Shown here in pieces: positions 1-64,000 of a stretch of DNA of 64,000 bases. The notes under the pieces were generated by a model. It saw nothing but the letters and a program-made list of their open reading frames with translations. It did no database searches and was not told the origin of the DNA. Source of the stretch: Acidobacteriota bacterium (GTDB taxonomy: Bacteria > Acidobacteriota > UBA890 > WLXD01); contig CBDBHB010000007.1 of assembly GCA_965205505.1 (NCBI GenBank), forward strand, positions 512,001-576,000, written 5' to 3'. Positions within the stretch are counted from its first letter, which is position 1. The number at the start of each line of letters is the position of its first letter. A program made the translations under genes and the position numbers.

Positions 1-659
1 CGCTTGCCTCGGACCACTCGTCGAAGCTGGCCACCGACACATCGCTGATCATGTGAGACCAGTTCGCGGGAATGAAGCAGTAATCGATGTGGAAAGGCTG
101 GTCCAGCTTCCACTGGGTGGTAGTAGGTGGGGCGGGTTTCCTCGCCGTGGCCCTCGCCGTGAAAGACGTGATAGGCGCTGACGAGCCCTAGCTCTTCCAT
201 CCGACGAACAACTTCAGCGTGATTCAGCCTCGAGTTCGGTAGGTCGAAAGCGCTGCTCGTGTTGAAATCTCCAGCAATCACGGTCGGTGTCTGACGGATC
301 ATCCCTTCAAAGTGTTCCAGCACCGCGTACATCACCTCAACGTAGGTCGGCTTTGGCAAGGTCCAAACACCAATGAGGTTGAACCGCTCTGGGCCGTCTA
401 CTCGGGCCGCAATCGTGTGCCCCGGCCCATCATCGAGTCGGGTTAGCTCCCATCCCTGACGCGAGACGATGCCGAGGCCATGGTTGGGTTTGTCACCGGT
501 CCATAAGACGCGGCCGTCGAGCACCGAGTCCTGAGGTGAAGCGCACTCCGGCAGGACCGCGACATCCGGCTGCAGCGGAGCAAGTTGTTCCCAGGAATCC
601 TCGATGGCGCCGCGAAAGACGTTCCAAGAGCAGATGCGAATTGTTTGGGTTGCCATCAT
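1..659 (-). CDS. Endonuclease/exonuclease/phosphatase (EEP) family protein, runs off the window edge, one frameshift near 115-117
   Basis: Manual translation of the minus strand gives MMATQTIRICSWNV...PDVAVLPEC...VIAGDFN. Removing one base of the GGG run continues as HQWKLDQPFHIDYCF. SWNV, GDFN and IDY are EEP motifs. Not in the ORF track. Confidence 0.8.
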   Translation of the reverse strand, partial: MMATQTIRICSWNVFRGAIEDSWEQLAPLQPDVAVLPECASPQDSVLDGRVLWTGDKPNHGLGIVSRQGWELTRLDDGPGHTIAARVDGPERFNLIGVWTLPKPTYVEVMYAVLEHFEGMIRQTPTVIAGDFNTSSAFDLPNSRLNHAEVVRRMEELGLVSAYHVFHGEGHGEETRPTYYHPVEAGPAFPHRLLLHSRELVSHDQRCVGGQLRRVVRGK

Positions 660-982
660 CAGCGGGAGAGAGACTCCGGATGCCGGGTGTACGGCACGCC
701 AGCGCTCACAATGGTCGCAGGAGGCCGGACGGAGCGTAGTGTTTCCTCATCTGATGGTGGGCTCAAGGGGAGCAGGCGACCGGTGGAAGCAGATTGAAGC
801 CTGGTGAGCGGAGGCCGGACTTTGTCGCTGAGCCTGGCCGCGTCATTTCGAGCTCAGCTCGCCTGGCCAGCCCCTACGGGCGCGGGGTCTTGTCGGCCTT
901 CTTCCAGAAGTCCTTCTTTGGCGCGGTCCGCATCCTCGAGCTCGGGGCGGCAGGCCCCGAGCCCGAGCACGAAAGGACGAAC

Positions 983-1681
983 ATGCCGCGGCGCAAGAAG
1001 CCAGAACCGAAGCCCGCTTCACTCTGGGAGCTACCCCAGTTGCTGGCGGTTTACGCCCTGTGCGGCGGATCTGAGCGCCGGCGCTACGTTGCCTACGTCG
1101 GCATTGCGAGAAAACTGAGGCGGCGTATCGGACAGCACCTGATTACAAGAGACAGCGGCGTGGCCGTTGGTACCTCGGCAGTAGGAATCAACGCCGCCGA
1201 CTACGTTACCGAGGTCTGCTGGTGGCAAAGCGGCAGCTTCCGAGGCAAGTACGCACTAGAAGCTGCCGAGATGGTCGCTACGGAGATCTTGCAGCCCGCC
1301 ATCAAAGCACGGTGCGTCAGGCCGAGCCGACACTTCGACGAGCGGCGAGGCCGAGAAGAAATCCATCTGTACTGGCAATGCCTCGATGATGGATCGGCGC
1401 AGCGCGTCGTGTTCCGGCAGAAGCTCAACCATCCCGAGTACATCGGCCTGAATAGCTACTTCTACAAGTGGTTCGCGGTGCTGCTTGGAGTCCCGGAAGC
1501 GGGCGAAGGGATGCCGTTCGTTGATTTCGAAGGGGTCAACGCGAAGATCTCGTTGCGAGCCTCGGGCCGTGGACCGGCAGCCTACACAGTCGTGCCTTCA
1601 CCCCAACCCACTGACCCACCAACCCATACCCAGCTCACTACGAGTCTGACGCGCGTAGACGGGACTGGGGTGGCTGATTGA
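983..1681 (+). CDS. GIY-YIG-like nuclease domain protein with an unrecognised C-terminal half
   Basis: ATG at 983 follows AAGGA. AVYAL...YVAYVGIARKLRRRIGQHL and a later ALEAAE match the GIY-YIG pattern. Confidence 0.55.
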   Translation: MPRRKKPEPKPASLWELPQLLAVYALCGGSERRRYVAYVGIARKLRRRIGQHLITRDSGVAVGTSAVGINAADYVTEVCWWQSGSFRGKYALEAAEMVATEILQPAIKARCVRPSRHFDERRGREEIHLYWQCLDDGSAQRVVFRQKLNHPEYIGLNSYFYKWFAVLLGVPEAGEGMPFVDFEGVNAKISLRASGRGPAAYTVVPSPQPTDPPTHTQLTTSLTRVDGTGVAD

Positions 1682-1890
1682 CCTTGACACGCAAGGTGCT
1701 GCCCATCCTCCTGACCGCGGACGAGACGGCCGAAGTCCTCCGCACCTCCCGGGAGGCCATCTACGCTATGGCCGCCCGCGGCCAGCTGCCTGGCGTCGTT
1801 CGGATCGGCCGCCGCATGCTCATCCGGTCCGAAGACCTGCTACGCTCGCTCGATGAAAGCCGTGCGCCATCAGCGCGAAAGGAGCGTTGA
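1678..1890 (+). CDS. xis: Excisionase-like HTH DNA-binding protein
   Basis: 70 aa; [39 protein letters not shown] is typical of HTH_17/Xis. Overlaps the integrase start. Confidence 0.85.
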
Positions 1891-3011
1891 TGAGCGTAAC
1901 GATCAGACCCTATCGACGTGGCGGCTGGGAGGTCGACATCCGCATTCGGATGCACGACGGAACTGAGATACGGAGGCGATGGAAATCTCCCGTCACCTCG
2001 AAATCCGGTGCCCGGCGCTGGGGGCAGGCGCGTGAGCGGCAGCTACTGGCCAAGGGACCACCGAGACCATCAAAGGAGGTGCCGACACTGGCGCAGTTCG
2101 CTCCCCGGTACATGGATGGCCACGTTCGAGCCAACCGGCTCAAGCCGAGTACTCAGGCCTTTCAGGAGTCGATCCTGCGAGTCCACCTGATTCCGACGCT
2201 TGGGCAGCGCAGGCTCGACGCCATCGGCAACGAAGACGTGCAGCGGCTCAAGCAACGCCTCAGCACCAGGGCCGTCAAGACGGTCAACAACGTGCTGTCG
2301 GTGCTGAGTCAGCTGCTGAAATGCGCTGTGGAGTGGGACGTTATCGACACGATGCCATGCAGGATCAGGCTGCTTACCGTCACACCGACGGAGGCGGCCT
2401 TCCACGACTTCGAGGAGTTCGAGCGACTCGTCGAGGCGTCGGGATATGACTCTCGCGCGCGGGCGATCGTGCTGCTGGGCGGAGAAGCCGGGCTACGGTG
2501 CGGGGAGATGATGGCGCTGGAGTGGAACGACGTCGACTTCAGCGGGGGGCGACTGCAAGTCGTCCGATCCGATTGGAAGGGCCACGTCACCACACCCAAG
2601 AGCGGTCGACCCCGCACCGTACCGATGACGGCCAGGTTGCAGGAGGCGTTGCGGAAGCTGCGCCACCTGCGCGGGCCTCGTGTTGTCTGCGAGCCTGATG
2701 GCAGCCCGCTGACACAGAAAGTCGTGCAGAACCTGGTGCGCGGGGCGGCGCGGCGCGCCAACCTCGCCAACGAGGGTGTGCATGTGCTGCGGCACACGTT
2801 CTGCTCGCATCTGTCGATGCGGGGGGCGCCGGTGAGGGCCATCCAGGAACTCGCCGGGCACTCCAACCTGTCCACCACACAGCGCTACATGCACCTGTCT
2901 CCGGCAGCCCTGAAAGAGGCAATCGGGTTGCTCGAGGAGCCCCAAAAGGCTCCCCGTTTTGGAGACATCCTGGAGACGGCCGTGGAGGTGGCCGCTAACT
3001 CTAATAAATAA
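1887..3011 (+). CDS. int: Phage-type tyrosine recombinase/integrase
   Basis: Catalytic motifs [31 protein letters not shown]. Confidence 0.95.
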
Positions 3012-3023
3012 AGCAACTTGTAA

Positions 3024-3090
<67 letters not shown>

Positions 3091-3339
3091 GGGCCGGGTG
3101 CGAATACCTCCGGATGCTCGCGGAGAAAGAGCGCAATCGCCAGCCGTTCGGAACACAGATCACAAGACAGCGCGTGGGAAGTCGACAACAGCAGGGGCTC
3201 GTCAGTACCTTACGGACCGAGCATACGAACTCTGGCGACTGCTCCTGGCCGGGTAGGCATCTCCACTAAGCTCGTGCGTGGGGTGCTCTCCACTCCGCAC
3301 GGTTTTCGGAAGAGAGCCAGTCTCGGAGCTCCGCTGCTG

Positions 3340-3560
3340 CTCGGTCCAGCAGTGGAACACCAGCTCCATCTCGCGGATCTGGAACCGGTTGCGCTGGTAA
3401 AAGTTCAGCGCCCTTGGGTTGCGTCCGGCACCCCCACCACCGCGTTGGGGCGGCCGGCCTGCTGGTGGTGGTGCAGCGCCGCCTTCACCAGGGCGGAGCC
3501 GGTGCCGCTGTCGCGCACGCCTACCATCTCCAGCGCGCCGGAGGTGACGCCTGCTGAAAT
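3340..3560 (-). pseudogene. GNAT acetyltransferase C-terminal remnant
   Basis: Two frames give GTGSALVKAALHH and TQGR/NPRALNFYQRNRF, resembling GNAT motifs A and B. Confidence 0.4.
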
Positions 3561-3844
3561 CGCTACTCCAGTAGCTTGGCGAAGAAGGTGTCGAAGTCGA
3601 AAGCTACGCCGATGATGCCTCGGATGTCGGACTCGTCAATAAGCTCGACCCGGGTGGCGTAGGTAATCGAGAGGGGTACCTTCAGCCCCGTGCCCGTGAG
3701 TAGGCGGCTTCGCCGTCGATTCGTACCTCGGCCTCGCCGCATCCGCAAACGCCACACGTCGGTCAGACTCACCCGCTCTCGTTGTCGGGCCGCGGCACGC
3801 CTTGCTGCACGGTCGGACGCCCAACCGCACGCCGCTACCAAGAT

Positions 3845-5039
3845 CTATGTCATCACATCGTCGCGATGGCCCAGCTTGCCCGCTGCCACCATGGCGCTCA
3901 AGACATCGAGAATCACGCGGCAGGCCAATTGCGATGTGTTGTCGTTGACATCGTAGGGCGGGGACACCTCGACTACTTCCATTCCGCACAGACCCTCGCC
4001 GGCGATGGCCTTGATCATCTGGAACGCCTCTCTCGGCATGAAGCCACCCGGTTCCGGCGTTCCCGTGCCGGGCGCGAACGCCGGATCCAAGGAATCATTG
4101 TCGAACGACAGGTACACCGCCTTTGCCCCCTTCCAGGCCAGCTCGAGTGCCACCTCAGCTGTCTTCGCCGGGCCCATTGTCTCGAAATCATGCATGGTCA
4201 GTACGCTAGTGCCGCGCTCACGGGCAACTTTGCTGCCGGGACGAGATCCGTACCAGCCGCCGATTCCGATTTGCACGAGGTTCTTTGGCGGGCAATTCGA
4301 CAGTCCGACGTCGTGCATATGGCTATGATCATGGTGCGCACCGGAACCATGGGTGTGTTCGCTCACCTCCGGGTGGTTGTTCGAGGTCCAAAACCACGGC
4401 GTTGTATGCATGCGCTCGTCCATATCCATTTCCTGCATATCGATGTGTTCGGTCGAAATGGATGATGCCGACGTTGCCGTCGATGTGCGGAGCAATGCCG
4501 CGAACGTGCGGGTAGCCCAATGAATGATCGCCGCCACACATGATGGGAAACGCCCCGGACGTGTAGACGTGCGATACGGCTTTCGACACCTGATCGAACG
4601 TTTTTTCGATGTTGCCCGGTATCACGAACACATCGCCAGCATCACAGATGTCGAGCTCTTCGGTGAGATCCACGCCGGCATCCACCGAATAGCCGTCATA
4701 CAGCGCTGAGATCCTGCGCACAGCTTGGGGCCCGAAGCGAGTGCCGGATCGATACGTCGTGCCCGTATCGAACGGAACGCCGAGGAACGCGGCCTCGTAC
4801 TTGCCGACCTCGTTGATATCCTCGCAATATGGCGCCCTCATGAAGGTATTGATTCCCGCGAAAGCCGGCTGCGAACCGCGCGCGAAAAGCGAGATCGACC
4901 GGTCGTTGATTGAATCCGCCGCCTCCAATCCGAGCTTCAACTGCCTTTGAACTTCCTCGTCCTGCTTGGTTTGAGAAATCCTCTTCAGCTTGTCGAGATT
5001 CTCATTCCCTTCGAATGTGGGTGGTTTCGCGTCGCTCAT
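3845..5039 (-). CDS. Ureohydrolase (agmatinase family), guanidine hydrolase GdmH-like, frameshift at ~4448
   Basis: FAGINTF, GTTYRSGTRFGP, GGDHS, HFDRHID (after removing one base), DERMHT, SFDNDSLDP, EVVEVSPPYD. Joins ORFs 4329..5429 and 3845..4537. Confidence 0.85.
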
Positions 5040-5116
5040 GCTCAGTACTCCCTCATTGCGGACACAGTTCAGTAAAGACGCTCGCTCTGTCCAGGAAGCC
5101 CGCAGTTCCACACATG

Positions 5117-5841
5117 TCAGTGTCGTCCCACGAACGTGATCACCACCGGGCTGTAGATCAGGTGAACCGCAATACTCATGGAGAAAATGCCGATACACGT
5201 CTGCAGGGCACGGCTCACGCGCGTCATGGTGTTTGCCGAATACGCAATCGGAAGTGCGATCGCACATGATAGGCACGCCATCCCGATGATCGAGCCCACG
5301 CCGAACGTAAGGCCGTAGGCGACCGCGACCAGCACGCCGTCGAGCCGGGCTGCCGCAAAAACGATCAGGGCCGCCGATCCCGCCAATCCATGCATCGCAC
5401 CGATGAACAGCATCTTGAGCGAGTTGCACCTCGAATGCTCATGGTCGTGGTCATGGCTCTTAGCAGGGTGCTGCCCCGCCCGGCGATGGGCGTGCGCATG
5501 GAGGTGACGTAAACCTCCGGCATGTACATGAACTTGAAAATGGACGCGGTCACGGTACAGCCGAAAGATCACCCCGGCACCCAGTATGAAGAGCATCACC
5601 CCGACCAGGAATTCGAGGACGGAGGTGAGCGACGGATCAACCTCGGCACCCACGACCTGTGTTCCGATGATGACGCACAGCAGCGTCGTGGCATGGCCGA
5701 CTCCCCACATCACGCCATGCCGAATGATACTCATCGAGGAACGCTGCCCCGACACGGCGCTGGCGACGGCGGCCACGTGATCGGCTTCGAGGGAATGCTG
5801 CAGCCCGATGAACAAGCCGAGAGCAAAACAGGAAGCATCAT
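5117..5841 (-). CDS. Nickel/cobalt permease (NiCoT/UreH-like), probable indel near 5820
   Basis: GLQHSLEADH signature, WGVGHA, His-rich loop, HGLAGSAAL, multiple TM helices. An ATG at 5841 is out of frame by one base. Confidence 0.8.
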
Positions 5842-6226
5842 GGCTGTTCCCGCCCTTCTATTTGCGCCGTTGATCCGGAGGGTATCCCGCCCGTCGCCCC
5901 GGCCCTCGTTGATCGCTGATGACGATCACGTTGCAATCCGGATGGCGCGCCACCGTAGTCGAGGAACGCAACTTGGCTTCAGGAAACGAGGCCTGAGCGT
6001 ATTCGGCCGCGTGGATTCTCGCCAGCAATCGATCGCCCGTGAAGATTTCGCACCACCGGCGTGGGGCTCACAAATGCAGAGGGGCGCCGGGAGGATGGCC
6101 GGTATTATGATGACGACGCCTCGTTGTTGGACGCTCTCAGGAATCCGATGCTCGCTTCTGTCTTTCCGACGGGCCGATGGAGCCTCGCAAGCGGCCGGGA
6201 ATCATTGCCAACCCTGGAGGGGAGTC

Positions 6227-7481
6227 ATGTCGCGGCATGATCGGCGCACCTTCCTCAGGCTGACCGGAGCTGGTGCGCTGGCGTTGGGTAGCACCAAGGG
6301 ATTGCAGGCCGCGGCCACCCCGGCACACACGTCCGGACGGGCGACCGCATCGACGGTGGACGTGGCGGTCATCGGGGCGGGAGCGTTCGGCGGTTGGACA
6401 GCCCTTTATCTGCGAGAGATGGGGCACCGGGTCACCCTCATCGACGCCTACGGCGCAGGCAACGCACGGGCCTCCTCCGGCGGGGAGACTCGGCAGATCC
6501 GTACCCAATATGGCGAACGCGAGATCTACACCCGATGGGTCGTGCAGGCGTTCGACCGTTGGGAAGCGCGCCAGAGGGAGTGGGGTGGACGGCCGCTGTT
6601 TTACCGTACGGGCCAGCTGACGTTGGCGCGTCAATGGTCCGAGTACCTGCGGGCCTCCAAGGAGGTGCTCGATCGACACGGGATCGACAACGAAGTCGTG
6701 CCTCACGACGAGCTGTCTCGGCGCTATCCTCAGTTCAACCACCAGGAGTTCGAATTCGGGTTTTCTGTGCCCAGCACCTGGTGTCCTCATGGCACGGCGT
6801 GCCTGTTTCGCCGTTGCAGGCGCCTTCGAGCGCGCCGGCGGTACGCTGGTCACGGCTAGGGCGCAGCCCGGGCGGCGCGCCGGAGGCAAGCTACTGGAGC
6901 TCGAGCTGTCGACCGGCGCGCCGGTGTCGGCAGACACGTTCGTCTTCGCCTGCGGACCATGGCTGCCGAAGGTGTTTCCCTCCGTGATGAAGAACAAGCT
7001 CCAGACTCCGCGCGCCAGCATCTTTTGGTACGGCGTGCCGGCCGACGACAACCGGTTCATCTACCCCAACTGTCCGACGTGGGACATGCAGGGCGCCTAC
7101 GGCTTTCCTAGCATCGAGGGCCGCGGCTGGAAGGTGCGACCCTATTTGGACAGCATCTCGTTCGATCCGGACACCGGCGAACGGATCGTGACCGCCGAGG
7201 AGATCGAGAAGGCGCGCCAGTTCGTGGCGCACGCCTTCCCTGCTCTCGCGGACCAGCCGGTGCTCGAGTCGCGGGTGTGCCAGTTGGAGAACAGCGTGGA
7301 TGATCACTTCATCGTCGACCGCCACCCGGAGATGGACAACGTCTGGATCGTCGGCGGCGGCTCCGGCCACGGCTACAAACACGGCATCATGATGAGCGAC
7401 TACGTGGCACATCGTGTCGTGGGGGACGATCGCAGCCCGGAGTTGGCCGACACGTTCAAGCTCAAGACGGACACCTTCTGA
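6227..7481 (+). CDS. Tat-exported FAD-dependent oxidoreductase (sarcosine oxidase/DAO family), frameshift at ~6779
   Basis: DRRTFL Tat motif, VIGAGAFG, ASSGGETR, GGGSGHGYK. Joins two ORFs. Confidence 0.85.
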
Positions 7482-7617
7482 ACTCTGAAAGCGACGGATC
7501 TGCCTGTATCCAGCGGGATTCCCGAGCTACCGTTGATCCAATTCACCAGGTCGGGCCTTCGCCCAGGTACGGCTGGCGCCGGACGGCTCGACGGCGTTGA
7601 CTCGAGGGAGTCGAAGG

Positions 7618-9156
7618 ATGCGGAAAGCGACGTCATGTGGGTTGGCCACGGTGGCAATGGCCGCCCTGTCCGCGCTGATCGGGTGTGGCTTGCAACCTCA
7701 GGAGCCTCCTCCGCCAGCGCCCTCGTCTGCACCTGAGAACGGCTTGTTGAGATGGCCGCTGCCGCCAGGAGCCGAGGCTTATGCGGACATCGACGGCAGG
7801 CGGCAGCACGAGTACGTGGTAGAGCAAGCGGCCATCTCACGCCGCTATCGCGACCAGGGCCATCCGCGGTTCTGGGGCCGGATCACCGGCACCTCCGGCG
7901 ACGCCGAGAGTGCAGAGTGGTTGGTCGCCAAGTTCCGGGGAATCGGCCTGTCGGATGTGCGCGCTCAACCGCTCGACCTGGAGCCACAATGGATGCCACG
8001 CTCGTGGGCGGTCACGGTCACGGCCGGCGGCAAGACGACGGAGCTCGAATCGGCTCAGCCAGCCTACCGCGCCAACCCGACTCCTCCGGGGGGCCTGGAT
8101 CTCGAAGCCGTGTACGTGGGCCTGGGCAGCGAGGCAGACTTCGCCGGCCGCGATGTCCGCGGCAAGGCCGTCTTTACCTTCAGGATGCCGTTATCGAGCT
8201 CGGAAGCAGCGTTGCAACGGGCGGATTCTCGGGGCGCGGCGGCCGTCTTCAACGTCCCTATGCTGCCCGGGAACCTGCGCTACCAAGCTTACCCCTCGGG
8301 GACCGATGCGCCCGCGTTCAGCCTCGGAAGCGACGACGGCTATGCGGTCCGGGAGCTGATTGCACAGGCCTCGACCGGTGAGCCACCGGGCGTCACGGTC
8401 AACCTCGATGTGGAGCTGACTGCGGGCCTCGAGACCGCGCTCGTCTGGGGGACGCTGCCGGGGCGGACCGACGAGACCATCTACATCATGGCGCACCGCG
8501 ATGGCTGGTTCGATGCTGCCGGCGATAATGCCTCCGGGGTCGCCTCGATGATCGGCCTGGCGGAGCACTATGCCGAGATTCCACCAGCCGAGCGGCGGCG
8601 CACGCTGGTGTTTGTCGGTCTGGATGGGCATCACAACAGCGGCCCCGGCCAAGGCGTGGGCAGAAGGTGGATGGTCGATCACAGAGACGAGCTCTTTGCC
8701 AAGGCCGCGTTGGTGATCAACCTCGAACATCCGTCGACGCTACAGACGACCGTCCGCCCGCGGTACCACGGCACGGTGCAGACCGCCGACGGCCTCAGCT
8801 TTCGGGACGGCGACGATATCGTCTGGGCCAACACCTACATGCCGCAGCAATGGTACGCGGGCGGGCCGACGCGCCCCCAGCTTCAGGCGATCGCCATCCA
8901 GGCGTTTCGCGAGTTCGGAGTCAGCACCTATCTCGAACCGAACCCGGTGCCACCGGCCGGTGATCTGGGTCGCTTCTGGCAGTTCGTCCCCGGACTGGCG
9001 ACCAGCGAGTTCTACCACTACTTCCACTCCGACCTGGAGACCCCGGAGACCGTGCCATGGACCGGGCTCGAGGCCTCGACACGCGCTCATGCACGGATCA
9101 TCGACGAGGTGAACAAGCTCGAGCTCAGCGACCTACAGCGACCGTCAGAACCCTAG
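7618..9156 (+). CDS. M28 family metallopeptidase lipoprotein with PA domain
   Basis: Lipobox LIGC, MAHRD, AGDNASG, NLEH, YFHSDLE. Confidence 0.8.
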   Translation: MRKATSCGLATVAMAALSALIGCGLQPQEPPPPAPSSAPENGLLRWPLPPGAEAYADIDGRRQHEYVVEQAAISRRYRDQGHPRFWGRITGTSGDAESAEWLVAKFRGIGLSDVRAQPLDLEPQWMPRSWAVTVTAGGKTTELESAQPAYRANPTPPGGLDLEAVYVGLGSEADFAGRDVRGKAVFTFRMPLSSSEAALQRADSRGAAAVFNVPMLPGNLRYQAYPSGTDAPAFSLGSDDGYAVRELIAQASTGEPPGVTVNLDVELTAGLETALVWGTLPGRTDETIYIMAHRDGWFDAAGDNASGVASMIGLAEHYAEIPPAERRRTLVFVGLDGHHNSGPGQGVGRRWMVDHRDELFAKAALVINLEHPSTLQTTVRPRYHGTVQTADGLSFRDGDDIVWANTYMPQQWYAGGPTRPQLQAIAIQAFREFGVSTYLEPNPVPPAGDLGRFWQFVPGLATSEFYHYFHSDLETPETVPWTGLEASTRAHARIIDEVNKLELSDLQRPSEP

Positions 9157-9227
9157 TGCTGCGCCCCACCAATAGTGGTACGCCTGCAGAGTGTAGGATC
9201 GATCTCCGTTGAAACAGGGAGCCTGAA

Positions 9228-10032
9228 GATGCCGACTACTTGCTTCAAGAAAAGGAACACTTGTCATGCTCGGCGCCGAAACCGGACCCACACGGCCGCG
9301 CGACTCCTCGGCCGTGCGATGGTTGCCGCCCTGATCGCCGGGATACCGGCGATCGGTCTCGCCGCACAGCAGGTGGGCGTGTTCTACCCCGACATCCCCG
9401 GTGAGCTGTTGCTCGACAACGAGTACGTCGTCGTGCAGAGGTTCATCATCGAGCCGGGGCAGTGGGAGGGGATTCACTCCCATCCGGGCAACCAGATCGC
9501 GGTGCGCGTCAAAGGCGGCCTCTGGGCCGGACGCCGCGGTGGCCGCGAGGTGTACAGGATGACCGAGCCTTTGGAGGATGGCTCGGTCGGATGGCAGGAG
9601 GCCATCGATATCTCCGAACAACACGACTCGGGCAACGTCGGAGATACGCCAATCGATCTCATCTGGATCACCCTGAAGTCCTGTGAGCCGGGGTCGAACC
9701 ACGACGTCGGTCAGTTCTATCCGAACGTTCCGGCCGAGGTGCTCCTCGAGAACGAGCGCGTCGTCGTACAGCGGTTCGTCACCCAGCCTGGCCAGTGGCA
9801 GGGAGTCCATTCCCACCCTGGCAACCAGGTCTTCGTCCACACAAGGGGCGGCGAATGGACCATCAGCAGGGGTGCGCGCGAGACCGTTTCGGATGCCGAG
9901 ACCGGCTCGGCCGGCTGGTGGGAACGCGTCGATATGAGCGAACAGCACGATACCGGCAACAGCGGCGATACTCCCATCGAGCACATCTTGGTCAACCTCA
10001 AGCCGTGCGGATCGCTCGATAGCGGCGACTAG
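9228..10032 (+). CDS. Exported tandem (bi-)cupin protein; start uncertain
   Basis: Two internal repeats LLxNExVVVQRF..PGQWxGxHSHPGNQ...SEQHDxGNxGDTPI. Confidence 0.75.
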
Positions 10033-10103
10033 TGCTCCTGATCATAAGTACGGTGACGTTTGCAGGAGCGGATCCCGATTCCTGCTGCCGCTGGCGGAGA
10101 GCT

Positions 10104-10652
10104 TCACGCGCTCCCCCGCAATCGGAGCTCGAATAGCTGCTCCGCGCCGTCCTCGGTACGAGGATGGCGGAGAAATCCGTTGTTCTCCAGCACCCGCCGA
10201 GACGGATCGTTGTCGCGGTCAACACCCCCAACGATCGACGCGACGTCCGCCTTGCGGCACCACTCGACAAATCCTCGAACCAGCTCACTGGCCAGACCGC
10301 GCCCCCACGCCGACTCCGCAAGCACGTAGCCGAGCCGAATCTCGGTGCCGCGCGCTAGTCCGTGGTCTATCTCAAACAGAATGATCAATCCGACGGGCAA
10401 TCGCGACGATCGCTCCACCGCAAGTAGCGTCGTGCCTTCACGGTCGCGTTCCCTGATCCACTCTTGTGCGCGCTCTACCGTATAAGCTCCTTGCCACGCT
10501 TCCGGTAGCGATCGCGTGACCCGTGGGGTGAGCACGGACGTCAAGATGTTTGCAAGCTCCTGTGGCGCCCACGCCTCGGCAGGCAGCGAGTGCCACTCGC
10601 TGACGACCAGCCGAGGCGTTGCGAAACTGCAGGTCTTGCAGACCAACCTCAA
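10104..10652 (-). CDS. GNAT N-acetyltransferase (RimJ/RimL type)
   Basis: LGYVLAESAWGRGLASE, NDPSRRVLENNGF. Confidence 0.85.
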   Translation of the reverse strand: MRLVCKTCSFATPRLVVSEWHSLPAEAWAPQELANILTSVLTPRVTRSLPEAWQGAYTVERAQEWIRERDREGTTLLAVERSSRLPVGLIILFEIDHGLARGTEIRLGYVLAESAWGRGLASELVRGFVEWCRKADVASIVGGVDRDNDPSRRVLENNGFLRHPRTEDGAEQLFELRLRGSA

Positions 10653-10787
10653 TCATCTCCCTGCAGACGGTGTCTCCATGACGCGGGGATTCTCTGCCCC
10701 TGTAAACCACTCGCGTCTGCCGACTACAATCCTACCGGCCCTTTTTTCGACAATTGCCGATCTCTAGCTGCTGGTGATTCCTCGACC

Positions 10788-11675
10788 ATGCTCACGACTC
10801 GAAAGTACGGGTCGGTCTCGAGACTCTGGATCTGCTGCACCCTCGCGGTGGCGGGAGTTGCCCTCTTCGGCGAGCAAGTGGCCTCTGAGCAACAGTCCAG
10901 GAAGCTGCTCTTCCTGACGCACGCCGGGTACTACAAGCACAGCAGCCTTGGGCCTGCCGAAACCGCGGTTACCTCCTGGGGGCCGGAGGCCGGCTTCGAG
11001 GTCACTGTGCTCCAGGGATACTTGCAGGACGCCGAAAGCCTGGATCTCTCGATCATCGACGCGGAATACCTGGCCCGCTTCGACGGGGTCATGATGATGA
11101 CCAACGGAAACCTGCCTCTCACCGACTCGCAGAGAAGTGCGCTGGTAGATTTCGTGAGCAATGGTGGCGGGTTCATCGGAGTCCACTGCGCCGCCCTGAC
11201 CCTGTACGACTACCCCGAGTTTGGGAAGATGCTCGGCGGCTATTTCCGCCGCACCGTCGGCCAGAACCGGGTTGTCGTCCGCGAGGTCGAGGACTCAGAC
11301 CATCCCGCAACAAGAATGCTGGGCGACAGTTGGCCAATCGTCGACGAGTTCTACCAGTACGGCACCGCGGCGTGGACGGCGGACCGGCCGGAGGAGAACG
11401 TGGACGTGCTCTTCGACAACCGAATCCCACTCGGGTTGTCACGGGAGCGGGTGCATGTATTGCTCAGCATCGACACGGAGCAAACCGACCTCGAAGGGCT
11501 CGACGATATGGAGCCGGGCGGCGACTATCCCCAAGCCTGGTATCAGGACTTTGGTGAGGGACGATCGTTCTACACATCGCTTGGCCACCGCGACGATCTT
11601 TGGAGCAGCGACCCCGTCTTTCGAGCTCACCTGGTGGGAGGTATCCGGTGGGCGCTTGGCTTGGAGCCGGGCTAA
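10788..11675 (+). CDS. Exported ThuA-domain protein
   Basis: Signal peptide, THAGYYKHSS, GGGFIGVHCA, DEFY, GRSFYTSLGH. Confidence 0.85.
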   Translation: MLTTRKYGSVSRLWICCTLAVAGVALFGEQVASEQQSRKLLFLTHAGYYKHSSLGPAETAVTSWGPEAGFEVTVLQGYLQDAESLDLSIIDAEYLARFDGVMMMTNGNLPLTDSQRSALVDFVSNGGGFIGVHCAALTLYDYPEFGKMLGGYFRRTVGQNRVVVREVEDSDHPATRMLGDSWPIVDEFYQYGTAAWTADRPEENVDVLFDNRIPLGLSRERVHVLLSIDTEQTDLEGLDDMEPGGDYPQAWYQDFGEGRSFYTSLGHRDDLWSSDPVFRAHLVGGIRWALGLEPG

Positions 11676-11751
11676 TCACGGCTCGGATGGTTGGCAAGGT
11701 GCAGCCCGGGCACCGTAGACAGCCACCCGCCTTGCCCACTTCGTGGATCCG

Positions 11752-13566
11752 CTACGGATTGAACGCCCGGTAGTAGTCGCCGCCCACGTACCGCGCGGAT
11801 AGCGTCCTGCCGGCCGCGAGGGCGCCGAAGTGGATCCGTTCTGCGGCGTCTTCATCCCCGACGGCGAAGACACCGTCCTCGAGGGGGAAGAGTTGCTGCG
11901 CCGATCCCTGGGGATAGACCAGGTAGAGGCGCCCCTTGCGAGCCAGGACGCGGAAGTTGCTCATCCAGGGGTTGTGCGAGCGATAGTGACCCTCGTAGGA
12001 GCGCCACGACTCCGGCAGCTCGAAGCTCTCAGGCCCGGTGTAGCGCTTGTGGCGGAACCACTCCGCGCCGTGGAACGCCTCCACCACGTCGCCGTCCTCA
12101 CGCCCGACGACAAGCGGGAACCGTGCGAACTCCGGGTGGTCGACGACGAACGCATCGTTCCTCGAGCGCAACAGGCGAATGCGCTCCGGTGCCGGGTTGG
12201 ACTCGGAGCCGCGGCTGGGGGCGACCTCGAGGAAGAGCCTGCCTCCATCCGCTACGACCGCCACCTGCCTGGAGTCGGATCGGTACGTACCGGTGTACTC
12301 CTGTGTGTCCTCGATGCGCTCGCGATCCGGCGCCTGCGGCAGCGCGGGTAGCTTCTCGCCACGGCGAACCGCGGCGGCCAGGTCGAGCGCGAAACGCGCC
12401 ACGGCTCCGGCCGGGCCTCCGGCGTTCATCATCACCGCCGCACCCAAGCCAGCATCCAGGTCCGCGATGATGCTTGACACGAACGAGAGATGGCCGCCGC
12501 CATGAGTCAACACCGTACGGCCGTCCGCCTCCAAGACGTTGATGCCGTAGCCGTAGTAGGCGTTGTCCGCGAACTCCGTCCATCTGCCGGTGAACAGCTG
12601 AAAACTGTCCTCGGACAGGATCCGGCCGCCGGGTCCCTGGCCCCCGTTGAGCAGCATGCGGAGATAGGCGGCCATGTCGGCCGGAGTTGACGTGACGCTA
12701 CCATCGCCCGCGCCGTACTCGTGCCAGCCGGCCGGGACAAGGAGAGCCCCGGGAAGCGTCGGACGATCGTCGTGCAGGGGCCGGTAGGCGACGGCGGACA
12801 GCTGTCGCGTCTCAGCGGTGATCGACCCGTGCGACGCTGCCATGCCGAGCGGCTCCAAGATGCCAGCCTCGAGAATCTTGCCGAGTGGCTCGCCGCGTAC
12901 CGCTTCGAGCAACAGCCCCAGGGTCTTGTACCCGACATTGGAGTAGTGGAAGCGCTCGCCCGGCCCGGTGGTGAGCCGCGAGTGGCGCAGGGCCCACGCC
13001 TCGTAGTACCCGTGCGGTGCGAGGTCCGAGCCCCCGATGATCCCCGCCGTATGGGTGAGCAGATCGTGCACGGTAATCGGTGGCCGATCAGACTGGATCT
13101 CGAACCAGGGCAGATAGGTGTGCACGGGGGCGTGCAGATCGATCGTTCCCCGCTCGTGCTCCTGCAGGATGGCGATGGCGGTGAACGACTTGCCAATCGA
13201 GCCCATCAGAAACAGCGTGTCCGGCCGCACCGGGCTGCGGGCATCGAGGTTGGCAAAGCCGTAGGTCCAGACCCCCAGGAGACGATCCGTATCGGTCAGC
13301 GCCAGCGCCATGCCGGGCAGGGCCCATTCATCGATCTGCTGCTGGGCGTAGCGATCCAGCAGGGTGAACGCCTCGTACCACGATTCCTCGAGATCCGAGG
13401 CGACCTCCTGGTACTGAAGGGCGGTCGGTTCAAGCACGGTGTCGGCGGAGTTGCTGCAACTGCTGGCGAGGATCAAGACACCAGCGAGCGACCCGCTGAT
13501 CAGCAGAACCCGATATCGAGACGTCGTGTACTTGTACTGGCTCCGTTTCGGATACTTCATGGGCAA
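11752..13566 (-). CDS. Serine hydrolase (beta-lactamase/PBP family) lipoprotein
   Basis: SIGK (SxxK), LLTHTAG, YSN, HGG; lipobox ASSC. Confidence 0.9.
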   Translation of the reverse strand: MPMKYPKRSQYKYTTSRYRVLLISGSLAGVLILASSCSNSADTVLEPTALQYQEVASDLEESWYEAFTLLDRYAQQQIDEWALPGMALALTDTDRLLGVWTYGFANLDARSPVRPDTLFLMGSIGKSFTAIAILQEHERGTIDLHAPVHTYLPWFEIQSDRPPITVHDLLTHTAGIIGGSDLAPHGYYEAWALRHSRLTTGPGERFHYSNVGYKTLGLLLEAVRGEPLGKILEAGILEPLGMAASHGSITAETRQLSAVAYRPLHDDRPTLPGALLVPAGWHEYGAGDGSVTSTPADMAAYLRMLLNGGQGPGGRILSEDSFQLFTGRWTEFADNAYYGYGINVLEADGRTVLTHGGGHLSFVSSIIADLDAGLGAAVMMNAGGPAGAVARFALDLAAAVRRGEKLPALPQAPDRERIEDTQEYTGTYRSDSRQVAVVADGGRLFLEVAPSRGSESNPAPERIRLLRSRNDAFVVDHPEFARFPLVVGREDGDVVEAFHGAEWFRHKRYTGPESFELPESWRSYEGHYRSHNPWMSNFRVLARKGRLYLVYPQGSAQQLFPLEDGVFAVGDEDAAERIHFGALAAGRTLSARYVGGDYYRAFNP

Positions 13567-13641
13567 TGACCCCAGGTCAGGCCTAGTCTGGTGCCGGGTT
13601 TCACGGCGCTACCAGAGGGAGGTGCTTGTGCACCTGCAGCC
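13507..13641 (-). mobile_element. Remnant of an IS5-family (IS903-like) left end and transposase N-terminus
   Basis: MPMKYPKRSQYKYTTSRYRV resembles, from memory, the start of IS5/IS903-group transposases that precedes NWxxY. A possible GGC...GTGCA terminus lies near 13624-13641. Confidence 0.5.
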
Positions 13642-13751
13642 TATCGCTGGACCGGACGAGCGCCAACAGGCGCAAGCGGTCGGGCCGGAGGTCAGAACCT
13701 CCCGGCGGCGCCAGCGAGCAGGAACAGCTCCTGCCGCTCGGCCGGCGAAAG

Positions 13752-13791
13752 TTGAAATTCGTGGAGCTTCAACGTACGCTAATACGTACGT
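13752..13791 (+). promoter_or_regulatory. Sigma70 promoter and autoregulatory operator of yefM-yoeB
   Basis: TTGAAA-17 bp-TACGCT, overlapped by two GTAC-centred palindromes (ACGTACG and ACGTACGT). Confidence 0.7.
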
Positions 13792-13808
13792 CATAGAGAG
13801 AGTGCGCA

Positions 13809-14051
13809 ATGACCACGATCACAGCGACGGAAGCGCGCAAGAAGCTCTACAACCTGATCGACGAGGTGCAGGAATCGCACGATCCCGTGCAGATCACCGG
13901 CAAGCGCGGCAATGCCGTACTGATCAGCGAGGACGACTGGCACGCGGTACAGGAGACGCTATACCTCGTATCGATTCCGGGAATGCGCCAGTCCATCCGC
14001 AAGGGTATGGCCACGCCCGTTGACGAGCTCGAGGAACAGCTCGACTGGTGA
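13809..14051 (+). CDS. yefM: Phd/YefM antitoxin
   Basis: TITATEARKKLYNLIDEV...GNAVLISEDDW...QETLYL. Confidence 0.95.
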   Translation: MTTITATEARKKLYNLIDEVQESHDPVQITGKRGNAVLISEDDWHAVQETLYLVSIPGMRQSIRKGMATPVDELEEQLDW

Positions 14052-14311
14052 GCTGGCGACTCGTCTACACGAAAGCAGCGAAGAAAGACGCCAAGAAGCT
14101 CGTGGCGGCTGGCCTCAAACCCAGGACGCAAGCTCTTCTCGAGATCCTCTCAGAGAACCCGTATCAATCCCCACCGCGTTTCGAGAAGCTCGTCGGTGAC
14201 CTCGATGGTGCTTACTCCCGGAGGATCAACATCCAGCACAGGCTTGTCTACCAGATCGTCGCAGACGAGAAGGTGATCAAGGTGCTCCGGATGTGGACGC
14301 ACTACGAGTAG
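14048..14311 (+). CDS. yoeB: Txe/YoeB toxin
   Basis: EKLVGDLDGAYSRRINIQHRLVY, C-terminal WTHYE; overlaps the antitoxin. Confidence 0.95.
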   Translation: MSWRLVYTKAAKKDAKKLVAAGLKPRTQALLEILSENPYQSPPRFEKLVGDLDGAYSRRINIQHRLVYQIVADEKVIKVLRMWTHYE

Positions 14312-14329
14312 CGGAGGGCGATATTCACG

Positions 14330-14500
14330 GCGCGCTCGCCAGCGTGCGTGTTCTGCCACCCATCGAACCGAACCTCGGGAACTGTTGCATCGATGTCTGT
14401 GACGATACGCTCCACGATCACCGGCGTGTCACTGTTCCTGACCTCCTCGAACAGCTCAGTAGGCGCTGCCTTGCCGCGTTCCTCCTCTTCGATCGGTGGG
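14330..14500 (-). pseudogene. Type I restriction subunit R (HsdR) C-terminal remnant
   Basis: Minus strand reads EEEERGKAA/TELFEEVRNSDTPVIVERIVTDID...RFDGWQNTHAGER, which I recognise as an HsdR C-terminal segment. Confidence 0.55.
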
Positions 14501-14555
14501 ACGGAGCGCTCGGTCGCACCTCGAGCACGACCAATCTGAGGGAAGGATCTCGCTC

Positions 14556-15989
14556 TTGGGCATCGACCAAACCATCGACCAGTTCATGCGTCCGCTCGCG
14601 GACGCGATCTACGGCTTCGTCTTCTACGCCGTGCCGGTCGCCGGCGCCGAGCTACCGCTGATCGTGTTGTGGCTGATCGCCGGGGGGCTCTTCTTCACGC
14701 TCTATCTGCGCTTCATCAACATCCGCGGGTTCCAACACGCGCTACACCTGGTCAGCGGCCGGTACGCCGACCCGCTCCACCCAGGGGAGGTCACGCACTT
14801 CCAGGCGTTGGCGACCGCGCTGTCGGGCACCGTCGGCATCGGCAACATCGCCGGCGTTGCGGTGGCGATCTCGGTCGGTGGGCCGGGCGCGACGCTATGG
14901 ATGATCATCGCCGGCCTGCTCGGGATGAGCACCAAATTCGCCGAGTGCACCCTGGCGGTGAAGTTCAGGCACGAGCACGAGGACCGCTCGGTCAGCGGCG
15001 GACCGATGTACTTCCTGGAACGTGGGCTGGCGTTGCGAGAGCTGCCCCGTCTGGGCCGCGCCCTCGGGATCTTCTACGCAGCCGCGATGGTCGTCGGGTG
15101 CCTCGGAATCGGGAACATGTTCCAATCCAACCAGGTCGCGGCGATCCTGATCGACGTCACCGGAGGCACAGACAGCTTCTTCTTCGGCAGGGCCTGGTTG
15201 CTGGGCCTCGCGATGGCGGTCGTCGTGGCGCTGGTGATCCTCGGTGGCATCCAGAGCATCGCCAGAACCACGTCGAAGCTCGTCCCGTTCATGGCGGTGC
15301 TGTACCTGTTCTCGGCGCTGCTCATCCTGGGTCTCAACTTCGAGCAGCTGCCCAGGGCGGTGGGCCAGATCTGGCAGGGCGCGCTGGCGCCGGAATCGAT
15401 CGCCGGCGGCCTGATCGGCGTCATGATCGTCGGCTTCCGGCGTGCGGTCTTCTCGAACGAAGCCGGCCTCGGCTCCGCGGCGATCGCGCACTCCGCGGTG
15501 CGTACCGACGAGCCCGTCACCGAAGGCTTCGTCGCCCTACTGGAGCCGTTCATAGATACCGTCGTCATCTGCACGATGACCGCGCTCGTCATCGTGACGA
15601 CGGTCTACGACCCGGCGCTGGCGTCGACCGAGGTGAGCGGAATCCAGCTGACGACGGAAGCGTTCGCGAGCACGTTGTCATGGTCGCCGGTTCCGCTGTC
15701 GATCGCCGCCGTGCTCTTCGCGTTCTCGACGATGCTGTCCTGGAGCTACTACGGCCTCAAGTCGTTCACGTACCTGGCAGGACATCGTCCGATCGTCGAG
15801 ATCGGCTTCAAGCTCTTCTTCTGCCTCTTCATCGTCCTGGGCAGCAGCATCCAGCTCGGCGCGCTCGTCGACCTGTCGGACGCGCTGATCTTCCTGGTGG
15901 CGATCCCGAATCTCGCGGGGCTCTACCTTCTCGCCCCGGTCTTGAAGGAGGAGCTGATCTCGTATCGGGAGCGCCTCGGACGCTACTGA
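14556..15989 (+). CDS. Alanine/glycine:cation symporter (AGCS)
   Basis: GTVGIGNIAGVA, GGPGATLWM, GGPMY, FSNEAGLGSA; TTG start after GGAAGGA. Confidence 0.92.
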   Translation: MGIDQTIDQFMRPLADAIYGFVFYAVPVAGAELPLIVLWLIAGGLFFTLYLRFINIRGFQHALHLVSGRYADPLHPGEVTHFQALATALSGTVGIGNIAGVAVAISVGGPGATLWMIIAGLLGMSTKFAECTLAVKFRHEHEDRSVSGGPMYFLERGLALRELPRLGRALGIFYAAAMVVGCLGIGNMFQSNQVAAILIDVTGGTDSFFFGRAWLLGLAMAVVVALVILGGIQSIARTTSKLVPFMAVLYLFSALLILGLNFEQLPRAVGQIWQGALAPESIAGGLIGVMIVGFRRAVFSNEAGLGSAAIAHSAVRTDEPVTEGFVALLEPFIDTVVICTMTALVIVTTVYDPALASTEVSGIQLTTEAFASTLSWSPVPLSIAAVLFAFSTMLSWSYYGLKSFTYLAGHRPIVEIGFKLFFCLFIVLGSSIQLGALVDLSDALIFLVAIPNLAGLYLLAPVLKEELISYRERLGRY

Positions 15990-16116
15990 GCGTTCTTTTG
16001 TGCCCGACCGAGCCGCACAGTACGATCACGAGCCTCGAACCATGCGCGGTCCGCTGAGAAGCGCTTGGCCGAGCACCGAGGCGAACCGTCGGGACAACCG
16101 ATCGCGGGGTGGCTAT

Positions 16117-17826
16117 ATGAACAGATCGATACGAGCCGTCGTCGTAGTCACGCTCGCGCTCGTCGTCGGCTCCGGCGGGTGCGCACCCGGGGGCGACTCG
16201 GGGCCGCAGGCCGACACGATCTTCTTCGGCGGCCACATCGTCACGATGGACCCCGCCCAGCCGTCCGTGGACGCGGTGGCGGTGACCGGCGAGACGATCA
16301 CGGCCGCCGGCACACTCGACGAGATCATGGCGCTGCAGAGCGCCTCGACGCGCGTCGTCGACCTCGGTGAGCGTGCGCTGCTGCCCGGTTTCATCGACGC
16401 ACACGGTCACTTCCTCGGAGCGGGGCGCGCGCTCGATGCTCTGTCGCTCCACTCCCCGCCGGTGGGGGACGTCACGAACAGCGACGAGCTCGTCGCCAAG
16501 ATTCGGCGCTGGATCGAGGAGAAGGAGATCCCGCCGGGTGAGGTCGTCTCCGGAGGGGGCTATGACGACTCGCTGCTCGACGAGAAGCGCCATCCGACGC
16601 GCTTCGATCTCGATCGAGCGTCGACCGAGCACCCGATCGTCATCGTTCACGTATCGGGGCATCTCAGGGCGGCCAACTCCGCAGCGCTCGCGGCGAGCAA
16701 CATAACGGCCGACACACCCGACCCCGCGGGCGGCCACATCAGGCGGGTCGAGAGCTCGAAGGAGCCGAACGGTGTCTTCGAGGAACGCGCCGGCCGGCTT
16801 CTCGTCGGCGGAGGCTCGTCGCCGACGCCCGAGGAATTCGACGAGCTGATCCGCAAGTCGATCGACGTCTATCTCGGCTACGGCACCACCACGATCCAGA
16901 ACGGTGGCGGCACGAGCCCGGAGATGGTCGAGACGATCCGCGCGGCCGCCGAGCGAGAGCCGCTGCTCGCCGACGTGGCGGTCTTCACGAGCGCTGACGC
17001 GATCCTGGAGAATCGGCTCCAGCACGAGCCGAGCTACCGAAACGGCTTCCGCGTCGCGGGCGTCAAGTTCGTGCTCGACGGCTCGCCCCAAGGGCGCACG
17101 GCATGGGTCACCGAGCCGTACGAGGAAGGACCGCCCGGGGCACCGGCGGACTACCGGGCCTACGGGACGATGGATCCGGACGTCTACAAAGCCCAGGCGG
17201 CGGCGCTGATCGAGCGGGGCGTGCCCTTCCTCGCCCACGGCAACGGCGACGCCGCTATGGACCTGATGCTCGACGGCGTCGACGAGGCGGTCTCCGGCAT
17301 GGACGCGACGCCGGATCACCGCTCGGTGATCATCCACGCACAGCTCATGCGCGCCGACCAGCTCGACCGCGCCGCCGAGCTGAGCGTCGTGCCCTCGTTC
17401 TTCGCCGCGCACACCTTCTTCTGGGGCGACTGGCACCGGATCAGCTTCGGCGAGGAGCGAGGGAGCAACATCAGCCCGCTACGCTGGGCGATCGACCGGG
17501 GCGTGCGCTTCACCGTGCACAACGACGCCTCGGTCGTCCCGCCGGACATGATGCGCCTGATCTCGATCACCGTGAACCGGAAGACTCGTAGCAGTCACGT
17601 TCTCGGACCCCATCAGCGCGCCACGATCCAGGAGGCGCTGCACGCGGTCACGCTCGGCGCTGCGTATCAGTACTTCGAGGAGGACCGGAAGGGCTCGATC
17701 ACCGTGGGGAAACAGGCAGATCTCGTGATCCTGGGGCAGAACCCGCTCACGTCAGATCCGGCCGAGCTCGAGAACATCCCGATCATGGAGACATTCTCGC
17801 GGGGTCGGTCAGTCTACACGCGATGA
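16117..17826 (+). CDS. Amidohydrolase_3 family lipoprotein
   Basis: Lipobox SGGC, PGFIDAHGH, KFVLDGS, HGNGD, IIHAQ, GSITVGKQAD. Confidence 0.9.
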   Translation: MNRSIRAVVVVTLALVVGSGGCAPGGDSGPQADTIFFGGHIVTMDPAQPSVDAVAVTGETITAAGTLDEIMALQSASTRVVDLGERALLPGFIDAHGHFLGAGRALDALSLHSPPVGDVTNSDELVAKIRRWIEEKEIPPGEVVSGGGYDDSLLDEKRHPTRFDLDRASTEHPIVIVHVSGHLRAANSAALAASNITADTPDPAGGHIRRVESSKEPNGVFEERAGRLLVGGGSSPTPEEFDELIRKSIDVYLGYGTTTIQNGGGTSPEMVETIRAAAEREPLLADVAVFTSADAILENRLQHEPSYRNGFRVAGVKFVLDGSPQGRTAWVTEPYEEGPPGAPADYRAYGTMDPDVYKAQAAALIERGVPFLAHGNGDAAMDLMLDGVDEAVSGMDATPDHRSVIIHAQLMRADQLDRAAELSVVPSFFAAHTFFWGDWHRISFGEERGSNISPLRWAIDRGVRFTVHNDASVVPPDMMRLISITVNRKTRSSHVLGPHQRATIQEALHAVTLGAAYQYFEEDRKGSITVGKQADLVILGQNPLTSDPAELENIPIMETFSRGRSVYTR

Positions 17827-17920
17827 GTCGATGGCCGCGGCGCGGCACGGCGGAAGGAGAAGATGGCAGTGAATCGGACGACGGTCTCGGGATGAACCTG
17901 GCACAGGAAATGAGGATCTA

Positions 17921-19654
17921 GTGGCTAAACAAACGATGACCCCCTCCGAGGCGCTCGTCGAAACGCTCGTCGCGGAGGGCGTGACCGACGTATTCGGGCT
18001 CGTGGGCTCGGCGTTCATGGATGCGCTCGACCTCCTTCCGGATGCGGGCATCCGCTTCATCCCGGTGGCCCACGAGCAGGCCGCGGCGCACGCCGCCGAC
18101 GGTCTCGCCAGGGTCACCGGCATGCCTCAGACGTGTCTCGCCCAGAACGGCCCGGGCGCCGCGAACTTTGTCTCCGCGATCGCCGCCGCGTACTGGGCGC
18201 ACTCCCCGGTCGTCGCCATCACGCCTGAGGCCGGCTCCGGCGGAATCGGGACGGGCGGCTTCCAGGAGCTCGACCAGATGGCGATGTTCGCCGAGCAGAC
18301 CGTGTACCAGGTCAGGGTCAACCGGCCCGACCGCATGGCCGAGCTCACCCGGCGCTGCTTCTATCGCGCCAAGCTCGAGCTCGGCCCGACGCAGCTCAAC
18401 GTCCCGCGGGATTACTTCTTCGGGGATACCGAGCAGGAGATCTTCGCCACCCCGACGCTCGGCCCGGGCCGTCCGCGCCGAGAGGACATCGCGGAAGCCG
18501 TGCGCCTCCTCGAGGGGGCCGAGTACCCCGTGATCATCTCCGGCGGCGGCGTCAGTCAGGGAGAGGCGCTCTCCGAGGTCTCAGCGCTCGCCGAGCACCT
18601 CAGCGCGCCCGTGGTCAACACGTACCTGCACAACGACACGTTTCCCTACACCCACCCGCTCGGCTGCGGGCCGCTCGGCTACCTCGGGTCGAAGGCCGCG
18701 ATGCGAACCCTCGCCAAGGCGGACGTCGTGTTGGCGCTCGGCACGAGGCTCGGCGTGTTCGGGCTGCTCCCCCAGTACGAGATGGCGTACTGGCCCGAGG
18801 ACGCTGTTCTGATCCAGGTCGACCGCGATGCGAAGCAGTGGGGGCTGAGCAAGATCCCAGATCTCTTCTCGATGGCGGACGTGAAGGAGTACACCGCGGA
18901 GCTACTCGGGGCGCTGAAGGAAGCGGGGCCCGCCCGTCCGAGAGACGAGGACCGCCTCGCCGACGTGGCCCGTGAGAAGGCCGAGTGGGACGGCGAGCTC
19001 GAGGAGCGGTCGTCTTCGACCAGCGCGCTCATGCACCCCAGGCGCTTCCTTTGGGAGCTGCAGCTCGCGCTCCCCGACGACGCCCTCGTCGCCACCGACG
19101 TGGGCAACACCTGCTCCATCACCAACGGGTACCTGCGCGGCTTCAAGGGGGGCCAGCAGCACCTCGCCGCGCTCACCTGGGGCAATTGCGGATTCGCCTA
19201 CGGCTGCGCGATGGGCGCCAAGGTCGGCAAGCCGCAGGCGCCGGTCTTCGCCATGCAGGGCGATGGTGCTTGGGGGATCAGCGGCCTCTCAGAGGTGATG
19301 ACTGCCGTGCGGGAGAACATTCCCGTCATCGCGATCGTCATGAACAACCACGAGTGGGGCGCCGAGAAGAAGAATCAGATCGACTTCTACGACAACCGCT
19401 TCGTCGCCGTCGACCTGCCGGACAACCCCGATTACGCCAAGCTCGCCGAGGCGATGGGCGCCAAGGGCTACACTGTGGACGACTACCGGGACGTCCAGGA
19501 CGTGGTGCGGGACGCCATAGCTTCCGGCGAGCCTTGTGTCATCAACGCGATCGTCGAGGGTGGCGAGAACGTGCTGGCGGCGCCCTTCCGCCGCGACGCA
19601 ATGGCGGTGCCGACGCGTCATCTGGAGAAGTACGCACACCTGGATCTGAACTAG
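17921..19654 (+). CDS. xsc: Sulfoacetaldehyde acetyltransferase (ThDP-dependent)
   Basis: GSAFMD, AQNGPG, AYWAHSPVV, LHNDTFP, GDGAWG, WGAEKKNQIDFY, PFRRDA; adjacent to tpa. Confidence 0.92.
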   Translation: MAKQTMTPSEALVETLVAEGVTDVFGLVGSAFMDALDLLPDAGIRFIPVAHEQAAAHAADGLARVTGMPQTCLAQNGPGAANFVSAIAAAYWAHSPVVAITPEAGSGGIGTGGFQELDQMAMFAEQTVYQVRVNRPDRMAELTRRCFYRAKLELGPTQLNVPRDYFFGDTEQEIFATPTLGPGRPRREDIAEAVRLLEGAEYPVIISGGGVSQGEALSEVSALAEHLSAPVVNTYLHNDTFPYTHPLGCGPLGYLGSKAAMRTLAKADVVLALGTRLGVFGLLPQYEMAYWPEDAVLIQVDRDAKQWGLSKIPDLFSMADVKEYTAELLGALKEAGPARPRDEDRLADVAREKAEWDGELEERSSSTSALMHPRRFLWELQLALPDDALVATDVGNTCSITNGYLRGFKGGQQHLAALTWGNCGFAYGCAMGAKVGKPQAPVFAMQGDGAWGISGLSEVMTAVRENIPVIAIVMNNHEWGAEKKNQIDFYDNRFVAVDLPDNPDYAKLAEAMGAKGYTVDDYRDVQDVVRDAIASGEPCVINAIVEGGENVLAAPFRRDAMAVPTRHLEKYAHLDLN

Positions 19655-19667
19655 TGGCCTGTAACAG

Positions 19668-21080
19668 ATGATCGACAAACACGCTCCGCTCGCCGCCCAC
19701 GATGCCTCCGACATCGTCGAAAAGGACAAGAAGCACCTTTGGCATCACCTCCTCCAACACAAGGTCCTGGAGGAGTCCGACCCGAAGATCTTCGTCGAGG
19801 GCACGGGCGCTCGCCTGCGCGACATCGAGGGGACCGAGTACCTGGATGCGTCGTCCGGCGGCGTGTGGTGCGTCAACGTCGGGTACGGTCGTGAGAGCAT
19901 CGCCGAGGCGATACGCGACCAGCTCTTGAAGCTGCCCTACTACGCGGGCGTGGCGGGCACCGTGCCCGCTGCGGAGTACGCGGATCAGCTGACGGACCTA
20001 CTCCCGGGTCTCGATCGCGTCTTCTTCGCCTCGAGCGGCTCCGAGGCGAACGAGAAGGCGTTCAAGATGGTCCGCCAGATCGCCCACCTGAACGGCCACG
20101 ACAAGCACAAGGTCCTGTACCGGGACCGTGACTATCACGGAACCACGATCGCGTGCCTCGCGGCCTCGGGTCAGTCAGAGCGTAAAGAGGGGTACGGTCC
20201 CTTTCCGGACGGATTCGTGGGAATACCACACGCGCTTTGTTATCGCTGCCCGTTCGGGAAGTCGTATCCGAGCTGTGACCTGGAGTGCGCGCGCGCTCTC
20301 GACGACGCGATCGTCGAAGAGGGGCCCGACACGGTCGGCGGCGTTATTCTCGAGTCAATCACCGCGGGAGGCGGTGTTATCCCCCCAGTCGACGAGTACT
20401 ACCCCATCGTCCAGGACATCTGCGAGCAGTACGGCGTCGTTCTGATCATCGACGAGGTCGTGTGCGGCTTCGGGCGCACCGGGACGATGTTCGGCTTCGA
20501 GCACTACGACGTCGCGCCCGACATCGTCACACTGGCGAAGGGTATGGCGAGCGCTTACGCGCCGATCTCGGCCACGGCCGTGCGCAGCGAGATCTTCGAA
20601 GCCTTCCTCAACGACCCGAGCGACCCGCTCGACTACTTCCGTGACATCAGCACATACGGCGGCTGCACTGGCGGATTCGCCGCCGCGCTCGAGAACCTGC
20701 GCATCATCGAGGAGGAGGCGCTGGTCGAGAACGCCCGCGTCGTCGGTGCGTACCTCCTCGACCGCCTCCGTGACCTCGCCGACCACCAGAGCGTGGGAGA
20801 CGTGCGCGGCAAAGGCCTCTTCGCGGGTGTGGAGCTGGTTGCCGACAAAGCCACGAGAGAGCCGCTCGGTGAGGAGGCGATGGGTGCGGTCATGCGTTCC
20901 ATCACTGCGGAGGGCGTGCTCGTCGGGCGCACGAACCGGAGCCTGCCCGGCTACAACAACACGGTGAACATCGCTCCGCCGCTCATCGTGACGGAGTCGG
21001 ATGTCGACGAGATCGTGGCGGCCCTGAAGGTCGGGATCGAGAAGGGGTGTCGGGACTCGGTCTCTTCGATTCCACGATGA
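19668..21080 (+). CDS. tpa: Taurine-pyruvate aminotransferase (class III PLP)
   Basis: SGGVWCVNVGYGR, SGSEANEKAFK, RDRDYHG, LAKGMASAY, YFRDISTYGGC; operonic with xsc. Confidence 0.88.
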   Translation: MIDKHAPLAAHDASDIVEKDKKHLWHHLLQHKVLEESDPKIFVEGTGARLRDIEGTEYLDASSGGVWCVNVGYGRESIAEAIRDQLLKLPYYAGVAGTVPAAEYADQLTDLLPGLDRVFFASSGSEANEKAFKMVRQIAHLNGHDKHKVLYRDRDYHGTTIACLAASGQSERKEGYGPFPDGFVGIPHALCYRCPFGKSYPSCDLECARALDDAIVEEGPDTVGGVILESITAGGGVIPPVDEYYPIVQDICEQYGVVLIIDEVVCGFGRTGTMFGFEHYDVAPDIVTLAKGMASAYAPISATAVRSEIFEAFLNDPSDPLDYFRDISTYGGCTGGFAAALENLRIIEEEALVENARVVGAYLLDRLRDLADHQSVGDVRGKGLFAGVELVADKATREPLGEEAMGAVMRSITAEGVLVGRTNRSLPGYNNTVNIAPPLIVTESDVDEIVAALKVGIEKGCRDSVSSIPR

Positions 21081-21199
21081 TCGTCGTCGGCTCGATGATC
21101 GGCTCGAGCATCTATGTAGCGCTCTCGGAGATCCAGGGCCAGAGCCATTGGGAGTAGCGAGCGAACGCGACTCTGACCGCTGCGATCAGGCCGGCAACC

Positions 21200-21307
21200 C
21201 TTGTAATTGTTCTTTTCACCTACCGGACCTCCACGACGTGGCCGGGCCTGATCATCGTGCTACTCGGCGTCCCGGTCTACTTCGTGTGGCAACGCAGCAG
21301 CAGCTAG
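21200..21307 (+). pseudogene. APC amino-acid permease C-terminal remnant
   Basis: LFTYRTSTTWPGLIIVLLGVPVYFVWQR* with no upstream gene body. Confidence 0.6.
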
Positions 21308-21344
21308 TCCAAAGCTGTGTCGAGTAGCTGTCTCCAACCAACTC

Positions 21345-22760
21345 ATGTGTAAAGCCACAGCCGTATTGACACTCTTGCTCACACTTTCGTTTGTTGAAGG
21401 CTCCACTGCGCAATATGGCGAACAGTATGACGATGTCATGGCAAACATCGGCGATGCGAACTACGGCACCTTCGATGACGGCAATCCCTATGCCACCGTT
21501 GACATGCTCAATCACGTGCGTAGAGAACGCTTCTACCTGATCTTGCCACGGGTCATGCGTGAAAGAGCAATCGACATGTGGATTCACGTCATTCGACCTT
21601 GGGCGTGGGGCGGAACCGATCCTCTTCGCTATGAATTCGGCACCAAGTCCGCCGTTCTCATCTTTACCGATCGCGGTAGCGATCAGATCGAACGGGTCGT
21701 TTTCCAGGGTGAGGTCCAAGATCCGGACGCCTACGACATCGTCGGCGAAGAATACAAGTATCTCAGTCAGCAAGACTATGAGTTCATGAATTACGCCGTC
21801 GACAATCCCGGCGACGAGTACGCGTCGGAATTGGACTTCAGATTCGAGGGTCTCTACGAGTTCGTTGCTGAACGGAACCCGAAGCGCATCGCCGTGAATT
21901 ACCTCGAAACACTCTCGTTTGCCGAGGGCTCCGAGACTTTTACCATGGCGCTCGGTGACGGTATTTCATACACCGACTATGTCCAGATATCCAAAGCGTT
22001 AGGCGACATCTACTCCAAGCGGATGGTCTCAGCAGAGCACCTTATCCTCGACTACTTATCAAGAAGGGTCGCCAGCGAGGTCGTTCTCTACGGCACTTCG
22101 GGCCTTCGACGCGAGAGCGGCAGAAGATTCGCCAATATTGTGCCCGGCGTCACCACGCTCGGCGATATCGATGTTCGCTCGGTAATCAACAAGGATGGAG
22201 ATGAACGAAGAGGCGACGACTATGTGATTCAGCGCGGCGATCTCATTGGTGGTTGGGAGGGACAAGCCTACGTTCTCCGGAAGGGCGAGACCGACTTACC
22301 GCAGCACATACGGAAATTCTGGGAGGATAACCAGAGAGTCCGTGACATCCTGCGGCACAACATCGAGGTCGGCCGCACCGGTGGCGAGACTCTCGATCTC
22401 CTCGCCCGAAAGCTGGAAGACGCAGGGTTCGTGTATACGGACTACCAGGAATACAACAAATACGTCGCGCACCCCGACAGAACCCAGGTCCATCTCGACT
22501 TACATGCTGAAGGGAAAGGAATTCTCGCGCCCAGAATTTCGCCGATGGGACCAAAATGGCACTGGAACACGACAATCCGCCTGTTTCACACCTTCGCCGT
22601 CGAATACATGATCTATATGCCCGTGCCGGAATGGTCTCGTGGAAATAATTTCACCGGGCAACAGATGTCTGCCGCTTTTCACGATGGCGGCATCGTCACC
22701 AGCCGTGGCATGGAGATTCCATACCCCGACCAATCCACCAAGATTCAGATCATTCAATAG
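21345..22760 (+). CDS. Exported divergent M24/Xaa-Pro peptidase-like protein, paralog 1
   Basis: Signal peptide; IDMWIHVIR, FTDRG, PKRIAVNY, YVLRKGET, VHLDLH, EYMIYMPVPEW, all shared with the next two genes. Confidence 0.65.
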   Translation: MCKATAVLTLLLTLSFVEGSTAQYGEQYDDVMANIGDANYGTFDDGNPYATVDMLNHVRRERFYLILPRVMRERAIDMWIHVIRPWAWGGTDPLRYEFGTKSAVLIFTDRGSDQIERVVFQGEVQDPDAYDIVGEEYKYLSQQDYEFMNYAVDNPGDEYASELDFRFEGLYEFVAERNPKRIAVNYLETLSFAEGSETFTMALGDGISYTDYVQISKALGDIYSKRMVSAEHLILDYLSRRVASEVVLYGTSGLRRESGRRFANIVPGVTTLGDIDVRSVINKDGDERRGDDYVIQRGDLIGGWEGQAYVLRKGETDLPQHIRKFWEDNQRVRDILRHNIEVGRTGGETLDLLARKLEDAGFVYTDYQEYNKYVAHPDRTQVHLDLHAEGKGILAPRISPMGPKWHWNTTIRLFHTFAVEYMIYMPVPEWSRGNNFTGQQMSAAFHDGGIVTSRGMEIPYPDQSTKIQIIQ

Positions 22761-22822
22761 ATTCACGACGCTTCAAGGTTAACAGGGTGCTGAAGAACTC
22801 TGTTAAGGCGCAGGGGCCAACC

Positions 22823-24058
22823 ATGTATGGAGTACGGAACGTCCTCACATTCTTGTGCATGCTTCTTCTTGCCCAAGAAGTCCACGCCCAGCGTCAAGAG
22901 CTCGAGGCGTTTCCGGCGCTGATGAATCTCATTCGTGGCGAGAAATTCGACGTGGTCCTCCCGCAAGCGATGAAGAGCAACGGCATCGACATGTGGATCC
23001 ACGTGATCAGAGGAGAGAACCTCCTCAACTACGAGCTCGGCGACAATTCCGGCATCTATATCTTTACCGACCGCGGTGAGGCGCGGATCGAGCGGGCTGT
23101 CCTCGGCGGCCAAGCCGACCGCGAACTCTATGACGTCTTCGGCCCTGAAAGTCACTTGGGACGATTCGTCGCCGACCGTGACCCCAAGCGTATCGCCCTC
23201 AATTACGCCGAAGAGGGTTCCGGTTTCGACACCATCTCGACCGAGGATCGGACACGGGTCTTTGAAGCACTGGGCGGCGAATACAGCAATCGAGTCGTCC
23301 CAGCCAACCACTTGATAGCGGATTTCTTGGCCGGCAGGGTGATGAGCGAAGTAGCCCTCTATGGTCGCCTTCTCATAAACAGCACCAACATCATAGAGAG
23401 AGCATTTGCAAGCATCGTCCCCGGCAAAACTCGCTTAAGCGACATTGCCGGCAATGTATTCGTCAGGGACCTCGACGGCAACGAAGAAAACAATACTGAT
23501 TACGTCGTCCAACCCGGCGATCTGGTCGGGATACTGCACGACGCGAACATGCGGGAATTCAGTGAGCACAACGGCGGCATCGGCTACGCCCTCCGCCAGG
23601 GGGAAACGGGGCTCCCTCCGGAGATCCAGCGTATATGGGGACATGCCTTACGAGCCCGTGAACTGTTCCGTAGAAATATCGTCGCAGGTCGGACAGGGGC
23701 GGAAACGCTCGACATCCTCATCAAGCAACTCGAGCAAGCCGGATACCACTACATCGATCAGGATCAATATGACACGAGCGCGGACCCGGACAAAACGCAG
23801 GTCCATATCGACTTCCATGCGCTCGGCAGAATGGTTTCACAGGAGGAAGCGCCGAGGATTTCTCCAACCGGTTGGGGCCGCGATCTGAAGATTCCCCTCT
23901 ACCATACCTTCGCCCTCGAATACATGATCCACATGCCCGTGCCGGAATGGGGCAAGGGAAAACACCTTTACATTTGCCTCCACGACGGAGCAATGGTCAC
24001 CGAACGTGGCGTCGAGTTTCCGGCGCGACCCACACAAGAGATTCTGATTATCCGCTAG
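22823..24058 (+). CDS. Exported divergent M24-like protein, paralog 2
   Basis: Signal peptide ending VHA-Q; same motif series. Confidence 0.65.
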   Translation: MYGVRNVLTFLCMLLLAQEVHAQRQELEAFPALMNLIRGEKFDVVLPQAMKSNGIDMWIHVIRGENLLNYELGDNSGIYIFTDRGEARIERAVLGGQADRELYDVFGPESHLGRFVADRDPKRIALNYAEEGSGFDTISTEDRTRVFEALGGEYSNRVVPANHLIADFLAGRVMSEVALYGRLLINSTNIIERAFASIVPGKTRLSDIAGNVFVRDLDGNEENNTDYVVQPGDLVGILHDANMREFSEHNGGIGYALRQGETGLPPEIQRIWGHALRARELFRRNIVAGRTGAETLDILIKQLEQAGYHYIDQDQYDTSADPDKTQVHIDFHALGRMVSQEEAPRISPTGWGRDLKIPLYHTFALEYMIHMPVPEWGKGKHLYICLHDGAMVTERGVEFPARPTQEILIIR

Positions 24059-24072
24059 CAGGAGATTGCCCG

Positions 24073-25527
24073 GTGACCGAATTACGACTTGTGCTGGTGG
24101 CCTCTTTCTTGCTGTGCCTCGCACACGTGTCAACCGCACAAACGCGAACTCGTAATCCTGAAGCCCTGCCCGGCATCAGCGACACCTACTACGGGGCCTT
24201 CGACGACGACAACCCCTATGCGACCAAAGAAATGCTGAACCACATTCGCCGGGAGAAATTCGCCTTGGTTTTACCCCGCGTCATGCGTGATGAACGCATC
24301 GACATGTGGATTCACATTATTCGGCCCTGGACCTTTAGCGGAAACGAGCTCAGAAGACTAGAGGGCCTCGATCTCAATTACAGCAACATCGATTCCACCG
24401 ACCCCCTTCGCTATGAATTCGGCAGCAACGCCGCCGTCCTCGTCTTTACCGATCGTGGCGACGACAGAATTGAGCGGGTCGTCTTTGAAGGTGAGGTTGA
24501 TGACGACGGCGCCTTCGACATCGTCCGCGGCCAGTCGAAGTTCATTAATCAAGAGAATTACGAGATCATGGACTACGTCAGGGAGAACCCGAGCGACGTT
24601 CCCCACTCAGAGATGGGCTACCGGTTCATGGGGCTCGGAGATTTCGTCGCCGAACGTGACCCGAAGCGAATCGGTGTGAATTACGCGGAGAAACTGTCAC
24701 TCGCCGAAGGCTCCGAGACATATACCCTCGCCCTTACCGACGGTATTTCCTATGCGGACCACCTCCATTTGTCTCGCGCGTTGGGCGACAAGTACGCCAA
24801 GCGAATGGTCTCCGCCGAGAACATGATCTTGGACTACCTCACGAGTAGTGTCGCCGGCGAAATCGTTCTCTTTGGTGGCTCCGGCCTACCGCGCCGGACT
24901 AGGACATTTCAAGAGATCGTACCCGGCGTCACCACCTTGCGCGATGTAGGGGGCAGTTGGTTCTCGACGCGCGAATGGGATCATGATGAAAGCGCTTTCG
25001 AAGATTTCCCCCTCCAGCACGGCGACATGTTCCAGAGCGGCATGGTCCCTTACTACGTACTCCGTGAGGGAGAGACCGGGCCGCCTCCAGAAGTCCAAAG
25101 GAGCTGGGATGAGGTCGTGAGAGTCCGCAAGCTCATTAGCAAGAACATCAGGGTCGGTGATACAGGTCGCCAAGCCCTTGCGCGGATCAGCGGCAAATTG
25201 GAAGAAGCCGGGTTTGCCTACATCGACAGAGACAGATTCGACCCGAGCCTGGACCCCGAAAAGACCCAAGTGCACCTAGACCTCCATCAGGTTGGCAAGG
25301 GCATGCTGGCGCCCAGGGTTTCACCTATGGGTGCAAGATGGCACGCGGACAAGAAGATCCCGCTCCTGCTCACCTTGGGCATCGAATACATGGTCCATAT
25401 GCCCGTCCCGGAATGGGGTGAAGGGAGACATATTTACTATTGCAGTCTCCACGAGCGTGGCGTCGTCACGGAGCGAGGTGTCGAATTCGCCGCGCCACCT
25501 GTCGCTGGGATTCAGAGTATTCACTGA
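24073..25527 (+). CDS. Exported divergent M24-like protein, paralog 3
   Basis: GTG start after AGGAGA; signal peptide ending STA-Q; same motif series. Confidence 0.65.
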   Translation: MTELRLVLVASFLLCLAHVSTAQTRTRNPEALPGISDTYYGAFDDDNPYATKEMLNHIRREKFALVLPRVMRDERIDMWIHIIRPWTFSGNELRRLEGLDLNYSNIDSTDPLRYEFGSNAAVLVFTDRGDDRIERVVFEGEVDDDGAFDIVRGQSKFINQENYEIMDYVRENPSDVPHSEMGYRFMGLGDFVAERDPKRIGVNYAEKLSLAEGSETYTLALTDGISYADHLHLSRALGDKYAKRMVSAENMILDYLTSSVAGEIVLFGGSGLPRRTRTFQEIVPGVTTLRDVGGSWFSTREWDHDESAFEDFPLQHGDMFQSGMVPYYVLREGETGPPPEVQRSWDEVVRVRKLISKNIRVGDTGRQALARISGKLEEAGFAYIDRDRFDPSLDPEKTQVHLDLHQVGKGMLAPRVSPMGARWHADKKIPLLLTLGIEYMVHMPVPEWGEGRHIYYCSLHERGVVTERGVEFAAPPVAGIQSIH

Positions 25528-25642
25528 CCCGTCTCACCGCTCTGAGCCATCAGCGCGCCGTCTCCACCGGCAAGCCCGCCGCTGTATGTACTTCCAACCT
25601 CCAATTACAATGGCGCGGCCTCTCCTCTCGACAGAAGCCGGA

Positions 25643-27427
25643 ATGAGCACACCGCCAGCAGACGAAAGTGCCGTGCAGCGCCTCGACAGGCTCTACGAGT
25701 ATGATCGCGAGCCGGTTGCCGAGCAGCAGCTGCACGGGGGTGCTCGTTTCGCCGGTATGTATGCAGGCGAGCACGTCGCGGCCACCGAATTCGTCATCGG
25801 CGCCCTGTTTGTGAGTTGGGGGGCACGCGCGGGGGATGTTCTCATCGGCCTGCTGCTGGGCAATTTGATGGCGGTGCTGTCGTGGACACTGGTGTGCGCT
25901 CCGATTGCGACCCAAACACGCCTGACGCTGTATTGGTATCTGCGGCGCATCGCCGGGCCGGGGGTCACCACCATCTACAACGTGCTCAACGCGGTCCTGT
26001 ACTGCATTCTTGCCGGTTCGATGATCACGGTATCGGCCTCTGCGATTCGCATCCCCTTCGGTATTCCGCCGCAAACGCATTGGTATCCCGATGACCTGCG
26101 CTTCGTGCTTGTGGTTCTGGGCGTGGGAGCTGTGGTCGTTGCCCTTGCCATCTGGGGTTTCACACGCTTGGCACAGTTCGCGACGCTGTGCGCTCCGTGG
26201 ATGATCGCGATGTTCATCGCGGGTGCCCTCGCTACTTGGCCGAGTTTGGCCGCATCGGTTGCTTCCGAGGGGGGTGAAGCCGCTGGATTCCTCGAGGTTG
26301 CGCGCACCCGTATCTGGACCGGCGTGCCGGCAAGTGGGGGCGAGCCGATCACCTTTTGGCAGCTCGCTGCCTTTGCTTGGATTGCCAACATAGCCATGCA
26401 CTTGGGCCTCTCCGACATGGCGATTCTTCGCTATGCCCGGCGCGCGCGCTATGGACTGAACTCGGCCTTCGGAATGTTCCTGGGACACTATGTGGCCTGG
26501 ATCGCTGCTGGTGTGATGGGCGCGGCGGCCGCCTTGGCGTTGAATCAGCCGCTGACCGAGCTCGACTCCGGCGCAGTGGCGATGCACGCCCTGGGTGTGG
26601 CGGGGGCGATCGCCGTGGTAATTGCCGGTTGGACGACCTCGAACCCGACCCTGTACCGGGCCGGACTTGCGCTGCAGGCGGTTACACCCAATTGGCCGCG
26701 TTGGAAGGTGACACTCGTCGCGGGTGCGCTGACCACGGTCGTCGCTTGCTCGCCCTTTGTATTCACCAAGCTGCTGGGTTTTGTCGGCATATACGGAATT
26801 CTGCTGGCGCCGGTTGGCGGCATCGTGACCGCTTACCACTTCGTCCTACGCAAGCGTGGTGCGGCTCACCAAGTCTCTTCCATGTGGAACGCACCGGCGC
26901 TCATCGCCTGGGCGGCCGGCAGTCTGGGAGCTGTGGTTCTCTGGCAGACCGGTGTGGTGCATCTCTTCTTCCTGGCTGTTCCGGCCTGGGTGCTGAGTGG
27001 GATCTTGTACCTGGTGCTGGCGAAGAAGGGGACCGGGGGCAGCTCTATGACAGCTGACACTCGCAGTGACAGCGCTGCGGATGCGGCCCCATACCGGCCT
27101 TTGATTGGAACCGCCGGGAGCGGCCCCGAGGAGGCACCGAGCTTCGCCAAAGCCGCCGGCCTGGTGGCGCTCCTCGCGCTCGTGACTTGCGTGGCGCTTC
27201 CGGTATGGATTCTGCTTTCGTCCGAAGCAGAACGCGCGTCGAGAACCGGACCCTTCAAGACCTGGTTGTTGATCGCCTCACTGGTCTACTTCGTGGCGGG
27301 TAGTCTGTGGATCTACCGTCGCCGTAGCGATGGTTCAGCGGCGCAATCAATCGTCGATCTCATTTCAGGGAACATTGTGAACATCTGCGCCGGACAACCG
27401 GCCGCTTTGCCCGGTGAATGGCAATGA
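25643..27427 (+). CDS. NCS1/cytosine-permease-like transporter
   Basis: YEYDREPV, AGEHVAATEFVIG, AGWTTSNPTLYRAG; more than 12 TM segments. Confidence 0.75.
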   Translation: MSTPPADESAVQRLDRLYEYDREPVAEQQLHGGARFAGMYAGEHVAATEFVIGALFVSWGARAGDVLIGLLLGNLMAVLSWTLVCAPIATQTRLTLYWYLRRIAGPGVTTIYNVLNAVLYCILAGSMITVSASAIRIPFGIPPQTHWYPDDLRFVLVVLGVGAVVVALAIWGFTRLAQFATLCAPWMIAMFIAGALATWPSLAASVASEGGEAAGFLEVARTRIWTGVPASGGEPITFWQLAAFAWIANIAMHLGLSDMAILRYARRARYGLNSAFGMFLGHYVAWIAAGVMGAAAALALNQPLTELDSGAVAMHALGVAGAIAVVIAGWTTSNPTLYRAGLALQAVTPNWPRWKVTLVAGALTTVVACSPFVFTKLLGFVGIYGILLAPVGGIVTAYHFVLRKRGAAHQVSSMWNAPALIAWAAGSLGAVVLWQTGVVHLFFLAVPAWVLSGILYLVLAKKGTGGSSMTADTRSDSAADAAPYRPLIGTAGSGPEEAPSFAKAAGLVALLALVTCVALPVWILLSSEAERASRTGPFKTWLLIASLVYFVAGSLWIYRRRSDGSAAQSIVDLISGNIVNICAGQPAALPGEWQ

Positions 27428-28719
27428 GCGAAACCTATCGCATTAGCGACGACCAAATACGGGATGAGAACGCTGCGGCGCTGGCCTCGCTGCAGGACGA
27501 CTTCGACCACCTCGGCGTGCAGCTGGCGCGGCGAGGAATCTCCATCGAAGAGATCACCCGCGAGGCGCAAGGCTTTGCTGTAGCGTTGCCCTCCTGGGGC
27601 GTCGGCACGGGTGGCACGCGCTTCGGGCGTTTTCCAGGAATTGGAGAGCCGCGCAACATCTTCGAAAAACTCGACGACTGCGCGACCGTTCAGCAGTTGG
27701 TCCGCTGCACACCTGCTATCTCCTTGCACATCCCATGGGACCGTCCCGACGACCCTGCCGAGTTGCGAGAACGCGCTGCTCACCTGGGAATCGGTTTCGA
27801 TGCGATCAACTCGAACACTTTTCAGGACCAACCGGAGCAAGCGCTCTCCTATCGATTCGGCAGCCTGGCACACACCGACGCGGCTGTGCGGCGGCAGGCG
27901 ATTGAACACAACCAGGAGTGCATCGAGGTCGGTCGAGAGCTAGGGTCCACGGCGTTGACGATCTGGATCGCCGACGGCGGCAACTTTCCCGGGCAACTGG
28001 ACTTCCGTGCCGCCCTCGGGCGCTACATCGATAGCTTGCGGGAGATCTACTCCGCGCTCCCGAGCGACTGGCGCATGTTCCTCGAACACAAGTTCTTCGA
28101 ACCGGCCTTCTACTCCACGTTGAACAACGATTGGGGAACCAATTACTTGTGCGCCGTGGAGCTCGGGGATCAGGCCTCTTGTCTTGTGGACCTCGGACAC
28201 CACGCTCCGAACGTCAACATAGAGATGATCGTCGCCCGCTTGATCCAGTTCGGTAAATTGGGCGGCTTCCACTTCAACGACAGCAAATATGGTGACGATG
28301 ACCTTGATAGTGGCTCGATCCACCCCTTCCAGCTCTTTCTCGTCATCCATGAGTTGATCGGAGCACGACGCGACGATGCGTCTTTCGCGCCCGCCTACAT
28401 GCTTGACCAATCGCACAACGTGACCGACCCGATCGAGTCCTTGATGACCAGCGCGATGGAAGTGCATCGTGCCTTCGTGCAGGCTCTGCTGGTGGACCGC
28501 GAAGCGCTCGCTGAACATCAAGGAGCCAACGACGCGATCATGGCGCTGGGCACCCTACGCGCAGCCTACCAATGCGACGTCTCCCCGATCCTCGCCATGG
28601 CTCGCCAGCGGTCCGGCGGAGCCGTCGATGCGCTCGGGCTGTATCGCAAGAGTGGCTACCGGAGCAACAAGGGTGTCGAGCGACCCTCCGACGGCGGCTC
28701 TCCGGCGGGGATCGTTTGA
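27418..28719 (+). CDS. rhaI: L-rhamnose isomerase (RhaI type)
   Basis: PSWGVGTGGTRF, LHIPWD, NSNTFQD, EHKFFEP, DLGHH, GFHFND, DQSHN. Confidence 0.9.
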   Translation: MAMSETYRISDDQIRDENAAALASLQDDFDHLGVQLARRGISIEEITREAQGFAVALPSWGVGTGGTRFGRFPGIGEPRNIFEKLDDCATVQQLVRCTPAISLHIPWDRPDDPAELRERAAHLGIGFDAINSNTFQDQPEQALSYRFGSLAHTDAAVRRQAIEHNQECIEVGRELGSTALTIWIADGGNFPGQLDFRAALGRYIDSLREIYSALPSDWRMFLEHKFFEPAFYSTLNNDWGTNYLCAVELGDQASCLVDLGHHAPNVNIEMIVARLIQFGKLGGFHFNDSKYGDDDLDSGSIHPFQLFLVIHELIGARRDDASFAPAYMLDQSHNVTDPIESLMTSAMEVHRAFVQALLVDREALAEHQGANDAIMALGTLRAAYQCDVSPILAMARQRSGGAVDALGLYRKSGYRSNKGVERPSDGGSPAGIV

Positions 28720-30378
28720 TTGGCTGACCGGCGTCCAGCCGGGCCAGCAGGCCGTGGTGAAAGTGTGGTGGGTCTGGTTACGGCGAGTTGGGGCCAGATG
28801 GAAGGCGGCCTGACGATGAGGGTGCCATCGCCTCCTCCTCTCTCCTTGCCTCCAACTCGCAAAACCCTGTCGCCAGACCCACCACACTTTCACCACGGCC
28901 TGCTAGAACGCGCCTATCTGGCGGTGGATCTTGGTGCGGGCAGCGGCCGCGTGATGTTGGGACGTCTGAGCGAGGATGCGCTCGAGCTCGAAGAGCTGCA
29001 TCGTTTTGCCCCGCCTGTGGCGTTCGAAGGGGGTCACGAGCGCTGGAAGCTTGACGGCTTGCTGGCCGAGGTCATGACGGGGCTGCACGCCGTGAGCCGG
29101 CAGCAGCTTGTCGATCCCGCCGAGATCCGCAGTGTTGGAGTCGATGGCTGGGGTGTGGACTATGGCCTGCTCGACGATAGCGGAACCCTGATCGAAAACC
29201 CCGTGTGCTATAGGGACCCGAGAACCGACGGGATGCTCGAAGCGCTGCTCGACAAAGTGCCCATGGAGCAGATCTACGCCAGCACTGGCATCCAGCTCAT
29301 GCCGATCAACACGTCGGTACAGATCTTGGCGCAGGTCGAAGCCGGCGAGTGGCCCCCGCAAGCGAAGCGCTTGCTGATGATCCCCGATCTCGTCCATCGT
29401 CACCTGTCGGGAGCTTCCACCGGGGAGGTCACCAACGCTTCGACCACCCAGCTGTTGCACGCCGGGACAAGAGAGTGGGACGCCCAGATGCTTGATGCGG
29501 TCGGCGTGGCGCCGGAGATCATGCCGTCATTGGCTCAGCCCGGCACACGGCTTGGCAGCCTGCTGCCCGAGCACCGAACCTCCACCGGCCTGAGCCGGCT
29601 CGAGGTCGTCGCGCCCGCCACCCATGACACAGCCAGCGCCGTAGCCGGTACGCCACTGAGTGCCGGATGGGCCTTTCTCTCGTCGGGCACCTGGTCGCTG
29701 TTGGGTATTGAAACCGCGGATCCGATTCTTGGCGATGAGGCCCAGCGTCGCAACGTCACCAATGAAGCGGGGGTCTGCGGCACCAACCGCCTGCTGAAGA
29801 ACGTGATGGGGCTTTGGCTGCTCGAGTCCTGCCGACGCGTTTGGGAATCAGAGGGCATCGGGCTCTCCCATGAAGAACTTCTCGGCGGGCTGCAAGGCAC
29901 TGCGATAGGTGACGGGCACATCGACGTGGACGACACGCGCTTCCTCAATCCCGACAACATGGTCGGGGAAATCAGCTCCTACCTGGTAGAGCGTGGGCAG
30001 GCGATACCGGGCTCACCGGCGGGCTTTGCCCGCTTGATTCTCGAATCGTTGGCGTTGCGTTGCGCGCAGGGCCTCGATGACCTGATGACGGTCACGTCGC
30101 AGAAGGTGCGGGGCGTCCACGTCATTGGTGGGGGCAGCCGCAACGATTTCCTCAACCAGGCCCTGGCCAACGCCACCGGCCTCGCGGTGAGAGCCGGCCC
30201 TGTGGAGGCCACCACCATTGGTAATATCGTGGTGCAGGCCATCGCGGACCATGCCCTCGAGGATCAATCCGCGGCCCGCACTTTTGTTGCCGGCACCTCA
30301 ACCGTCCGGGTTTTTCAGCCGCGAGATGCGGATCGCTGGGCCGCGGCGCGCGAGCGCTTTCGGATGACCCCGACCTGA
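28720..30378 (+). CDS. rhaB: Rhamnulokinase with a 53-codon MITE-derived N-terminal insert
   Basis: AVDLGAGSGR, DGWGVDY, YRDPRT, ATHDTASA, SSGTWSL, TNEAG, GGGSRN, GPVEAT. Confidence 0.9.
   Translation: MADRRPAGPAGRGESVVGLVTASWGQMEGGLTMRVPSPPPLSLPPTRKTLSPDPPHFHHGLLERAYLAVDLGAGSGRVMLGRLSEDALELEELHRFAPPVAFEGGHERWKLDGLLAEVMTGLHAVSRQQLVDPAEIRSVGVDGWGVDYGLLDDSGTLIENPVCYRDPRTDGMLEALLDKVPMEQIYASTGIQLMPINTSVQILAQVEAGEWPPQAKRLLMIPDLVHRHLSGASTGEVTNASTTQLLHAGTREWDAQMLDAVGVAPEIMPSLAQPGTRLGSLLPEHRTSTGLSRLEVVAPATHDTASAVAGTPLSAGWAFLSSGTWSLLGIETADPILGDEAQRRNVTNEAGVCGTNRLLKNVMGLWLLESCRRVWESEGIGLSHEELLGGLQGTAIGDGHIDVDDTRFLNPDNMVGEISSYLVERGQAIPGSPAGFARLILESLALRCAQGLDDLMTVTSQKVRGVHVIGGGSRNDFLNQALANATGLAVRAGPVEATTIGNIVVQAIADHALEDQSAARTFVAGTSTVRVFQPRDADRWAAARERFRMTPT
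28744..28906. mobile_element. MITE family A, internally deleted copy
   Basis: TIRs C(C/T)AGCAGGCCGTGGTGAAAGTGTGGTGGGTCTGG; colinear with both ends of 42507-42785. Confidence 0.85.
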
Positions 30379-30431
30379 CCCATCGTGAGCGCCAGCCGGC
30401 CACACGCTGGAGCGCAATGACTGGAGTAGCA

Positions 30432-30671
30432 ATGAACGGCACTGTACCCAATCGATGGAACGACGAAGACTGCCGGGATTTCTCCCCGCAGGAGTTGCTC
30501 CGCTACCGTTCCAACCTGCTGGCGTCCGACCTCAGGATCACCAACTATGGCGGGGGCAATACCTCGGCCAAGGTGACGATGCAGGACCCGGTGGGTGGCG
30601 AGGACGTGGAGGTTCTGTGGGTCAAGGGCTCCGGCGGCGACCTGGGCAGCATGGGGTTGAGTGGTTTCGCC
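30432..30671 (+). pseudogene. Bifunctional rhamnulose-1-phosphate aldolase/SDR, truncated after ~80 codons
   Basis: LRYRSNLLASDLRITNYGGGNTSAK...LWVKGSGGDLGS, then abrupt loss of similarity. Confidence 0.85.
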
Positions 30672-31160
30672 AAAGCCCACGGCGTTGGGCCCGGGGCGAA
30701 GGGGCTGCCCGTAGTCGGTCGGCTCCGCGGAACCGAGCCCGAGGTGCCACTTGCCGACGGCGGCCGTAGCGTAGCCGCTGCGCTGCAGCAGCGACGCCAA
30801 CGTCAGGCGACCCTCTTCGATGAGCGCCGGCGAGTAGCCCTGCAAAACGCGGCTTTTCAGCCGCGTTCTCCAAGCGTACCGTCCGGTGAGAAGACCGTAG
30901 CGGGTGGGCGTGCACACCGCCGATGGTGAATGCGCGTCGATGAAGCGCATCCCCTCGCCGGCGAGCGCGTCGATGTTCGGCGTCGGGATCCGCGAGGCGG
31001 GGTTGTAGCTCCCTGGATCGCCGTAGCCCATGTCGTCGGCGAGAATGACGACGATGTTCGGCAGCTCCCGTGTGGCGGCGCCGCGACCAGCCTGCCGACA
31101 TGCCGATCCGACGAAAACCGTCAGGACAAAGACAAGCACGATGGAGATCGAGGTCTTCAC
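30671..31160 (-). pseudogene. Arylsulfatase lipoprotein, 3'-truncated
   Basis: PNIVVILADDMGYGD, CTPTR, VGKWHLG, GPNAVGF; then runs into the antisense of the aldolase. Confidence 0.85.
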
Positions 31161-31369
31161 CTTGCGGGTAGTGGTCCGGCGGTCGCCGCGCCTTCCGTTG
31201 TCGCTCAGCGCGCACCTCCTTTCAGACGTCAGGTCATCTGCCCCATGTGTTGCGGCCACGTGGTACCTCAGTAGATTGGGGCTTACAAGGGGGGTTGAGG
31301 ACGGCCGCGCAGAGCGCGAGCGACAAGTACTTTTGGACCCTGGCGCTGGAGAGCGTAATAATTCGTGCC

Positions 31370-32797
31370 ATGAGAAGAAACGCCTTGCTGGTATTCGCCC
31401 TGCTGCTCGTTGGCTGTGACGCGCAGGAACGCCCGGTTCCGCAACAATCGCCGACCACGGCAGCGGAACGACCCAATCTGCTGTTCATTATCACCGATGA
31501 TCAGCGCTTCGACATGCTGGGCATCGTGCACCCGTTTCTCGAGACGCCGAATATGGATCGGCTGGCTGGGGAGGGCGTGCGCTTCGAAAACGCCTTCGTA
31601 ACGACGCCCATTTGCGCCGCCAGCCGAGCCAGCCTGCTGACCGGGCTGGTCGAGCGTACCCATCAATACACGTTCGCCACGCCGCCGCTCGCCGAGCGAT
31701 TTGCCGACCGGAGCTATCCCGTCTTGTTGCGGGAGGCTGGCTATCGCACGGGATTTGTCGGCAAATTCGGCGTGAACACGGAGGATGGAGCCGCCGACAA
31801 GATGTTCGACACCTACGAACCCTTCAGCGCGCCCTACCTCAAGGAACAGGAAGACGGGTCGACTCGCCACCTCACCGACATCACCGCCGACAGAGCCATC
31901 GAGTTTCTGAGATCTGGCGATCAAACCAGTCCGTTTGCGCTGACTTTGAGTTTCAACGCGCCTCATGCCGAAGATGCCGACGAAAGACAGTACATCTGGC
32001 CCGAGGCCATGAACGAGATGTATTCAGACGTTGCCATACCTGCTCCGCCCCTTTCCGAACCACCATTCTTCGAAGCCCTGCCGGAGTTTCTGAAGGATGC
32101 TTCGCTGAACAGAGTCCGCTGGTACTGGCGTTTCGACACGCCCGAGAAGGCGCAGCACATGACACGCGGATACCTGCGGATGATCACCGGTGTCGACGCC
32201 GCCATCGGCCGTGTTCTCGATGAGCTCGAGTCCCTCGAGCTCGCATCGAATGCCGTCGTCATCTTGATGGGAGACAACGGGTACTTCCTGGGAGAGCGCG
32301 GGTACGCTGGAAAATGGCTGCCGTACGAGCTCTCGATCCATGTGCCGCTCATCGTGTTCGACCCTCGTATCGAGGAAGAATCGCGAGGAGCGCTTCCCGC
32401 ACTGCCCGTCTTGAACATCGATATTGCGCCGACCTTGCTCGATCTGGCCGATGTCGAAGTCCCGGGCACGATGCAAGGCACGAGCCTGGTGCCGATCCTC
32501 GAAGGCGCGTCACCCGCTCAGTGGAGAAGCGACTTTTGGGTCGAGCATCTCTTCGAGCACCCCCAGATTCCCAAACACGAGGGCGTTCGAGGTGAACGGT
32601 ACAAATACGCCAGATACTTCGAGCAAGAGCCCGTATACGAAGAGCTGTACGACCTCCGCGCCGATCCCATGGAAACCAGAAACCTGGCCTCAGACCCTGA
32701 TCATCTCGAGATTCTGACGCAGTTGAGAAGACGCACAGACGAGCTGCAGGCTGAATATGGCGGTTCCTACATGCCTATAGAGGAGCGACAGCCTTGA
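31370..32797 (+). CDS. Sulfatase lipoprotein (formylglycine type)
   Basis: Lipobox LVGC, PNLLFIITDD, CAASR, NAPH, GDNG, GKW. Confidence 0.92.
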   Translation: MRRNALLVFALLLVGCDAQERPVPQQSPTTAAERPNLLFIITDDQRFDMLGIVHPFLETPNMDRLAGEGVRFENAFVTTPICAASRASLLTGLVERTHQYTFATPPLAERFADRSYPVLLREAGYRTGFVGKFGVNTEDGAADKMFDTYEPFSAPYLKEQEDGSTRHLTDITADRAIEFLRSGDQTSPFALTLSFNAPHAEDADERQYIWPEAMNEMYSDVAIPAPPLSEPPFFEALPEFLKDASLNRVRWYWRFDTPEKAQHMTRGYLRMITGVDAAIGRVLDELESLELASNAVVILMGDNGYFLGERGYAGKWLPYELSIHVPLIVFDPRIEEESRGALPALPVLNIDIAPTLLDLADVEVPGTMQGTSLVPILEGASPAQWRSDFWVEHLFEHPQIPKHEGVRGERYKYARYFEQEPVYEELYDLRADPMETRNLASDPDHLEILTQLRRRTDELQAEYGGSYMPIEERQP

Positions 32798-32812
32798 TGA
32801 GGGGCTCCGTGG

Positions 32813-35674
32813 TCAGCGCGGTGCCACAAAGCGATAACGACCCGAGCCCAGCTCGAAGCGCGCGCCCTGTTCTTGCGTCACCGGCAGCGACCTGACTCCG
32901 TCCGCTGCGCCGGCCTGCCTGCCGCTCTCGGTTACGGCCCGGGCATCGCGCGTGGGAAGCCGCACCTCGGCTCGGGTGTTTACCGGGACCTCGATCTCGA
33001 TTAGGAGATCATCGTTCTCGAGGCGCCAGTGGCTGACGATCGTGCCGCGCGCGGACCTGTAGCTGGTCTCGGCCCATCGCAGGTCGCCCACGGGGTTCGG
33101 TTCGATAAAGAACCGATCGAAACCGACCGCCTCGGGGTGCGGCCTGATGCCGCCGATTCCCTTGTAAAACCACTCGCTCACTGAGCCGAACATGGGGTGG
33201 TTGTGCGAGTAGGTGTTGTCGGAGAACTCCCAGTGCTCCCACACCGTGGTGGCGCCGCGCTCGAGCATGTATCCCCAACCCGGGAAGGACCGTTGCTGCA
33301 CCATGTGCAGGGCGATGTCGGCGCGACCGGCGCGGGTGAGCTCCTCGAGCAGGTACTTGGTACCGAAGATGCCGGTGGCGATATGGCCGTCGTGTTCGAC
33401 CAGAACCTGCTCGACCATGCGCTCGATCGCGGCCTCGCGCTCGGCCGCCGGCACGAGATCCATGCTCAGTGCGGTCGCCTGACATGCCTGCGTGCCGATG
33501 TCGAAGACTCCCATGCCCGGCGTCAAGAACCGGTCGACGAACGCCTCATGAATGCGCACCGCGAGCAGCTCGTAGCGGACCCGTTCGTCTTCCCGGCCGA
33601 GGATCTGCGCCAGGCGCGCCACCAGCCGCGCCGCCTGCCGGTAGTGCGCGGTCGCGGTGAGCGCCACGGGTTTAGGGTCGAGGCTCTCGTGGTCGCTGAT
33701 GCAACGGTCGATGATGTGGCCTTCGGCGTGCTCTGCGTACAGATCGACCCACTGGCGGGCAACCTCGTACTGCTCGGACACGATGCGGCGATCGCCGTAG
33801 TACTGGTACAGCTGCGCCAGCAGCAATGGGTGGGCGAGGCCCCAGCCGATCGGGCCCGCATCCTCGACGTAGCCCGCCGCCGAGACGCCCACGAACGGAG
33901 CGGTCTCGGTGATCCACCCGTCGCCGCTGACAGCGTCGGCGTGATCGCGCACCGTTTTGGCGTAGAAGCTCGTGAAGTCGTAGTTGAGCATCGCCATCTC
34001 GCTGGTGGCGACGATGTCACCTCCATACTGGAACTTCTCGCGCGCCGGGCAGTCCGACTGGACGCCGAAGAGATTGCTGAGCAGGGTCCACTGCACCATC
34101 TCCTGCACGCGATTGAGCGTCTCGTCGGAGCAGGCAAAGCTGCCGGCGCTCTCCACATCGGTGTTGAGCCGCAGGCCTTCGATCGCGTCCAAGCCTGGCG
34201 TGCCGGGGAAGCCCGTGACCTCGACGTAGCGGAAGCCGTGGAAGGTAAACCGCGGCGTGTACACCTCGACGCCATCGCCGGCGAGCGTGTAGGTGTCGCA
34301 CTGCTTGGCCACGAGGGGGGCGCCCGGCCCGCCGCGCGGCTCGTCGTCGGCATTCTCTCCCTTAATCTGACCCGCGACCGCGGTCATCGGGTTGAGCGAG
34401 CCATCGTCGTACAGAAGCTCCCCCATGCGCATCTTGACCGTCGTGCCGCGCGGGCCCTCGACGCGCAGTCGGGCCCAGCCGGCGAAGTTCTGCCCCATGT
34501 CGAAGATGAAGACGCCGGATTCGATCTCGGTCACGCTCGTGGGGCGAAGCGTTTCCGTGACCCGTATCGGTGGGATCGGCTGGGCCTCGAGCGGCCCCAG
34601 CTCGACCGACTGTACGGTGGCCGGCCGCCAGCCCGAGTCCTCGAACTCCGGCCGGTCCCAGCCAGGCAACCGCCGGCGGGCGTCGAAGACCTCGCCGAGG
34701 TAGATGCTGTTGCGAATCACCGGGCCGGGGTGCACACGCCATCTGTCATCGGTTACAATCGACTGCGTCGTGCCGTCTTCGTACTCGATGTCGAGCTGCG
34801 CGATCAGGCACGGCTGGCCGACCACCATGTGCTCGCGGATGTTGATCCGGCCCCACATCTGCAGCGGCAACGGGTTGTACCAACCGTTGCCCAGCAAGGC
34901 GCCGACGACGTTGGGCCCGCGCTGCAGCATCCCGGTGACATCATGGGTGGTGTAGAGCACCCTTTTGCCGAAGCTCGTCCAGGCGGGATCGAGCACGTGG
35001 TCGGAGACCTTGGCGCCGTTGACGCGAAGCTCACAGTAGCCCAGGCCGGCAGCGTAGAGACGGGCGCTGGTTACGGGTTTCGACACCTCGAACGCGCGCC
35101 GCAGCAGCGGTGCCGGATGATCGTCGTACTGGGCTGCCCGCGTCACGGGAGCTGGCTCGCCATCACCGATCCAACTGCCTTGCCAGTCCAAAGGCGCAAG
35201 CAGGCCCATCTCCCAGATCGACGGCGCGCTCCAGTCCGATGGTATGCCGTCGCCGTCCCACACGCGGATCTTCCAGAAACACCGCTGGCGACTGGTGAGC
35301 GGCGGCCCCGAATACTCGATATGCAGTTGCTCGCTCGACGCCACCCGGTCGCTGTCCCACAGGTCGGCGGCGTTCGCCTCCAGCAGCTCGATGCGCGTCG
35401 TGACGAGGACCTGGTAGGCGCTCTGGCGCAGGCTGCGCGCTTCGGGGTGCCGCGCAACGAGCCGCCACCCGAGGCGCGGTCGCGGGAGGTCGATGCCGAG
35501 CGGCTCGCGAAAGTACTCGCAGCGCAGGTCGACCGGGACGATGCTCCCGAATGTTTCCTGTGTTGCCGCGCGGCCTGCCGGCGACGATGCAGCCGGGTCG
35601 GGTGCGCGGCGGCTGGAGCCGAGCGCACCGGCCGCCAGCGATCCCTGCAGGAAGTCGCGCCGGCGGATCTTCAC
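32813..35674 (-). CDS. Tat-exported GH78 alpha-L-rhamnosidase
   Basis: RRRDFL, DLRCEY, FDMGQNFAG, FTFHGFRY, SDCPAREK, GATTVWE, SHNHPMFG. Confidence 0.92.
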   Translation of the reverse strand: MKIRRRDFLQGSLAAGALGSSRRAPDPAASSPAGRAATQETFGSIVPVDLRCEYFREPLGIDLPRPRLGWRLVARHPEARSLRQSAYQVLVTTRIELLEANAADLWDSDRVASSEQLHIEYSGPPLTSRQRCFWKIRVWDGDGIPSDWSAPSIWEMGLLAPLDWQGSWIGDGEPAPVTRAAQYDDHPAPLLRRAFEVSKPVTSARLYAAGLGYCELRVNGAKVSDHVLDPAWTSFGKRVLYTTHDVTGMLQRGPNVVGALLGNGWYNPLPLQMWGRINIREHMVVGQPCLIAQLDIEYEDGTTQSIVTDDRWRVHPGPVIRNSIYLGEVFDARRRLPGWDRPEFEDSGWRPATVQSVELGPLEAQPIPPIRVTETLRPTSVTEIESGVFIFDMGQNFAGWARLRVEGPRGTTVKMRMGELLYDDGSLNPMTAVAGQIKGENADDEPRGGPGAPLVAKQCDTYTLAGDGVEVYTPRFTFHGFRYVEVTGFPGTPGLDAIEGLRLNTDVESAGSFACSDETLNRVQEMVQWTLLSNLFGVQSDCPAREKFQYGGDIVATSEMAMLNYDFTSFYAKTVRDHADAVSGDGWITETAPFVGVSAAGYVEDAGPIGWGLAHPLLLAQLYQYYGDRRIVSEQYEVARQWVDLYAEHAEGHIIDRCISDHESLDPKPVALTATAHYRQAARLVARLAQILGREDERVRYELLAVRIHEAFVDRFLTPGMGVFDIGTQACQATALSMDLVPAAEREAAIERMVEQVLVEHDGHIATGIFGTKYLLEELTRAGRADIALHMVQQRSFPGWGYMLERGATTVWEHWEFSDNTYSHNHPMFGSVSEWFYKGIGGIRPHPEAVGFDRFFIEPNPVGDLRWAETSYRSARGTIVSHWRLENDDLLIEIEVPVNTRAEVRLPTRDARAVTESGRQAGAADGVRSLPVTQEQGARFELGSGRYRFVAPR

Positions 35675-35906
35675 GCGACGCCCGGGCGCAGCGGTGCCTC
35701 GGCGGTAGAACGTCTACCAGATCGCCTCTGGCGCGGAAGGCGCCTGTTCCACCAATCGATAGACTTTGAAGTTATCAGCGGTCTCATGGTTTCTCCGGCG
35801 CCTATGCCTCGAAGTCTTCCTGATATAGCAGCTCCCCTGTTGCCAATCTGTATACCGGATTCCGATGCGCCAAGGATATCGAGTAGGACCTCCAGGAGTC
35901 TGACCA

Positions 35907-36581
35907 ATGTCGCACAACGTGCGGAGGCATCTGAGACTCGAGATCAGCGCCTATGACGAGGCCATTCGTCGCTTCATCCCCGGCTACGAGATCATGCTCG
36001 GCGTGGCGGCGGGCGCCGTAGCCGCCGCAGAGCCAGATCTCGTGTGCGACCTTGGCGCGGGCACCGGAGCCCTCTCCGAGGCATTGTTGGCGCGTCGGGC
36101 AGTGGGCACCGTCGAGCTCCTCGACGTGGATGCGGACATGATGGATCAGTCGCGCCAGCGCCTGCAGCGCTTCGGCGATCGTGTGCGCTTCACGCTGCGC
36201 TCGTACCACGAGCCCTTTTCTTCGTGCGACGCGTTCGCCGCATCGCTATCCCTTCACCACATCCTCACGATCGAGGCCAAATCAGCGATGTACGCGCGGG
36301 CGTTTGCGGCGCTGCGGCCTGGAGGTGTGTTGGTTAACGCCGATGCCTACCTGCCAGTCGACCCGACCGAGCGCGATCGGCTCTTTCGGTACTGGGCCGA
36401 TCACATGGTGGCCTCGGGCATCGGCGAAGAGCGTGCCTGGCAACATTTCGAGGATTGGGCCGATGAGGATACCTACCTGCCGCTGGATGCCGAACTGGAA
36501 GCGCTGACGCGGATCGGGTTCGACGCGGCCAGCGTGTGGTCAGATGGGCCCATCAGGGTGGTGGTGGCGAAGAAGGCATAG
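35907..36581 (+). CDS. Class I SAM-dependent methyltransferase (CmoA-like)
   Basis: DLGAGTG, SLSLHH, LRPGGVLVNAD. Confidence 0.85.
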   Translation: MSHNVRRHLRLEISAYDEAIRRFIPGYEIMLGVAAGAVAAAEPDLVCDLGAGTGALSEALLARRAVGTVELLDVDADMMDQSRQRLQRFGDRVRFTLRSYHEPFSSCDAFAASLSLHHILTIEAKSAMYARAFAALRPGGVLVNADAYLPVDPTERDRLFRYWADHMVASGIGEERAWQHFEDWADEDTYLPLDAELEALTRIGFDAASVWSDGPIRVVVAKKA

Positions 36582-36658
36582 CAGAGCGTGGTGGAAGTGT
36601 GGCGGGCCTGGCGACGGGGTCGGGAGCCAGGCCGGTTGACGCTGGGGCGACCTGCTAG
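36578..36658. mobile_element. MITE family A, short degenerate copy
   Basis: TAGCAGAGCGTGGTGGAAGTGTGGCGGGCCTGGCGAC...CCTGCTAG. It starts at the methyltransferase stop and shares CTAG with the family B element. Confidence 0.65.
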
Positions 36659-36838
36659 TGTCCTGAGTCAGGAATCCGTTGCATATCGTCCCAGCCCTTC
36701 GGGTGGCGGCGGGACCGGCCGCCTCCGGCGTCGGCCCTCCTCGACGATGCACTCCGCATCGCCCTCGTCGGGCCTCCTTGCATTCGGCTCGGTCGCACTC
36801 GCCACAATATGTAACGGATTCCTGACTCAGGACACTAG
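36655..36838. mobile_element. MITE family B
   Basis: 32-bp TIR CTAGTGTCCTGAGTCAGGAATCCGTT(G/A)CATAT with one mismatch; no transposase ORF. Confidence 0.85.
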
Positions 36839-36881
36839 TGGCCCATGCGGCTGGCGCGGTGTTCCATCACTGCGGCGGAGG

Positions 36882-37871
36882 TCAGCCGCCTACCTGCACC
36901 ACCACCTTACCCATGGCCTGACCGGATTCCAGTCGGGCATGGGCCGCTGCCACATCTTCGAGGGCATAGGGTTCGCCATCCATCAGTGGGCGGATCTGCC
37001 CGGCTTCCGCGAGGGCGGTGATCTCCCGCATGATCTGGCCGTGCGCGGCCGCCCCCGCCCCGTGCAACAACGGGATCAGCATCAGGACGCCGATATGCTG
37101 CAATCCCTTCAGATGCACGGGCGTCAAATCCTGGGTCGAATTGTTCTGGCAGCTGACCACCGTGCCCTTCAGTTTGGCGGCGGCCCAGGATTTCGGGATG
37201 TTCTCACCGCCAACCGTGTCAAAGACGATATCGAAGCCGGCCCCACCCGTATGGGCGGCGACGTAGTCCTCGACGCTGTCTTCTCGATAATTGATGGGAA
37301 TGGCGCCGAACTCGCTGACCACGGACGCCTTTTCCGGGCCGGATACAGTCGCATAGACTTTGGCCCCGCGGGCGATGGCGATCTGTATGGCGACATGGCC
37401 GACGCCGCCGGCGCCCGCGTGAACCAAGACAGTCTGGCCTTAGCCTACATTGGCGCCATCGACAAGGGCTTCCCAGGCGGTCAGACAGACCAGGGGTAGC
37501 GCCGCGGCTTGCGCCATCGACAGGTTGGTCGGTTTCGGCGCCAGAAAGTCAGCATCACAGGCCATGAGTTCAGCCAAAGCCCCGCCCGTACCTTTGACCC
37601 CGCCGGCACAGCCATAGACCTCTGCGCCCACCTCGAAAGCGTTGACCTCGGCGCCGACAGCCTCCACCACGCCGGCCACGTCGCCCTGCAGCACGGCGGG
37701 CAAATCGGGGCCCAGAGGCAGACCGAGCTTGCGGATCTTCCAGTCCACCGGGTTTACCGAAGTCGCCGCGACCCGCACCAGGACCTGGCTGGGGCCGATG
37801 CGTGGCACCGGGACATCCGCCGCTTCGAAGACCGAGGGTTCGCCGCTTTCGCGGATGATCATGGCTTTCAT
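36882..37871 (-). pseudogene. MDR-family NADPH:quinone oxidoreductase with an in-frame TAA at 37440-37442
   Basis: SVNPVDWKIR, GDVAGVV, ANVG*GQTVLVHAGAGGVG; both ORFs are in the same frame. Confidence 0.85.
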
Positions 37872-37933
37872 GAAGGCTCTCCTGGTTGCGTGGTGGGCTA
37901 CCCAGCCTTTCTAAGGCTTCAGAATCCACCCGT

Positions 37934-38848
37934 TTAGCCCGCTCCGGTCTCCTTCGCAACCCGCTGCTCGTACAGTTCCGTTAGCCGGCGCGTCAGGCTT
38001 CCGGGTGTGCCGGCGCCGATGGTTCGTCGATCCACCGCAACCACCGGCGTCGGGCCGCCGAACGTACCGGTGACGAACGCCTCGTCGGCGGAGTAGACCT
38101 GCGGCAGGGAGAAGTTCTTCTCGCACGCCGCGATGCCGTTGTCGCGGCATAGCTCGAGCACCACCGCGCGGGTGACGCCGTTGAGGCAATAGTCGCCGGT
38201 CGAAGTCCACACTTCGCCGCCGCGCACGACGAAGAAGTTGGTGGCGTTGCAGGTGGCGACAAAGCCGTGCGGGTCGAGCATCAGCGCCTCGTCGGCGCCC
38301 ACGTTGATGGCGCCGAGCATGGCGACGATGCAGTTGAGCTTGCTGTGCGAGTTGATCTTCGGATCCTGTACGTCGGCGCGGCCGCGGCGGATGTGTGAGG
38401 TGACGAGCTCGATGCCCTGCCGGCTCGGCTCCGGGCTGGCCTCCTTGTACTCGGCGGCGATGACAATCGTTGGCGGCCCGACATTGACGCGCGGGTCCTG
38501 CGAAGGCGTGTGCTGGAGGCCGCGGGTGATCATCAAGCGCACGTGCACACCCGACTCCATGCCGTTCTCGCGCACCGTGAGATACAGCGCCTCCACCAGC
38601 TCGTCACGACTCATGCCGATGTCGATCTGCATCGTCGCGGCGCCCTCGAACAGGCGGTCGAGGTGCTTGTCGAGGAAGGCGTATTTACCGTTGTGCAGCC
38701 GCAGCCCCTCCCACACGCCGTCGCCGAGGGCGAAGCCCGAATCGAACACCGACACCTTGGCCTCGGCGCGCGGCACCAGCTCGCCGTCGAGGTAGACGAG
38801 GACGTCGTCGTTGCGTGCGTCGGGGATGTATTCGTGGGTACCGGGCAT
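37934..38848 (-). CDS. Class IV aminotransferase (branched-chain/D-amino acid type)
   Basis: SVFDSGFALGDGVWEG, HLDRL, NSHSKLN, LNGVTR, ADEAFVTGT. Confidence 0.9.
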   Translation of the reverse strand: MPGTHEYIPDARNDDVLVYLDGELVPRAEAKVSVFDSGFALGDGVWEGLRLHNGKYAFLDKHLDRLFEGAATMQIDIGMSRDELVEALYLTVRENGMESGVHVRLMITRGLQHTPSQDPRVNVGPPTIVIAAEYKEASPEPSRQGIELVTSHIRRGRADVQDPKINSHSKLNCIVAMLGAINVGADEALMLDPHGFVATCNATNFFVVRGGEVWTSTGDYCLNGVTRAVVLELCRDNGIAACEKNFSLPQVYSADEAFVTGTFGGPTPVVAVDRRTIGAGTPGSLTRRLTELYEQRVAKETGAG

Positions 38849-38879
38849 GGCGCCGAATTCTACCGCTACACTGCGCCGC

Positions 38880-40158
38880 ATGAGCTGGTATCGGCAAAAC
38901 CCACTGGCAGATCCTCGCGGCGCTCGTCGCCGGGCTGATCTACGGGCTCGTCGCCGGCCTGGCCGGCTGGCACGCGTTCACCGCCGCGTGGATCGCCCCC
39001 TTCGGGCGCCTGTTTCTCAACTTCCTCAAGCTCGTCGCCGTGCCGCTGGTGTTCTCCACGCTGGTCGTCGGCGTCGCCTCCCTCGCCGACGTGCGCAAGC
39101 TGTCCCGCATCGGCATACGGACCCTGGCCGCATTCCTGGCGCTGAGCTTGCTCGCCTCCTTGATCGCCCTGTCAACCACGCTGCTGATCCGCCCAGGTGC
39201 CGACTTACCGGCCGACATGCGCGCCGATCTGGTGGCGGCGTACGGTGCGTCCAACGCGGCCACCGCCGAATCCGCCGCCGGCCTGCGCGGCGCAGGTCCG
39301 CTGCAGGCGCTGGTGGATCTGGTGCCGGACAATCTGGTGGCGGCGGCATCGAACAACGCCAACCTGCTGCAGCTGGTGTTCGTCGCGCTGCTGCTGGGCA
39401 TCGCCCTGCTGCAGGTGCCGGCGGAGAAGGCGGCGCCGGTGCTGCGTCTGCTCGACGGCGTCGCAGCGGTGGTCGTCCAGTTCGTCAAGCTGGGCATGAA
39501 GCTGGCGCCGATCGGTGTCTTCGCCCTCATTGCCGATGCCCTGGTCACCGTCGCCCCCGACGACCCGGCGCAACTCGGCCTGTTGCTGCGGGCCTTGGGC
39601 GGCTACTTCTTGACGCTGACCCTGGCGCTCGCAGTGCAAACGTTCGTCGTTTTTCCCCTGCTGCTGCGCGCCGCCGCACAGGTCAACATCATCGACTTCT
39701 TCCGTGGCCTCTCCCCGGCAATGCTGGTGGCGTTCTCCACCAGCTCCAGCGCCGCCGCCCTCCCCGTGACCATGGAGCAGTGCCGCGACGAGCTTCACTT
39801 CTCCGACGAGGTGACCTCGTTCGTGCTGCCGCTCGGCGCCACCCTGCACATGAACGGCACGGCGATGTTTCTGTCGGTGGCGGCGGTGTTTCTCGCCCAG
39901 GCCTTCGGCCACCCCCTGAGTACGTCCGACCTGCTGAGCATCGTTACCATCTCGCTCATCGGCTCGGTCGGTGCCGTCGCCATTCCGAGCATCGGCGTCG
40001 TGTTTCTCGTGGTCATCCTCGAGACCATCGCCGTGCCGGTGGCTGGGGCCGCCCTGGTGCTCGGTGTCGACCGCCTCCTCGATATGATGCGCACGACCAC
40101 CAACGTCACCGGTGACGCGGTGGTCGCCGCCTGCATGCCGGTGTCACTGGACGATTGA
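38880..40158 (+). CDS. Dicarboxylate/amino acid:cation symporter (DAACS), frameshift near 38898
   Basis: HWQILAAL, AFSTSSSAAALP, LPLGATLHMNG, DRLLDMMRTTTNVTGD. Confidence 0.88.
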
Positions 40159-40347
40159 TCGGCTTCGTGCGCCGGGAAGGTGTGTTGGGGCGCGGCGGTG
40201 CCTCGACGGTAGAAGGTCTACGAGATCGACTCTGCGCGGAAACCACAACGGATCACGCGGCCTCCCGCCTGAGCTCGCGAAGGCTACCAGTTCCGGTTTC
40301 CTGATGGCCGCGCAACGCGGTTCGGCGACTCATACCCTTGGGTAGAG

Positions 40348-41880
40348 TCATGCTGCACCAATATGTTCCGCCAACCTAACCGCAAGCGCCGATACCGTTA
40401 ACGTCGGGTTGGCCGCTCCAATACTGGGGAACACAGCATTCGAACATACATAGAGATTATCCGTGCCGTGAACCTGTAAATCAGGATTGACGACACCGTC
40501 TTCATCGGAGCTGCTCATGCGGCAGGTTGACGCTGCATGGGCTCCATCAGGATCACTAACATCGCTTTCGATACTCTCTTCCTTGCACCCGGCGGTTTTC
40601 AGTATCTCAACAAACGTCTGCATGTGTTCCTGTCGAGTCTTGATGTTGATGTCGTGAACGCCGACCTCGATTTCTGTCGTGGGAAGGCCGTGTCTCGTTG
40701 TACCGCTTCCCAAGCTCACTCGGTTCTCCGGGCTTTCGAATTGCTCCATTTCGCCGCCCAATGAGATTCTCATCTCAGAACTCAAGCTTACATCCATATC
40801 AGGCCGCGACACATTTGAAAGGATTTGCCTTTCCAAAGAGGAGCTCGCGCCGACACCCCCAGAAAACCACATTTTGCCTTTATGCTGATATTCCGGTGAA
40901 TCAAAATGACGGCTGATCAGGGAGGAGAAGCCGAGTTCCCCAGCGAGCTTGTCCGGGTTTCCTGGCCGAACGCCTGAGGCGCCCATCACCGGATGGCCGA
41001 TCAAATGCCGGCCGACATGCCCTGAGTCGTTGCCTAGACCGTCGGTCCAGTCGTTGTTGGCAGAGGACAGCAGAAGTTTCGCGGATTCGATTGTGCCACC
41101 GCAAACGATAACCACATCAGCTTCCAGTGAGTCAGGAGCACCCGTCTCAAGGTTTAGAAAGCCGACTCCCCGGGTACGCTGTTTCCCATCCATCAATATG
41201 TTGATGACTGGCGATTCTGTTTTCAGGGTCAGCTTGTCGTCATATTCATCTTGCAGTTGTGCCAAATCGTAGAGAGCCGTATATCGCGCATTCACAGGGC
41301 AATAATTGCAGGTTCCTGTCGTAATACATCGATTGCCGTCCCTGGCTATCGACATATGCCCGTAGGATATGTCATGGCTCGTGAGAGCCTCGATGATCAG
41401 CGCGTCACCTAGGGTAAAAGCGGTTGGTGGGAATGGGTACTTCGCACCATACCGTGGTGGATCATCATTCTCTGAATCACCCGTAATGCCCAGTAGAATC
41501 TCGGCTTCCGCATAATAGGGCGCCATATCGTCATAGTTGATTGGCCAGTCGGCCCCGTATCCGGTACGGGACTTTAGTTCAAAGTCTTCAGGTTTGAGGC
41601 GCGGCGTCAGGCCGCCCCAGTGATTGGTCGTGCCGCCTTTCACAAAGAGCCTTGAGCCACGTAGTCCGAAGTGTTCGGTCTCCGTTCTCGGATCATCAAC
41701 GAACTCTCTGTAGAGATCGACGTCGGCCATCACTTGATCAAGCCAAATTCGATAATCGCCAGGCTTGAAGTCAGGACCTGCCTCAAAAACAGTGATCTGA
41801 TAGTCGTTCTCGGTTTTGAGGAGCTGCCTCGCCAATGTCGCACCGGCCACGCCGGAGCCAACGATGATGATGGACTTCAT
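40348..41880 (-). CDS. GMC family flavoprotein oxidoreductase, large subunit
   Basis: IVGSGVAG, GGTTNHWGG, DWPINY, Cys cluster CITTGTCNYCP, VCSNAVFP, ANPTLT. Confidence 0.9.
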   Translation of the reverse strand: MKSIIIVGSGVAGATLARQLLKTENDYQITVFEAGPDFKPGDYRIWLDQVMADVDLYREFVDDPRTETEHFGLRGSRLFVKGGTTNHWGGLTPRLKPEDFELKSRTGYGADWPINYDDMAPYYAEAEILLGITGDSENDDPPRYGAKYPFPPTAFTLGDALIIEALTSHDISYGHMSIARDGNRCITTGTCNYCPVNARYTALYDLAQLQDEYDDKLTLKTESPVINILMDGKQRTRGVGFLNLETGAPDSLEADVVIVCGGTIESAKLLLSSANNDWTDGLGNDSGHVGRHLIGHPVMGASGVRPGNPDKLAGELGFSSLISRHFDSPEYQHKGKMWFSGGVGASSSLERQILSNVSRPDMDVSLSSEMRISLGGEMEQFESPENRVSLGSGTTRHGLPTTEIEVGVHDINIKTRQEHMQTFVEILKTAGCKEESIESDVSDPDGAHAASTCRMSSSDEDGVVNPDLQVHGTDNLYVCSNAVFPSIGAANPTLTVSALAVRLAEHIGAA

Positions 41881-42464
41881 GCTCCTCTCCTGTAGCTCTC
41901 GGGAGCAGTGAACGCACCACCAAAGTATCCGCTGTAGTTCCATAGCCCAAAGCTCTTGAAGGCGCCCGACATGGGAATTTGATGAGTGATCAATTCGGCG
42001 AAGACGAAGCGCCTGGCACGTCCGAGTTTTGTGGATGAGAAATTCTCGACGTCGAATTCTGAAAAGAGAAGGGATGCCCACGCCTGCTCGACACCGGAGG
42101 TGCTGCCTACCACCAGATTGAACAATTCGACAGCATTCTCGTATTCCGTCAAGTAGCTGGGTTCCTCCTCTGTCTTGAATTGGAGGTCCGCCCTTAGCCG
42201 GCCGAAATAGAGGGGCATGTCGGCCCCTAGTTCCCAGGCCTGGTTCACGTACCGGCACAAAGTTGACAGAGCGTCGAACTCATCCTGGCTCAGGACGCCG
42301 GTTCGCGTCTCATCGACGGGCAAGTCGGAGTCGCTTATGAAATGGAGCAACTCGGCGGAGTCATCCTGGGTCAAGGGGATGCAAGCAAAGGGCAGAGAGG
42401 CAAGCACCCCCGAGGAAAGGCCCAGCTTCAGGAGCCGCCTTCGATCAATGTACAGCTTCCTCAT
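41877..42464 (-). CDS. Tat-signal small subunit partner of the GMC dehydrogenase
   Basis: DRRRLLK Tat motif; overlaps the GMC start; C-terminal GLWNYSGY. Confidence 0.7.
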   Translation of the reverse strand: MRKLYIDRRRLLKLGLSSGVLASLPFACIPLTQDDSAELLHFISDSDLPVDETRTGVLSQDEFDALSTLCRYVNQAWELGADMPLYFGRLRADLQFKTEEEPSYLTEYENAVELFNLVVGSTSGVEQAWASLLFSEFDVENFSSTKLGRARRFVFAELITHQIPMSGAFKSFGLWNYSGYFGGAFTAPESYRRGA

Positions 42465-42506
42465 GTCGGTCCCTCCGGCGACTTTCAGGATGGTTGAGTA
42501 AGTGGA

Positions 42507-42785
42507 CTAGCAGGCCGTGGTGGAAGTGTGGTGGGTCTGGTTACGGCGAGTTGGGGCCAGTTGCAAGGCGGCCTGACACAGGCGATGCCCTAGCCATCGT
42601 CCAGGAAGGCCAACGCCGCAAATGGCCCCAAATCGCCGTAACCCTTCGGGCGACAGGGGGTTGCGCGCGTATGCTGCGTCGTTCCTCGTCAACGATGGGG
42701 TTACCATCGCCTCCTCCTCTCTCCTCGCCTCCACTTCGCAAGACCCTGTCGCCAGACCCACCACACTTCCACCACGGCCTGCTAG
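42507..42785. mobile_element. MITE family A, full-length copy (279 bp)
   Basis: Perfect 34-bp TIR CTAGCAGGCCGTGGTGGAAGTGTGGTGGGTCTGG; two internal hairpin arms separated by CCCTTCGGG. Confidence 0.9.
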
Positions 42786-43041
42786 GAGCCATCGCCCGAC
42801 GGGCCCGGTCGGGTACCAGCTTGCATACGCTACTCAGCGATGTGGTCAGTCGTCTGAAGCCTATCGTCGGAGCGCGCGCGGGTCCACGACGCGCAAAACT
42901 ACGCGCGCTATGGGTACGTGTTGAGAGATGTCGGGCCAGTAGCGTAGGGTCTGGCGGACTCTCGCCACCGAACCAGGTCGGGAAGCGGCTGCGAACGTGG
43001 CCGCGATCCCCTCCGGGTGGCACCCCGACAGGAGATCCACG

Positions 43042-44042
43042 ATGCGCGATTCGCTTGGCCTCACGATCATCGCTGCAGTCGCCGCGATCGTCGCCGCCTG
43101 CGGCGCGCCCACCGATACCGTACCACCCACCGCGCAGATCGGCGATCTGCCGATGACCGGGTCGTTCACCCAAGGGCTCGCGCGCACGCTCACCGACAAC
43201 TCCTTCTCGACTGCCCGGGCGGCCGCATCGCCGCCGTCGGCACCGTCACTGCGCACGACGACACCACATGGATTGTTCCGGCGTCGACCGCGTTCCAGAC
43301 CGGCCCCAGGGCCGCGGACCTGTACAACGAGTGCGGCGGCACGATGCTGGCCAGCAGCGCCGAGATCGATCTCGAGGCGCTCCCGGTCACCGAGATCGAC
43401 CCCCACGGCGATGTGATCACCGTCTACGTCTTTGCCGACAACTATTTCGAGCTCTACGTCGCCGGTACGCTGGTCGCGGTCGACCCTGTCCCCTTCACGC
43501 CATTCAACTCGAACGTCGTGCGCTTTCGCGCCCAACGTCCGTTCGGCGTCGCCGTGCTGCTCGTCGATTGGGAGGAGAACCTCGGCCTGGGCTCCGAGCA
43601 GGGCCTGGGGTCGCCCTACCATCCGGGCGACGGAGGCTTCGTGGCACGCTTCGAGGATGACGCCGGGCACCCCATCGGCAAGACCTCGGCGGACTGGAAG
43701 GCGTTGACCCTGTACATCGCTCCGTTCGCCAACCCCGAATGCCTTGCCGTGCAGGGAATGCAGCGCCTCTCGCGCAACTGCCTCAGTGAAGTCACCGAAG
43801 GAGGAGACAATCTCTACGGTGTGCACTGGAATCTGCCCGAGGGGTGGACCCAGGAGAGCTTCGACGACCACGACTGGCCGGAGGCCAGGACGTTCACCAA
43901 CGAAACGGTCGGCGTCGACAATAAACCCGCCTACACCAACTTCCTCGACATCTGGGACGACCCGGAATTCGACCCGGTATTCATCTGGTCGGATAACCTC
44001 GTGCTGGACAACCTGGTCCTGGTGCGCGGCAGAATCGGCTAG
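43042..44042 (+). CDS. Lipoprotein of unknown function, frameshift near 43200
   Basis: RBS AGGAGA, lipobox VAAC; C-terminal ADNYFELYV, DPVPFTPFNS, FDDHDW, IWSDNLVLDN suggests a beta-sandwich. Confidence 0.65.
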
Positions 44043-44139
44043 TAGGCTGACCGGCGCTCTCCTATCGAACCGAATCCCCGCGAGAAGCCAATCCCCCAAA
44101 GAAGACGTGGCGCCAAGGGGACATGGCAGCAGGTCACAC

Positions 44140-44415
44140 GGGGCGCGAATGGAGGCGGCGCAGTTTCTGGTCGATCAGGAGATCGTCATGGTTGGCTCCG
44201 ATACTTGGGGAACAGAGGTGCTACCAAACCCTGATGCGTCATTGGCCTTTCCCGTGCACCAGTTGCTAATCGCGAAAAACGGTATCTACAACATGGAAAA
44301 CCTGGCGACTGAAGTGCTCGCCGACCGCCACACGAATGAATTCGTATTCGTGTACGCACCCCTTCCCCTGAAAGGGGCGCCAGGGTCACCGGGTAACCCC
44401 GTCGCTATTCGCTAG
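44140..44415 (+). pseudogene. Cyclase (kynurenine formamidase-like) C-terminal remnant
   Basis: EAAQFL...VGSDTWGTE...FPVHQLL...MENL...PLPLKGAPGSPGNPVAI; the N-terminal HxGTHxD region is absent. Confidence 0.7.
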
Positions 44416-44512
44416 TTGATAGGAACGAAGACATGGACACTGCCATTCTTCTGGCACCCGATCTGAATACGGTGTTCTTCAAAACCGAGAATATCTGGAC
44501 TGGAGGAATCCG

Positions 44513-46738
44513 ATGCTGAGACGAGTACTGACGATGAGCGCGGTGACGTTGATCGTGTGTGCGTTCGCATTAACGACGCAGCTCCTTACCTCGCCGGTCC
44601 AGGCACAAGATGTGCCGGAACCGAAGGCCATGGCCACTGCGGCCAGCATGGTGCCGACGTACGAAGCGGTCTGTGCCGATTGTCATGACAATCAGAGCGA
44701 CGAGATGGCACCCACTCCGGAGGCGCTCAGACAGATGGACCCGGAGCAGGTGCTCATTGCCCTGATGGAAGGGCCCATGGTGGAGTTCACGTCCGAGTTC
44801 ACGGACGGCGAGCTACGGGCGATGGCAGAACTGGTCACCGGCAAGCCTCTCGGTAGCTCCGTCGACCGCACCATCTATCCTGCAAGGATGGTCGGTGCGT
44901 TCGAAAACGGGTGTGCAGTCTGCCACGACAACTCACCTGCCGGTCGCCCCGTTTCGGGCGGCACCGCTCCCGCCAACATGCCCTCACGGTTCGATATTCA
45001 GCAGATGGAACCCGACGAGCTCCTGGCAGTGTTGAACCGACCGATCGCGGCACATGACGAGAGCGATCGCTTCCGGATCTGGGACGACGAGGAGTACACG
45101 CGTGCCGTCATCGAGCTCGTAACCGGCAAGCCGTTCGGCGGCGTTGCCCACCGCGAGGCGTCGGCCATGCCGAACCAGTGTGCCGAGTCCCTGAACCTGG
45201 ACAACTGGGACAACCAGCCCAGTTGGAACGGTTGGGATCCCGAGCTCGGTGTGCATCGGTTCGCGTCGGAGGCGGTCGGCGGGATCACCGCCGAGGACCT
45301 CCCGCGGCTGAAGCTGAAGTGGGTTTTCGCGATCCCGGATGCCTCGGTAGCTAACTGGTCGCAACCCAGCGTGGTGGGCGGTGCGCTGTTCATAACGAGC
45401 GACAACTTCTTCGTGTATGCGCTCGACGCCAAGACCGGCTGCGTTCACTGGTCGTATCGCGCGCAGACGGCGGTCCGGGGAGCGGTCAAGGTCGGCCCGG
45501 TCGATGATGTACCGGGGGTCCGACATGGCGCGTACTTTGGCGACATGAGCGGGGTCGTGTACGGCGTGAACGCCGAGACGGGCGAAGAGATGTGGAGCCT
45601 GCGCGCCGACGACCACCCACAGGCGAAGATCACATCCGCAGTGAGGCTCGATTCCTCAGGCGAGCGCCTGTATGTGCCGGTCGCGTCGTGGGAAGAACAG
45701 CCTGGTTCCTACGTCGAGTACGAGTGCTGCACGTTCCAGGGCAGCGTCGTGGCCGTCGACGTGAAGACCGGGGAGAAGGTCTGGCAAACGTACTCTTTTC
45801 CAGAACGGCCTCGGCCACTCAACAAGACGAACTCGGCCGGCACGCCGCTGTTCGGACCAGCCGGCGCCGGTATCTGGAGCTCGCTCACGATCGACGAGAA
45901 ACGGCGCGCCATCTATGCGCCCACCGGGAACTGCAACATCACCGAGCACTTCGGTGTCGGCAACGTGACCTTCGACGGCGGCGCCTGCGGCTCGATACTG
46001 GCCATCGACATGGATACCGGCCGACGGTTGTGGATGACCAATCTTCGTCCTGCGGCCTCGGATCGAGACGAAGGTGGCTGCGGCCGAGGTCCCGAGCGTC
46101 TGGTCAATTGCCCTGGCTACGTTCAGGGCCCGGGCGACGACGTCAACCAGGCGATCCTGCTCGACCTGCCGAACGGCCGCAGAGTGCTGCTGGGTGTACA
46201 GGAGAGCGGCCGCATCACCGCTTTGGATCCTGACAACGACGGGGCAGTCCTCTGGGTCGCCCAGGCCGGCGACCAGCTTGCGCCTAACGGCGCAGGTTGG
46301 GGCGGGGCTTCCGACGGCGAGCTCTTCTATCGTCCACTGAACTACCGGGACGCGACCGGAGCCGTTGCGGCGTTGCGGGTGACGACGGGCGAGCGCGTCT
46401 GGTACACGGAACTGCCGGGGCTGGAGGACTGCGACCTGCCGGGTTGGAACTCTTGCTCCTCGGGTATGACGGCGGCGGCAACCGCAGTGCCCGGCGCGGT
46501 AATCACCGGCTCGAGCGAAGGGACACTCCGTGCGTATTCGAAGGCGGACGGCGGGATTCTCTGGGAATACACCACGGAGAGAAGCTACGAAGCCGTCAAC
46601 GAAATACCGGCATTCGGGGGCGCGATTGGTGCCACCTCCCCGACGATCGTCGATGGGATGATGTACCTGGGATCCGGGTACGCGCTTTTCGGCAATAGGC
46701 CGGGGAATGTGCTATTGGCCTTCGGGATAGACGACTAG
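44513..46738 (+). CDS. Exported PQQ-dependent dehydrogenase (PVA-dehydrogenase-like) with two c-type heme motifs
   Basis: Signal peptide, CADCH and CAVCH, LKLKWVF, ALDAKTGCVHW repeats, ECCTFQG, GAGIWS. Confidence 0.88.
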   Translation: MLRRVLTMSAVTLIVCAFALTTQLLTSPVQAQDVPEPKAMATAASMVPTYEAVCADCHDNQSDEMAPTPEALRQMDPEQVLIALMEGPMVEFTSEFTDGELRAMAELVTGKPLGSSVDRTIYPARMVGAFENGCAVCHDNSPAGRPVSGGTAPANMPSRFDIQQMEPDELLAVLNRPIAAHDESDRFRIWDDEEYTRAVIELVTGKPFGGVAHREASAMPNQCAESLNLDNWDNQPSWNGWDPELGVHRFASEAVGGITAEDLPRLKLKWVFAIPDASVANWSQPSVVGGALFITSDNFFVYALDAKTGCVHWSYRAQTAVRGAVKVGPVDDVPGVRHGAYFGDMSGVVYGVNAETGEEMWSLRADDHPQAKITSAVRLDSSGERLYVPVASWEEQPGSYVEYECCTFQGSVVAVDVKTGEKVWQTYSFPERPRPLNKTNSAGTPLFGPAGAGIWSSLTIDEKRRAIYAPTGNCNITEHFGVGNVTFDGGACGSILAIDMDTGRRLWMTNLRPAASDRDEGGCGRGPERLVNCPGYVQGPGDDVNQAILLDLPNGRRVLLGVQESGRITALDPDNDGAVLWVAQAGDQLAPNGAGWGGASDGELFYRPLNYRDATGAVAALRVTTGERVWYTELPGLEDCDLPGWNSCSSGMTAAATAVPGAVITGSSEGTLRAYSKADGGILWEYTTERSYEAVNEIPAFGGAIGATSPTIVDGMMYLGSGYALFGNRPGNVLLAFGIDD

Positions 46739-46895
46739 TGCGCTCTGAGACTCCTTCTTTTTCTCCTCCCGTCTGTTCTCTTTGTTGAAGTCCACAGGGG
46801 ACGCTCGATTCCCCGCTAGATATGTTTCGGCGCGCATCGCCGATATTGGCCATCGAGCCATTGCCGAGACGTTTCAGCCGAGTATGAGCCACCTG

Positions 46896-46952
46896 GAACA
46901 CGCCCACCTGCTGTGCGGTGACACCGATCGCGGGTATCCCGACGGTCATGGC
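46896..46952 (-). repeat. 57-bp diverged copy of the cupin gene signal-peptide region (9328-9384)
   Basis: 51/57 nt match by manual alignment; GIPAIGVTAQQVGVF vs GIPAIGLAAQQVGVF. Confidence 0.8.
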
Positions 46953-46970
46953 GCCCCAGACGGCCTCGCG

Positions 46971-48308
46971 TTAGGAGACGACAATCAGCTCCGGTGCCAT
47001 CGTCGTGAGCGAGCGGCATCGACCCTTCTCGTAGACGTAGGTATCGATCAGCGCTGTGCTGCCGGTCGCGAAACTCTCGTAGTTGGTCACCTGGCGCTCT
47101 TGGAGGACCCAATCCAACCGATCCTCCTCGCCGACGGTAAATTCGAACCAACCGCACCAATCGGGGGGAAAGCTGATCCCCAGCTCATAGCCACCAAGCC
47201 AGCCAGGCATCTTGCCCTGCTGGCGCAGCTGCCAGGCACCGGTCTCCTTGTAGAACTCCCGCAAGGTCCGCGTCAGCTCGTTGAGCGGTAGGCCGGGCTT
47301 GGCGGTATCGTGAACAACGTTCATGGCCCGGCCGTTCATCTCGTAGAGATCCACCAGCTCCTGGGGTGGCTCACCGAGGAACAAGCCCCGGGAGGTATTG
47401 CAGTGGTAGCGATTCTTGACCCCACAGACATCGACGATGACGTGATCCCCCTGCTGGATTACGCGCTCGGATGCAATGCCGTGGATAAACTTGACGCCCC
47501 CTGCCTTGACGCAGCAGAGCAGGCCCGACATCCCTCCGCCGGCACGGGTCATGGCGCGCACCATCTCACCGTAGAGCTCTAGCTCTGTCACACCGGGCTG
47601 AAGGGCCTCTATGACTGCCTGCAGGCCGACGTCGGCAATCCGGCCCGCCTCCTCCACCACCTCGATCTCGGCCGGCGACTTGTGCACCTTGACCTCGACC
47701 ATGACGTCCGAAGCGTCGATGAGCTCGCAACCACGATCGCTGAACACCGCCTCGACCTGCTTCATGTGGAGGGGCCGCGGACGATAGCTGTTGTACTGCA
47801 GCCCGACCGTCCCGTTGAGCCACCCGGCTGCCTCCAGCTCCATGGCGTGACCCTCACAGGGGCGCTCACCACCGGGCCGGGGACGCCGGATATCCATGGC
47901 GGCGGAGGTCGCCGCCATGAGCTCATCGTGGGTGTCGAAGTGGATGAGGTTATCGTGGTCGACGTGTACGGCGGTGATCGAGCTCGGGCTCCAGTTTTTG
48001 GGACAGTTCTGCTGATACCAGCTCAGCTCCAGACCGTGCAGGTAGCACATGTCTTCGGGCATGGTGACGAACAACATGTCGATGTTGTCCTGCGCCATCC
48101 GATCCCGCACGCGGCGTAACCGCTCCTGATATTCAGCCTTGGAGAACGGCGGTGGCGGATGGGCACCGATCGTGGCTCCGGGCACCACCGTGCGGGGCGT
48201 CAAGCCGCCGCTCGGGGCCGCGTTCACCGTGCCAGAGGTGAGCATTCCCGCTGTTGTCGCTGCCGACGTTGCAAGAAAGGCGCGTCGATCGATCTGATGC
48301 TTGGCCAT
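46971..48308 (-). CDS. Tat-exported M24 family protein (creatinase/ectoine-hydrolase-like)
   Basis: DRRAFL, FSKAEYQERL, KSPAEI, PGVTELEL, DVCGVKNRYH, GYELGISFPPDW. Confidence 0.8.
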   Translation of the reverse strand: MAKHQIDRRAFLATSAATTAGMLTSGTVNAAPSGGLTPRTVVPGATIGAHPPPPFSKAEYQERLRRVRDRMAQDNIDMLFVTMPEDMCYLHGLELSWYQQNCPKNWSPSSITAVHVDHDNLIHFDTHDELMAATSAAMDIRRPRPGGERPCEGHAMELEAAGWLNGTVGLQYNSYRPRPLHMKQVEAVFSDRGCELIDASDVMVEVKVHKSPAEIEVVEEAGRIADVGLQAVIEALQPGVTELELYGEMVRAMTRAGGGMSGLLCCVKAGGVKFIHGIASERVIQQGDHVIVDVCGVKNRYHCNTSRGLFLGEPPQELVDLYEMNGRAMNVVHDTAKPGLPLNELTRTLREFYKETGAWQLRQQGKMPGWLGGYELGISFPPDWCGWFEFTVGEEDRLDWVLQERQVTNYESFATGSTALIDTYVYEKGRCRSLTTMAPELIVVS

Positions 48309-48449
48309 CTCGCCTCCGTGGGGTGGGGTGCATTGATCGTAGGGGCCTAGTGTGGTGCCGGGCCCATGGTGTTACCCAAGCAGGGTGAGCGCCTGAAGCC
48401 TATCGCCGATGCGCGCGGGGATCCAACGGAGAAGGACCACCGCGCTGCG

Positions 48450-48715
48450 CTGGCGTCAGGATGTCCTGGCCCGTTCGAGCGTGGGGGCCATCGTCACCGA
48501 CGTCGAGAGGCATGACGGTACCCGCAACACGGTTGTCGGCGCTGACGCCAGCTGCACGTTCATCGACCATCTCAACATCTCGGCCCTCGGTGCTCGTGCC
48601 ACCGACGATGAGTTGGAGGAGGGCAAGTTCGCCGGCCAGCTCCGCGTCGGGTGGGAAACCGAGGAGTTCAGAGCGATCTTCGATGTCTTGCGCATCGACA
48701 GCTTCACCAGCAACG
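48450..48715 (+). pseudogene. Possible outer-membrane beta-barrel (DUF5916-like) internal remnant
   Basis: RQDVLARSSVGAIVT...NTVVGADA amphipathic strands; no proper start or end. Confidence 0.3.
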
Positions 48716-48755
48716 TGCTCAACGCGCGCGCCATTGTCTTCGGGCCCATCGCGCG

Positions 48756-49154
48756 TCAGACTTGCCAGTTCTCTGCCCGCAGGCCGATGATTCGCGAGAA
48801 CTCGCGGACGTTGGCGGTCACCAGCACGCATTCGTGCGCGAGGGCGATGGACGCGATGAGCAGATCGTTGGCGCCGATCGGCTCTCCGCGGGCGGCGAGA
48901 TCGTGTCGGATCGTGCCGTAATCGGACGCGGCGTCGTCGTCGAACGGCAGCGAGCGGAAGGTCGCGAAGAATTCGTCGAGCAGGCGGAGGTTCTCGTTGA
49001 CTCGGCTGCTGCGCCGCGCCCCGAAGAGGAGCTCGGCCTTGACCACCGAGCACAGACAGATCTCCGACGGATGGTGGCGCCGCAGCGCATCGATCAGCGC
49101 CGGCGAGGTGCCGTTGAGAACCGCGATGCACGCGTTGGTGTCAAGCAGGTGCAT
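48756..49154 (-). CDS. vapC: PIN-domain toxin
   Basis: LLDTNACI, SVVKAELLFG, IGANDLLIA, LVTANVREF. Confidence 0.95.
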   Translation of the reverse strand: MHLLDTNACIAVLNGTSPALIDALRRHHPSEICLCSVVKAELLFGARRSSRVNENLRLLDEFFATFRSLPFDDDAASDYGTIRHDLAARGEPIGANDLLIASIALAHECVLVTANVREFSRIIGLRAENWQV

Positions 49155-49382
49155 CTACTCGAGGGACTCGCGGGATTCGAGCTCGGGCTGCGCCGCGCGC
49201 GCCAGCGGCTCGCCGTACCATGCCCCCGTAACCCGCGAGAAGAACTCCCCGGGCCAGTCATCCGCGACCTCGCGTTTGACCAGCTCGGCGAGGTAGGCCG
49301 AGACCGTCTTGCCCCTCGCCTCGGCGCGACGCTTGACCTCGCGGGCTACTTCTCGTGGCACGTACAGGTGCATCTGCGGCAT
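49155..49382 (-). CDS. vapB: Ribbon-helix-helix antitoxin
   Basis: MPQMHLYVP...AEARGKTVSAYLAELV; abuts vapC. Confidence 0.85.
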   Translation of the reverse strand: MPQMHLYVPREVAREVKRRAEARGKTVSAYLAELVKREVADDWPGEFFSRVTGAWYGEPLARAAQPELESRESLE

Positions 49383-49642
49383 CGACCTTCCCCCTCTCCG
49401 AGATGGCCACGCCGGACCGTTCTTCACGGTTCAGCTTCGGATTCGGTCATTTTGTACAAATCTATTCTACCACATACACTCCGCGAGAGCCCCTTTGACC
49501 GGCTCCCCGAAAACTGAGCCGGTGCGAGTGTGAGTTTCACAAGCTGCTGTCCGCTTTCGCCGTGGCGCTGTGTGTCGTCCACCGCTATGGTCCTACGGTG
49601 AAGGTGAGAAGTCCGCAACTCTTCGGGACGATGAGGTGGACC

Positions 49643-51778
49643 ATGTCGTCAGCGAGATCAACGGTTGACCCGCAACCTCGTAGTGACGCCCCCGGGGCAG
49701 CTCCGATCCACGGCACCATCCGCCGCTGCTTCAGCGGGCTGACGCTAGCCGCGTGCCTGCTGGTCAGCTCGGCCACGGTCGTGCCATCGGCAGCAGGGTC
49801 GAGAGGTCCGTACGGCTTGCGCACCGAGAAGGTGTGGATTCCGATGCCGGACGGCGTGCGGCTTTCCGCCACGCTGTACATGCCCGACGGGGGAGCGCCC
49901 GGGGAGAAGTTCTCGGCCGTGCTGAACTACCACCCCTATCGCAAGGACGACGGCAGCGGCAGGTCGAGCACCGACGCCTACTTTGCATCGCACGGCTTGG
50001 TGGGAGCGGTCGTCGACATTCGTGGCACCGGCAGCAGCGAGGGCAAGGCCATCGAGCACGAGTACTCGGACATCGAGCAGCGCGACGGCCTGGAGATCAT
50101 CGACTGGCTGTCCAAGCAACCTTGGTCGACGGGCAACGTCGGCATGCGGGGGCTATCGTGGAGCGGCTTCAACTCTATCCACATGGCGATGCGCAAGCCG
50201 CCGGCGCTTAAGGCCATCGTGCCGAACATGGCCAGCGACGACCTCTTCTACGACGACGTGCACTACTGGGACGGCATGGTGCACCACTCCACATGGGAGC
50301 AGGGCTTCGACGTCAGCATCGCGAGAAGCCGTACGCCCGATTTTCCGACCGACGAGGAGACGTTGGCGCAGCGCTTTGACTCGCCGCCGCCGACGCTCTT
50401 CTACATCGACAAGCAACGTGACAACCCCTACTGGGACGGCCGCTCGCTGAACACCGACTACAGCGCCGTCGACATCCCGACGATGATGATCGGCGGCTGG
50501 TACGACGGCTACCGGGACAGCCTGTTCCGCATGCTCGAGCACATGGACGTGCCGGTCAAAGCGATCGTCGGCCCCTGGACTCACACCTCGCCACAATCGG
50601 CTAGCCCCGGCCCGAGGATCGAGGGGCGCCACGAGATGGTGCGCTTCTTCGATCACTGGCTCAACGGCAAGGACACCGGGCTCATGGACGAGCCGCCCCT
50701 GTCGGTGTACGTACGCAACTGGTATGCGCCGCCGGGAACCGACCTGGAGGAGGTCCCCGGACAGTGGCGGATGGAAGAGTGGCCTCTGCCGCGCGCCGAG
50801 CCGCGACCGCTGTATCTGACCGACTCCGGCGAGCTGGCCGACGTGGCGCCGAGCCCAGGGCACCACGAGCTCGAGTACCGTCCGTCGATGGGCGCGGAGT
50901 TCGGGTCCCGCTGGTGGGGCAACTTCACGCCCGATCAGCGCGCGGTCGATGCGGCGGGAAGCCTCGTCTACGAGTCGGCCCCGCTCACCGAGGACCTCGA
51001 GATCCTCGGGTTTCCCATGGCGATGCTGCACGCCTCCGCATCGGCACCGCTGGCCAACTGGTTCGGACGACTGACCGACGTGGCGCCGGACGGCAGCGTG
51101 ACGCTGGTCACCGGCGGTGGCCTGAGCGGCGCGCGACGCGATCCGTCTACGGAACCGACGGCGCTGGAGCCCGGCAAGGTGTACCCACTGGAGCTGGAGC
51201 TACACGTGACCTCCTGGGTGTTCCCCAAGGGCCACAAGATCCGGCTGGCGATCTCCAACGCGTTCTTCCCGCTCAACTGGCCGACGCCGTATCCGATGAC
51301 CACGTCGCTGTATTTTGGCGGCGATCGGATTTCCAAGCTCGTGCTTCCCACGGTGCCCTACGAGGCCCGCCCGAAGCCCGAGTTTCTCCCGGTGCAACCG
51401 AATCCACCGTCCGAGAACGTGAGGTACTTGCCGGGCTCGTCTTCACGGAAGGTCGACCGCGACGAGGAGAGTGGACGGACACGTATCTCGGTGCGCAGCA
51501 CCAGCGCCGGCGACTACCCGTGGGGAAGGCGAGCTTCGGACCAGAACCTGATCTACGACATCGACGACGATCGGCCCGAGGCGGCGGAGCTACACAGCGA
51601 CAACAGCATCACGTTGATCCTGGAAGGTGGATCACGCGTGCTCGTGTATCGCGGCTGGATGGACTTCGAGGGCGACCACGACAACTTCTACTATCGCTAC
51701 CGCCGCACGCTGCTCGAGAACGGCATTCAGATCCGCGAGAAGCAGTGGGAGAAGACCGTCCCCCGGGACCACCACTAG
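49643..51778 (+). CDS. Exported CocE/NonD family hydrolase; start uncertain
   Basis: IPMPDGVRLSA, PYRKDD, DIRGTGSSEG, GLSWSG, GGWYD, GPWTH. Confidence 0.9.
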   Translation: MSSARSTVDPQPRSDAPGAAPIHGTIRRCFSGLTLAACLLVSSATVVPSAAGSRGPYGLRTEKVWIPMPDGVRLSATLYMPDGGAPGEKFSAVLNYHPYRKDDGSGRSSTDAYFASHGLVGAVVDIRGTGSSEGKAIEHEYSDIEQRDGLEIIDWLSKQPWSTGNVGMRGLSWSGFNSIHMAMRKPPALKAIVPNMASDDLFYDDVHYWDGMVHHSTWEQGFDVSIARSRTPDFPTDEETLAQRFDSPPPTLFYIDKQRDNPYWDGRSLNTDYSAVDIPTMMIGGWYDGYRDSLFRMLEHMDVPVKAIVGPWTHTSPQSASPGPRIEGRHEMVRFFDHWLNGKDTGLMDEPPLSVYVRNWYAPPGTDLEEVPGQWRMEEWPLPRAEPRPLYLTDSGELADVAPSPGHHELEYRPSMGAEFGSRWWGNFTPDQRAVDAAGSLVYESAPLTEDLEILGFPMAMLHASASAPLANWFGRLTDVAPDGSVTLVTGGGLSGARRDPSTEPTALEPGKVYPLELELHVTSWVFPKGHKIRLAISNAFFPLNWPTPYPMTTSLYFGGDRISKLVLPTVPYEARPKPEFLPVQPNPPSENVRYLPGSSSRKVDRDEESGRTRISVRSTSAGDYPWGRRASDQNLIYDIDDDRPEAAELHSDNSITLILEGGSRVLVYRGWMDFEGDHDNFYYRYRRTLLENGIQIREKQWEKTVPRDHH

Positions 51779-51810
51779 CAGGCCGTAGTGAAAGTGTAGT
51801 GGGTCTGGTT
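51775..51810. mobile_element. Solo terminal repeat of MITE family A
   Basis: CTAGCAGGCCGTAGTGAAAGTGTAGTGGGTCTGGTT fills the gap between two convergent stops. Confidence 0.8.
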
Positions 51811-51811
51811 G

Positions 51812-53626
51812 TCAGGACGCGTCGATATGGTCGGCGGCCGGCGGGTAGAATCGGTCGACGCTGTTGCTCATGAGAAAGTGGTAGGCGACCGTGTTGGGCG
51901 GCTCCAGCGGACGATCGGCCGGGGCTTGTTGCCAGGGCATCACCTGGCGGAATGCTTCCCAGGACGCCGTCGGCGCTTCCCCGAAACGGCGCGAAGGGTC
52001 CTGGATTTTCCGGATATCCATCCAATAGGCGGCCGTCATCAGGTCCTGTGCGAGCAGCCGCATGGTGGACCGAACGACGGCGCGTGCGCGCGTCACCTTT
52101 AGAAAGGTCTGCGCTTGGAGTTCTTCCACCGCGTCGCTTACCGGAACGCCCTCGGGGGTCAGCGGATGCGAGAGGATCTGGATCTCTTGCCAGATCGCCG
52201 TGGGATCGTAGCCGATCCCCCAGGGGGCGGCGTTCGCGCGCTGCTCGGGCGTCAGCACGTCCTCGGGCGAGACCACTGTGAAGAAGGGATTGCCGAACCG
52301 GTAGATGCGTTGGACGACGGCGACATCCATGTTGGCGAGCGCGTTGGTGAAGGCCTCGATTTCGTTGGCCATGGGAATAGGGATCCCAGTTCGCGTTCGA
52401 AAAAATGAAGCCGCTCTGACCGTTGCTGTGCTCGCCGCCGCGCACGTAGTATTTCATCGCCTGCGGCGTGTTCAGCTCCCAGCTGTCTTCGGGCGAGACT
52501 CCCACGAGCACGGCGGGATTCTGGTCGGATGAGTTGATCTGCAGGAGCACCGTGTCTCGCAGCATCGCCCAGGCCTTCCAGGCCGAGCCCTGCCGCGCAT
52601 AGGAGGCGCGCATGCTCACCGGGTCCTGGATGATCCGTTGCGGATCATCGTCGAACAGATAGCTGCCGCGGAGCATGTCAAGCACCCGCGCGGCGTCGAG
52701 ATTGAGCCATTTGAAAGGCCGGTTCGCCTGCACCGGCGAGGTGAGCGGCATCACGCTGCTGTTGAGCGCGGCCAGATCCATCGCATAGATGAGGTCGGCC
52801 CAGTCGATCGCCGCGCGCCCCTCGGCGACCAGCAGCGCCGCCTGGCCGACGGCGTAGGCGTTGGTGCTGAAGAAGGCGGAGGTGTAGACTGCTCGAGCGG
52901 CTCGAGCGGCTCGAGCGGCTCGAGCGGCGACAGCCCCGCCGCCTCGAGCGCCTGTGCGGCAGTCATGCGCTCGCCCTGGTAGTAGGCGAAGCCTTCCCCG
53001 CCCATCACCGCCAGCACATTGCCCATCTGCGACAGGTCCGCCTCGCCGAGCGAGCCGCGCGAATATACGGCCGGCGTCACCCGCGAGTTGAGCATGTCGA
53101 CGAGAATCTGGCTCAGCCCCGGGCTCGCCGCCTCATAGACCATCGTGTTGGCCCGCACCGCCATCAGCGCGCGCACGATCTCCTCGTCGGAGACTTCCGG
53201 GCCGATACCGCGCTGGGCGCCGGCGCGAAACGCCCGCTTGCGGCGGTTGTAGATATAGTCGCGGTTTTCGGGCGCCAGCGGATCGCCGGTGAACAGCGAG
53301 ACCTCGCGCCCCGATCCCGCGCCGCGATTGAAGCCATAGATCGCAACGCCCTCGGTCGACGCTTGGCGAATCAGGCCGAACGCCTCGTTCTGGCGTTGCC
53401 TGGCCTCGGGGCTCAGCTCCACCTTGGCACCGTACCTGGCGATGTCGACGACCTGCTCGATAGTCATGTCCTCGCCGGTCAGCACGATGCTGCGGTCGAC
53501 CATCGTCGCCGTAATCGAATGATAGGAGGGCGGCGCCTCGGTCATTTGCGCTTGGGCGATGCCGCAGCTAAGCAACGCCGCCGCCACTGCGATCGGCGCT
53601 CCCCGTGACCGTGCCTTATTCATCAT
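51812..53626 (-). CDS. Aromatic amino acid ammonia-lyase (HAL) family protein lacking the ASG/MIO triad, with a signal peptide; frameshifts near 52890 and 52376
   Basis: IYGFNRGAG, GSLGEADL, STNAY, IQDPVSMR, NSSDQNP, SNANWDPYP, VEELQ; spans three ORFs. Confidence 0.8.
52892..52927. repeat. 9-bp tandem repeat (CTCGAGCGG)x4
   Basis: Read directly; encodes PLE repeats in the lyase. Confidence 0.95.
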
Positions 53627-53878
53627 CACGACATCCCCGTCCAAGAGTCACCGTCCGCTGTCTTCATTCCTGGTAGGCGCGCGGCATGGCGCGCGAAACA
53701 CAGGATTGGCCTCGCTTCGGCTACTCTACGTCTGCCCAGTGGGGTCTTTCGAGGACTAATCTACGAGTTTTCTTCGCCCTGAGTGGACGGGCCGCTGGTG
53801 CGCGGGTCCGCCTATCGCCTCTTTGAAATCGAATACCGGTCCTGTACTCACGGCACTTGCCTACTGGAGGCTCCCGGA

Positions 53879-55624
53879 ATGGGGTTGCGCGGCATAGTTG
53901 CTTTGCTCGCCTTGGCCCAGGCGTCCATTGGATCAGATGGCTCGCTCGCGGACATGGTTTTCGTGAATGGCGCCGTTTACACGGTTGATGCCGCGCGAAG
54001 CTGGGCGTCCGCGGTGGTCGTGACCGGTGATCGAATCACTTATGTCGGGGACGATGCCACTGCGCGCGATTTCGCCGGCCCGGCGACACGTGTCGTCGAC
54101 CTCGGGCGGCGCATGCTGCTACCAGGCTTCCAGGACTCCCATGTGCACCCTGGGATGGTTCCCAATCCGGCCGACTACGTAAGGCTCGACGGCCTGATTC
54201 GTCGCCAGGAGGTACTCGAGAGGCTTCGACAGTATGCCCAGGCGCGTCCCGAAAAACCCTGGATAGAGGGCGGCGGCTGGGACGAGACGGCGTTTCTTCC
54301 CAGCGGCCTACCCACCCGGGAGATGCTCGATAGCGTGGTCCCGGACCGACCCGCCTATCTGGTTAACAACTCCGGCCACGGCGGCTGGGCCAATTCGCTG
54401 GCGCTGGCCGCCGCGGGCATCAGCGCCGATACCGCCGACCCGCCCAACGGACGAATCGAGCGCGACGCGGACGGTCAGCCCACGGGCGCACTGCACGAGG
54501 AGTCGGCAATGGCGCTGGTCGACGCCGTCATTCCGCCGCTGACGGCCGAGGCGCGCGTGCTGAATCTGTCGGCGGCGCTGGACGAAATGAGTCGACTGGG
54601 CATTACGGCGCTCGAAGACGCCATGGCCACTCCCGAGATCGCGCGCGCCTACAAGACGCTGGACGAGCGCGGCGAACTGAAACAGCGCACCAACCTGTGT
54701 CTGCCCCACAGCCCCGCCGAAGACGACGACGCTCAGATCCAATCGTTCCTGACCCAACGCGCCGAGCTTGCCGGTCGTCGGCTACGGGCTAGCTGCGTGA
54801 AGCTCTTTCTCGACGGCGCCTACGGGTCTCACACGGTGGTCTTACTCGAGCCGTATAGCGACGATCCGAAGAGGTACGGTAAGGGTGAGCTTTTTATCGA
54901 ACAGAGCCGACTCGATCGTCTTGTCACCCGCCTGGACGCCGAGGGTTTTCAGGTGCACGCACACGCTCAAGGCGACGGCGCCGTGCGTGCCGCCCTCGAT
55001 GCCTTTGCCGAGGCTCGTCGGCACAACGGCTTTCGCGATAACCGGCACACAATCGCCCACCTGTGTCTGATCGACGCCGCCGACATCCCACGATTCAGAA
55101 CCCTCGGTGTGATCGCCAACATGACCCCCTTGTGGAGCCTTGGTGACGCCTGGGAAACGGTGTTTGCGCCACGCCTATTCGGGCCGGAGCGCAGCCAGCG
55201 TATCTTCCAGACTCGAACTCTCCTGGGCTCGGGCGTGATGATCGCCTGGGGCTCGGACTGGGACGTCACCGGAGTTTCACCCCTCGACGGCCTCGAGACC
55301 GCTACCACCCACCGCTATCCCGGCGGCATAGATCTCGCCGGCAATGAGGACAGCGCCTGGATTCCTGAGGAGAGGATCAGCCTGGAGCAAGCGATCGTCG
55401 CCTACACCAGCGCTGGGGCCTATCTCATGCACGCCGACAGCACGAGAGGATCGCTCTCGGCAGGAAACCTGGCTGACTTCGTCGTTCTGGACAGCAATCT
55501 CTTTGAAAGGAATCCCCTGGAGATCCACACCGTGCAGGTCGACATGACGGTCGTCGGTGGACAGTTGGTGTACACGGCGCCTGTCCCGGCTTCACCGAGC
55601 GATGCTGCCCCTTCCCGCAGTTAG
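53879..55624 (+). CDS. Exported Amidohydrolase_3 family protein
   Basis: PGFQDSHVH, KLFLDG, HAQGD, IAHL, GSDW. Confidence 0.9.
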   Translation: MGLRGIVALLALAQASIGSDGSLADMVFVNGAVYTVDAARSWASAVVVTGDRITYVGDDATARDFAGPATRVVDLGRRMLLPGFQDSHVHPGMVPNPADYVRLDGLIRRQEVLERLRQYAQARPEKPWIEGGGWDETAFLPSGLPTREMLDSVVPDRPAYLVNNSGHGGWANSLALAAAGISADTADPPNGRIERDADGQPTGALHEESAMALVDAVIPPLTAEARVLNLSAALDEMSRLGITALEDAMATPEIARAYKTLDERGELKQRTNLCLPHSPAEDDDAQIQSFLTQRAELAGRRLRASCVKLFLDGAYGSHTVVLLEPYSDDPKRYGKGELFIEQSRLDRLVTRLDAEGFQVHAHAQGDGAVRAALDAFAEARRHNGFRDNRHTIAHLCLIDAADIPRFRTLGVIANMTPLWSLGDAWETVFAPRLFGPERSQRIFQTRTLLGSGVMIAWGSDWDVTGVSPLDGLETATTHRYPGGIDLAGNEDSAWIPEERISLEQAIVAYTSAGAYLMHADSTRGSLSAGNLADFVVLDSNLFERNPLEIHTVQVDMTVVGGQLVYTAPVPASPSDAAPSRS

Positions 55625-55635
55625 AGCGAGCGACG

Positions 55636-57102
55636 CTAGTCCCCGGCCTTGACGACCTCCTTCATGTACCAGTTGACGAAGCCGTTGGGGCCGCCCTCGA
55701 AGGTGGAGTAGCGACTGGCAGCGTAGGCGCCGGACTCGATGCCCACGTGGTTGTTGTCGGTGATCCAGATGTCTTCCAGGAGCGTGATGTACCACAGCGC
55801 CTTGACGTTGTCCGGATCATAGTCGCGACCCTCGACGGCGTCGGGATGCACCAGCCAGACAGTCTCGCAATCGGTGAGCTTCTCCGTCCGCGGCGTGAAC
55901 CGTGCTACCACAACGTGATCGTCGTAGGCTTGCCAGAAGCCGGTGGTCTGGCCTGACCCGGCTTGGTCAGTCTCGTGGTTCCACCCTGTGATGTTGGGAA
56001 GGAGGATTGAGACCGGCTTGCCGTCGACCGACCCGGTGATGAAGCCGGGATTGAGCAACCCACCCATGCTCCCGGTGAGCTGCCCCGGTCGGGACTCCTC
56101 CGGAACCCACGCCGCGACCTCAGCAGCCCTTTCGTTTCTCTGCTCGCGCGTGAGCTCCAGATTCCAGTTGTGCGTCGCCACCAGATTCGTGTGCGACGGG
56201 CCGCAGTGATAGCACTCCCTGAAGTTCTCGATGAACAGCTTCCAGTTGGCGTTGATCGGGACGTATTCGCGTGCCGCGACCTTCAGATCCTCGAGGCTCC
56301 ACTTCTCGCCGATGTCCCTCACCGAGCTCACAGCCGACTCGAAGTCCGGCGGCGTGTCCGACTTGGACAGGTTGACGAAGACCTGGCCTTCGGCGACCCG
56401 CGTGTGGCAGGGAAGCAAACCGTTGTCGGCCGGGTCGAAGTCGTCCTGCATGCCGTAGGCGTAGATCAGGTTGCCTTCGGTGTCGTACGTCCAGGCGTGG
56501 TATGGGCAGCGGAACACCGGTGAGTTACCGGACTGGCCGAGCTGCTTGACCGACAGGCGCGGGTCGCTCGGGGGCGCGTCGGCATCGTGGCGGCACAGGC
56601 GCGAGCCGCGGTGGCGGCAGACGTTGTAGAAGCCTCGGATCTCGTTATCCGTACCACGGACGATCAGGATGGACTCGGAGCGACCGAACTCGAATACGTA
56701 GAAGTCACCCGGGTTCGGAATGCGGCTCGCCTGGTCGGTGTACTGCCAGATGTTCTCGGCCAAGAACGCTTCATCGGCGTCGAAGTGCTTTGGGTCGAGG
56801 TAGTACTCGGCGGGAAGGGTCAGGCCGTCCTTCCAGACGTCCGCGCTGGCTCTCTGGGGGACCGGCGTGGTCAAGGGAGCCGCATCCCCGCCACCGTAGC
56901 CACCGGGCTCGTCTGGCATCTCGACACGAGCCGCACGACCATAGGTCGTCTTCGTCGCGGCGCTCTTGACCGGGGTCGAGCCGAGCAACGTGTTCGGCAG
57001 GGCGACAGCCGCGGTGCCGGCGGCGACCGAGGTCTTTGCGAAGGTCCGGCGGCTGAGCTTGGTATCCGCGCCGTTCGTCTCGCCTGTATCTCGCTTGCTC
57101 AT
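55636..57102 (-). CDS. Rieske non-heme iron oxygenase alpha subunit (GbcA/choline monooxygenase-like) with a Tat signal
   Basis: SRRTFAK plus hydrophobic stretch; CRHRG...CPYHAW; NWKLFIENFRECYHCGPSH; ED in the C-terminal helix. Confidence 0.9.
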   Translation of the reverse strand: MSKRDTGETNGADTKLSRRTFAKTSVAAGTAAVALPNTLLGSTPVKSAATKTTYGRAARVEMPDEPGGYGGGDAAPLTTPVPQRASADVWKDGLTLPAEYYLDPKHFDADEAFLAENIWQYTDQASRIPNPGDFYVFEFGRSESILIVRGTDNEIRGFYNVCRHRGSRLCRHDADAPPSDPRLSVKQLGQSGNSPVFRCPYHAWTYDTEGNLIYAYGMQDDFDPADNGLLPCHTRVAEGQVFVNLSKSDTPPDFESAVSSVRDIGEKWSLEDLKVAAREYVPINANWKLFIENFRECYHCGPSHTNLVATHNWNLELTREQRNERAAEVAAWVPEESRPGQLTGSMGGLLNPGFITGSVDGKPVSILLPNITGWNHETDQAGSGQTTGFWQAYDDHVVVARFTPRTEKLTDCETVWLVHPDAVEGRDYDPDNVKALWYITLLEDIWITDNNHVGIESGAYAASRYSTFEGGPNGFVNWYMKEVVKAGD

Positions 57103-57211
57103 GCCGCCCTCCATCCGTCGAGTCCGAAACTGCAGTGCCCCTTCCGCTTGCCACGACGAGCGGTACCAGGAACCCGGTGATATTACAACCGTAGCGCCGT
57201 CACCTGGCGGT

Positions 57212-57237
57212 CGAGGCGAGGGTGCACCCTCGCCTCG
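57212..57237. terminator. 26-bp perfect palindrome downstream of the choice-of-anchor B gene; possible terminator or stabilising hairpin
   Basis: CGAGGCGAGGGTGCACCCTCGCCTCG; no U-tract. Confidence 0.45.
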
Positions 57238-57243
57238 CGTCGA

Positions 57244-59637
57244 TCACGGCGAGTCATCGGTTCCCTGCAGCCGGAGCAAGAACAGGCCCTCGCGCTGGCT
57301 GCTGACGGCGACAACCCCGCTCTTGAAATAGGGGTAGTTGCTCCACGCGCCGACGGACGTCACGCCGGCCACACCGAAGCCGCCGTCATCGCCCCACGGA
57401 ACGGTGTCGAGGAAGCCGATCGGGCGCATGCGCTCGCGATCGCTGATGTCGTACACGCGCAGGCCGCTGCGGAGGACGGATTGGTACATCACGTCGCCGA
57501 GGATATAGAGGTTGTGGTCGGTACCCGTGGTCTCGGAGACGTACTCGCCGACGAGGATCGGGTCGTCGAGCTCGGAGATGTCGAAGATCATCGTGCGCGC
57601 GCCGGGGGTGAGCCCGTTGATCTCGTCCAGCTCGTCGTTCAGGTAGAAGTACCGGTGGTCGTCGGAGACCCCGCCCTGGTGCGTGTAGCCGACGTTCGGG
57701 TAGGTGGCGATCGACACCGCCACCGGGTTCCGCTTGTCGGTGACGTCGGCGATGCTGACCGCCGTTGCGTTCGACCCGATGCAGATCTCGTGGCCCGCGT
57801 AACGCTCGTCGGGGCCGCTGTAGATGATGCACTGGGCGTCGTGTGTGTAACCGGTGCCTCGGCCGGTGTTGGTGTCGGCGAAGCAGCCCTCGAAGATCGG
57901 CTGCCGCGGGTCCTCGACGTTGATCATGTGGAGCCCGCCACCACAGGTCTCGCCGCCGCCGCTGGCGCCGACGACGTAGGCGTAGGGGGTGCCCTCGTCG
58001 ATGACGATGTTGTGGGCGCTGTGGATGCGGTCGTAGTGCGCGTCCTCCGAAAAGGCGAGCGGCTCACCCTCGAACTCGCGCAGGTGTGCCAGATCGAAGA
58101 TCTGCACGCCGTGCTCGCCGGCGCCGTCGGCGACGATGAACACGTGGTCGCCGTAGATCTTGAGGTCGCGCCACAGACTCGGCGTCGCGCCCTCAGTCTT
58201 CTCGATGCTGCCGACCCACACGGGAGCGTACGGGTCGGTGACGTCGACGAAGGAGGTACGGTCGCTCATCCCGACGATGGCGTATTCGCGGCCGGTCTCG
58301 GGATCGGCCCACCCCCACATGTCGTTGACCCCGACGCCACGGCTGCCGCCGAGCTCGTGGATCGGCATGAAGGCCACCAGGTCGACGTTGTCGCAGGGGA
58401 AGATGGCGGCCATGCCGTCGACGCACTCGATGGTCTCGCCGATGAGTGGCTCGAGCCGCGCCTCCTCGCTGAGCACACGGGCGCGGTCCCAGCCGCCGAG
58501 GCCGCGGCTCATGATCACGGCGGTGCCGGCGCTGTAATCGTCCCCGGGAATGCCGGCCGCGACGACATCGCCCCAAGCCGCCAGGGAGGCTCCCATCTGG
58601 GTGCGGCCCAGGAGGCCCATCGCGCCGATCTTGCTCGCGGTGGTCCAGTTGCCCGTGCCGTCCCGCCGGAAGTGGTAGACGTCTCCTGTCCCACCGTTGG
58701 CGCCGGGGGCGCCTACGAAGGCTTCGTCATTGTCGAAGACCACCGCCGTGCCGAAGCGGCTGCCGGCCGGAGCGTCGTACGGCACCAGCGTGCCATGCTG
58801 GACCCACTCGCCGGCAGGCTCGTCGAATCGGTAGGCGTAGACCGCCCCGGCGCCGTCGTCGACACCCGGCGAGCCGATCATCACCTCACCGTCGCCGGAG
58901 CCCATAGTGGAGCCGAAGGCGTCTCCCGCGGCGGACTCGAGGCCCGCCAGGCTGCCGGCAGGTTGCCAGCCGTTGCCCTGGCGCCGAAACATGTGCACGC
59001 GCCCCGGATTCGTTCCCCCTCCCGGCGCCCCGACGAAGAGCCAGTCCCCCCAGACGGTTACGCTGCTGCCGAAGTTGGACGGCGCGACTCCCTCGTCCTC
59101 TGCCTCGTCCGCGGCGTCCTCGGGACGCAACTTGGAGAGGAGCTCCCAGCCCGCACCCCCGCGGCGGTAGAGGTAGACGGCGCCGATCCCGTCGTCGCGC
59201 TGTGGCGCCCCCACCGCCATGATGCCGCGCGCTGCTGCCATCGAGCCGCCGAACTGGTCCCCGGCGGTACCGTCGTCCGGCGCCACCCGTCCTACCTCGA
59301 CCCAGCTCCTGCCTCGGCGCTCGAAGACGTAGGCGGCCCCCGCGCCCGCCTGCGTCGCGCCGACGAGCACCCGCTCCCCGGCTACCGCCAGCGACGCGCC
59401 GAACCCGTCTCCGACGGAGGAATCGGAGCGCGTGAGGCGCTGGAACTCCACCCAGCCCCCGGAGCCCGGCCGGTACACGTAGACGATGCCGGGGCCGGCC
59501 TGGTTGGCCGGCTCGCCAATGAGGATCTCGCCCTCGACGGCGGCGACCGCACGGCCGAAGCCGAGCTGCGCTTCGGCGGGGCTCGCCAGCGCGAGCGCGA
59601 GAAGGGTGAGACAGATCACGGGGACGTGCTTGCTCAT
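57244..59637 (-). CDS. Secreted FG-GAP repeat + choice-of-anchor B/LVIVD protein
   Basis: Signal peptide, repeated FG.S.A...VGAP...GAVY, NDMWGWAD, SAHNI, YTHDAQC, YTHQG, GAWSNYPY. Confidence 0.88.
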   Translation of the reverse strand: MSKHVPVICLTLLALALASPAEAQLGFGRAVAAVEGEILIGEPANQAGPGIVYVYRPGSGGWVEFQRLTRSDSSVGDGFGASLAVAGERVLVGATQAGAGAAYVFERRGRSWVEVGRVAPDDGTAGDQFGGSMAAARGIMAVGAPQRDDGIGAVYLYRRGGAGWELLSKLRPEDAADEAEDEGVAPSNFGSSVTVWGDWLFVGAPGGGTNPGRVHMFRRQGNGWQPAGSLAGLESAAGDAFGSTMGSGDGEVMIGSPGVDDGAGAVYAYRFDEPAGEWVQHGTLVPYDAPAGSRFGTAVVFDNDEAFVGAPGANGGTGDVYHFRRDGTGNWTTASKIGAMGLLGRTQMGASLAAWGDVVAAGIPGDDYSAGTAVIMSRGLGGWDRARVLSEEARLEPLIGETIECVDGMAAIFPCDNVDLVAFMPIHELGGSRGVGVNDMWGWADPETGREYAIVGMSDRTSFVDVTDPYAPVWVGSIEKTEGATPSLWRDLKIYGDHVFIVADGAGEHGVQIFDLAHLREFEGEPLAFSEDAHYDRIHSAHNIVIDEGTPYAYVVGASGGGETCGGGLHMINVEDPRQPIFEGCFADTNTGRGTGYTHDAQCIIYSGPDERYAGHEICIGSNATAVSIADVTDKRNPVAVSIATYPNVGYTHQGGVSDDHRYFYLNDELDEINGLTPGARTMIFDISELDDPILVGEYVSETTGTDHNLYILGDVMYQSVLRSGLRVYDISDRERMRPIGFLDTVPWGDDGGFGVAGVTSVGAWSNYPYFKSGVVAVSSQREGLFLLRLQGTDDSP

Positions 59638-59750
59638 CGTTCACCTCGTCTTGGCGGCGGATACGGGCACAGCGATGACGGTGGGGCCGTCGAGCCTGGC
59701 GTTGCCGGTGCCACTCCGTCCGCCCGGCGTCGACTCACCACGCGTCGACT

Positions 59751-59785
59751 CTAGCAGGCCGTGGTGAAAGTGTGGCGGGCCTGGC
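59751..59785. mobile_element. Solo terminal repeat of MITE family A
   Basis: CTAGCAGGCCGTGGTGAAAGTGTGGCGGGCCTGGC, followed by another CTAG at 59792. Confidence 0.75.
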
Positions 59786-60046
59786 AATCGACTAGCGGTG
59801 AATCGTTAGGCCCAATGTTTAGGTGGGGACACCGCTTACCGGGCGTCGGGTGGCCTTGTCTTGTTGAGTGCTCATCCCGACAGCCGTGGGCCGGAGACGC
59901 GATTCTGCGAGTGCGAACTGACGACGGCCACGCCCTTGTCGGTATTCCTAGAGGCAGGCCAGTTTCTTGCTAAACTGCGGGCACAGTTTGGGCACAATCG
60001 GCCTCACAAGATCCACCGTGCGGCTCGTAAGTGCCCATGAATAAGG

Positions 60047-60088
60047 GGGCTCGTAGCTCAGCTGGATAGAGGAGCGGACTGCTAGTCC
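60047..60088 (+). tRNA. Degenerate tRNA 5' half (Arg-like), probable att scar
   Basis: GGGCTCGTAGCTCAGCTGGATAGAG D-arm, then GGA-CTGCTAG-TCC; no T-arm. Preceded by the direct repeat GGGCACA at 59979 and 59990. Confidence 0.6.
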
Positions 60089-60214
60089 AAACGGGCGCAG
60101 TTGGTTTCAGAGGCTGGGCAACGCTATCTGGGAAATCCCGGATACTGTGCCGTCAGGGGACGCAGCGTGGCCGCGGAGCATGCACCAACACCAGGACGAG
60201 AACCGAATTAACTG

Positions 60215-60985
60215 ATGGTCGACGCGGTGCTCACTGACGTCGAGGACGGGATCCGGACGATTAGTTTGAACCGGCCGGACTGCCTCAACGCGATGAACCG
60301 TTCCCTGATCGAGGGTGTTCGCGCCAGCTTCGCGCACGCCAACCGCGATCCGGAGACGAAGGTCATCATCTTCACCGGAGCCGGCAAGGCCTTCTGCGCC
60401 GGCGACGACCTGGACGAGAACCCGCCCCGTGGCGACGAGCCGGCCGTGCGCCCCATGGTGGAAGAGCTGCAGCAGTGCACCCGCGAGATCGTCTTCGGGC
60501 CAAAGATTGTCGTCGGCGCCATCAACGGCTGGGCCGCGGGCGGAGGCTTGGAGTGGGCCATCAACTGCGACCTGACCCTGTGGGCCGAGAGCGCCCGGCC
60601 GTTCTTTCCTGAGATCAAGCTGGGAGTATCGGTGACCGGAGGGGTCACTGCCCTGTTGCCACGGATTGTCGGGTTGGTGAAGGCGCGCGAGATGATGCTG
60701 TTCGGTGCCAAGCTCGGTGCAGCCGAGCTCGCCGGGATGGGGCTGGCCTGGCGGGTCGTGCCCGACGCAGAGCTCATGGACGAGGCCCGCACGGTTGCCG
60801 CCGAGATCGCCGCCCTGCCACAGCGACCCGTGACTGAGATGAAGCGGATGCTCGCGCGGGTCACGATGGCCGAGCTCGAGACAGCGTTGCAGGTGGAGAC
60901 CGAGACGGCGATCCGCGGCGCCCTGAGCCCGGAGGTTGCCGACGGGCTACGGGCTTGGCAGGAGCGGAAACGTGGCGCCTCGTGA
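60215..60985 (+). CDS. Enoyl-CoA hydratase/isomerase (crotonase) family
   Basis: LNRPDCLNAM, AFCAGDDL, AINGWAAGGGLEW, PEIKLG. Confidence 0.92.
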   Translation: MVDAVLTDVEDGIRTISLNRPDCLNAMNRSLIEGVRASFAHANRDPETKVIIFTGAGKAFCAGDDLDENPPRGDEPAVRPMVEELQQCTREIVFGPKIVVGAINGWAAGGGLEWAINCDLTLWAESARPFFPEIKLGVSVTGGVTALLPRIVGLVKAREMMLFGAKLGAAELAGMGLAWRVVPDAELMDEARTVAAEIAALPQRPVTEMKRMLARVTMAELETALQVETETAIRGALSPEVADGLRAWQERKRGAS

Positions 60986-60989
60986 GGAG

Positions 60990-61050
60990 TCAACGGATGC
61001 TGAGGAACTCGTAGGCCGCCGTGATTTCCTTGAACCTCTTTTCCGTCGGC
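60990..61050 (-). pseudogene. J-domain C-terminal remnant
   Basis: TEKRFKEITAAYEFLS* resembles the DnaJ motif F..I..AY..LS. Confidence 0.45.
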
Positions 61051-61164
61051 TTGACGAGTTCGGATTAAACGCGAATGTACCATTACCGATTCCGTAGGTT
61101 GCGGGTGCCGCTGCCTACCCCGGCGGCAAGAATGCAGCCCGATCAAAGAGGAGGAGGGGAGACG

Positions 61165-62904
61165 ATGCCGTTAGACAGGCTCCGCGGGAGGCTGCTCCGG
61201 ATTGCTTGGGCCGCAACCGCTGTCCTGGCCGCTGTCTCTGCCGTCGGCTGTAGCACCGGACGCTCGGCAGTGCAGGCCGACCTGCTGCTCTCCCACGGGA
61301 TAATCTACACGGTCGATGCGGAACGTTCCCGGGCCGAGGCCGTCGCCATCGCCGACGGCGCAATCGTCTACGTGGGCGACGCGGACGGCGCGGTGGCGCA
61401 TCAAGGTCGAGACACGCGGGTGATCGACCTCGGAGGGCGCCTGGTGCTCCCGGCGTTCCAGGATTGCCATATCCATCCCATCTCTGGCGGGATTGAGGCA
61501 CTCACGGTCAACCTGAACGGGTTGGGCACCGTTGAAGCGTACGCGCAGGCAATCGCGGCCTACGCGGAAGCTCATCCGGACGAGCCGTGGATTACCGGCG
61601 GCGGCTGGTCCGTATCCGTCTTCGGTCCAGGGGCGGTGGCTGGCAAGGAGATCATCGACGCCGTGGTGCCGGACCGTCCTGTGTACCTGTCATCTTCCGA
61701 CGGTCACACGGGCTGGGCCAACACCAAGGCGCTGGAGGCGGCGGGTATCACCGCCGACACTCCGGACCCGGTCAGTGGTCGCATCGATCGCGATCCAACC
61801 ACGGGCGAGGCGATCGGTAGCCTGCAAGAAGCCGCGATGGCTCTGGTCAGGGCCCACGTTCCGCCGACAGACCTCGACAGTCGCCTGGCGGGCCTGCGAT
61901 TCGCCGTCGACATGCTCAACGGATACGGCATCACATCAATCCAGGTTGCCTCAGCCCGGCGACCGAATCTGGAGGCATATCGAGAGCTCGATGAGCGCGG
62001 TGAGCTCACATTGCGCGTGGTCGCGTCCCTGCGGTGGGACCGCCAGCGGGGCGAAGAGCAGATCGAGGACATGCTGGAGTTGCGCGAGGAGTTCACGCGC
62101 GGGCGCGTCCGAGCGACGACCGTCAAGATCATGCAGGACGGCGTCATTGAGAACTTCACCGCCGCCTTGCTGGAACCGTACCTCCAGCAGGACGGCAACG
62201 GCAATCGCGGTTTTCCCATGGTGGACCCCGAGGCGCTCAAGAGCGCTGTCACCAACCTGGATCGAGAGGGGTTCCAAGTTCACTTCCATGCCATCGGTGA
62301 CGCCGCTACACGTCAATCGCTCGACGCGGTCGAGGCCGCACAGATGCAAAACGGGGATCTCGGGCATCGCCACCACATCTCGCACCTGGAACTGATTCAC
62401 CCCGACGACGTGCCTCGGTTTCAGCAGCTTCAGGTGATTGCCAACTTCCAGCCCCTATGGGCGGCTTCCAGCCCGCATATCACCGAGTTGACCATCCCGT
62501 ACCTGGGTCCCGAGCGAAGCCAGTGGCTTTATCCACTCGGCAGCGTGCTGGATACCGGAGCGATGCTGGCATTCGGAAGCGATTGGTCGGTGTCGACGGC
62601 CAACCCCTTCCCACAGATCGAAACGGCGCTAACGCGCCAGGGCGGCCAGGCCGAGGAACCGTTCCTGCCGGAGCAGCGCATCGACCTGGCTAGCGCCGTC
62701 GAGGCATTCACCATCAACGCCGCGTTCGTCAACGGCATCGAGGAGCAGACCGGATCGATTGAGGTCGGCAAGCTTGCCGACTTGATCGTCGTCGATCGCG
62801 ACGTCTTCGCGATCGATCCGCGTGACATCTCGGATACCCAGGTACTCCTCACCCTCATGGAAGGTGTGCCGGTTCACGGCGACCTCGAGGACCTGGAGCA
62901 GTGA
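61165..62904 (+). CDS. Amidohydrolase_3 family lipoprotein
   Basis: Lipobox AVGC, PAFQDCHIH, KIMQDG, HAIGD, ISHLE, FGSDW, GSIEVGKLAD. Confidence 0.9.
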   Translation: MPLDRLRGRLLRIAWAATAVLAAVSAVGCSTGRSAVQADLLLSHGIIYTVDAERSRAEAVAIADGAIVYVGDADGAVAHQGRDTRVIDLGGRLVLPAFQDCHIHPISGGIEALTVNLNGLGTVEAYAQAIAAYAEAHPDEPWITGGGWSVSVFGPGAVAGKEIIDAVVPDRPVYLSSSDGHTGWANTKALEAAGITADTPDPVSGRIDRDPTTGEAIGSLQEAAMALVRAHVPPTDLDSRLAGLRFAVDMLNGYGITSIQVASARRPNLEAYRELDERGELTLRVVASLRWDRQRGEEQIEDMLELREEFTRGRVRATTVKIMQDGVIENFTAALLEPYLQQDGNGNRGFPMVDPEALKSAVTNLDREGFQVHFHAIGDAATRQSLDAVEAAQMQNGDLGHRHHISHLELIHPDDVPRFQQLQVIANFQPLWAASSPHITELTIPYLGPERSQWLYPLGSVLDTGAMLAFGSDWSVSTANPFPQIETALTRQGGQAEEPFLPEQRIDLASAVEAFTINAAFVNGIEEQTGSIEVGKLADLIVVDRDVFAIDPRDISDTQVLLTLMEGVPVHGDLEDLEQ

Positions 62905-63054
62905 GAAGCGCTACGCGGCGGGCAGCAGCGGTCGACAGAATCGCGAATCCATGTTAGATAGCGCGCCTTTGCCGTTGGCCAGAGCTTATCGCGTGACCGA
63001 ACACCGGTTATCTGGGAAATTCCCGGGTCAAGACGCCAACCTGATAGGTGAGAA

Positions 63055-64000
63055 ATGAAGACCAGACCGGTGCGAGCGTTCATCTTCATGTGCCTGGCCT
63101 TGCTCACGGCTGTGATGGCGGTGTGGACGTCTCCGGCAGCCGCGCAGTGGGCACAAGCGCCGCCGCGCGAGGTCGTGATCACCGGCGGCTGGCTGTTCGA
63201 CGGCGTTGGCGACGCGCGCGTCCGCAACACTGGGATCGTCATCCGTGACGGCAAGTTCGTCGAGGTCGGCGCCGACCTCAGCGGCCGCTATTTTCCGGCC
63301 GCCCGGATGATCGAGCTCGATGACGGCGCCACGATCTTGCCCGGGATGATCGATTTGCACGGCCACCTCAACATGAACATGGTGGGCGTCGGGCGGGCCG
63401 AGGAGGTCACATACAACTCGATCATCTTCCTGGCCAACGGTGTCACCGCCACCTGGTCGGCGGGAGAGTTCTTTCCCGAGCGCGTCATCGAGGCGCGCGA
63501 CCGTATCGACCGCGGTGAGGCTATCGGTACCCGCCTCTTCGCTTCGGGGCCGTACTTCGGTGCCTTCCGGTGCGAATACCAGATCAAGACGGCGGAGGAC
63601 GACTGCATCGCGTGGCCAAACGACATTACCGAACAAGAGATTCGCGCCGAAGTGGACTACTGGGCGCAGCGCGGCGTACGCAGCATCAAGATCAAGCAGG
63701 CGACGCCCGAGGAGATGCGCATTCTCATCGACCAGGCGCATCGCCGGGGCATGACCACGACCAGTCACCTTGGTAACTACGCGGGGTCCTACGACGTCGA
63801 GCCCGATGAAGCCATCGCCATGGGACTGGACCGGATCGAGCACAGGATCACGAGCGGGAGGGGTGACGATCCGGCTGAGCTGGAGCGCATGATCAACCTC
63901 TTTCTCGAGGAGGGCGTGTATCTCGACTCCAACCTGCAGATGTACTCCCGCTATGACGGGGACCCCACCGGCCACCCGTCGCTCGACCTGGTGTGGGCGG
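63055..64000 (+). CDS. Exported amidohydrolase (Amidohydro_1), runs off the window edge
   Basis: Manual translation MKTRPVRAFIFMCLALL...AAAQ...LPGMIDLHGH...LANGVT...SIKI...IEH. Not in the ORF track. Confidence 0.85.
   Translation, partial: MKTRPVRAFIFMCLALLTAVMAVWTSPAAAQWAQAPPREVVITGGWLFDGVGDARVRNTGIVIRDGKFVEVGADLSGRYFPAARMIELDDGATILPGMIDLHGHLNMNMVGVGRAEEVTYNSIIFLANGVTATWSAGEFFPERVIEARDRIDRGEAIGTRLFASGPYFGAFRCEYQIKTAEDDCIAWPNDITEQEIRAEVDYWAQRGVRSIKIKQATPEEMRILIDQAHRRGMTTTSHLGNYAGSYDVEPDEAIAMGLDRIEHRITSGRGDDPAELERMINLFLEEGVYLDSNLQMYSRYDGDPTGHPSLDLVWA

Follow-up and report, generated by a model that had tools for sequence, protein, structure and literature searches.

RUP of Streptococcus pneumoniae and other bacterial MITEs mobilised by IS630 transposases are small, non-coding, multi-copy elements that are bounded by TIRs and lie at TA or CTAG sites. 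Correia (NEMIS) of Neisseria and ERIC/IRU of enterobacteria are palindromic repeats between genes, transcribed together with their neighbours and folding into RNA hairpins, and the BOX elements of pneumococcus are modular, mosaic repeats that are not known to have TIR-defined transposase partners. REP/BIME elements, which go with RAYT transposases, are described as abundant structured palindromes in alternating orientation whose structure is kept across variants (PMC2817692). Here, we show that a hairpin module in a 64,000-nucleotide stretch of an Acidobacteriota genome (GCA_965205505.1 CBDBHB010000007.1:512001-576000; hereafter the window) is the apex of a ~100-nt arm hairpin, and that this arm is the building block of a superfamily of non-coding CTAG-site MITEs.

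How do these elements compare with the described systems? Like RUP and the other IS630 MITEs, they have ends that match an IS630-family IS of the same genome, but unlike these, their core also occurs with IS5-like ends, and it combines two arms, covarying stems, fixed non-canonical pairs and a presence in several phyla. The resemblance to Correia and ERIC concerns how the module may work and is not one of membership; there is no sequence relation, and in contrast to both, the module elements have two separate arm hairpins, conserved tandem G.A steps and many TIR classes. With BOX they share the reuse of modules in different combinations, again with no sequence relation. Unlike REP/BIME, the module units are TIR-bounded and far larger and have DDE-type partners, and no RAYT was found. 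MITE interiors are usually seen as dispensable filler, whereas here the interior is conserved and the ends are interchangeable. The parts of the literature that were searched hold no description of this core.

A sequence-only reading of the window had proposed that 42563-42620(+) and 36724-36781(-) match at 43 of 58 nt and belong to elements whose TIRs are unrelated beyond CTAG. Both statements are borne out. Across 127,886 placements in the window, no other non-self match is as good as the ungapped alignment of the first segment with the reverse complement of the second (runner-up 34, mean 15.9); its binomial expectation over all placements is 2e-8. The TIRs of the two carriers, elements A and B, have only CTAG in common. 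A third, inverted copy proposed at 42672-42728 is real as well, and the covariance model places it in the second arm of element B (Table 1). As for the compensatory changes, the outer-stem exchange of GGCCC/GGGCC for GGCCT/AGGCC stands, whereas the inner stem CGATGG/CCATCG had been assigned to the wrong copy: it belongs to the third copy, and at 42563 the stem reads CGATG/CATCG, topped by a C-C opposition. Three features had escaped that reading, namely that element A is one-armed, that a fourth, fused copy lies at 28781-28862(-), where the covariance model matches weakly (26.3 bits), and that the purine segments are best taken as tandem G.A pairs.

Table 1. Module-bearing elements and related remnants in the window
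Feature	Position	Strand	Evidence or remark
Element B, complete two-armed MITE, TIR family B, 279 bp, CTAG-bounded	42507..42785	.	inverted repeat I2
Element B left TIR, IS5-like class, starts CTAGCAGG	42507..42540	+	
Element B arm hairpin, X-type module, sense on + (contains 42563-42620)	42550..42632	+	covariance model 84.7 bits
Element B central mini-hairpin CCC-NNN-GGG, between arms	42642..42650	.	read from sequence; present in all family consensuses
Element B second arm, Y-type module, sense on -	42660..42742	-	covariance model 51.2 bits
Element B right TIR	42752..42785	-	
Element A (variant Aw), one-armed MITE, 184 bp, TIR family A, CTAG-bounded	36655..36838	.	inverted repeat I8
Element Aw left TIR, IS630 class, starts CTAGTG	36655..36689	+	
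Element Aw arm hairpin, X-type module, sense on - (contains 36724-36781)	36712..36794	-	covariance model 82.3 bits
Element Aw right TIR	36804..36838	-	
B-type element remnant, left TIR only, abuts element Aw	36577..36654	+	repeat family D4
Short B-type element, 164 bp, two modules fused at apical hairpin	28743..28906	.	repeats D7, D8, I4
Solo B-type TIR, truncated element without module	51774..51810	+	D4; no model match
Solo B-type TIR, truncated element without module	59750..59786	+	D4; no model match

The ends of element B are those of a consensus built from 56 genomic copies, with 45 full copies aligned, and its inverted-repeat arms measure 47 nt. In its X module, P2 is formed by 42570-42574 with 42607-42611 and P3 by 42581-42587 with 42595-42601; the score of this module is high by construction because the copy is among the training rows of the covariance model, as is the X-type copy of element Aw. 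The Y module has a degenerate outer stem P2, and its subfamily, subfamily 1, comprises 56 copies. Element Aw, whose TIRs of 35 nt are 94% complementary, lacks the Y arm and is, by comparison with the two-armed family consensus (fam4 and fam7), a one-armed deletion derivative; it was counted with the one-module elements. In the remnant that abuts it, the TAG at 36579-36581 is the stop codon of an ORF at 35907..36581(+). Two features of MITEs are found: TIRs bound a short element (I2, I8), and the many dispersed copies have unrelated flanks.

We count 330 modules in this genome, which fall into some 14 subfamilies of two or more copies, and none of the 330 loci has an overlapping match on the opposite strand. 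A same-strand TIR lies at most 70 nt upstream of 297 modules. The 532 TIR ends, 254 of them B-type when up to six mismatches are allowed, give 151 pairs, of which 106 fall into the 260-279 bp length bin. A full element of ~270 bp runs from TIR to arm hairpin, CCC-NNN-GGG mini-hairpin, inverted arm and second TIR, and all 110 two-module elements are arranged (+,-). The 5' end of the module, with CAAGG, always points toward the nearer TIR, so each DNA strand has one sense module, in its 5' half. Family consensuses break off exactly at the CTAG ends, and 149 of the 151 elements are intergenic. Both ends are CTAG in 91 of the 151 pairs; asymmetric pairs such as TTAG..CTAG fit a TA duplication, although later mutation could also give them. 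Single linkage on whole flanks put almost everything in one group because the elements are mosaics, and clustering was done on the module instead. The module had been proposed as possible cargo of different non-autonomous elements. The carriers are indeed non-autonomous and of two unrelated end types, but the module is not free cargo: it is the apex of the arm in one shared two-arm architecture, and families A and B are thus related through their cores.

The ends of the module carriers derive from two unrelated transposase families, IS630 and IS5/IS1182-like. TIR classes A, C, D and G (CTAGTG) have their counterpart in an IS630 copy of this genome; in the Aw TIR, bases 1-17 are identical to the right end of a 1190-bp IS630-family IS at ~264 kb of G000:C9, whose protein has HTH and DDE_3 domains. 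Class F ends agree in 21 of their first 22 bases with IS5-like ISs of the relatives G007, G005 and G011, which encode a protein with DUF772, DDE_Tnp_1 and DDE_Tnp_1_6, and both are CTAG-bounded. This recalls MITEs of the IS5 superfamily (IS5/IS1182 groups), from which the module elements differ in that their interior is unrelated to the IS and is common to IS630-type MITEs. For class B, the class of element B, the clear match to the IS5-like end is confined to CTAGCAGG plus some scattered inner positions, and the B and E ends are placed with the IS5/IS1182-like class by resemblance. No autonomous IS with B-type ends was found here, as B-B TIR pairs 1.4-4.8 kb apart flank ordinary genes and no transposases; nor was an IS5-like partner with these ends found in this genome, whose sole DDE_Tnp_1 locus was rejected as a candidate on account of its unrelated ends. 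A BLAST search of element B against plasmids gave no match.

Families A and B might instead descend from one IS whose internal sequence explains their similarity. With 19 IS loci checked, none of the ISs that match the ends contains the module. Hybrid elements with one end of each class do exist, and their junctions lie inside or beside modules. End swapping may have proceeded by insertion of one element into a CTAG within another, after which recombination between the conserved cores would delete the intervening DNA and leave a core with new ends.

The module folds, from the outside in, into a variable stem P1 (~12-25 bp), a CAAGG/RACGCC internal loop, a variable and covarying 5-bp stem P2, the succession G.A, A.G, a covarying C-G or G-C pair, G.A, A.G, and P3 (GGCGATG/CATCGTC, with a conserved G.U) beneath an apical loop of 5-7 nt. 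Selection on a folded single strand, as had been proposed, is supported by the pairing. Paired cells make up 80.9% in 32 representatives from this genome, compared with 66.4% after shuffling and 35-44% after sliding, and double changes occupy 123 cells versus 50; the observed covariation score was reached in none of 500 shuffles. In 55 distinct copies from other genomes, pairing is 86.1% versus 66.6%. The stems covary, while the two tandem G.A steps, CAAGG and ACGCC stay fixed. Columns 29-58 hold C-G in 21 and G-C in 7 of the 32 rows, and the flanking G27, A28, G30 and A31 and G56, A57, G59 and A60 each occur in 24-31 rows. Of the segments that had been called unpaired, CAAGG and ACGC are conserved as claimed; the purine segments make more sense as tandem G.A pairs. 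In a kink-turn, tandem G.A/A.G pairs come directly after a three-base bulge. In the module, the tandem G.A steps go with no more than an optional one-base bulge, and the base between them covaries as a Watson-Crick pair, which points toward a continuous helix.

Several asymmetries indicate which strand folds. G.U exceeds A.C by 64:18 in this genome and by 80:11 in other genomes, so the selected fold is on one strand only. Purine-purine oppositions (G.A/A.G) outnumber pyrimidine-pyrimidine ones (C.T/T.C) by 1413:351, and 11 of 13 subfamilies have a sense arm that folds more stably than its complement. There is a slim chance that the inverted repeat CGATG-N-CATCG is instead a duplex binding site of a dimeric host protein that MITEs have spread. 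The sequence of P3 is nearly invariant, beyond what pairing alone would ask, as such a site would have it; however, the compensatory changes in P1 and P2 and the strand asymmetry are left unexplained, and the weak matches in G031 and G034 (E ~1e-5) keep the loops and have a different P3.

These same matches, with loops retained around a different P3, also speak against a core without function, whose pairing would be upheld by recent common ancestry, transfer among genomes, inter-family recombination and template switching that corrects palindromes, and whose fixed blocks would simply not yet have diverged. Families C and D are very young indeed (mean divergence 2.7% and 1.0%), recombinants between families are common, and private mutations are nearly evenly distributed: in family B, 14 fall in 74 core positions and 43 in the other 137, which is no significant depletion of the core (p=0.13), and purifying selection on established copies is therefore not supported. 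Nonetheless, CAAGG, ACGCC, the G.A steps and P3 are retained across subfamilies and phyla whose P1 and P2 have diverged almost fully, and correction by template switching would erase G.A and G.U oppositions, not keep them on one strand. We consider a functionless core quite unlikely.

Two other candidates were discarded. A small conserved ORF that would begin at the invariant P3 ATG does not keep its frame because the loop length varies between 5 and 7 nt, and the sequence in family B is ATG-CCC-TAG. As for GATCAAGG, an IHF-like site fails because the second half of the consensus is missing and X-type modules are without the motif.

In line with the sequence-only reading, which could assign the module to no named family, no match was found in Rfam, Acidobacteria-specific motifs and small ribozymes included. 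Searches of window positions 36000-43500 with E up to 10 returned chance-level matches only, the one over the module being mir-75 (24 bits against a cut-off of 60), and 20 further loci covering 14 module types gave nothing on the modules. The small ribozyme that had been suggested, or more broadly a self-cleaving ribozyme, riboswitch or independent small RNA gene, might account for conserved non-Watson-Crick positions within a covarying fold. Such an RNA has a very slim chance of being correct, given that even the permissive Rfam threshold yielded no match, ribozyme models included, that the consensus fold is a single unbranched hairpin with neither a junction nor a pseudoknot, and thus without the multi-helix junction and conserved core of hammerhead and other junction-type ribozymes, that the elements have no promoter-like site, and that they are associated with no particular gene. 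The suggested REP-like recognition unit fails because no Y1/RAYT gene was found: PF01797 has no match in this genome (G000, 96.3% complete), although 6 of 14 control genomes match. A REP/BIME-like unit that a RAYT (Y1) transposase mobilises would share with the module its abundance as an intergenic palindrome and its alternating orientations, but the 297 modules within TIR-bounded elements, the unit length of ~100 nt and the missing GTAG head leave it a negligible probability.

What might the core do? Our leading explanation combines a shared-core MITE superfamily, end swapping and a core that works as an RNA hairpin, and we judge its chances as a whole to be about even. We put slightly less than even odds on the core acting as folded RNA once transcription from neighbouring genes runs into the element. 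In RNA, it would serve as a transcript-end, processing or protein-binding hairpin, making new insertions tolerable, and the two inverted arms would handle transcripts arriving from each side. The gene context counts in favour of this reading. Of 171 neighbouring gene 3' ends, 55 take their stop codon from the TAG of CTAG; over a third of the elements start at a gene's TAG stop, and 45 of 149 elements lie between convergent genes, compared with a background of 18% as obtained with a crude custom gene caller. Against it, among one-module elements between tandem genes, those with the module antisense to the incoming gene outnumber those with it sense by 12 to 4, the opposite of the prediction, although the number is small and a deletion bias is possible. 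The X-first or Y-first orientation relative to the gene has no clear bias (26 versus 14 at stop codons, 37 versus 48 elsewhere), and scanning the elements revealed neither a canonical promoter nor a canonical terminator. Twenty sequencing runs contain the stretch; the two labelled as RNA (shares 0.05-0.08) are contigs only and possibly contain DNA, and the contigs of the runs break at element ends, so that neither an empty site nor usable transcript starts or ends were recovered.

The 12 antisense cases among 16 one-armed elements fit better with a core that folds as single-stranded DNA, its sense hairpin forming on an exposed strand such as the lagging-strand template and aiding mobilisation or copying or just shaping stability. 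An ssDNA fold accounts for the strand specificity no less than RNA does, since DNA tolerates G.T and sheared G.A pairs. Shared variants of family B are depleted in P3 (0.53 per position) much as in the TIRs (1.19), compared with P1 (3.9) and P2 (4.5), as expected of a feature needed for propagation; this depletion, as a sign of selection at the level of lineages, counts for the leading explanation as well. In addition, the surviving module of one-armed elements is sense on the leading-strand template, as assigned by GC skew, in 16 of 20 cases, 13 of the 16 short elements among them, a bias which suggests that a sense hairpin on the lagging-strand template folds in vivo and is then lost. However, skew-based replichore assignment on draft contigs is rough at n=20, and a deletion bias reports folding, not function. 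The transposases of IS630 and IS5 work by cut and paste on double-stranded DNA and have no known need for a folded strand, and a Y1/HUH transposase was not found in the genome. On balance, an ssDNA role seems somewhat unlikely.

In a further reading, which we think unlikely, the arm hairpin would be an independent functional unit, a strand-specific RNA or ssDNA that a protein or RNase recognises through the two tandem G.A steps and CAAGG/ACGCC. It would spread between bacterial phyla by acquiring, time and again, the ends of whatever CTAG-targeting transposon is active (IS630 or IS5) and persist as a bidirectional transcript-end or insulator signal at stop codons.

Whichever way it acts, one covarying hairpin with fixed non-canonical pairs is present in hundreds of copies per genome and has no counterpart in Rfam. 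Should the core work in RNA, a 3'-end element brought in by transposition would be common to thousands of genes of uncultured soil bacteria; should it work in DNA, cut-and-paste MITEs would depend on a cis-acting part that has so far gone unrecognised. Pattern hits in Cellulomonas, Corynebacterium, Brevibacillus and Thioalkalivibrio isolates and in Variovorax and Rhodoferax MAGs are taken as chance, scoring at most 20 bits or nothing, and the single pattern match among viral contigs was rejected by the covariance model. Of 151 genomes sampled from the phylum, 41, about a quarter, carry the module, which is also present in MAGs labelled Myxococcota and Gemmatimonadota; the module-bearing MAGs outside the phylum are labelled as other soil and sediment phyla.

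Elements A and B, a one-armed and a two-armed MITE, share a folded core of about 58 nt (the module); the likeness between them, which the sequence-only reading had put at 43 of 58 nt, is confirmed, and the phenomenon as a whole proves larger than that reading reported. Ungapped alignment of both copies returns the same 43/58, which is the best non-self match of the 58-mer among 127,886 placements on both strands of the window (runner-up 34, mean 15.9), where 43 or more matches over all placements have a binomial expectation of 2e-8. The TIRs of A and B are, as claimed, unrelated beyond CTAG, and the inverted third copy is real; the window also holds a fused fourth copy. The stem CGATGG/CCATCG, previously assigned to the copy at 42563, actually belongs to the third copy.

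Coordinates of elements, modules and neighbouring features (C6, C8 and C9 are contigs of the genome of the window, G000)
Feature	Location	Remarks
Element A	window 36655-36838	bounded by CTAG; 35-nt inverted repeats
Element B	window 42507-42785	bounded by CTAG; 47-nt inverted repeats
Third module copy, inverted	window 42660-42742(-)	51 bits, covariance model
B-type element with fused fourth module copy	window 28743-28906	164 bp; repeats and covariance model
Hybrid element	G000:C6:57575-57850
Hybrid element	G000:C6:284178-284452
Hybrid element	G000:C9:2672084-2672362
Hybrid element	G000:C9:2745429-2745709
Nested pair, example	G000:C9:1907559-1907640	outside the window
Nested pair, example	G000:C9:2857004-2857087	outside the window
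Second IS630 type	G000:C8:~138,150-139,300	ends begin CTAGTGTAGCG / CTAGTATAG
ORF	window 35907..36581(+)	stops in a B-type TIR remnant, at window 36577-36581
Three tandem paralogous genes	window 21446-25443	~1.3-1.45 kb spacing

Four rounds of nhmmer over the whole genome of the window (5.98 Mb, 64% G+C, 9 contigs; the window is C7:512001-576000) recovered 330 module loci, none of which (0/330) has an overlapping match on the opposite strand. These form 31 clusters at 85% identity, 14 of them with at least two members (56, 56, 35, 33, 29, 25, 24, 17, 11, 8, 8, 5, 4 and 2). Every cluster consensus, built from the module plus 250 nt of flank, follows the same plan: CTAG and a TIR of ~34 nt, an arm, a mini-hairpin, an inverted arm, and again TIR and CTAG, where each arm is a hairpin of ~100 nt with the module at its tip and the mini-hairpin between the arms reads CCC-NNN-GGG. 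A search with seven TIR consensuses, allowing up to six mismatches, found 532 ends in G000 (B 254, C 96, D 69, A 52, F 29, Aw 21, G 11) and 151 adjacent pairs, 106 of which fall in the 260-279 bp length bin. In all 110 two-module elements the left module is on the plus strand and the right on the minus strand, and a same-strand TIR lies at most 70 nt upstream of the module 5' end in 297 of 330 cases; the ends of the remaining 33 are mostly variant or truncated. Given this layout and the proximity of the TIRs, the module is never free-standing in G000, and its CAAGG end always points toward the nearer TIR. The modules of the two arms are of two old types, X (5' GACGA, 3' GAGGA) and Y (5' GAGGA, 3' GACGA), with one of each per element in families A to D; element A is a one-armed derivative that is without the Y arm.

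Both RNAalifold and a manual model applied to 32 representatives, aligned with MAFFT without structure input, give one unbranched hairpin with stems P1, P2 and P3 from outer to apical. Under the 25-pair manual model standard pairs occupy 80.9% of cells, against 66.4% after shuffling and 35-44% when partners are displaced by 1-3 columns; double-change cells number 123 versus 50 after shuffling, and the covariation score of 0.393 (0.167 shuffled) was reached by none of 500 shuffles. Double-sided changes occur at 6/6 P2 pairs and 11/12 P1 pairs, and the compensatory stem changes on which a folded structure had been proposed are thus upheld as covariation over 32 rows. In the segment joining P2 to P3 the two strands are G-A-(C/G)-G-A and G-A-(G/C)-G-A, with covarying middle positions (C-G in 21 rows, G-C in 7) and flanking G and A in 24-31 of the 32 rows, from which we infer one Watson-Crick pair with a tandem sheared G.A step on each side. 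The change from C-G to G-C falls together with the X/Y split and may have been a single event. A G.U pair in P3 is kept in 24 of 32 rows. A search with the covariance model derived from this alignment gave 72 copies from loci elsewhere, in other genomes; their 55 distinct sequences, in an alignment that was fitted to the model and leans toward it, have 86.1% of cells paired (66.6% shuffled) and 235 double-change cells (82 shuffled).

Which of the two strands is selected to fold? At paired columns G.U exceeds A.C by 64 to 18 in G000 and by 80 to 11 in other genomes, or 40 to 18 and 53 to 11 when the conserved wobble is left out. Over all distinct arms of 14 subfamilies, whose copies are not independent, G.A/A.G oppositions number 1413 versus 351 for C.T/T.C, with G.A/A.G the commoner kind in 13 of the 14. 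In 11 of 13 subfamilies the predicted fold of the sense arm has greater stability than that of its complement, the difference reaching 13.7 kcal/mol. Since elements occur in both orientations, a mutational strand bias cannot explain this asymmetry, and the fold under selection is the one formed by the sense strand, whether in RNA or in single-stranded DNA.

The ends trace to different transposases. IS630-family copies occur in G000, where DDE_3 has six matches, and a 1190-bp IS of this family, with two copies on C9 and a 381-aa protein with HTH domains and DDE_3, ends in CTAGTGTCCTGAGTCAG, the same sequence as bases 1-17 of the A-type TIR in the window. Among the TIR pairs and transposase loci of G000 no IS with B- or F-type ends was found. 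A search of related genomes for DUF772 transposases yielded IS5-like elements in G007, G005 and G011 (protein domains DUF772, DDE_Tnp_1 and DDE_Tnp_1_6), whose ends begin CTAGCAGGGTGATGAAAAACTC or CTAGCAGGCTGCTGAAAAACTC and agree with the F-type TIR at 21 of its first 22 bases; clear agreement with the B-type TIR is confined to CTAGCAGG and some positions further in. No module lies in any of 19 IS loci, a set that includes every IS630 and DDE_Tnp_1 locus of G000 as well as IS5-like ISs from five relatives, so the interior of one IS, which the sequence-only reading had named as a competing source, does not explain the similarity of A and B. DDE_3 occurs in 10 of 41 relatives, all ten of them module carriers, and in 0 of 17 module-free genomes, and is absent in 14 carriers. 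The duplicated target may be TA or CTAG. Both ends are CTAG in 91 of the 151 pairs; the remaining pairs differ between their two ends (six are TTAG..CTAG and three CTAG..CTAA, for example), which fits a TA target duplication, and mutation after insertion could give them too. As side observations, the 5.1-Mb genome G007, of the same family as G000, has undergone a massive IS expansion, with at least 146 DUF772 (IS5-like) and 43 DDE_3 (IS630) matches, and a second IS630 type on C8 sits at the closing CTAG of a B-type TIR remnant, an example of end nesting.

The ends are interchangeable between the two transposase families: hybrids of normal length exist in which one TIR is of IS630 type and the other of IS5 type. 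In subfamily consensuses of 8 and 11 members the Y module of a C-type MITE holds a class E (B-like) MITE in its apical loop, and as the consensuses themselves carry the nesting, the ~550-bp pair seems to be copied as a unit. The junction in the C6:57575 hybrid lies directly 3' of ACGCC in a module, where a deletion between the directly repeated cores of a nested pair would be expected to place it. Hybrids, nested pairs and this junction together suggest a route to new ends: one element would insert into a CTAG within another, and the conserved cores would then recombine. The module apical loops of several subfamilies contain CTAG or TTAG, the preferred target (e.g. window 42588-42594), which may explain the nesting of elements in one another's loops.

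The core is a new structured motif within an ordinary kind of element. Left without a named family by the sequence-only reading, it matches none in Rfam, neither in the window region (E up to 10) nor in 20 loci covering the module types of G000 and other genomes; the sole Rfam match over a module is to a microRNA-precursor model, at 24 bits versus a cut-off of 60. Nor is the core described in the full-text literature searched, including passages of PMC11602168, whose supplementary MITE catalogues could list these elements. With the covariance model the module is found in 24 of 41 relatives (genus 4/4, family 8/10, sister family of the order 11/15) and, phylum-wide at E <= 1e-5, in 41 of 151 evenly drawn genomes (40/150 without the unpublished genome G071) and 31 of 105 genera. 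An exact-pattern scan of all species genomes gave at least 110 stretches, and the 80 listed are mostly from Acidobacteriota MAGs. When 19 of the listed loci, from records not labelled Acidobacteriota, were scored with the covariance model, 12 proved to be true modules (48-81 bits), from MAGs labelled Gemmatimonadota (3 loci), Myxococcota/Myxococcales (4, three of them in one MAG on contigs of 42-850 kb), Brocadiaceae (2), Spirochaetaceae and Chlamydiota, and from a 7.5-Mb 'delta proteobacterium' chromosome; 2 of the 12 are on contigs below 3.1 kb and could be mis-binned. The other seven, including all four isolates, score at most 20 bits or nothing and are taken as chance matches, as is the single match in viral contigs. 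The TIRs of the distant copies differ again, some being IS5-like and others IS630-like, and the copies often have a single arm; weak matches in G031 and G034 (E ~1e-5) keep CAAGG, P2, GACGAG/GAGGAG and AACGCC around a different, longer P3.

What could the core do? Our own crude GC3-based gene caller (3700 genes, 73% coverage) places 149 of 151 elements between genes, 45 of these 149 between convergent genes (background 18%), and the TAG of the element's CTAG is the gene stop codon at 55 of 171 neighbouring 3' ends. From these positions the 3' ends of many gene transcripts must, it appears, run on into an element, and whichever side a transcript came from, it would meet a sense module first. 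We tentatively favour, at a little under even confidence, that the core acts at the RNA level in such read-through transcripts. However, where a one-module element lies between tandem genes, it is antisense to the gene reading into it 12 times and sense 4 times, X and Y have no clear orientation bias relative to genes, and a scan of the elements found no canonical terminator or promoter.

Action of the core as single-stranded DNA, with which the sense-strand fold is equally compatible, is a less likely alternative. One-armed elements have mostly kept the module whose sense strand lies on the leading-strand template (13 of 16 short elements and 16 of 20 in all; 20 one-module elements of six TIR classes on C8 and C9, replication strand from GC skew). 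This suggests that slippage removes the sense hairpin, the more stable of the two, when it folds on the lagging-strand template; the bias is evidence of an in vivo effect of the strand asymmetry on the DNA itself, not of a function. Among 45 full copies of family B (mean divergence 6.7%), variants shared by at least two copies number 0.53 per position in P3, 1.19 in the TIRs, 3.9 in P1 and 4.5 in P2, and private mutations are near-even (core 14/74 positions, others 43/137). With shared variants depleted and private ones near-even, the core, like the TIRs, is conserved among proliferating lineages; selection on settled copies is not seen in the family B private mutations (p=0.13). That the core has no function beyond descent and recombination is improbable. 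The remaining probability is shared by a binding site on duplex DNA, a ribozyme or small RNA, and a REP-like unit, and the last, an option of the sequence-only reading, is opposed by the absence of a Y1/RAYT gene from G000.

Some further features of the window deserve mention. One ORF has its stop within a B-type TIR remnant, and three tandem paralogous genes contain repeated stretches that are 67-88% identical. The bins with B-type elements (28664-29327 and 41944-43271) have the peak summed contig depth in two RNA-labelled marine-sediment and two DNA runs, and contigs with other flanks in those runs stop exactly at 42507 and 42785; the depth peaks reflect many related copies in those samples, not expression.

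Follow-up and report, generated by a model that had tools for sequence, protein, structure and literature searches.

In the MIO-less members of the HAL family (PF00221), lyase chemistry proceeds without the cofactor of the parent enzymes; they are a small class, recognised only recently. Ergothioneine, hercynine and N-pi-methyl hercynine are the substrates of those assayed so far, and two preprints (10.1101/2025.08.13.670108; 10.64898/2026.04.22.720169) state that all characterised MIO-deficient lyases require a trimethylamino group. The preprints already describe periplasmic MIO-less trimethylammonia-lyases as such: the Shewanella enzymes are exported PF00221 proteins that release trimethylamine, with Swoo_3913 acting on histidine betaine, SO_3057 on ergothioneine and SO_3299 on N-pi-methyl histidine betaine. 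As described there, they keep the imidazole-binding His, carry Lys, Asn or Gln at the position of Lys384 in Treponema denticola ergothionase (Td_ETL), are encoded beside flavocytochrome c or urocanate reductase, and serve anaerobic respiration. The residue roles used here come second-hand through the same preprints, in which Td_ETL Lys384 is essential for ergothioneine and Swoo_3913 His117 binds the imidazole N-tau. The residue numbers given there (Tyr77, His117, Asn339, Asn439, Glu467) would fit a protein with insertions relative to HAL, like those of the clade studied here. The solved T. denticola ergothionase (6S7J/6S7Q) has the PF00221 fold without Ala-Ser-Gly or MIO and comprises 497 residues, with neither signal nor insertions. 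HutH (P. putida 1B8F) belongs to the same fold and family but possesses a GS-V-G-ASG-DL loop that forms MIO, an S-H motif and ~510 residues, and is cytoplasmic.

The locus analysed here lies in a 64,000-nt stretch of Acidobacteriota DNA (the window), where a PF00221 (HAL/PAL family) gene occupies positions 53626-51812 of the minus strand. GyrA shares 93% identity with proteins that carry the name Acidobacteriota. With a probability of about 0.6, we read it as a recently inactivated copy of an exported MIO-less lyase gene whose intact enzyme would be ergothionase-like and would act on a betaine that is neither hercynine nor ergothioneine.

Organization of the window gene and its frame breaks

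The window gene is composed of three pieces (Table 1). A tblastn search with P0001, an intact relative 99% identical to the window gene and the reference for residue numbering, returns three segments in frames -2, -1 and -2. The frame thus changes twice, as the preliminary description had implied, leaving no single uninterrupted reading frame and spreading the catalytic residues of this copy over three pieces in different frames. The N-terminal piece matches P0001 at 224 of 226 residues and the C-terminal piece at 187 of 189. All three pieces exceed the 27.3-bit PF00221 cut-off, spanning the ranges listed in Table 1 out of 466 model positions. In the middle piece lie the Q and R that bind the carboxylate (in IIQDPVSMRAS), the N of NSSDQNPAV and a family-specific insertion of ~32 residues. 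The C-terminal piece includes the conserved Glu (in AVEELQAQT) and the stop codon (51814-51812); another annotation treats this piece as a 186-aa protein in its own right (P0395).

Table 1. Features of the lyase gene and its immediate neighbours in the window
Feature	Position	Strand	Basis or remark
CocE/NonD-family S15 hydrolase	49562..51778	+	Pfam, NCBIfam
C-terminal piece, original frame regained	51812..52381	-	PF00221 positions 326-465 (PF00221 match 52387-51815), E 5.8e-15
Second frame break, one extra base	52376..52377		plus-strand AA vs A in intact alleles
Middle piece, one frame off	52377..52898	-	PF00221 positions 183-308 (PF00221 match 52898-52386), E 1.1e-24; tblastn frame -1
N-terminal piece, original frame	52889..53626	-	PF00221 positions 1-176, E 2e-39
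First frame break, 9-bp tandem array GCTCGAGCG x4.2	52891-52928		TRF
MIO-less loop GSLGEADL	53056-53033	-	within N-terminal piece
Tyr loop IYGFNRGAGSGRE	53341-53303	-	within N-terminal piece
N-terminal signal-like stretch MMNKARSRGAPIAVAAALLSCGIAQA	53549..53626	-	first residue at 53626; from translation
Amidohydro_3 protein	53783..55624	+	family profile match
Rieske oxygenase alpha subunit, SRRTF twin-arginine motif	55636..57114	-	best NCBIfam GbcA, below cut-off

On the coding strand, the array at the first break encodes PLEPLEPLEPLE; it exceeds the two-unit PLEPLE-AVYTS form found in intact alleles (PLEPLEAVYTS in P0001) by 17 bases. Read past this break, the original frame hits a stop at 52753-52751 (ORF 52751..53644). 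The second break reads TATTCCC on the coding strand against TATCCC in intact alleles, within the codons for D-P-Y-P-M-A (WDPYPMANE in P0001). Because +17 and +1 sum to +18, the original frame is regained in the C-terminal piece.

Four sequencing runs (X1, X15, X17 and X20) were compared as Logan contigs at a depth of 2-7, not as raw reads. X15, the run that covers the window best, is probably the source sample of the window assembly and hence not independent; its contigs retain the extra base at 52376 (word depth 5.7), whereas the X17, X20 and X1 contigs have one letter fewer there. At the array, the X17 and X20 contigs are 17 letters shorter, both carrying the intact allele, and the X1 contig is 8 letters shorter, which corresponds to three units in frame. 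X1 carries a different frameshift, an additional T behind 53487. Between 51700 and 52910 the X15 contig has one letter more than the window, at a location not reported, so the exact form of the first break in X15 is provisional. Contigs of 32-60 letters and high depth cover the array in all four runs and represent other loci with the same repeat; the copy-number evidence excludes them.

The 90% cluster of P0001 comprises 10 members: three whole proteins (585, 585 and 627 aa), two 551-aa calls that begin directly after the X1-type lesion, a 416-aa call, a 267+83-aa pair on a single 3.5-kb contig, and two C-terminal fragments of 186 aa, of which the window itself supplies one. Gene calls of near-identical strains are broken at still other sites.

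The preliminary description regarded the frameshifts as artefacts that reads would repair, in which case the gene would be intact and both shifts would be assembly or consensus errors arising from low coverage and the tandem repeat. The word depth of the matching X15 contigs is indeed low, the first break lies in a 9-bp array of a kind that interrupts assemblies and de Bruijn contigs (those of X15 stop at 52910/52911), the X15 contig differs from the window by its unlocated letter, intact alleles with merely 3 amino-acid differences exist, and the two shifts total +18 bases. However, the extra base at 52376 lies outside any repeat or long homopolymer, is kept in the X15 contig that Logan built independently, is lacking in the three other runs, and by itself breaks the gene near residue 398 even with an in-frame array. 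Other strains carry different lesions, seen in X1 and in gene calls P0391 and P0392 (on 0.64-Mb and 1.27-Mb contigs), and the large neighbouring genes of the window are unbroken. An intact gene with two sequence errors is therefore unlikely; since the 52376 base persists in X15 and sister strains are broken elsewhere, the window copy is most likely a pseudogene, belonging to a gene that is decaying in this marine Acidobacteriota species. That the array serves as a phase-variation on/off switch is hardly credible: its units do vary by sample (two in X17, X20 and P0001, three in X1, four in the window), but phase variation is rejected because a 9-bp unit preserves the frame, the shift has two sources (a base missing at the array edge and, 515 bases from there, an extra base unrelated to the array), and other strains are broken at unrelated sites.

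Judging from the different breaks in each strain and an intact paralog on another contig of the genome, the window gene looks dispensable in this species. The paralog (L002) is 46% identical to P0001, with a GEGDL loop and a signal, and the canonical HutH of the genome (L001, loop GSVGASGDL) is 26% identical to P0001. No ortholog of the window gene is present in the 30 relatives searched, from genus to phylum; these contain paralog orthologues only, at ~86% in G002 and G003 and in two pieces in G004. The window gene was probably acquired by horizontal transfer. The window copy itself adds little, being a decaying gene and of use mainly as an illustration that a gene can be inactivated repeatedly and independently within one marine Acidobacteriota species.

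Catalytic and specificity residues of the lyase family

All three strings quoted in the preliminary description are located on the minus strand, and the proposed exported HAL-family homolog with GSLGEADL in place of GS-x-G-ASG-DL is matched to PF00221 by all three pieces. The window loop is one residue short of an MIO loop and lacks the Ala-Ser-Gly (or Thr-Ser-Gly) triad from which MIO is formed. Among the 120 homologues listed, 118 match a loop regular expression, all with E-A or E-G for A-S-G and one residue shorter, and 2 give no match; ASG is not retained in the homologues. Scores against the NCBIfam models for HutH, PAL and TAM lie far under the cut-offs (e.g. hutH, 149.6 vs 539 bits). 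In the HMMER alignment, GSLGEADL pairs with SIGEGDI of 6s7j, the T. denticola ergothionase, in agreement with the earlier statement that ergothionase has this kind of loop; the S-x-G-E-G/A-D loops align residue by residue.

Alignment A1 (37 sequences) shows no variation at Y84, Q315, R321, N351 and E482, numbered as in P0001; these residues line up with those of HutH and 6s7j. The intact relative P0001 accordingly combines an absent triad with a retained Tyr, Gln/Arg/Asn and Glu, the signature of an MIO-less lyase. T. denticola ergothionase has the Tyr loop (YGLNRGVG against YGFNRGAG), the Gln/Arg/Asn carboxylate ligands and the Glu in common with the clade, and HutH shares the positions of all five residues.

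Two recognition residues are exchanged. In the window-gene clade the imidazole-binding His is replaced by a nearly invariant Gly (G123), where HutH and most other MIO-less rows of the 59-representative alignment carry His. The thiolate-binding Lys384 of Td_ETL aligns with Tyr/Phe (Y454 in P0001), and the clade shows Y/F/W/V/G/Q at this position where most other rows have Lys. The His and Lys384 of ergothionase proper are thus both missing, the Lys384 alignment being of low confidence, as domain 2 scores only 10.9-24.8 bits in this weakly aligned region. Two clade-specific insertions, of 9 and ~32 residues, adjoin active-site motifs and are absent from T. denticola ergothionase.

Closest structures and clade

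The best solved relative is 6s7j, both for P0001 (E 2.6e-40; next best 3.5e-23) and for the family profile A1 (E 1.1e-57; next best 4.5e-33). The AlphaFold model of P0001 (pLDDT 85.1, pTM 0.88) also finds 6s7j as its top Foldseek match (E 6.8e-25, TM 0.72/0.84), with 23% identity in the structural alignment, and at least the top 30 matches are all PF00221 family members. Ergothionase is therefore nearest by sequence, profile and fold.

The clade alignment consists of 59 full-length 50%-cluster representatives, unnamed, together with references; P0249, P0251, P0253, P0350, P0375, P0378 and P0383 were dropped as aberrant or fragmentary before tree building, and Shewanella, named ergothionase and PAL sequences are absent from the tree. 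In a quick IQ-TREE analysis, the 12 rows of the Gly-for-His type form one side of a single branch (SH-aLRT 96). By sequence, the window-gene family is a distinct clade of ~600-residue proteins within the ergothionase-like MIO-less branch of PF00221, and at the family level the evidence supports placing the window gene among exported, ergothionase-like HAL-family proteins that lack MIO. Species-representative genomes, mostly of Steroidobacterales, contain at least 311 loci of the family. A literature search on the clade yielded nothing beyond the Shewanella preprints, and the ESM Atlas returned generic names only.

Export signal

The N-terminal stretch of the window gene displays a basic n-region, a run without charges and an AQA-Q site, as expected from the earlier remark that it resembles a Sec signal; LLSC fits a lipobox loosely, and no twin-arginine motif is found in this stretch. 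Signals were scored with crude regular expressions and simple rules only. By these rules, the 107 proteins (out of 120 homologues listed) with at least 25 residues ahead of the conserved core contain an uncharged run of at least 10 in 103 cases, an AxA-type site in 92, an RR-like motif in 10 and a lipobox-like motif in 4. The window-gene family has 32-50 residues before the core, vs 0-11 in cytoplasmic-type relatives of ~500 residues. The window-gene product is predicted to be exported to the periplasm through a signal-like, Sec-type N-terminus. By the same simple rules it resembles the Shewanella lyases in having an export signal, and the signal sets it apart from T. denticola ergothionase.

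Genomic neighbourhood of the window gene and its family

The lyase gene sits between the S15 hydrolase and Amidohydro_3 genes and two genes from the Rieske gene; the coordinates agree with the position described earlier, between a CocE hydrolase and an amidohydrolase and close to a Tat Rieske enzyme. The proposal that these genes constitute a conserved quaternary-amine catabolism cluster is not supported. In tblastn searches of 79 family loci, relatives of the S15 hydrolase occur within 10 kb in 3 and relatives of the Rieske protein in 7, the latter at ~30% identity and 4-10 kb off. The amidohydrolase, M24, PQQ dehydrogenase, FG-GAP protein and two unnamed ORFs have relatives within 10 kb in 0/79. 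Synteny with the window neighbours (0-7 loci per neighbour) is rejected, and the quaternary-amine-looking neighbourhood of the window is no conserved operon. The window copy thereby serves as a warning against reading such an attractive neighbourhood as one.

Neighbours of the family were counted in 77 loci by crude longest-ORF gene calling, 2 of the 79 having been dropped. The most frequent are a TonB receptor (41), a TPR-sulfotransferase (26), an MFS transporter (21) and a fatty-acid-desaturase-like protein (21), followed by PhnD-like proteins (18) and choline sulfatase (12; TIGR03417, 814 bits), and TauD-family dioxygenases also occur. These commonest neighbours do not clearly point to a betaine. 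None of the 14 commonest neighbour clusters of the 77 loci is a flavocytochrome c or urocanate reductase, and the annotated window genes at 40-63 kb include no FAD_binding_2 or flavocytochrome gene. The Shewanella-type pairing of an imidazole-binding His with coupling to flavocytochrome c or urocanate reductase is thus not found; unlike the Shewanella lyases, clade members adjoin TonB receptors, transporters or methylamine-oxidation genes, in mostly aerobic soil Proteobacteria.

The eight loci most identical to the window gene (L006-L011, L040 and L052; 61-65%) include six in which genes for exported lyases stand three in tandem. A 730-aa OYE/Fe-S flavoenzyme is also encoded at L007, L008 and L040. 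At L008 and L040 there is a GcvT-like protein that matches, best among the NCBIfam models, the TMAO demethylase C-terminus (244 bits), and at L007 and L068 there are ETF alpha/beta together with a DgcB-like Fe-S protein. Across the 77 loci, this methylamine-oxidation context is represented by the OYE/Fe-S flavoenzyme in only 6 and the GcvT-like protein in only 5; methylamine-oxidation genes are absent from the window and from the paralog L002 locus.

Proposed chemistry and substrate

In the intact enzyme, an alpha-N,N,N-trimethyl amino acid would be held by its carboxylate as in ergothionase, the Tyr would abstract the beta-proton, and trimethylamine would depart without help from MIO to give a 2-enoate. 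By analogy with the characterised lyases, clade members are predicted to release trimethylamine. The betaine-type (trimethylammonium) substrate of the preliminary description stands as the best available inference at the family level; ergothioneine and hercynine, which it named for assay, are unlikely substrates with the binding His and Lys replaced. Given Gly for the imidazole-binding His and Tyr/Phe for the thiolate-binding Lys, the substrate of the clade is probably a betaine other than these two.

An ordinary ergothionase or histidine-betaine lyase of the T. denticola ETL, SO_3057 or Swoo_3913 type, simply exported, is quite unlikely here. It would suit the nearest solved structure by sequence and fold, the common loop, Tyr, Gln, Arg, Asn and Glu, and the known periplasmic examples; yet the residue that binds imidazole N-tau in Swoo_3913 aligns with the nearly invariant Gly of the clade, Td_ETL Lys384 aligns with Tyr/Phe and not Lys, Asn or Gln, a long, well-supported branch sets the clade apart, and flavocytochrome c and urocanate reductase genes are missing from the top neighbour clusters and the window region covered above. 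Also unlikely is a different chemistry or none, such as sulfonium, sulfate ester or dimethylamine elimination, an isomerase or mutase, or non-catalytic binding together with the TonB, sulfotransferase and sulfatase genes. The TonB, TPR-sulfotransferase, choline sulfatase, TauD-family and PhnD-like neighbours are not classical betaine genes, and the two family-specific insertions lie beside active-site motifs. Against this, the Tyr base, carboxylate triad and Glu are invariant in 37 diverse members, a pattern that favours the same kind of elimination from an alpha-substituted carboxylate; every MIO-less member characterised is reported in the preprints to require the trimethylamino group; and the closest relatives of the window gene adjoin N-methyl-amine oxidation genes.

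For the non-imidazole betaine reading, we tentatively extend the picture to the clade as a whole, which may constitute widespread periplasmic onium-lyases with a new substrate class, cleaving non-imidazole betaines imported through TonB systems and passing trimethylamine to adjacent DgcAB/ETF-type demethylases. Betaine uptake would proceed by TonB-dependent receptors in Proteobacteria, the carriers of most family members. Candidate substrates within this onium-lyase scheme include betaines of fungal and plant origin, either aliphatic or derived from tryptophan, tyrosine or phenylalanine; the scheme, if true, would represent an unrecognised trimethylamine-producing, betaine-turnover route in soils and sediments. 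Because the clade is large, retains the catalytic set, exchanges two recognition residues, is predicted to be exported and is often triplicated, it probably harbours new specificities for betaine cleavage and supplies trimethylamine to the environment. Its function is experimentally accessible because cultured carriers exist, namely Sphingomonas oleivorans FW-11 (L062) and Sphingomonas formosensis CC-Nfb-2 (L080).

The window gene is interrupted by two frame breaks

The minus strand of the window encodes a homologue of histidine and phenylalanine ammonia-lyases. Translation recovers the exported-type lyase of the preliminary description as it had been read, with a signal-like start, a Tyr loop and GSLGEADL at the position of the MIO-forming loop, and a Pfam search shows that three consecutive pieces together span the PF00221 profile. 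Their reading frames run A, B, A, confirming that the frameshifts mentioned there in passing are real in the window sequence. Used as a protein query, the first piece identified P0001, a 585-aa uninterrupted relative from which the window gene differs, outside the breaks, by three residues (A189G, T336M and R564H).

Positions of features in the window
Feature	Position	Strand	Details
Lyase homologue	53626-51812	-	
N-terminus	from 53626	-	MMNKARSRGAPIAVAAALLSCGIAQA-QMTE (translation)
Tyr loop	53341-53303	-	IYGFNRGAGSGRE (translation)
GSLGEADL	53056-53033	-	position of MIO-forming loop in true ammonia-lyases
Piece 1	53626-52889	-	PF00221 positions 1-176, frame A
Piece 2	52898-52386	-	PF00221 positions 183-308, frame B
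Piece 3	52387-51815	-	PF00221 positions 326-465, frame A
First break	52891-52928		perfect 9-bp tandem array, GCTCGAGCG x4.2
Stop in original frame	52753-52751		
Second break	52376/52377		one extra base; coding strand TATTCCC vs TATCCC in intact alleles
Alpha-L-rhamnosidase, 953 aa	32813-35674	-	GH78 domains; begins MKIRRRDFLQGSLAAGALG, Tat-type signal
M24 creatinase/ectoine-hydrolase-like protein	46971-48308	-	begins MAKHQIDRRAFLATSAATTAG; NCBIfam DoeA-type, 128 bits, below cut-off
Amidohydro_3 paralog, 613 aa	53783-55624	+	
Rieske oxygenase alpha subunit	55636-57114	-	SRRTFAK Tat motif; best NCBIfam GbcA, 227 bits, below cut-off
Amidohydro_3 paralog, 609 aa	61075-62904	+	

At the first break, the window carries four array units against two in P0001 (PLEPLE-AVYTS) and is one base short at the array edge, a net gain of 17 bases over the two-unit form. 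The second break falls in the codons for D-P-Y-P. Because +17 and +1 add up to +18, the C-terminal third returns to its original frame, leaving ~171 codons between the breaks out of frame. Short high-depth contigs composed only of the repeat, with unrelated flanks, are present in all four sequencing runs (X1, X15, X17 and X20), indicating that the 9-bp array also exists elsewhere in the samples, at different loci or in different organisms.

Intact and broken alleles coexist within one species

Logan contigs of the four runs were compared with window positions 51700-53700. X15, probably the sample behind the window assembly, has a word share of 0.99 and a word depth of 5.7, shows zero substitutions and is broken. 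Assembly error is a possible explanation for the array, inside which the X15 contigs end, and an unlikely one for the extra base at 52376, which they keep. Over 51700-52910, the contig of X15 exceeds the window by one unlocated letter, which leaves the precise form of the first break unconfirmed in this run. In X17 (word share 0.89; one contig over the whole stretch) and X20 (0.84; two contigs), the array is 17 letters shorter and 52376 one letter shorter, with no other change, and the gene is intact. X1 (0.81) has an array 8 letters shorter, equal to three units and in frame, and is one letter shorter at 52376; an extra T behind 53487 breaks its gene near codon 46.

Of the 10 members in the 90% cluster of P0001, three are whole, at 585, 585 and 627 aa. 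Two more are 551-aa calls, on a 1.27-Mb and a 0.64-Mb contig, beginning at the GTG that directly follows the X1-type lesion. The others are a 416-aa call, two calls of 267 and 83 aa that share a 3.5-kb contig and show a frameshift near residue 440, and two 186-aa C-terminal fragments, one of them the window's own third piece. Run contigs and cluster calls together show that this one species carries several independent disruptions of the gene and that some of its strains retain it whole. The most economical reading is a recent pseudogene under relaxed selection, the window copy being most likely dead.

A predicted exported clade of MIO-less lyases with altered specificity residues

The closest known enzyme is Treponema denticola ergothionase (6s7j), found with P0001 (E 2.6e-40; next entry 3.5e-23), with the family profile (E 1.1e-57; next entry 4.5e-33) and as the best Foldseek match (E 6.8e-25) of an AlphaFold model of P0001 built from a 37-sequence alignment (pLDDT 85.1, pTM 0.88). 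HMMER aligns the ergothionase SIGEGDI with the EAD loop of the window gene, in agreement with the earlier statement that trimethylammonia-lyases share this loop. According to two preprints, exported MIO-less lyases of Shewanella free trimethylamine from hercynine, ergothioneine and N-pi-methyl hercynine, and supply periplasmic flavocytochromes in anaerobic respiration (10.1101/2025.08.13.670108; 10.64898/2026.04.22.720169); by this account, the exported MIO-less betaine lyase is an already known enzyme type. By analogy, the family would consist of MIO-less trimethylammonia-lyases, its new aspects being altered specificity residues, export and new contexts.

A word-based search yielded 318 proteins at E <= 0.001 among 8000 scored candidates, and a scan of one genome per species yielded 311 encoding stretches. 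The best 80 of these represent 79 distinct loci, mainly in Steroidobacteraceae and uncultured Gammaproteobacteria, and also in Sphingomonas, Sphingobium, Novosphingobium, Phenylobacterium, Rhodospirillales and Woeseia; cultured Sphingomonas strains carry members, making the clade directly testable. The loss of A-S-G holds among homologues: the loop pattern is matched by 118 of the 120 listed proteins, all with E-A or E-G instead. At least 25 residues precede the conserved core in 107 of the 120. By simple rules rather than a trained predictor, an uncharged run of at least 10 occurs in 103 of these, an AxA-type site in 92, an RR-like motif in 10 and a lipobox-like motif in 4. These counts predict export as a family trait, mostly Sec-like.

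Exhaustively searching 1.84 billion cluster representatives gave 3181 matches at E <= 0.001, of which 1352 reached <= 1e-10 and 209 reached <= 1e-30. P0001 and family members were aligned with 59 full-length representatives from this search, and also with the genome's HutH. The shortened two-residue loop is present in 56 of the 59; two lack the loop region, and one aberrant row has A-S-G where the alignment is poor. Y84 (the Tyr base), Gln315, Arg321, Asn351 and Glu482 are conserved throughout. Sequence features define three groups. The cytoplasmic-type group (~500 aa) has no signal extension, no insertion after N-P-x-V, a conserved His and Lys at the Lys384 position. The intermediate group (535-600 aa, often signal-like) has a 20-37-residue insertion after N-P-x-V, the same His, and Lys, Asn or Asp at the Lys384 position; the published residue numbering of the Shewanella enzymes fits this group, a placement by numbering rather than direct comparison. 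This clade (585-680 aa, with signal extension) has insertions of ~32 residues after N-P-x-V and 9 before G-x-G-P-E, a nearly invariant Gly at the His position, and Tyr, Phe, Trp, Val, Gly or Gln at the Lys384 position. Its 12 rows are split from the rest by one branch (SH-aLRT 96; 99 once two further His-less rows join) in a quick maximum-likelihood tree of the 59 rows, which was viewed after the groups were set and shows no more than that these features fall within a single clade. The preprints tie the His- and Lys384-position residues to imidazole and thiolate binding (10.1101/2025.08.13.670108; 10.64898/2026.04.22.720169); with these replaced, ergothioneine and hercynine are unlikely substrates of the clade.

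Eight MIO-less lyase representatives of 680-750 aa (P0312, P0315, P0341, P0348, P0367, P0368, P0376 and P0390) have 128-204 additional residues ahead of the lyase core, a putative N-terminal fusion.

Other copies in the genome and its relatives

The genome, whose GyrA is 93% identical to proteins named Acidobacteriota, contains two further PF00221 genes: a canonical HutH (L001) with GSVGASGDL and the S-H motif, and L002, an unbroken paralog of the window gene that has GSPGEGDL and a signal-like N-terminus and is 46% identical to P0001. Orthologues of the window gene were found in 0 of the 30 relatives searched, and its closest homologues (61-70% identity) belong to Steroidobacterales and other Proteobacteria; we infer that it was likely acquired horizontally. 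Among four other species of the genus, an orthologue of L002 is present at about 86% in G002 and G003 and was not found in G001. The fourth, G004, has it (L089, G004:C15) as two pieces in different frames, covering residues 3-237 and 346-598 at ~90% identity with ~108 residues missing between them, another broken family member in the genus.

The MIO triad is normally Ala-Ser-Gly. HAL-family genes of two relatives (L090 in G026, L091 in G011) have GSVGACGDL, an Ala-Cys-Gly triad, and are otherwise canonical in their YGVNTGIG and NHAAGIG motifs.

Genomic context of the family

A betaine-type lyase, as proposed earlier, is reasonable for the family, but the argument from a conserved quaternary-amine operon fails, and the copy in question is most likely dead. 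Across the 79 loci, proteins related to the window's neighbours are very rarely found close to the lyase genes: relatives of its S15 hydrolase occur at 3 and Rieske relatives at 7 (about 30% identity, 4-10 kb away), and the amidohydrolase, M24 peptidase, PQQ dehydrogenase, FG-GAP protein and two unnamed ORFs at 0. The L002 locus holds an amino-acid permease, an ornithine-cyclodeaminase-family protein and periplasmic dehydrogenases; the neighbours of window gene and paralog add nothing on substrate.

Flanking ORFs were clustered de novo by a crude longest-ORF method at 77 of the 79 loci (L011 and L043 dropped), revealing TonB-dependent receptors (41/77), TPR-sulfotransferases (26), second lyase paralogs (22), MFS transporters (21), fatty-acid-desaturase-like proteins (21), PhnD-like proteins (18), choline sulfatases (12), a 730-aa OYE/Fe-S flavoenzyme (6), and GcvT-like proteins, TauD-family dioxygenases and amidases (5 each). 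Among the eight loci nearest the window gene (L006-L011, L040 and L052; 61-65% identity), six (L007-L010, L040 and L052, in Steroidobacterales and uncultured Gammaproteobacteria MAGs) contain three tandem exported lyase genes, consecutive, ~600 aa each and 51-65% identical to P0001, which suggests a battery of related specificities. The OYE/Fe-S flavoenzyme lies near the lyases in L007, L008 and L040, a GcvT-like gene (best NCBIfam match, TMAO demethylase C-terminus) in L008 and L040, an aminobutyraldehyde dehydrogenase in L040, and ETF alpha/beta with a DgcB-like Fe-S protein in L007 and L068. This context resembles dimethylglycine/methylamine demethylase systems and provides the best contextual support for methylated-amine release, but covers a minority of loci. 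RND-efflux genes are also present at some loci.

Within the window, the M24 protein begins with a twin-arginine export motif, unusual in the cytoplasmic M24 creatinase/ectoine-hydrolase family, and many genes around the rhamnosidase carry export signals. The two large Amidohydro_3 paralogs, <9 kb apart, flank the Rieske and FG-GAP/choice-of-anchor-B genes.

Follow-up and report, generated by a model that had tools for sequence, protein, structure and literature searches.

A 64,000-nucleotide stretch of the genome of an Acidobacteriota bacterium (the window, by which the whole analysed stretch is meant) carries a gene that raises the question of where a Rieske oxygenase can work and from where it can draw its electrons. 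The initial annotation had described the product as an oxygenase alpha subunit with a twin-arginine (Tat) export signal and no adjacent ferredoxin or reductase gene. Rieske oxygenases are usually described as cytoplasmic enzymes that are fed from NAD(P)H through reductases and ferredoxins.

From its first ATG, the open reading frame extends over positions 55636-57114 of the minus strand (492 aa; residue numbers refer to this reading), and a second in-frame ATG at 57102 gives a product of 488 aa beginning with MSKRD. Since GGAGG precedes the ATG at 57102 and the 488-aa reading is a 100% match to a database cluster representative of the same length, the initially annotated coordinates, 55636-57102, fit; the strand, which had been left unstated, is minus. 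A start downstream of the twin-arginine leader is ruled against, because both candidate ATGs lie upstream of it and the leader is conserved as protein. A scan of positions 55400-60200 on both strands for promoters and terminators found none. The upstream gene (Pfam FG-GAP_2; NCBIfam TIGR04312, 401.9 bits versus a cut-off of 100) is a conserved neighbour, adjoining the oxygenase orthologue in three of three genomes of the same genus. The convergent Amidohydro_3 gene was rejected as a functional partner, as it is absent at the three orthologous loci of that genus and thus not a conserved neighbour. The features of the locus are collected in Table 1.

Table 1. Positions of the oxygenase gene, its encoded elements and neighbouring genes in the window.
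Feature	Position	Strand	Basis or remark
Dihaem-cytochrome c/PQQ-propeller dehydrogenase gene, product predicted to be exported	44513..46738	+	Pfam PQQ and Cytochrome_CBB3
Amidohydro_3 gene, convergent	53783..55624	+	Pfam; end 12 bp from oxygenase stop
Rieske monooxygenase gene with predicted Tat signal	55636..57102	-	ORF list and translation; Pfam Rieske and Ring_hydroxyl_A
Catalytic mononuclear-iron domain, residues 274-485	55660..56295	-	Pfam PF00848; Foldseek best matches 3n0q, Stc2, CntA
D448, putative third iron ligand	55771..55773	-	Invariant; aligns with Stc2 residue 360
F298-R-E300-C301-Y-H303-C304-G-P-S-H308	56191..56223	-	Invariant or near-invariant in alignment
Rieske [2Fe-2S] domain, residues 123-218	56461..56748	-	Pfam PF00355; ligands C166, H168, C203, H206
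Family-specific 17-residue insertion D177-G193 (...DPRLSVKQLG)	56536..56586	-	Between the two cluster-binding motifs
Low-complexity linker from leader to core, residues 50-95	56830..56967	-	pLDDT, structure similarity, alignment
Uncharged h/c-region T28-V49 (TSVAAGTAAVALPNTLLGSTPV)	56968..57033	-	22 uncharged residues; predicted helix 22-34
Twin-arginine motif S21-R-R-T-F-A-K27	57034..57054	-	Translation; residues 17-23 in the 488-aa form
Shine-Dalgarno-like GGAGG	57108..57112	-	5 nt before ATG 57102, read from sequence
Exported (predicted) FG-GAP/choice-of-anchor-B protein gene, upstream of oxygenase, same strand	57244..59637	-	797 aa; Sec-type leader

As judged from its sequence, the product is a complete group V (Stc2/GbcA/CntA-like) Rieske monooxygenase. 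Both Pfam domains scored above their cut-offs (Rieske PF00355, 44 bits versus 20.3; Ring_hydroxyl_A PF00848, 88.6 bits versus 24.9), and in an alignment of 27 homologues with 50-80% identity the cluster ligands C166, H168, C203 and H206 were invariant, as were H303, H308 and D448 of the 2-His-1-carboxylate iron site, confirming the Rieske and mononuclear-iron motifs that had been described as intact. The counterpart of D448, Stc2 residue 360, is presumably an iron ligand. The group V signature E300-C301-Y-H303-C304 was also invariant; in the available text of PMC10952381 and PMC7948474, the defining feature of group V is a bridging glutamate that immediately precedes a Cys-x-x-Cys pair at the iron site. 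According to the accessible parts of the CntA and Stc2 papers, the roles within the segment F298-H308 are those of the aromatic 'position 203', the bridging glutamate, the CxxC pair and two iron histidines. All 27 homologues have an aromatic residue at the position of CntA Y203 (26 Phe and one Trp; F298 in the window copy), which is the group Va feature, yet overall similarity is higher to group Vb. A search of the genome (96% complete) for a beta subunit (PF00866) gave no match, in agreement with an alpha-only enzyme. The cluster motifs, CRHRG...CPYHAW, are of the ordinary oxygenase type, and neither sign of a high-potential Rieske protein, a second loop cysteine for a disulfide or a serine after the second histidine, was found in them.

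The best sequence and fold matches were Stc2 (PDB 3vca, 4qup) and the uncharacterised TM1040_3219 protein (PDB 3n0q) of group Vb, with phmmer E-values of 3e-53 and 4e-49 against this group, Foldseek TM-scores of 0.78-0.81 on the target and 29-31% identity. These proteins share with the query the alpha-only composition, the E-C-x-H-C motif (bridging Glu and CxxC pair) and the iron ligands, but have neither leader nor linker, show standard Rieske spacing and carry Asn in place of F298. As far as the available text of a 2025 Rieske review and the CntA papers goes, enzymes of this type are cytoplasmic and served by NAD(P)H reductases, whereas the query has a leader. GbcA (NF058607) was the best NCBIfam model match (E 2e-67), and its score of 227.5 bits, below the equivalog cut-off of 670, indicates that the oxygenase is not a GbcA orthologue. 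The group Va enzymes CntA (PDB 6y8j), choline monooxygenase and OxyBAC have the bridging Glu and CxxC pair in common with the query, and an aromatic residue stands two positions before the bridging glutamate in CntA (Y203), OxyBAC (Phe) and the query (F298). In CntA, Y203 makes a pi-cation contact with the ammonium group (PMC7948474). Identity to CntA is only about 20%, and CntA is cytoplasmic and paired with the reductase CntB. The Rieske proteins of cytochrome bc1/b6f complexes resemble the query in their [2Fe-2S] cluster and twin-arginine leader and exchange electrons with c-type cytochromes (accessible sections of PMC6085387); unlike the query, they and the Rieske protein of arsenite oxidase have no mononuclear-iron oxygenase domain, bear high-potential motifs and are electron carriers.

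Ahead of the core, the query has about 95 extra N-terminal residues with a canonical twin-arginine signal, in which SRRTFAK is followed by an uncharged h-region. The best 13-residue Kyte-Doolittle mean of the leader is 1.31, the Tat leaders of SpdH-like proteins of the same genome ranging from 1.18 to 1.88. All 27 aligned homologues have R22, R23 and F25, and in 111 of 121 proteins (the query and 120 database matches) RR-x-hydrophobic precedes a run of 10 or more uncharged residues, the remaining 10 proteins being N-terminally cut and beginning inside or after the leader. SRREFAK, SRRDFAK and SRRTFAK are the commonest forms of the motif. The leader that the initial annotation had pointed out is thus kept across homologues, including all 25 complete sequences that bear the insertion treated below. 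A motif near the N-terminus, an uncharged h-region, a conserved leader and the Tat machinery, represented in the genome by tatA and tatC, are the sequence features of a Tat substrate, and export of the oxygenase to the periplasm is very probable on these predictions. PA3713, the Pseudomonas aeruginosa homologue of the SpdH-like proteins, is an experimentally validated Tat substrate according to the available part of PMC6085387. The linker includes a YGR...GYGG motif common to part of the family. Residues 1-91 have a pLDDT under 50 in the AlphaFold model, and similarity to solved structures begins at residues 92-97.

The second peculiarity lies in the Rieske domain, where the ligands span 41 residues versus the typical 24-25. 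The insertion responsible appears as a 17-residue gap in the alignments with 3n0q and Stc2, and its residues S188, V189 and Q191 are invariant in homologues. An insertion of at least 17 residues between the Rieske motifs was present in 25/25 complete Tat-type sequences and 0/120 conventional relatives. Leader and insertion occurred together in 25 sequences, the insertion occurred alone in two (both cut by a contig end) and neither was present in 115. Five conventional oxygenases flagged by a loose Tat regular expression were dismissed as false positives, being over-extended ORFs or arginine-rich stretches without a signal. In the tree, 44 Tat-type sequences formed one clade (SH-aLRT 100) apart from eight conventional ones. 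This clade was found only in Acidobacteriota, in 8 of 401 sampled genomes and 3 of 227 genera, and the window's genome holds about 19 oxygenase copies. Since residues 168-180, like residues 1-91, have a pLDDT under 50, the model is unreliable on the position of the insertion relative to the cluster.

Regarding the electron supply, the absence of an adjacent reductase was borne out by a Pfam scan of the 41 other ORFs of the window, among which no ferredoxin, Rieske ferredoxin, FNR-type or glutathione-reductase-type reductase was detected. A GbcB/CntB-type reductase, combining FNR-like and plant-type 2Fe-2S domains, was found nowhere in the genome (5.98 Mb). The genome has two matches to the FNR-type NAD-binding domain (NAD_binding_1), neither of them beside a Fer2 match or a Tat-type oxygenase gene, and 13 Fer2-domain matches; the dedicated NAD(P)H reductase partner that characterises group V is thus missing. 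Two exported dehydrogenases of the window had been suggested as conceivable partners. For the GMC protein (40348-42258), export is not supported: its probable start, MKSIIIVGSG, lies directly at the Rossmann fold, leaving no export signal. The diheme PQQ dehydrogenase does have an export leader (Sec-type, with two CxxCH motifs); its gene is 9 kb off, and it is a possible but unlinked electron source.

SpdH-like FAD/haem b dehydrogenase genes with a Tat signal were present at 11 of 33 Tat-type oxygenase loci from other genomes and at none of 130 conventional loci. A small c-type cytochrome gene (Pfam, above cut-off) was found at 14/33 of the relatives' loci versus 0/130, lending comparative support to the cytochrome c route that had been proposed from the window alone. 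Either of these genes recurs across homologues, and 10 of the 33 loci have neither. The SpdH-like neighbours match PDB 7d9f from end to end (E 1e-124), and every one of them bears an ITRRDF leader; the recurrent partners in general carry Tat, Sec or lipoprotein leaders of their own. SpdH (PA3713; PDB 7d9f), with which these neighbours, not the oxygenase, are to be compared and whose type of Tat leader they share, is described as a stand-alone polyamine dehydrogenase; here, its relatives are neighbours of many oxygenase paralogues. In the available text of PMC12564564, electrons in SpdH move from FAD on to haem b, and the enzyme reduces cytochrome c in vitro; no link of SpdH to a Rieske oxygenase was found in the literature.

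Within the window's genome, SpdH-like genes stand beside or near about half of the oxygenase copies, some only 7-10 bp apart. Among the relatives, one contig has the order SpdH, oxygenase, oxygenase, cytochrome c on one strand. Next to the window copy there is neither an SpdH-like nor a cytochrome c gene; the closest SpdH-like gene lies beyond the window at a distance of about 20 kb, and the five cytochrome homologues of the genome are at least 15 kb from any oxygenase copy. SpdH-like genes are spread more widely than the oxygenase (40/401 versus 8/401 genomes), and two oxygenase-bearing genomes are without SpdH at E ≤ 1e-60, which implies that SpdH is not an obligate partner. A cytochrome gene abuts the oxygenase gene at 12 loci, in 4 of which the two are convergent and not co-directional. 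The predicted complex of one adjacent oxygenase/cytochrome c pair scored 0.00 against a mark of 0.32.

Taken as a whole, an exported group V monooxygenase that receives its electrons from periplasmic haem proteins is the explanation we regard as fairly probable. The [2Fe-2S] cluster and the iron would be assembled in the cytoplasm, the folded oxygenase would then cross the inner membrane via Tat, and its place of work would be the periplasm, where it would be free or tethered through its leader. We infer, with slightly more belief than doubt, that haem proteins and not an NAD(P)H reductase supply the electrons; the identity of the donor and the direction of flow are likewise inferred. The likeliest route would lead through a small His/Met c-type cytochrome, itself reduced by substrate-oxidising dehydrogenases; these would be either PQQ/cytochrome c dehydrogenases or SpdH-like amine dehydrogenases with FAD and haem b. 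The cytochrome would in turn reduce the Rieske cluster, from which electrons would cross between subunits by way of E300 to reach the iron site and finally O2. F298 at the cation-binding position and the amine-dehydrogenase neighbours suggest a cationic amine, perhaps a polyamine or an N-alkylated or quaternary amine that would be hydroxylated or dealkylated, and we consider an amine substrate plausible, if slightly more doubtful than not. Cluster motifs of the CRHRG...CPYHAW type usually belong to low-potential oxygenase clusters, and His/Met cytochromes c are usually high-potential. For SpdH, the accessible text of PMC12564564 gives an onset at the electrode of -0.14 V vs Ag/AgCl. This value, too, is higher than the Rieske potentials typical of oxygenases. 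The thermodynamics of electron transfer from a haem donor to a low-potential cluster therefore look awkward.

Four other readings were weighed against this one. The leader might stay uncleaved as a membrane anchor, in which case the oxygenase would sit on the periplasmic side of the inner membrane and be supplied by membrane components linked to quinol and not by soluble haem proteins. Rieske proteins that Tat inserts and that keep their leader are well established, for instance in the cytochrome bc1 complex (as cited in the available part of PMC6085387), the window leader has no obvious A-x-A site (NTLLGSTPVKSAA), and the predicted flexible linker of about 45 residues would suit a tether. The h-region, in contrast, is short, with many Ala, Gly and Thr residues, and with the 13-residue mean given above would make a weak transmembrane helix; many homologues show LRA-E or LGA-E, resembling signal-peptidase sites, and the neighbourhoods have no recurrent gene for a quinol-oxidising membrane protein, so that we consider an anchor unlikely. 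The potential problem would vanish if the exported enzyme ran on the H2O2 peroxide shunt without any donor, its neighbours merely belonging to the same pathway; given H2O2, CntA can oxidise carnitine even when reductase and NADH are left out, as stated in the accessible text of PMC10952381. This is quite improbable, as the Rieske ligands and the bridging glutamate are invariant although a pure shunt needs neither, the partners are dehydrogenases with haem exits and not H2O2-forming oxidases, and the tight pairing with cytochrome c would be left unexplained.

Marginally less probable still is a cytoplasmic oxygenase whose RR segment serves chaperone binding or regulation and which is supplied by an unlinked general ferredoxin and reductase. 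Usable ferredoxins could be among the 13 Fer2-domain matches, the window copy is without a redox partner and export is a prediction; yet the full Tat architecture (n-region, S-R-R-x-F-A-K and uncharged h-region) and not RR alone is conserved, the recurrent partners bear export leaders of their own, and the leader is missing from all 120 conventional relatives examined. Arsenite oxidase has a Tat-exported Rieske subunit that reduces cytochrome c, and cytochrome c of high potential is well suited to accept electrons. By that model, the flow could be reversed, the substrate being oxidised and the Rieske cluster delivering electrons to cytochrome c without O2 activation. The invariance of the complete O2-activating 2-His-1-carboxylate site and of the group V signature makes this the least probable reading of all, and we know of no Rieske/mononuclear-iron enzyme that acts as a dehydrogenase. 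In its available text, the 2025 Rieske review deals with O2-dependent chemistries only, and the words periplasm, Tat, signal peptide and membrane do not occur in that text. A literature search judged by title and abstract found no exported Rieske oxygenase, whether Tat- or signal-peptide-bearing or periplasmic.

Returning to the exported monooxygenase with haem-protein electrons, the conserved leader and the haem-protein neighbours point to a means, not described so far, by which such enzymes could be driven outside the cytoplasm. More tentatively, and with more doubt than applies to the amine substrate, some Acidobacteriota may possess an NAD(P)H-independent periplasmic oxygenase chain in which amine-oxidising, SpdH-like flavocytochromes and quinoprotein dehydrogenases would feed electrons from their substrates to a small c-type cytochrome and, through it, to a Rieske monooxygenase of altered build. 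The conserved insertion next to its cluster would then be a haem-donor element, either a new docking site for the donor or an element tuning the cluster potential, and diversification into some 19 paralogues per genome would open many cationic amines to hydroxylation or dealkylation ahead of uptake. For enzyme engineering, a Rieske oxygenase driven by a cytochrome or by a flavocytochrome active at electrodes would have practical appeal. If true, a Tat-exported clade with haem partners would place enzymes of this class in a cell compartment new to them, pair them with redox proteins of a new class and possibly give them an unusual cluster potential; it would also point to oxidative amine processing outside the cytoplasm in a hard-to-culture phylum of soils and sediments.

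The initial annotation had placed an exported Rieske oxygenase at 55636..57102, and a real ORF on the minus strand was found there (P0001; residue numbers refer to its 492-aa form). An in-frame ATG at 57102, situated 5 nt after GGAGG, yields a 488-aa form, which is also that of the database cluster representative; the twin-arginine motif lies downstream of both candidate starts (57114 and 57102). Because similarity to solved structures starts only at residues 92-97 and the AlphaFold model has a pLDDT below 50 over residues 1-91, we conclude that a normal oxygenase core has been extended at its N-terminus by ~95 residues.

Features of the oxygenase and its conserved neighbour
Feature	Position	Strand	Basis or character
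Tat-signal Rieske oxygenase ORF	55636-57114 from first ATG, 492 aa	-	ORF list and translation
n-region of leader	N-terminal to S21	-	charged
Twin-arginine motif	S21-R-R-T-F-A-K27	-	translation
Leader stretch T28-V49	after S21-K27 motif	-	uncharged
Linker	ends at ~residue 95	-	low-complexity
Rieske domain	residues 123-218	-	Pfam, above cut-off
Ring_hydroxyl_A catalytic domain	residues 274-485	-	Pfam, above cut-off
Exported FG-GAP / choice-of-anchor-B protein gene	57244-59637	same strand, upstream of oxygenase	conserved neighbour

Among 8000 candidates scored in a search of 5.8 billion clustered proteins, 2881 matched at E ≤ 1e-20; the best 120 share 48-100% identity with the query, and most have a length of 450-520 aa. 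In 111 of these 121 proteins (query included), an RR-x-hydrophobic motif precedes a run of 10 or more uncharged residues, its most frequent forms being SRREFAK, SRRDFAK and SRRTFAK; the other 10 begin inside or past the leader, consistent with miscalled starts or contig ends. The Tat motif proved conserved, R22, R23 and F25 never varying in 27 diverse homologues (50-80% identity to the query).

The best solved relative was the uncharacterised 3n0q protein (E 3e-53), followed by stachydrine demethylase Stc2 (E 4e-49) and carnitine monooxygenase CntA (E 2e-28), and Foldseek returned the same order with TM scores on the target of 0.73-0.81. The top NCBIfam model, GbcA, scored 227.5 bits, below its cut-off of 670, and orthology to GbcA was therefore rejected. 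A beta-subunit family match was found nowhere in the genome holding the window. PMC10952381 and PMC7948474 describe as hallmarks of group V (CntA, Stc2) a bridging glutamate followed at once by a Cys-x-x-Cys pair that flanks the first iron histidine; in the window oxygenase, these are E300-C301-Y-H303-C304, plus H308 and D448, and none of them varies in the 27-homologue alignment. In CntA, Y203, two residues before the bridging glutamate, makes a pi-cation contact with the substrate ammonium and defines clade Va, clade Vb (Stc2, GbcA) having Asn at this position (PMC7948474). The equivalent residue is F298, with F in 26 and W in 1 of the 27 aligned homologues, whereas Stc2 and 3n0q have N in the alignments. 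Judged from its sequence, the enzyme is Vb-like overall with a Va-type aromatic residue, the latter being a hint, not proof, of a cationic amine substrate.

The gap between the two cluster-binding motifs is 17 residues longer than in Stc2 or 3n0q, and the inserted stretch (...DPRLSVKQLG...) is itself kept, with S188, V189 and Q191 invariant in the 27 homologues. Among 147 oxygenase ORFs from fetched loci, insertion and leader occurred together in 25, the insertion without leader in 2 (both cut by a contig start) and neither in 115; five apparent leader-only ORFs were revealed as false positives of a loose pattern on reading their N-termini. In a quick maximum-likelihood tree of 44 Tat-type (leader-bearing) and 8 conventional (leaderless) sequences, where the position of the root is uncertain owing to long outgroup branches, all 44 Tat-type sequences formed one clade (SH-aLRT 100). 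The insertion beside the Rieske cluster is a candidate for a new docking or tuning element.

In a species-level genome collection, the N-terminal region was covered in 12 of the 79 loci returned, all 12 from Acidobacteriota MAGs. An even sample of 401 Acidobacteriota genomes, the window's own included, gave matches at E ≤ 1e-100 in 8, namely the window's genus (5/5 counting its own genome) and three genomes of two other genera, so that 3 of 227 genera carry a Tat-type oxygenase. The window's genome holds 17 full-length leader-bearing copies and 2 broken loci, besides a single conventional relative of 412 aa and an oxygenase-aldehyde dehydrogenase fusion. This leaderless 925-aa fusion (contig C6:336220-338997; L084:6220-8997) combines a conventional Rieske domain of normal cluster spacing and Ring_hydroxyl_A with a full Aldedh domain (544 bits), and could perform a two-step choline-to-betaine-like oxidation on a single polypeptide. 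Several subclades of the 52-sequence tree are common to different genomes, which argues for old paralogues, probably with different substrates. Only a few genes separate three rve-family IS transposase copies (C7:593143, C8:1162561, C9:1664030; two are exactly 342 aa) from oxygenase clusters, and the transposases may have helped to spread the paralogues.

That no reductase adjoins the oxygenase was confirmed by Pfam scans, neither ferredoxin nor reductase being found among the 41 other window ORFs. The whole genome contains 2 FNR-type NAD-binding and 13 Fer2 matches and, for reductases of the FNR type, neither match adjoins any Fer2 match or Tat-type oxygenase. Clustering of the genes around its 22 oxygenase matches revealed one strongly recurrent neighbour, a flavoprotein of ~650 aa. 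Of its 14 copies, 12 are full-length and 2 are fragments; they often share the oxygenase strand, with gaps down to 7-10 bp. The flavoprotein aligns along its whole length with P. aeruginosa spermidine dehydrogenase SpdH (PDB 7d9f, E 1e-124), and all full-length copies in this genome have an ITRRDF-type leader of their own. SpdH (PA3713) has been validated experimentally as a substrate of the Tat pathway (PMC6085387), and its electrons move from FAD to haem b, with cytochrome c as an acceptor in vitro (PMC12564564). In other genomes, SpdH-like genes were present in 11 of 33 Tat-type loci (6/12, 4/15, 1/6) and in none of the 130 conventional loci. In the window's genome, an SpdH-RO-SpdH-RO cluster (RO, Rieske oxygenase) is followed closely downstream, on the same strand, by tatA (71 aa) and a truncated tatC (C9:2059140-2059765; L083:1125-1777), the latter an ORF of 131 aa that aligns to positions 2-97 of the 208-position profile; intact tatA-tatC genes are located elsewhere in that genome.

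A second recurrent neighbour, of 150-200 aa, carries one CxxCH, a conserved Met-Pro and a leader of Sec or lipoprotein type, and scores above the Pfam cytochrome c cut-offs. An HMM search detected its gene in 14 of 33 Tat-type versus 0 of 130 conventional loci, only 4 of the 14 being independent finds, as the model was built from the other 10. The gene abuts the oxygenase gene in 12 of the 14 (8 co-directional, 4 convergent), and on the L168 contig the order SpdH-RO-RO-cytochrome c has all its genes in one orientation. PQQ dehydrogenases are likewise recurrent neighbours, present in 9 loci and in some cases containing cytochrome c domains. SpdH-like genes are far commoner than the oxygenase (40/401 vs 8/401 genomes), and two genomes with the oxygenase have none at E ≤ 1e-60; SpdH is therefore at most one of several electron inputs. 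In two other genomes, the window gene's closest relatives lie near a gene of the arginase/agmatinase family whose product has a lipoprotein-like leader (L001:11613-12854, L003:15168-16502), which again hints at extracytoplasmic metabolism of guanidino compounds or polyamines. A further family, recurring in five loci (e.g., L007:8654-9934, L091:2053-3333, L001:8481-10079), has a CxxCH motif and weakly resembles the copper type II monooxygenase C-terminal domain.

On the most economical reading, the enzyme is a group V Rieske monooxygenase, predicted to be exported via Tat, that would take its electrons from periplasmic haem proteins. Retention in the cytoplasm is a rival. Hydrophobicity of the h-region is moderate (best 13-residue Kyte-Doolittle mean 1.31 in the window copy, family median 1.68), within a range of 1.18-1.88 for the SpdH-like leaders of the same genome, where tatA and tatC are present. 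The protein might also be tethered by an uncleaved leader, a cleavage site not being evident in the window copy; many homologues, by contrast, have LRA-E or LGA-E. An SpdH-like and/or cytochrome c partner was found in 23 of 33 Tat-type loci and neither in 10, the latter a point that may count against haem donors. A peroxide shunt driving the oxygenase is another rival.

The cluster motifs resemble ordinary low-potential oxygenase motifs, whereas His/Met cytochromes c are usually high-potential, which may also count against haem donors. Reversed electron flow is a further rival to the haem-donor reading. Full-text literature searches, with subscription journals outside their scope, returned no exported Rieske oxygenase, and a review of these enzymes from 2025 never mentions periplasm, Tat, signal peptide or membrane.

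The window copy belongs to a 9-member subclade (SH-aLRT 100) and has no adjacent SpdH-like or cytochrome c gene; the closest SpdH-like gene is ~20 kb off, outside the window, and the five cytochrome homologues of the genome all lie at least 15 kb from any oxygenase copy. The FG-GAP gene adjoins the oxygenase orthologue in 3/3 same-genus genomes; the convergent amidohydrolase was discarded as a conserved neighbour, not being kept beside these orthologues. Concerning the exported partners that had been considered conceivable, the PQQ/dihaem dehydrogenase is exported, and the GMC enzyme appears not to be. Elsewhere in the window, an aromatic amino acid/histidine ammonia-lyase is split into two minus-strand ORFs (51812-52372 and 52751-53644) that span Pfam positions 327-465 and 1-176; neither contains the part in between, suggesting frameshifts or a decaying gene. 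Two adjacent minus-strand ORFs (36882-37427 and 37440-37871) hold between them the N-terminal (ADH_N) and C-terminal (ADH_zinc_N) parts of a split zinc-type alcohol dehydrogenase, which looks like a stop or frameshift separating its domains. Four large, partly overlapping ORFs in a row (21345-27427, plus strand; 471, 423, 551 and 711 aa) had no Pfam match at E ≤ 0.001. A phage-type integrase lies near the window start (1887-3011, plus strand) and a PIN-domain (toxin-like) ORF between peptidase genes (48756-49154, minus strand).

What the window adds for the family is that SpdH is not an obligate partner of the Tat-type oxygenase, that the leader is strictly coupled to the Rieske insertion, that a Va-type aromatic residue occurs in a Tat-type oxygenase, that expansion is extreme, with ~19 copies in one genome, and that the taxonomic spread is narrow.
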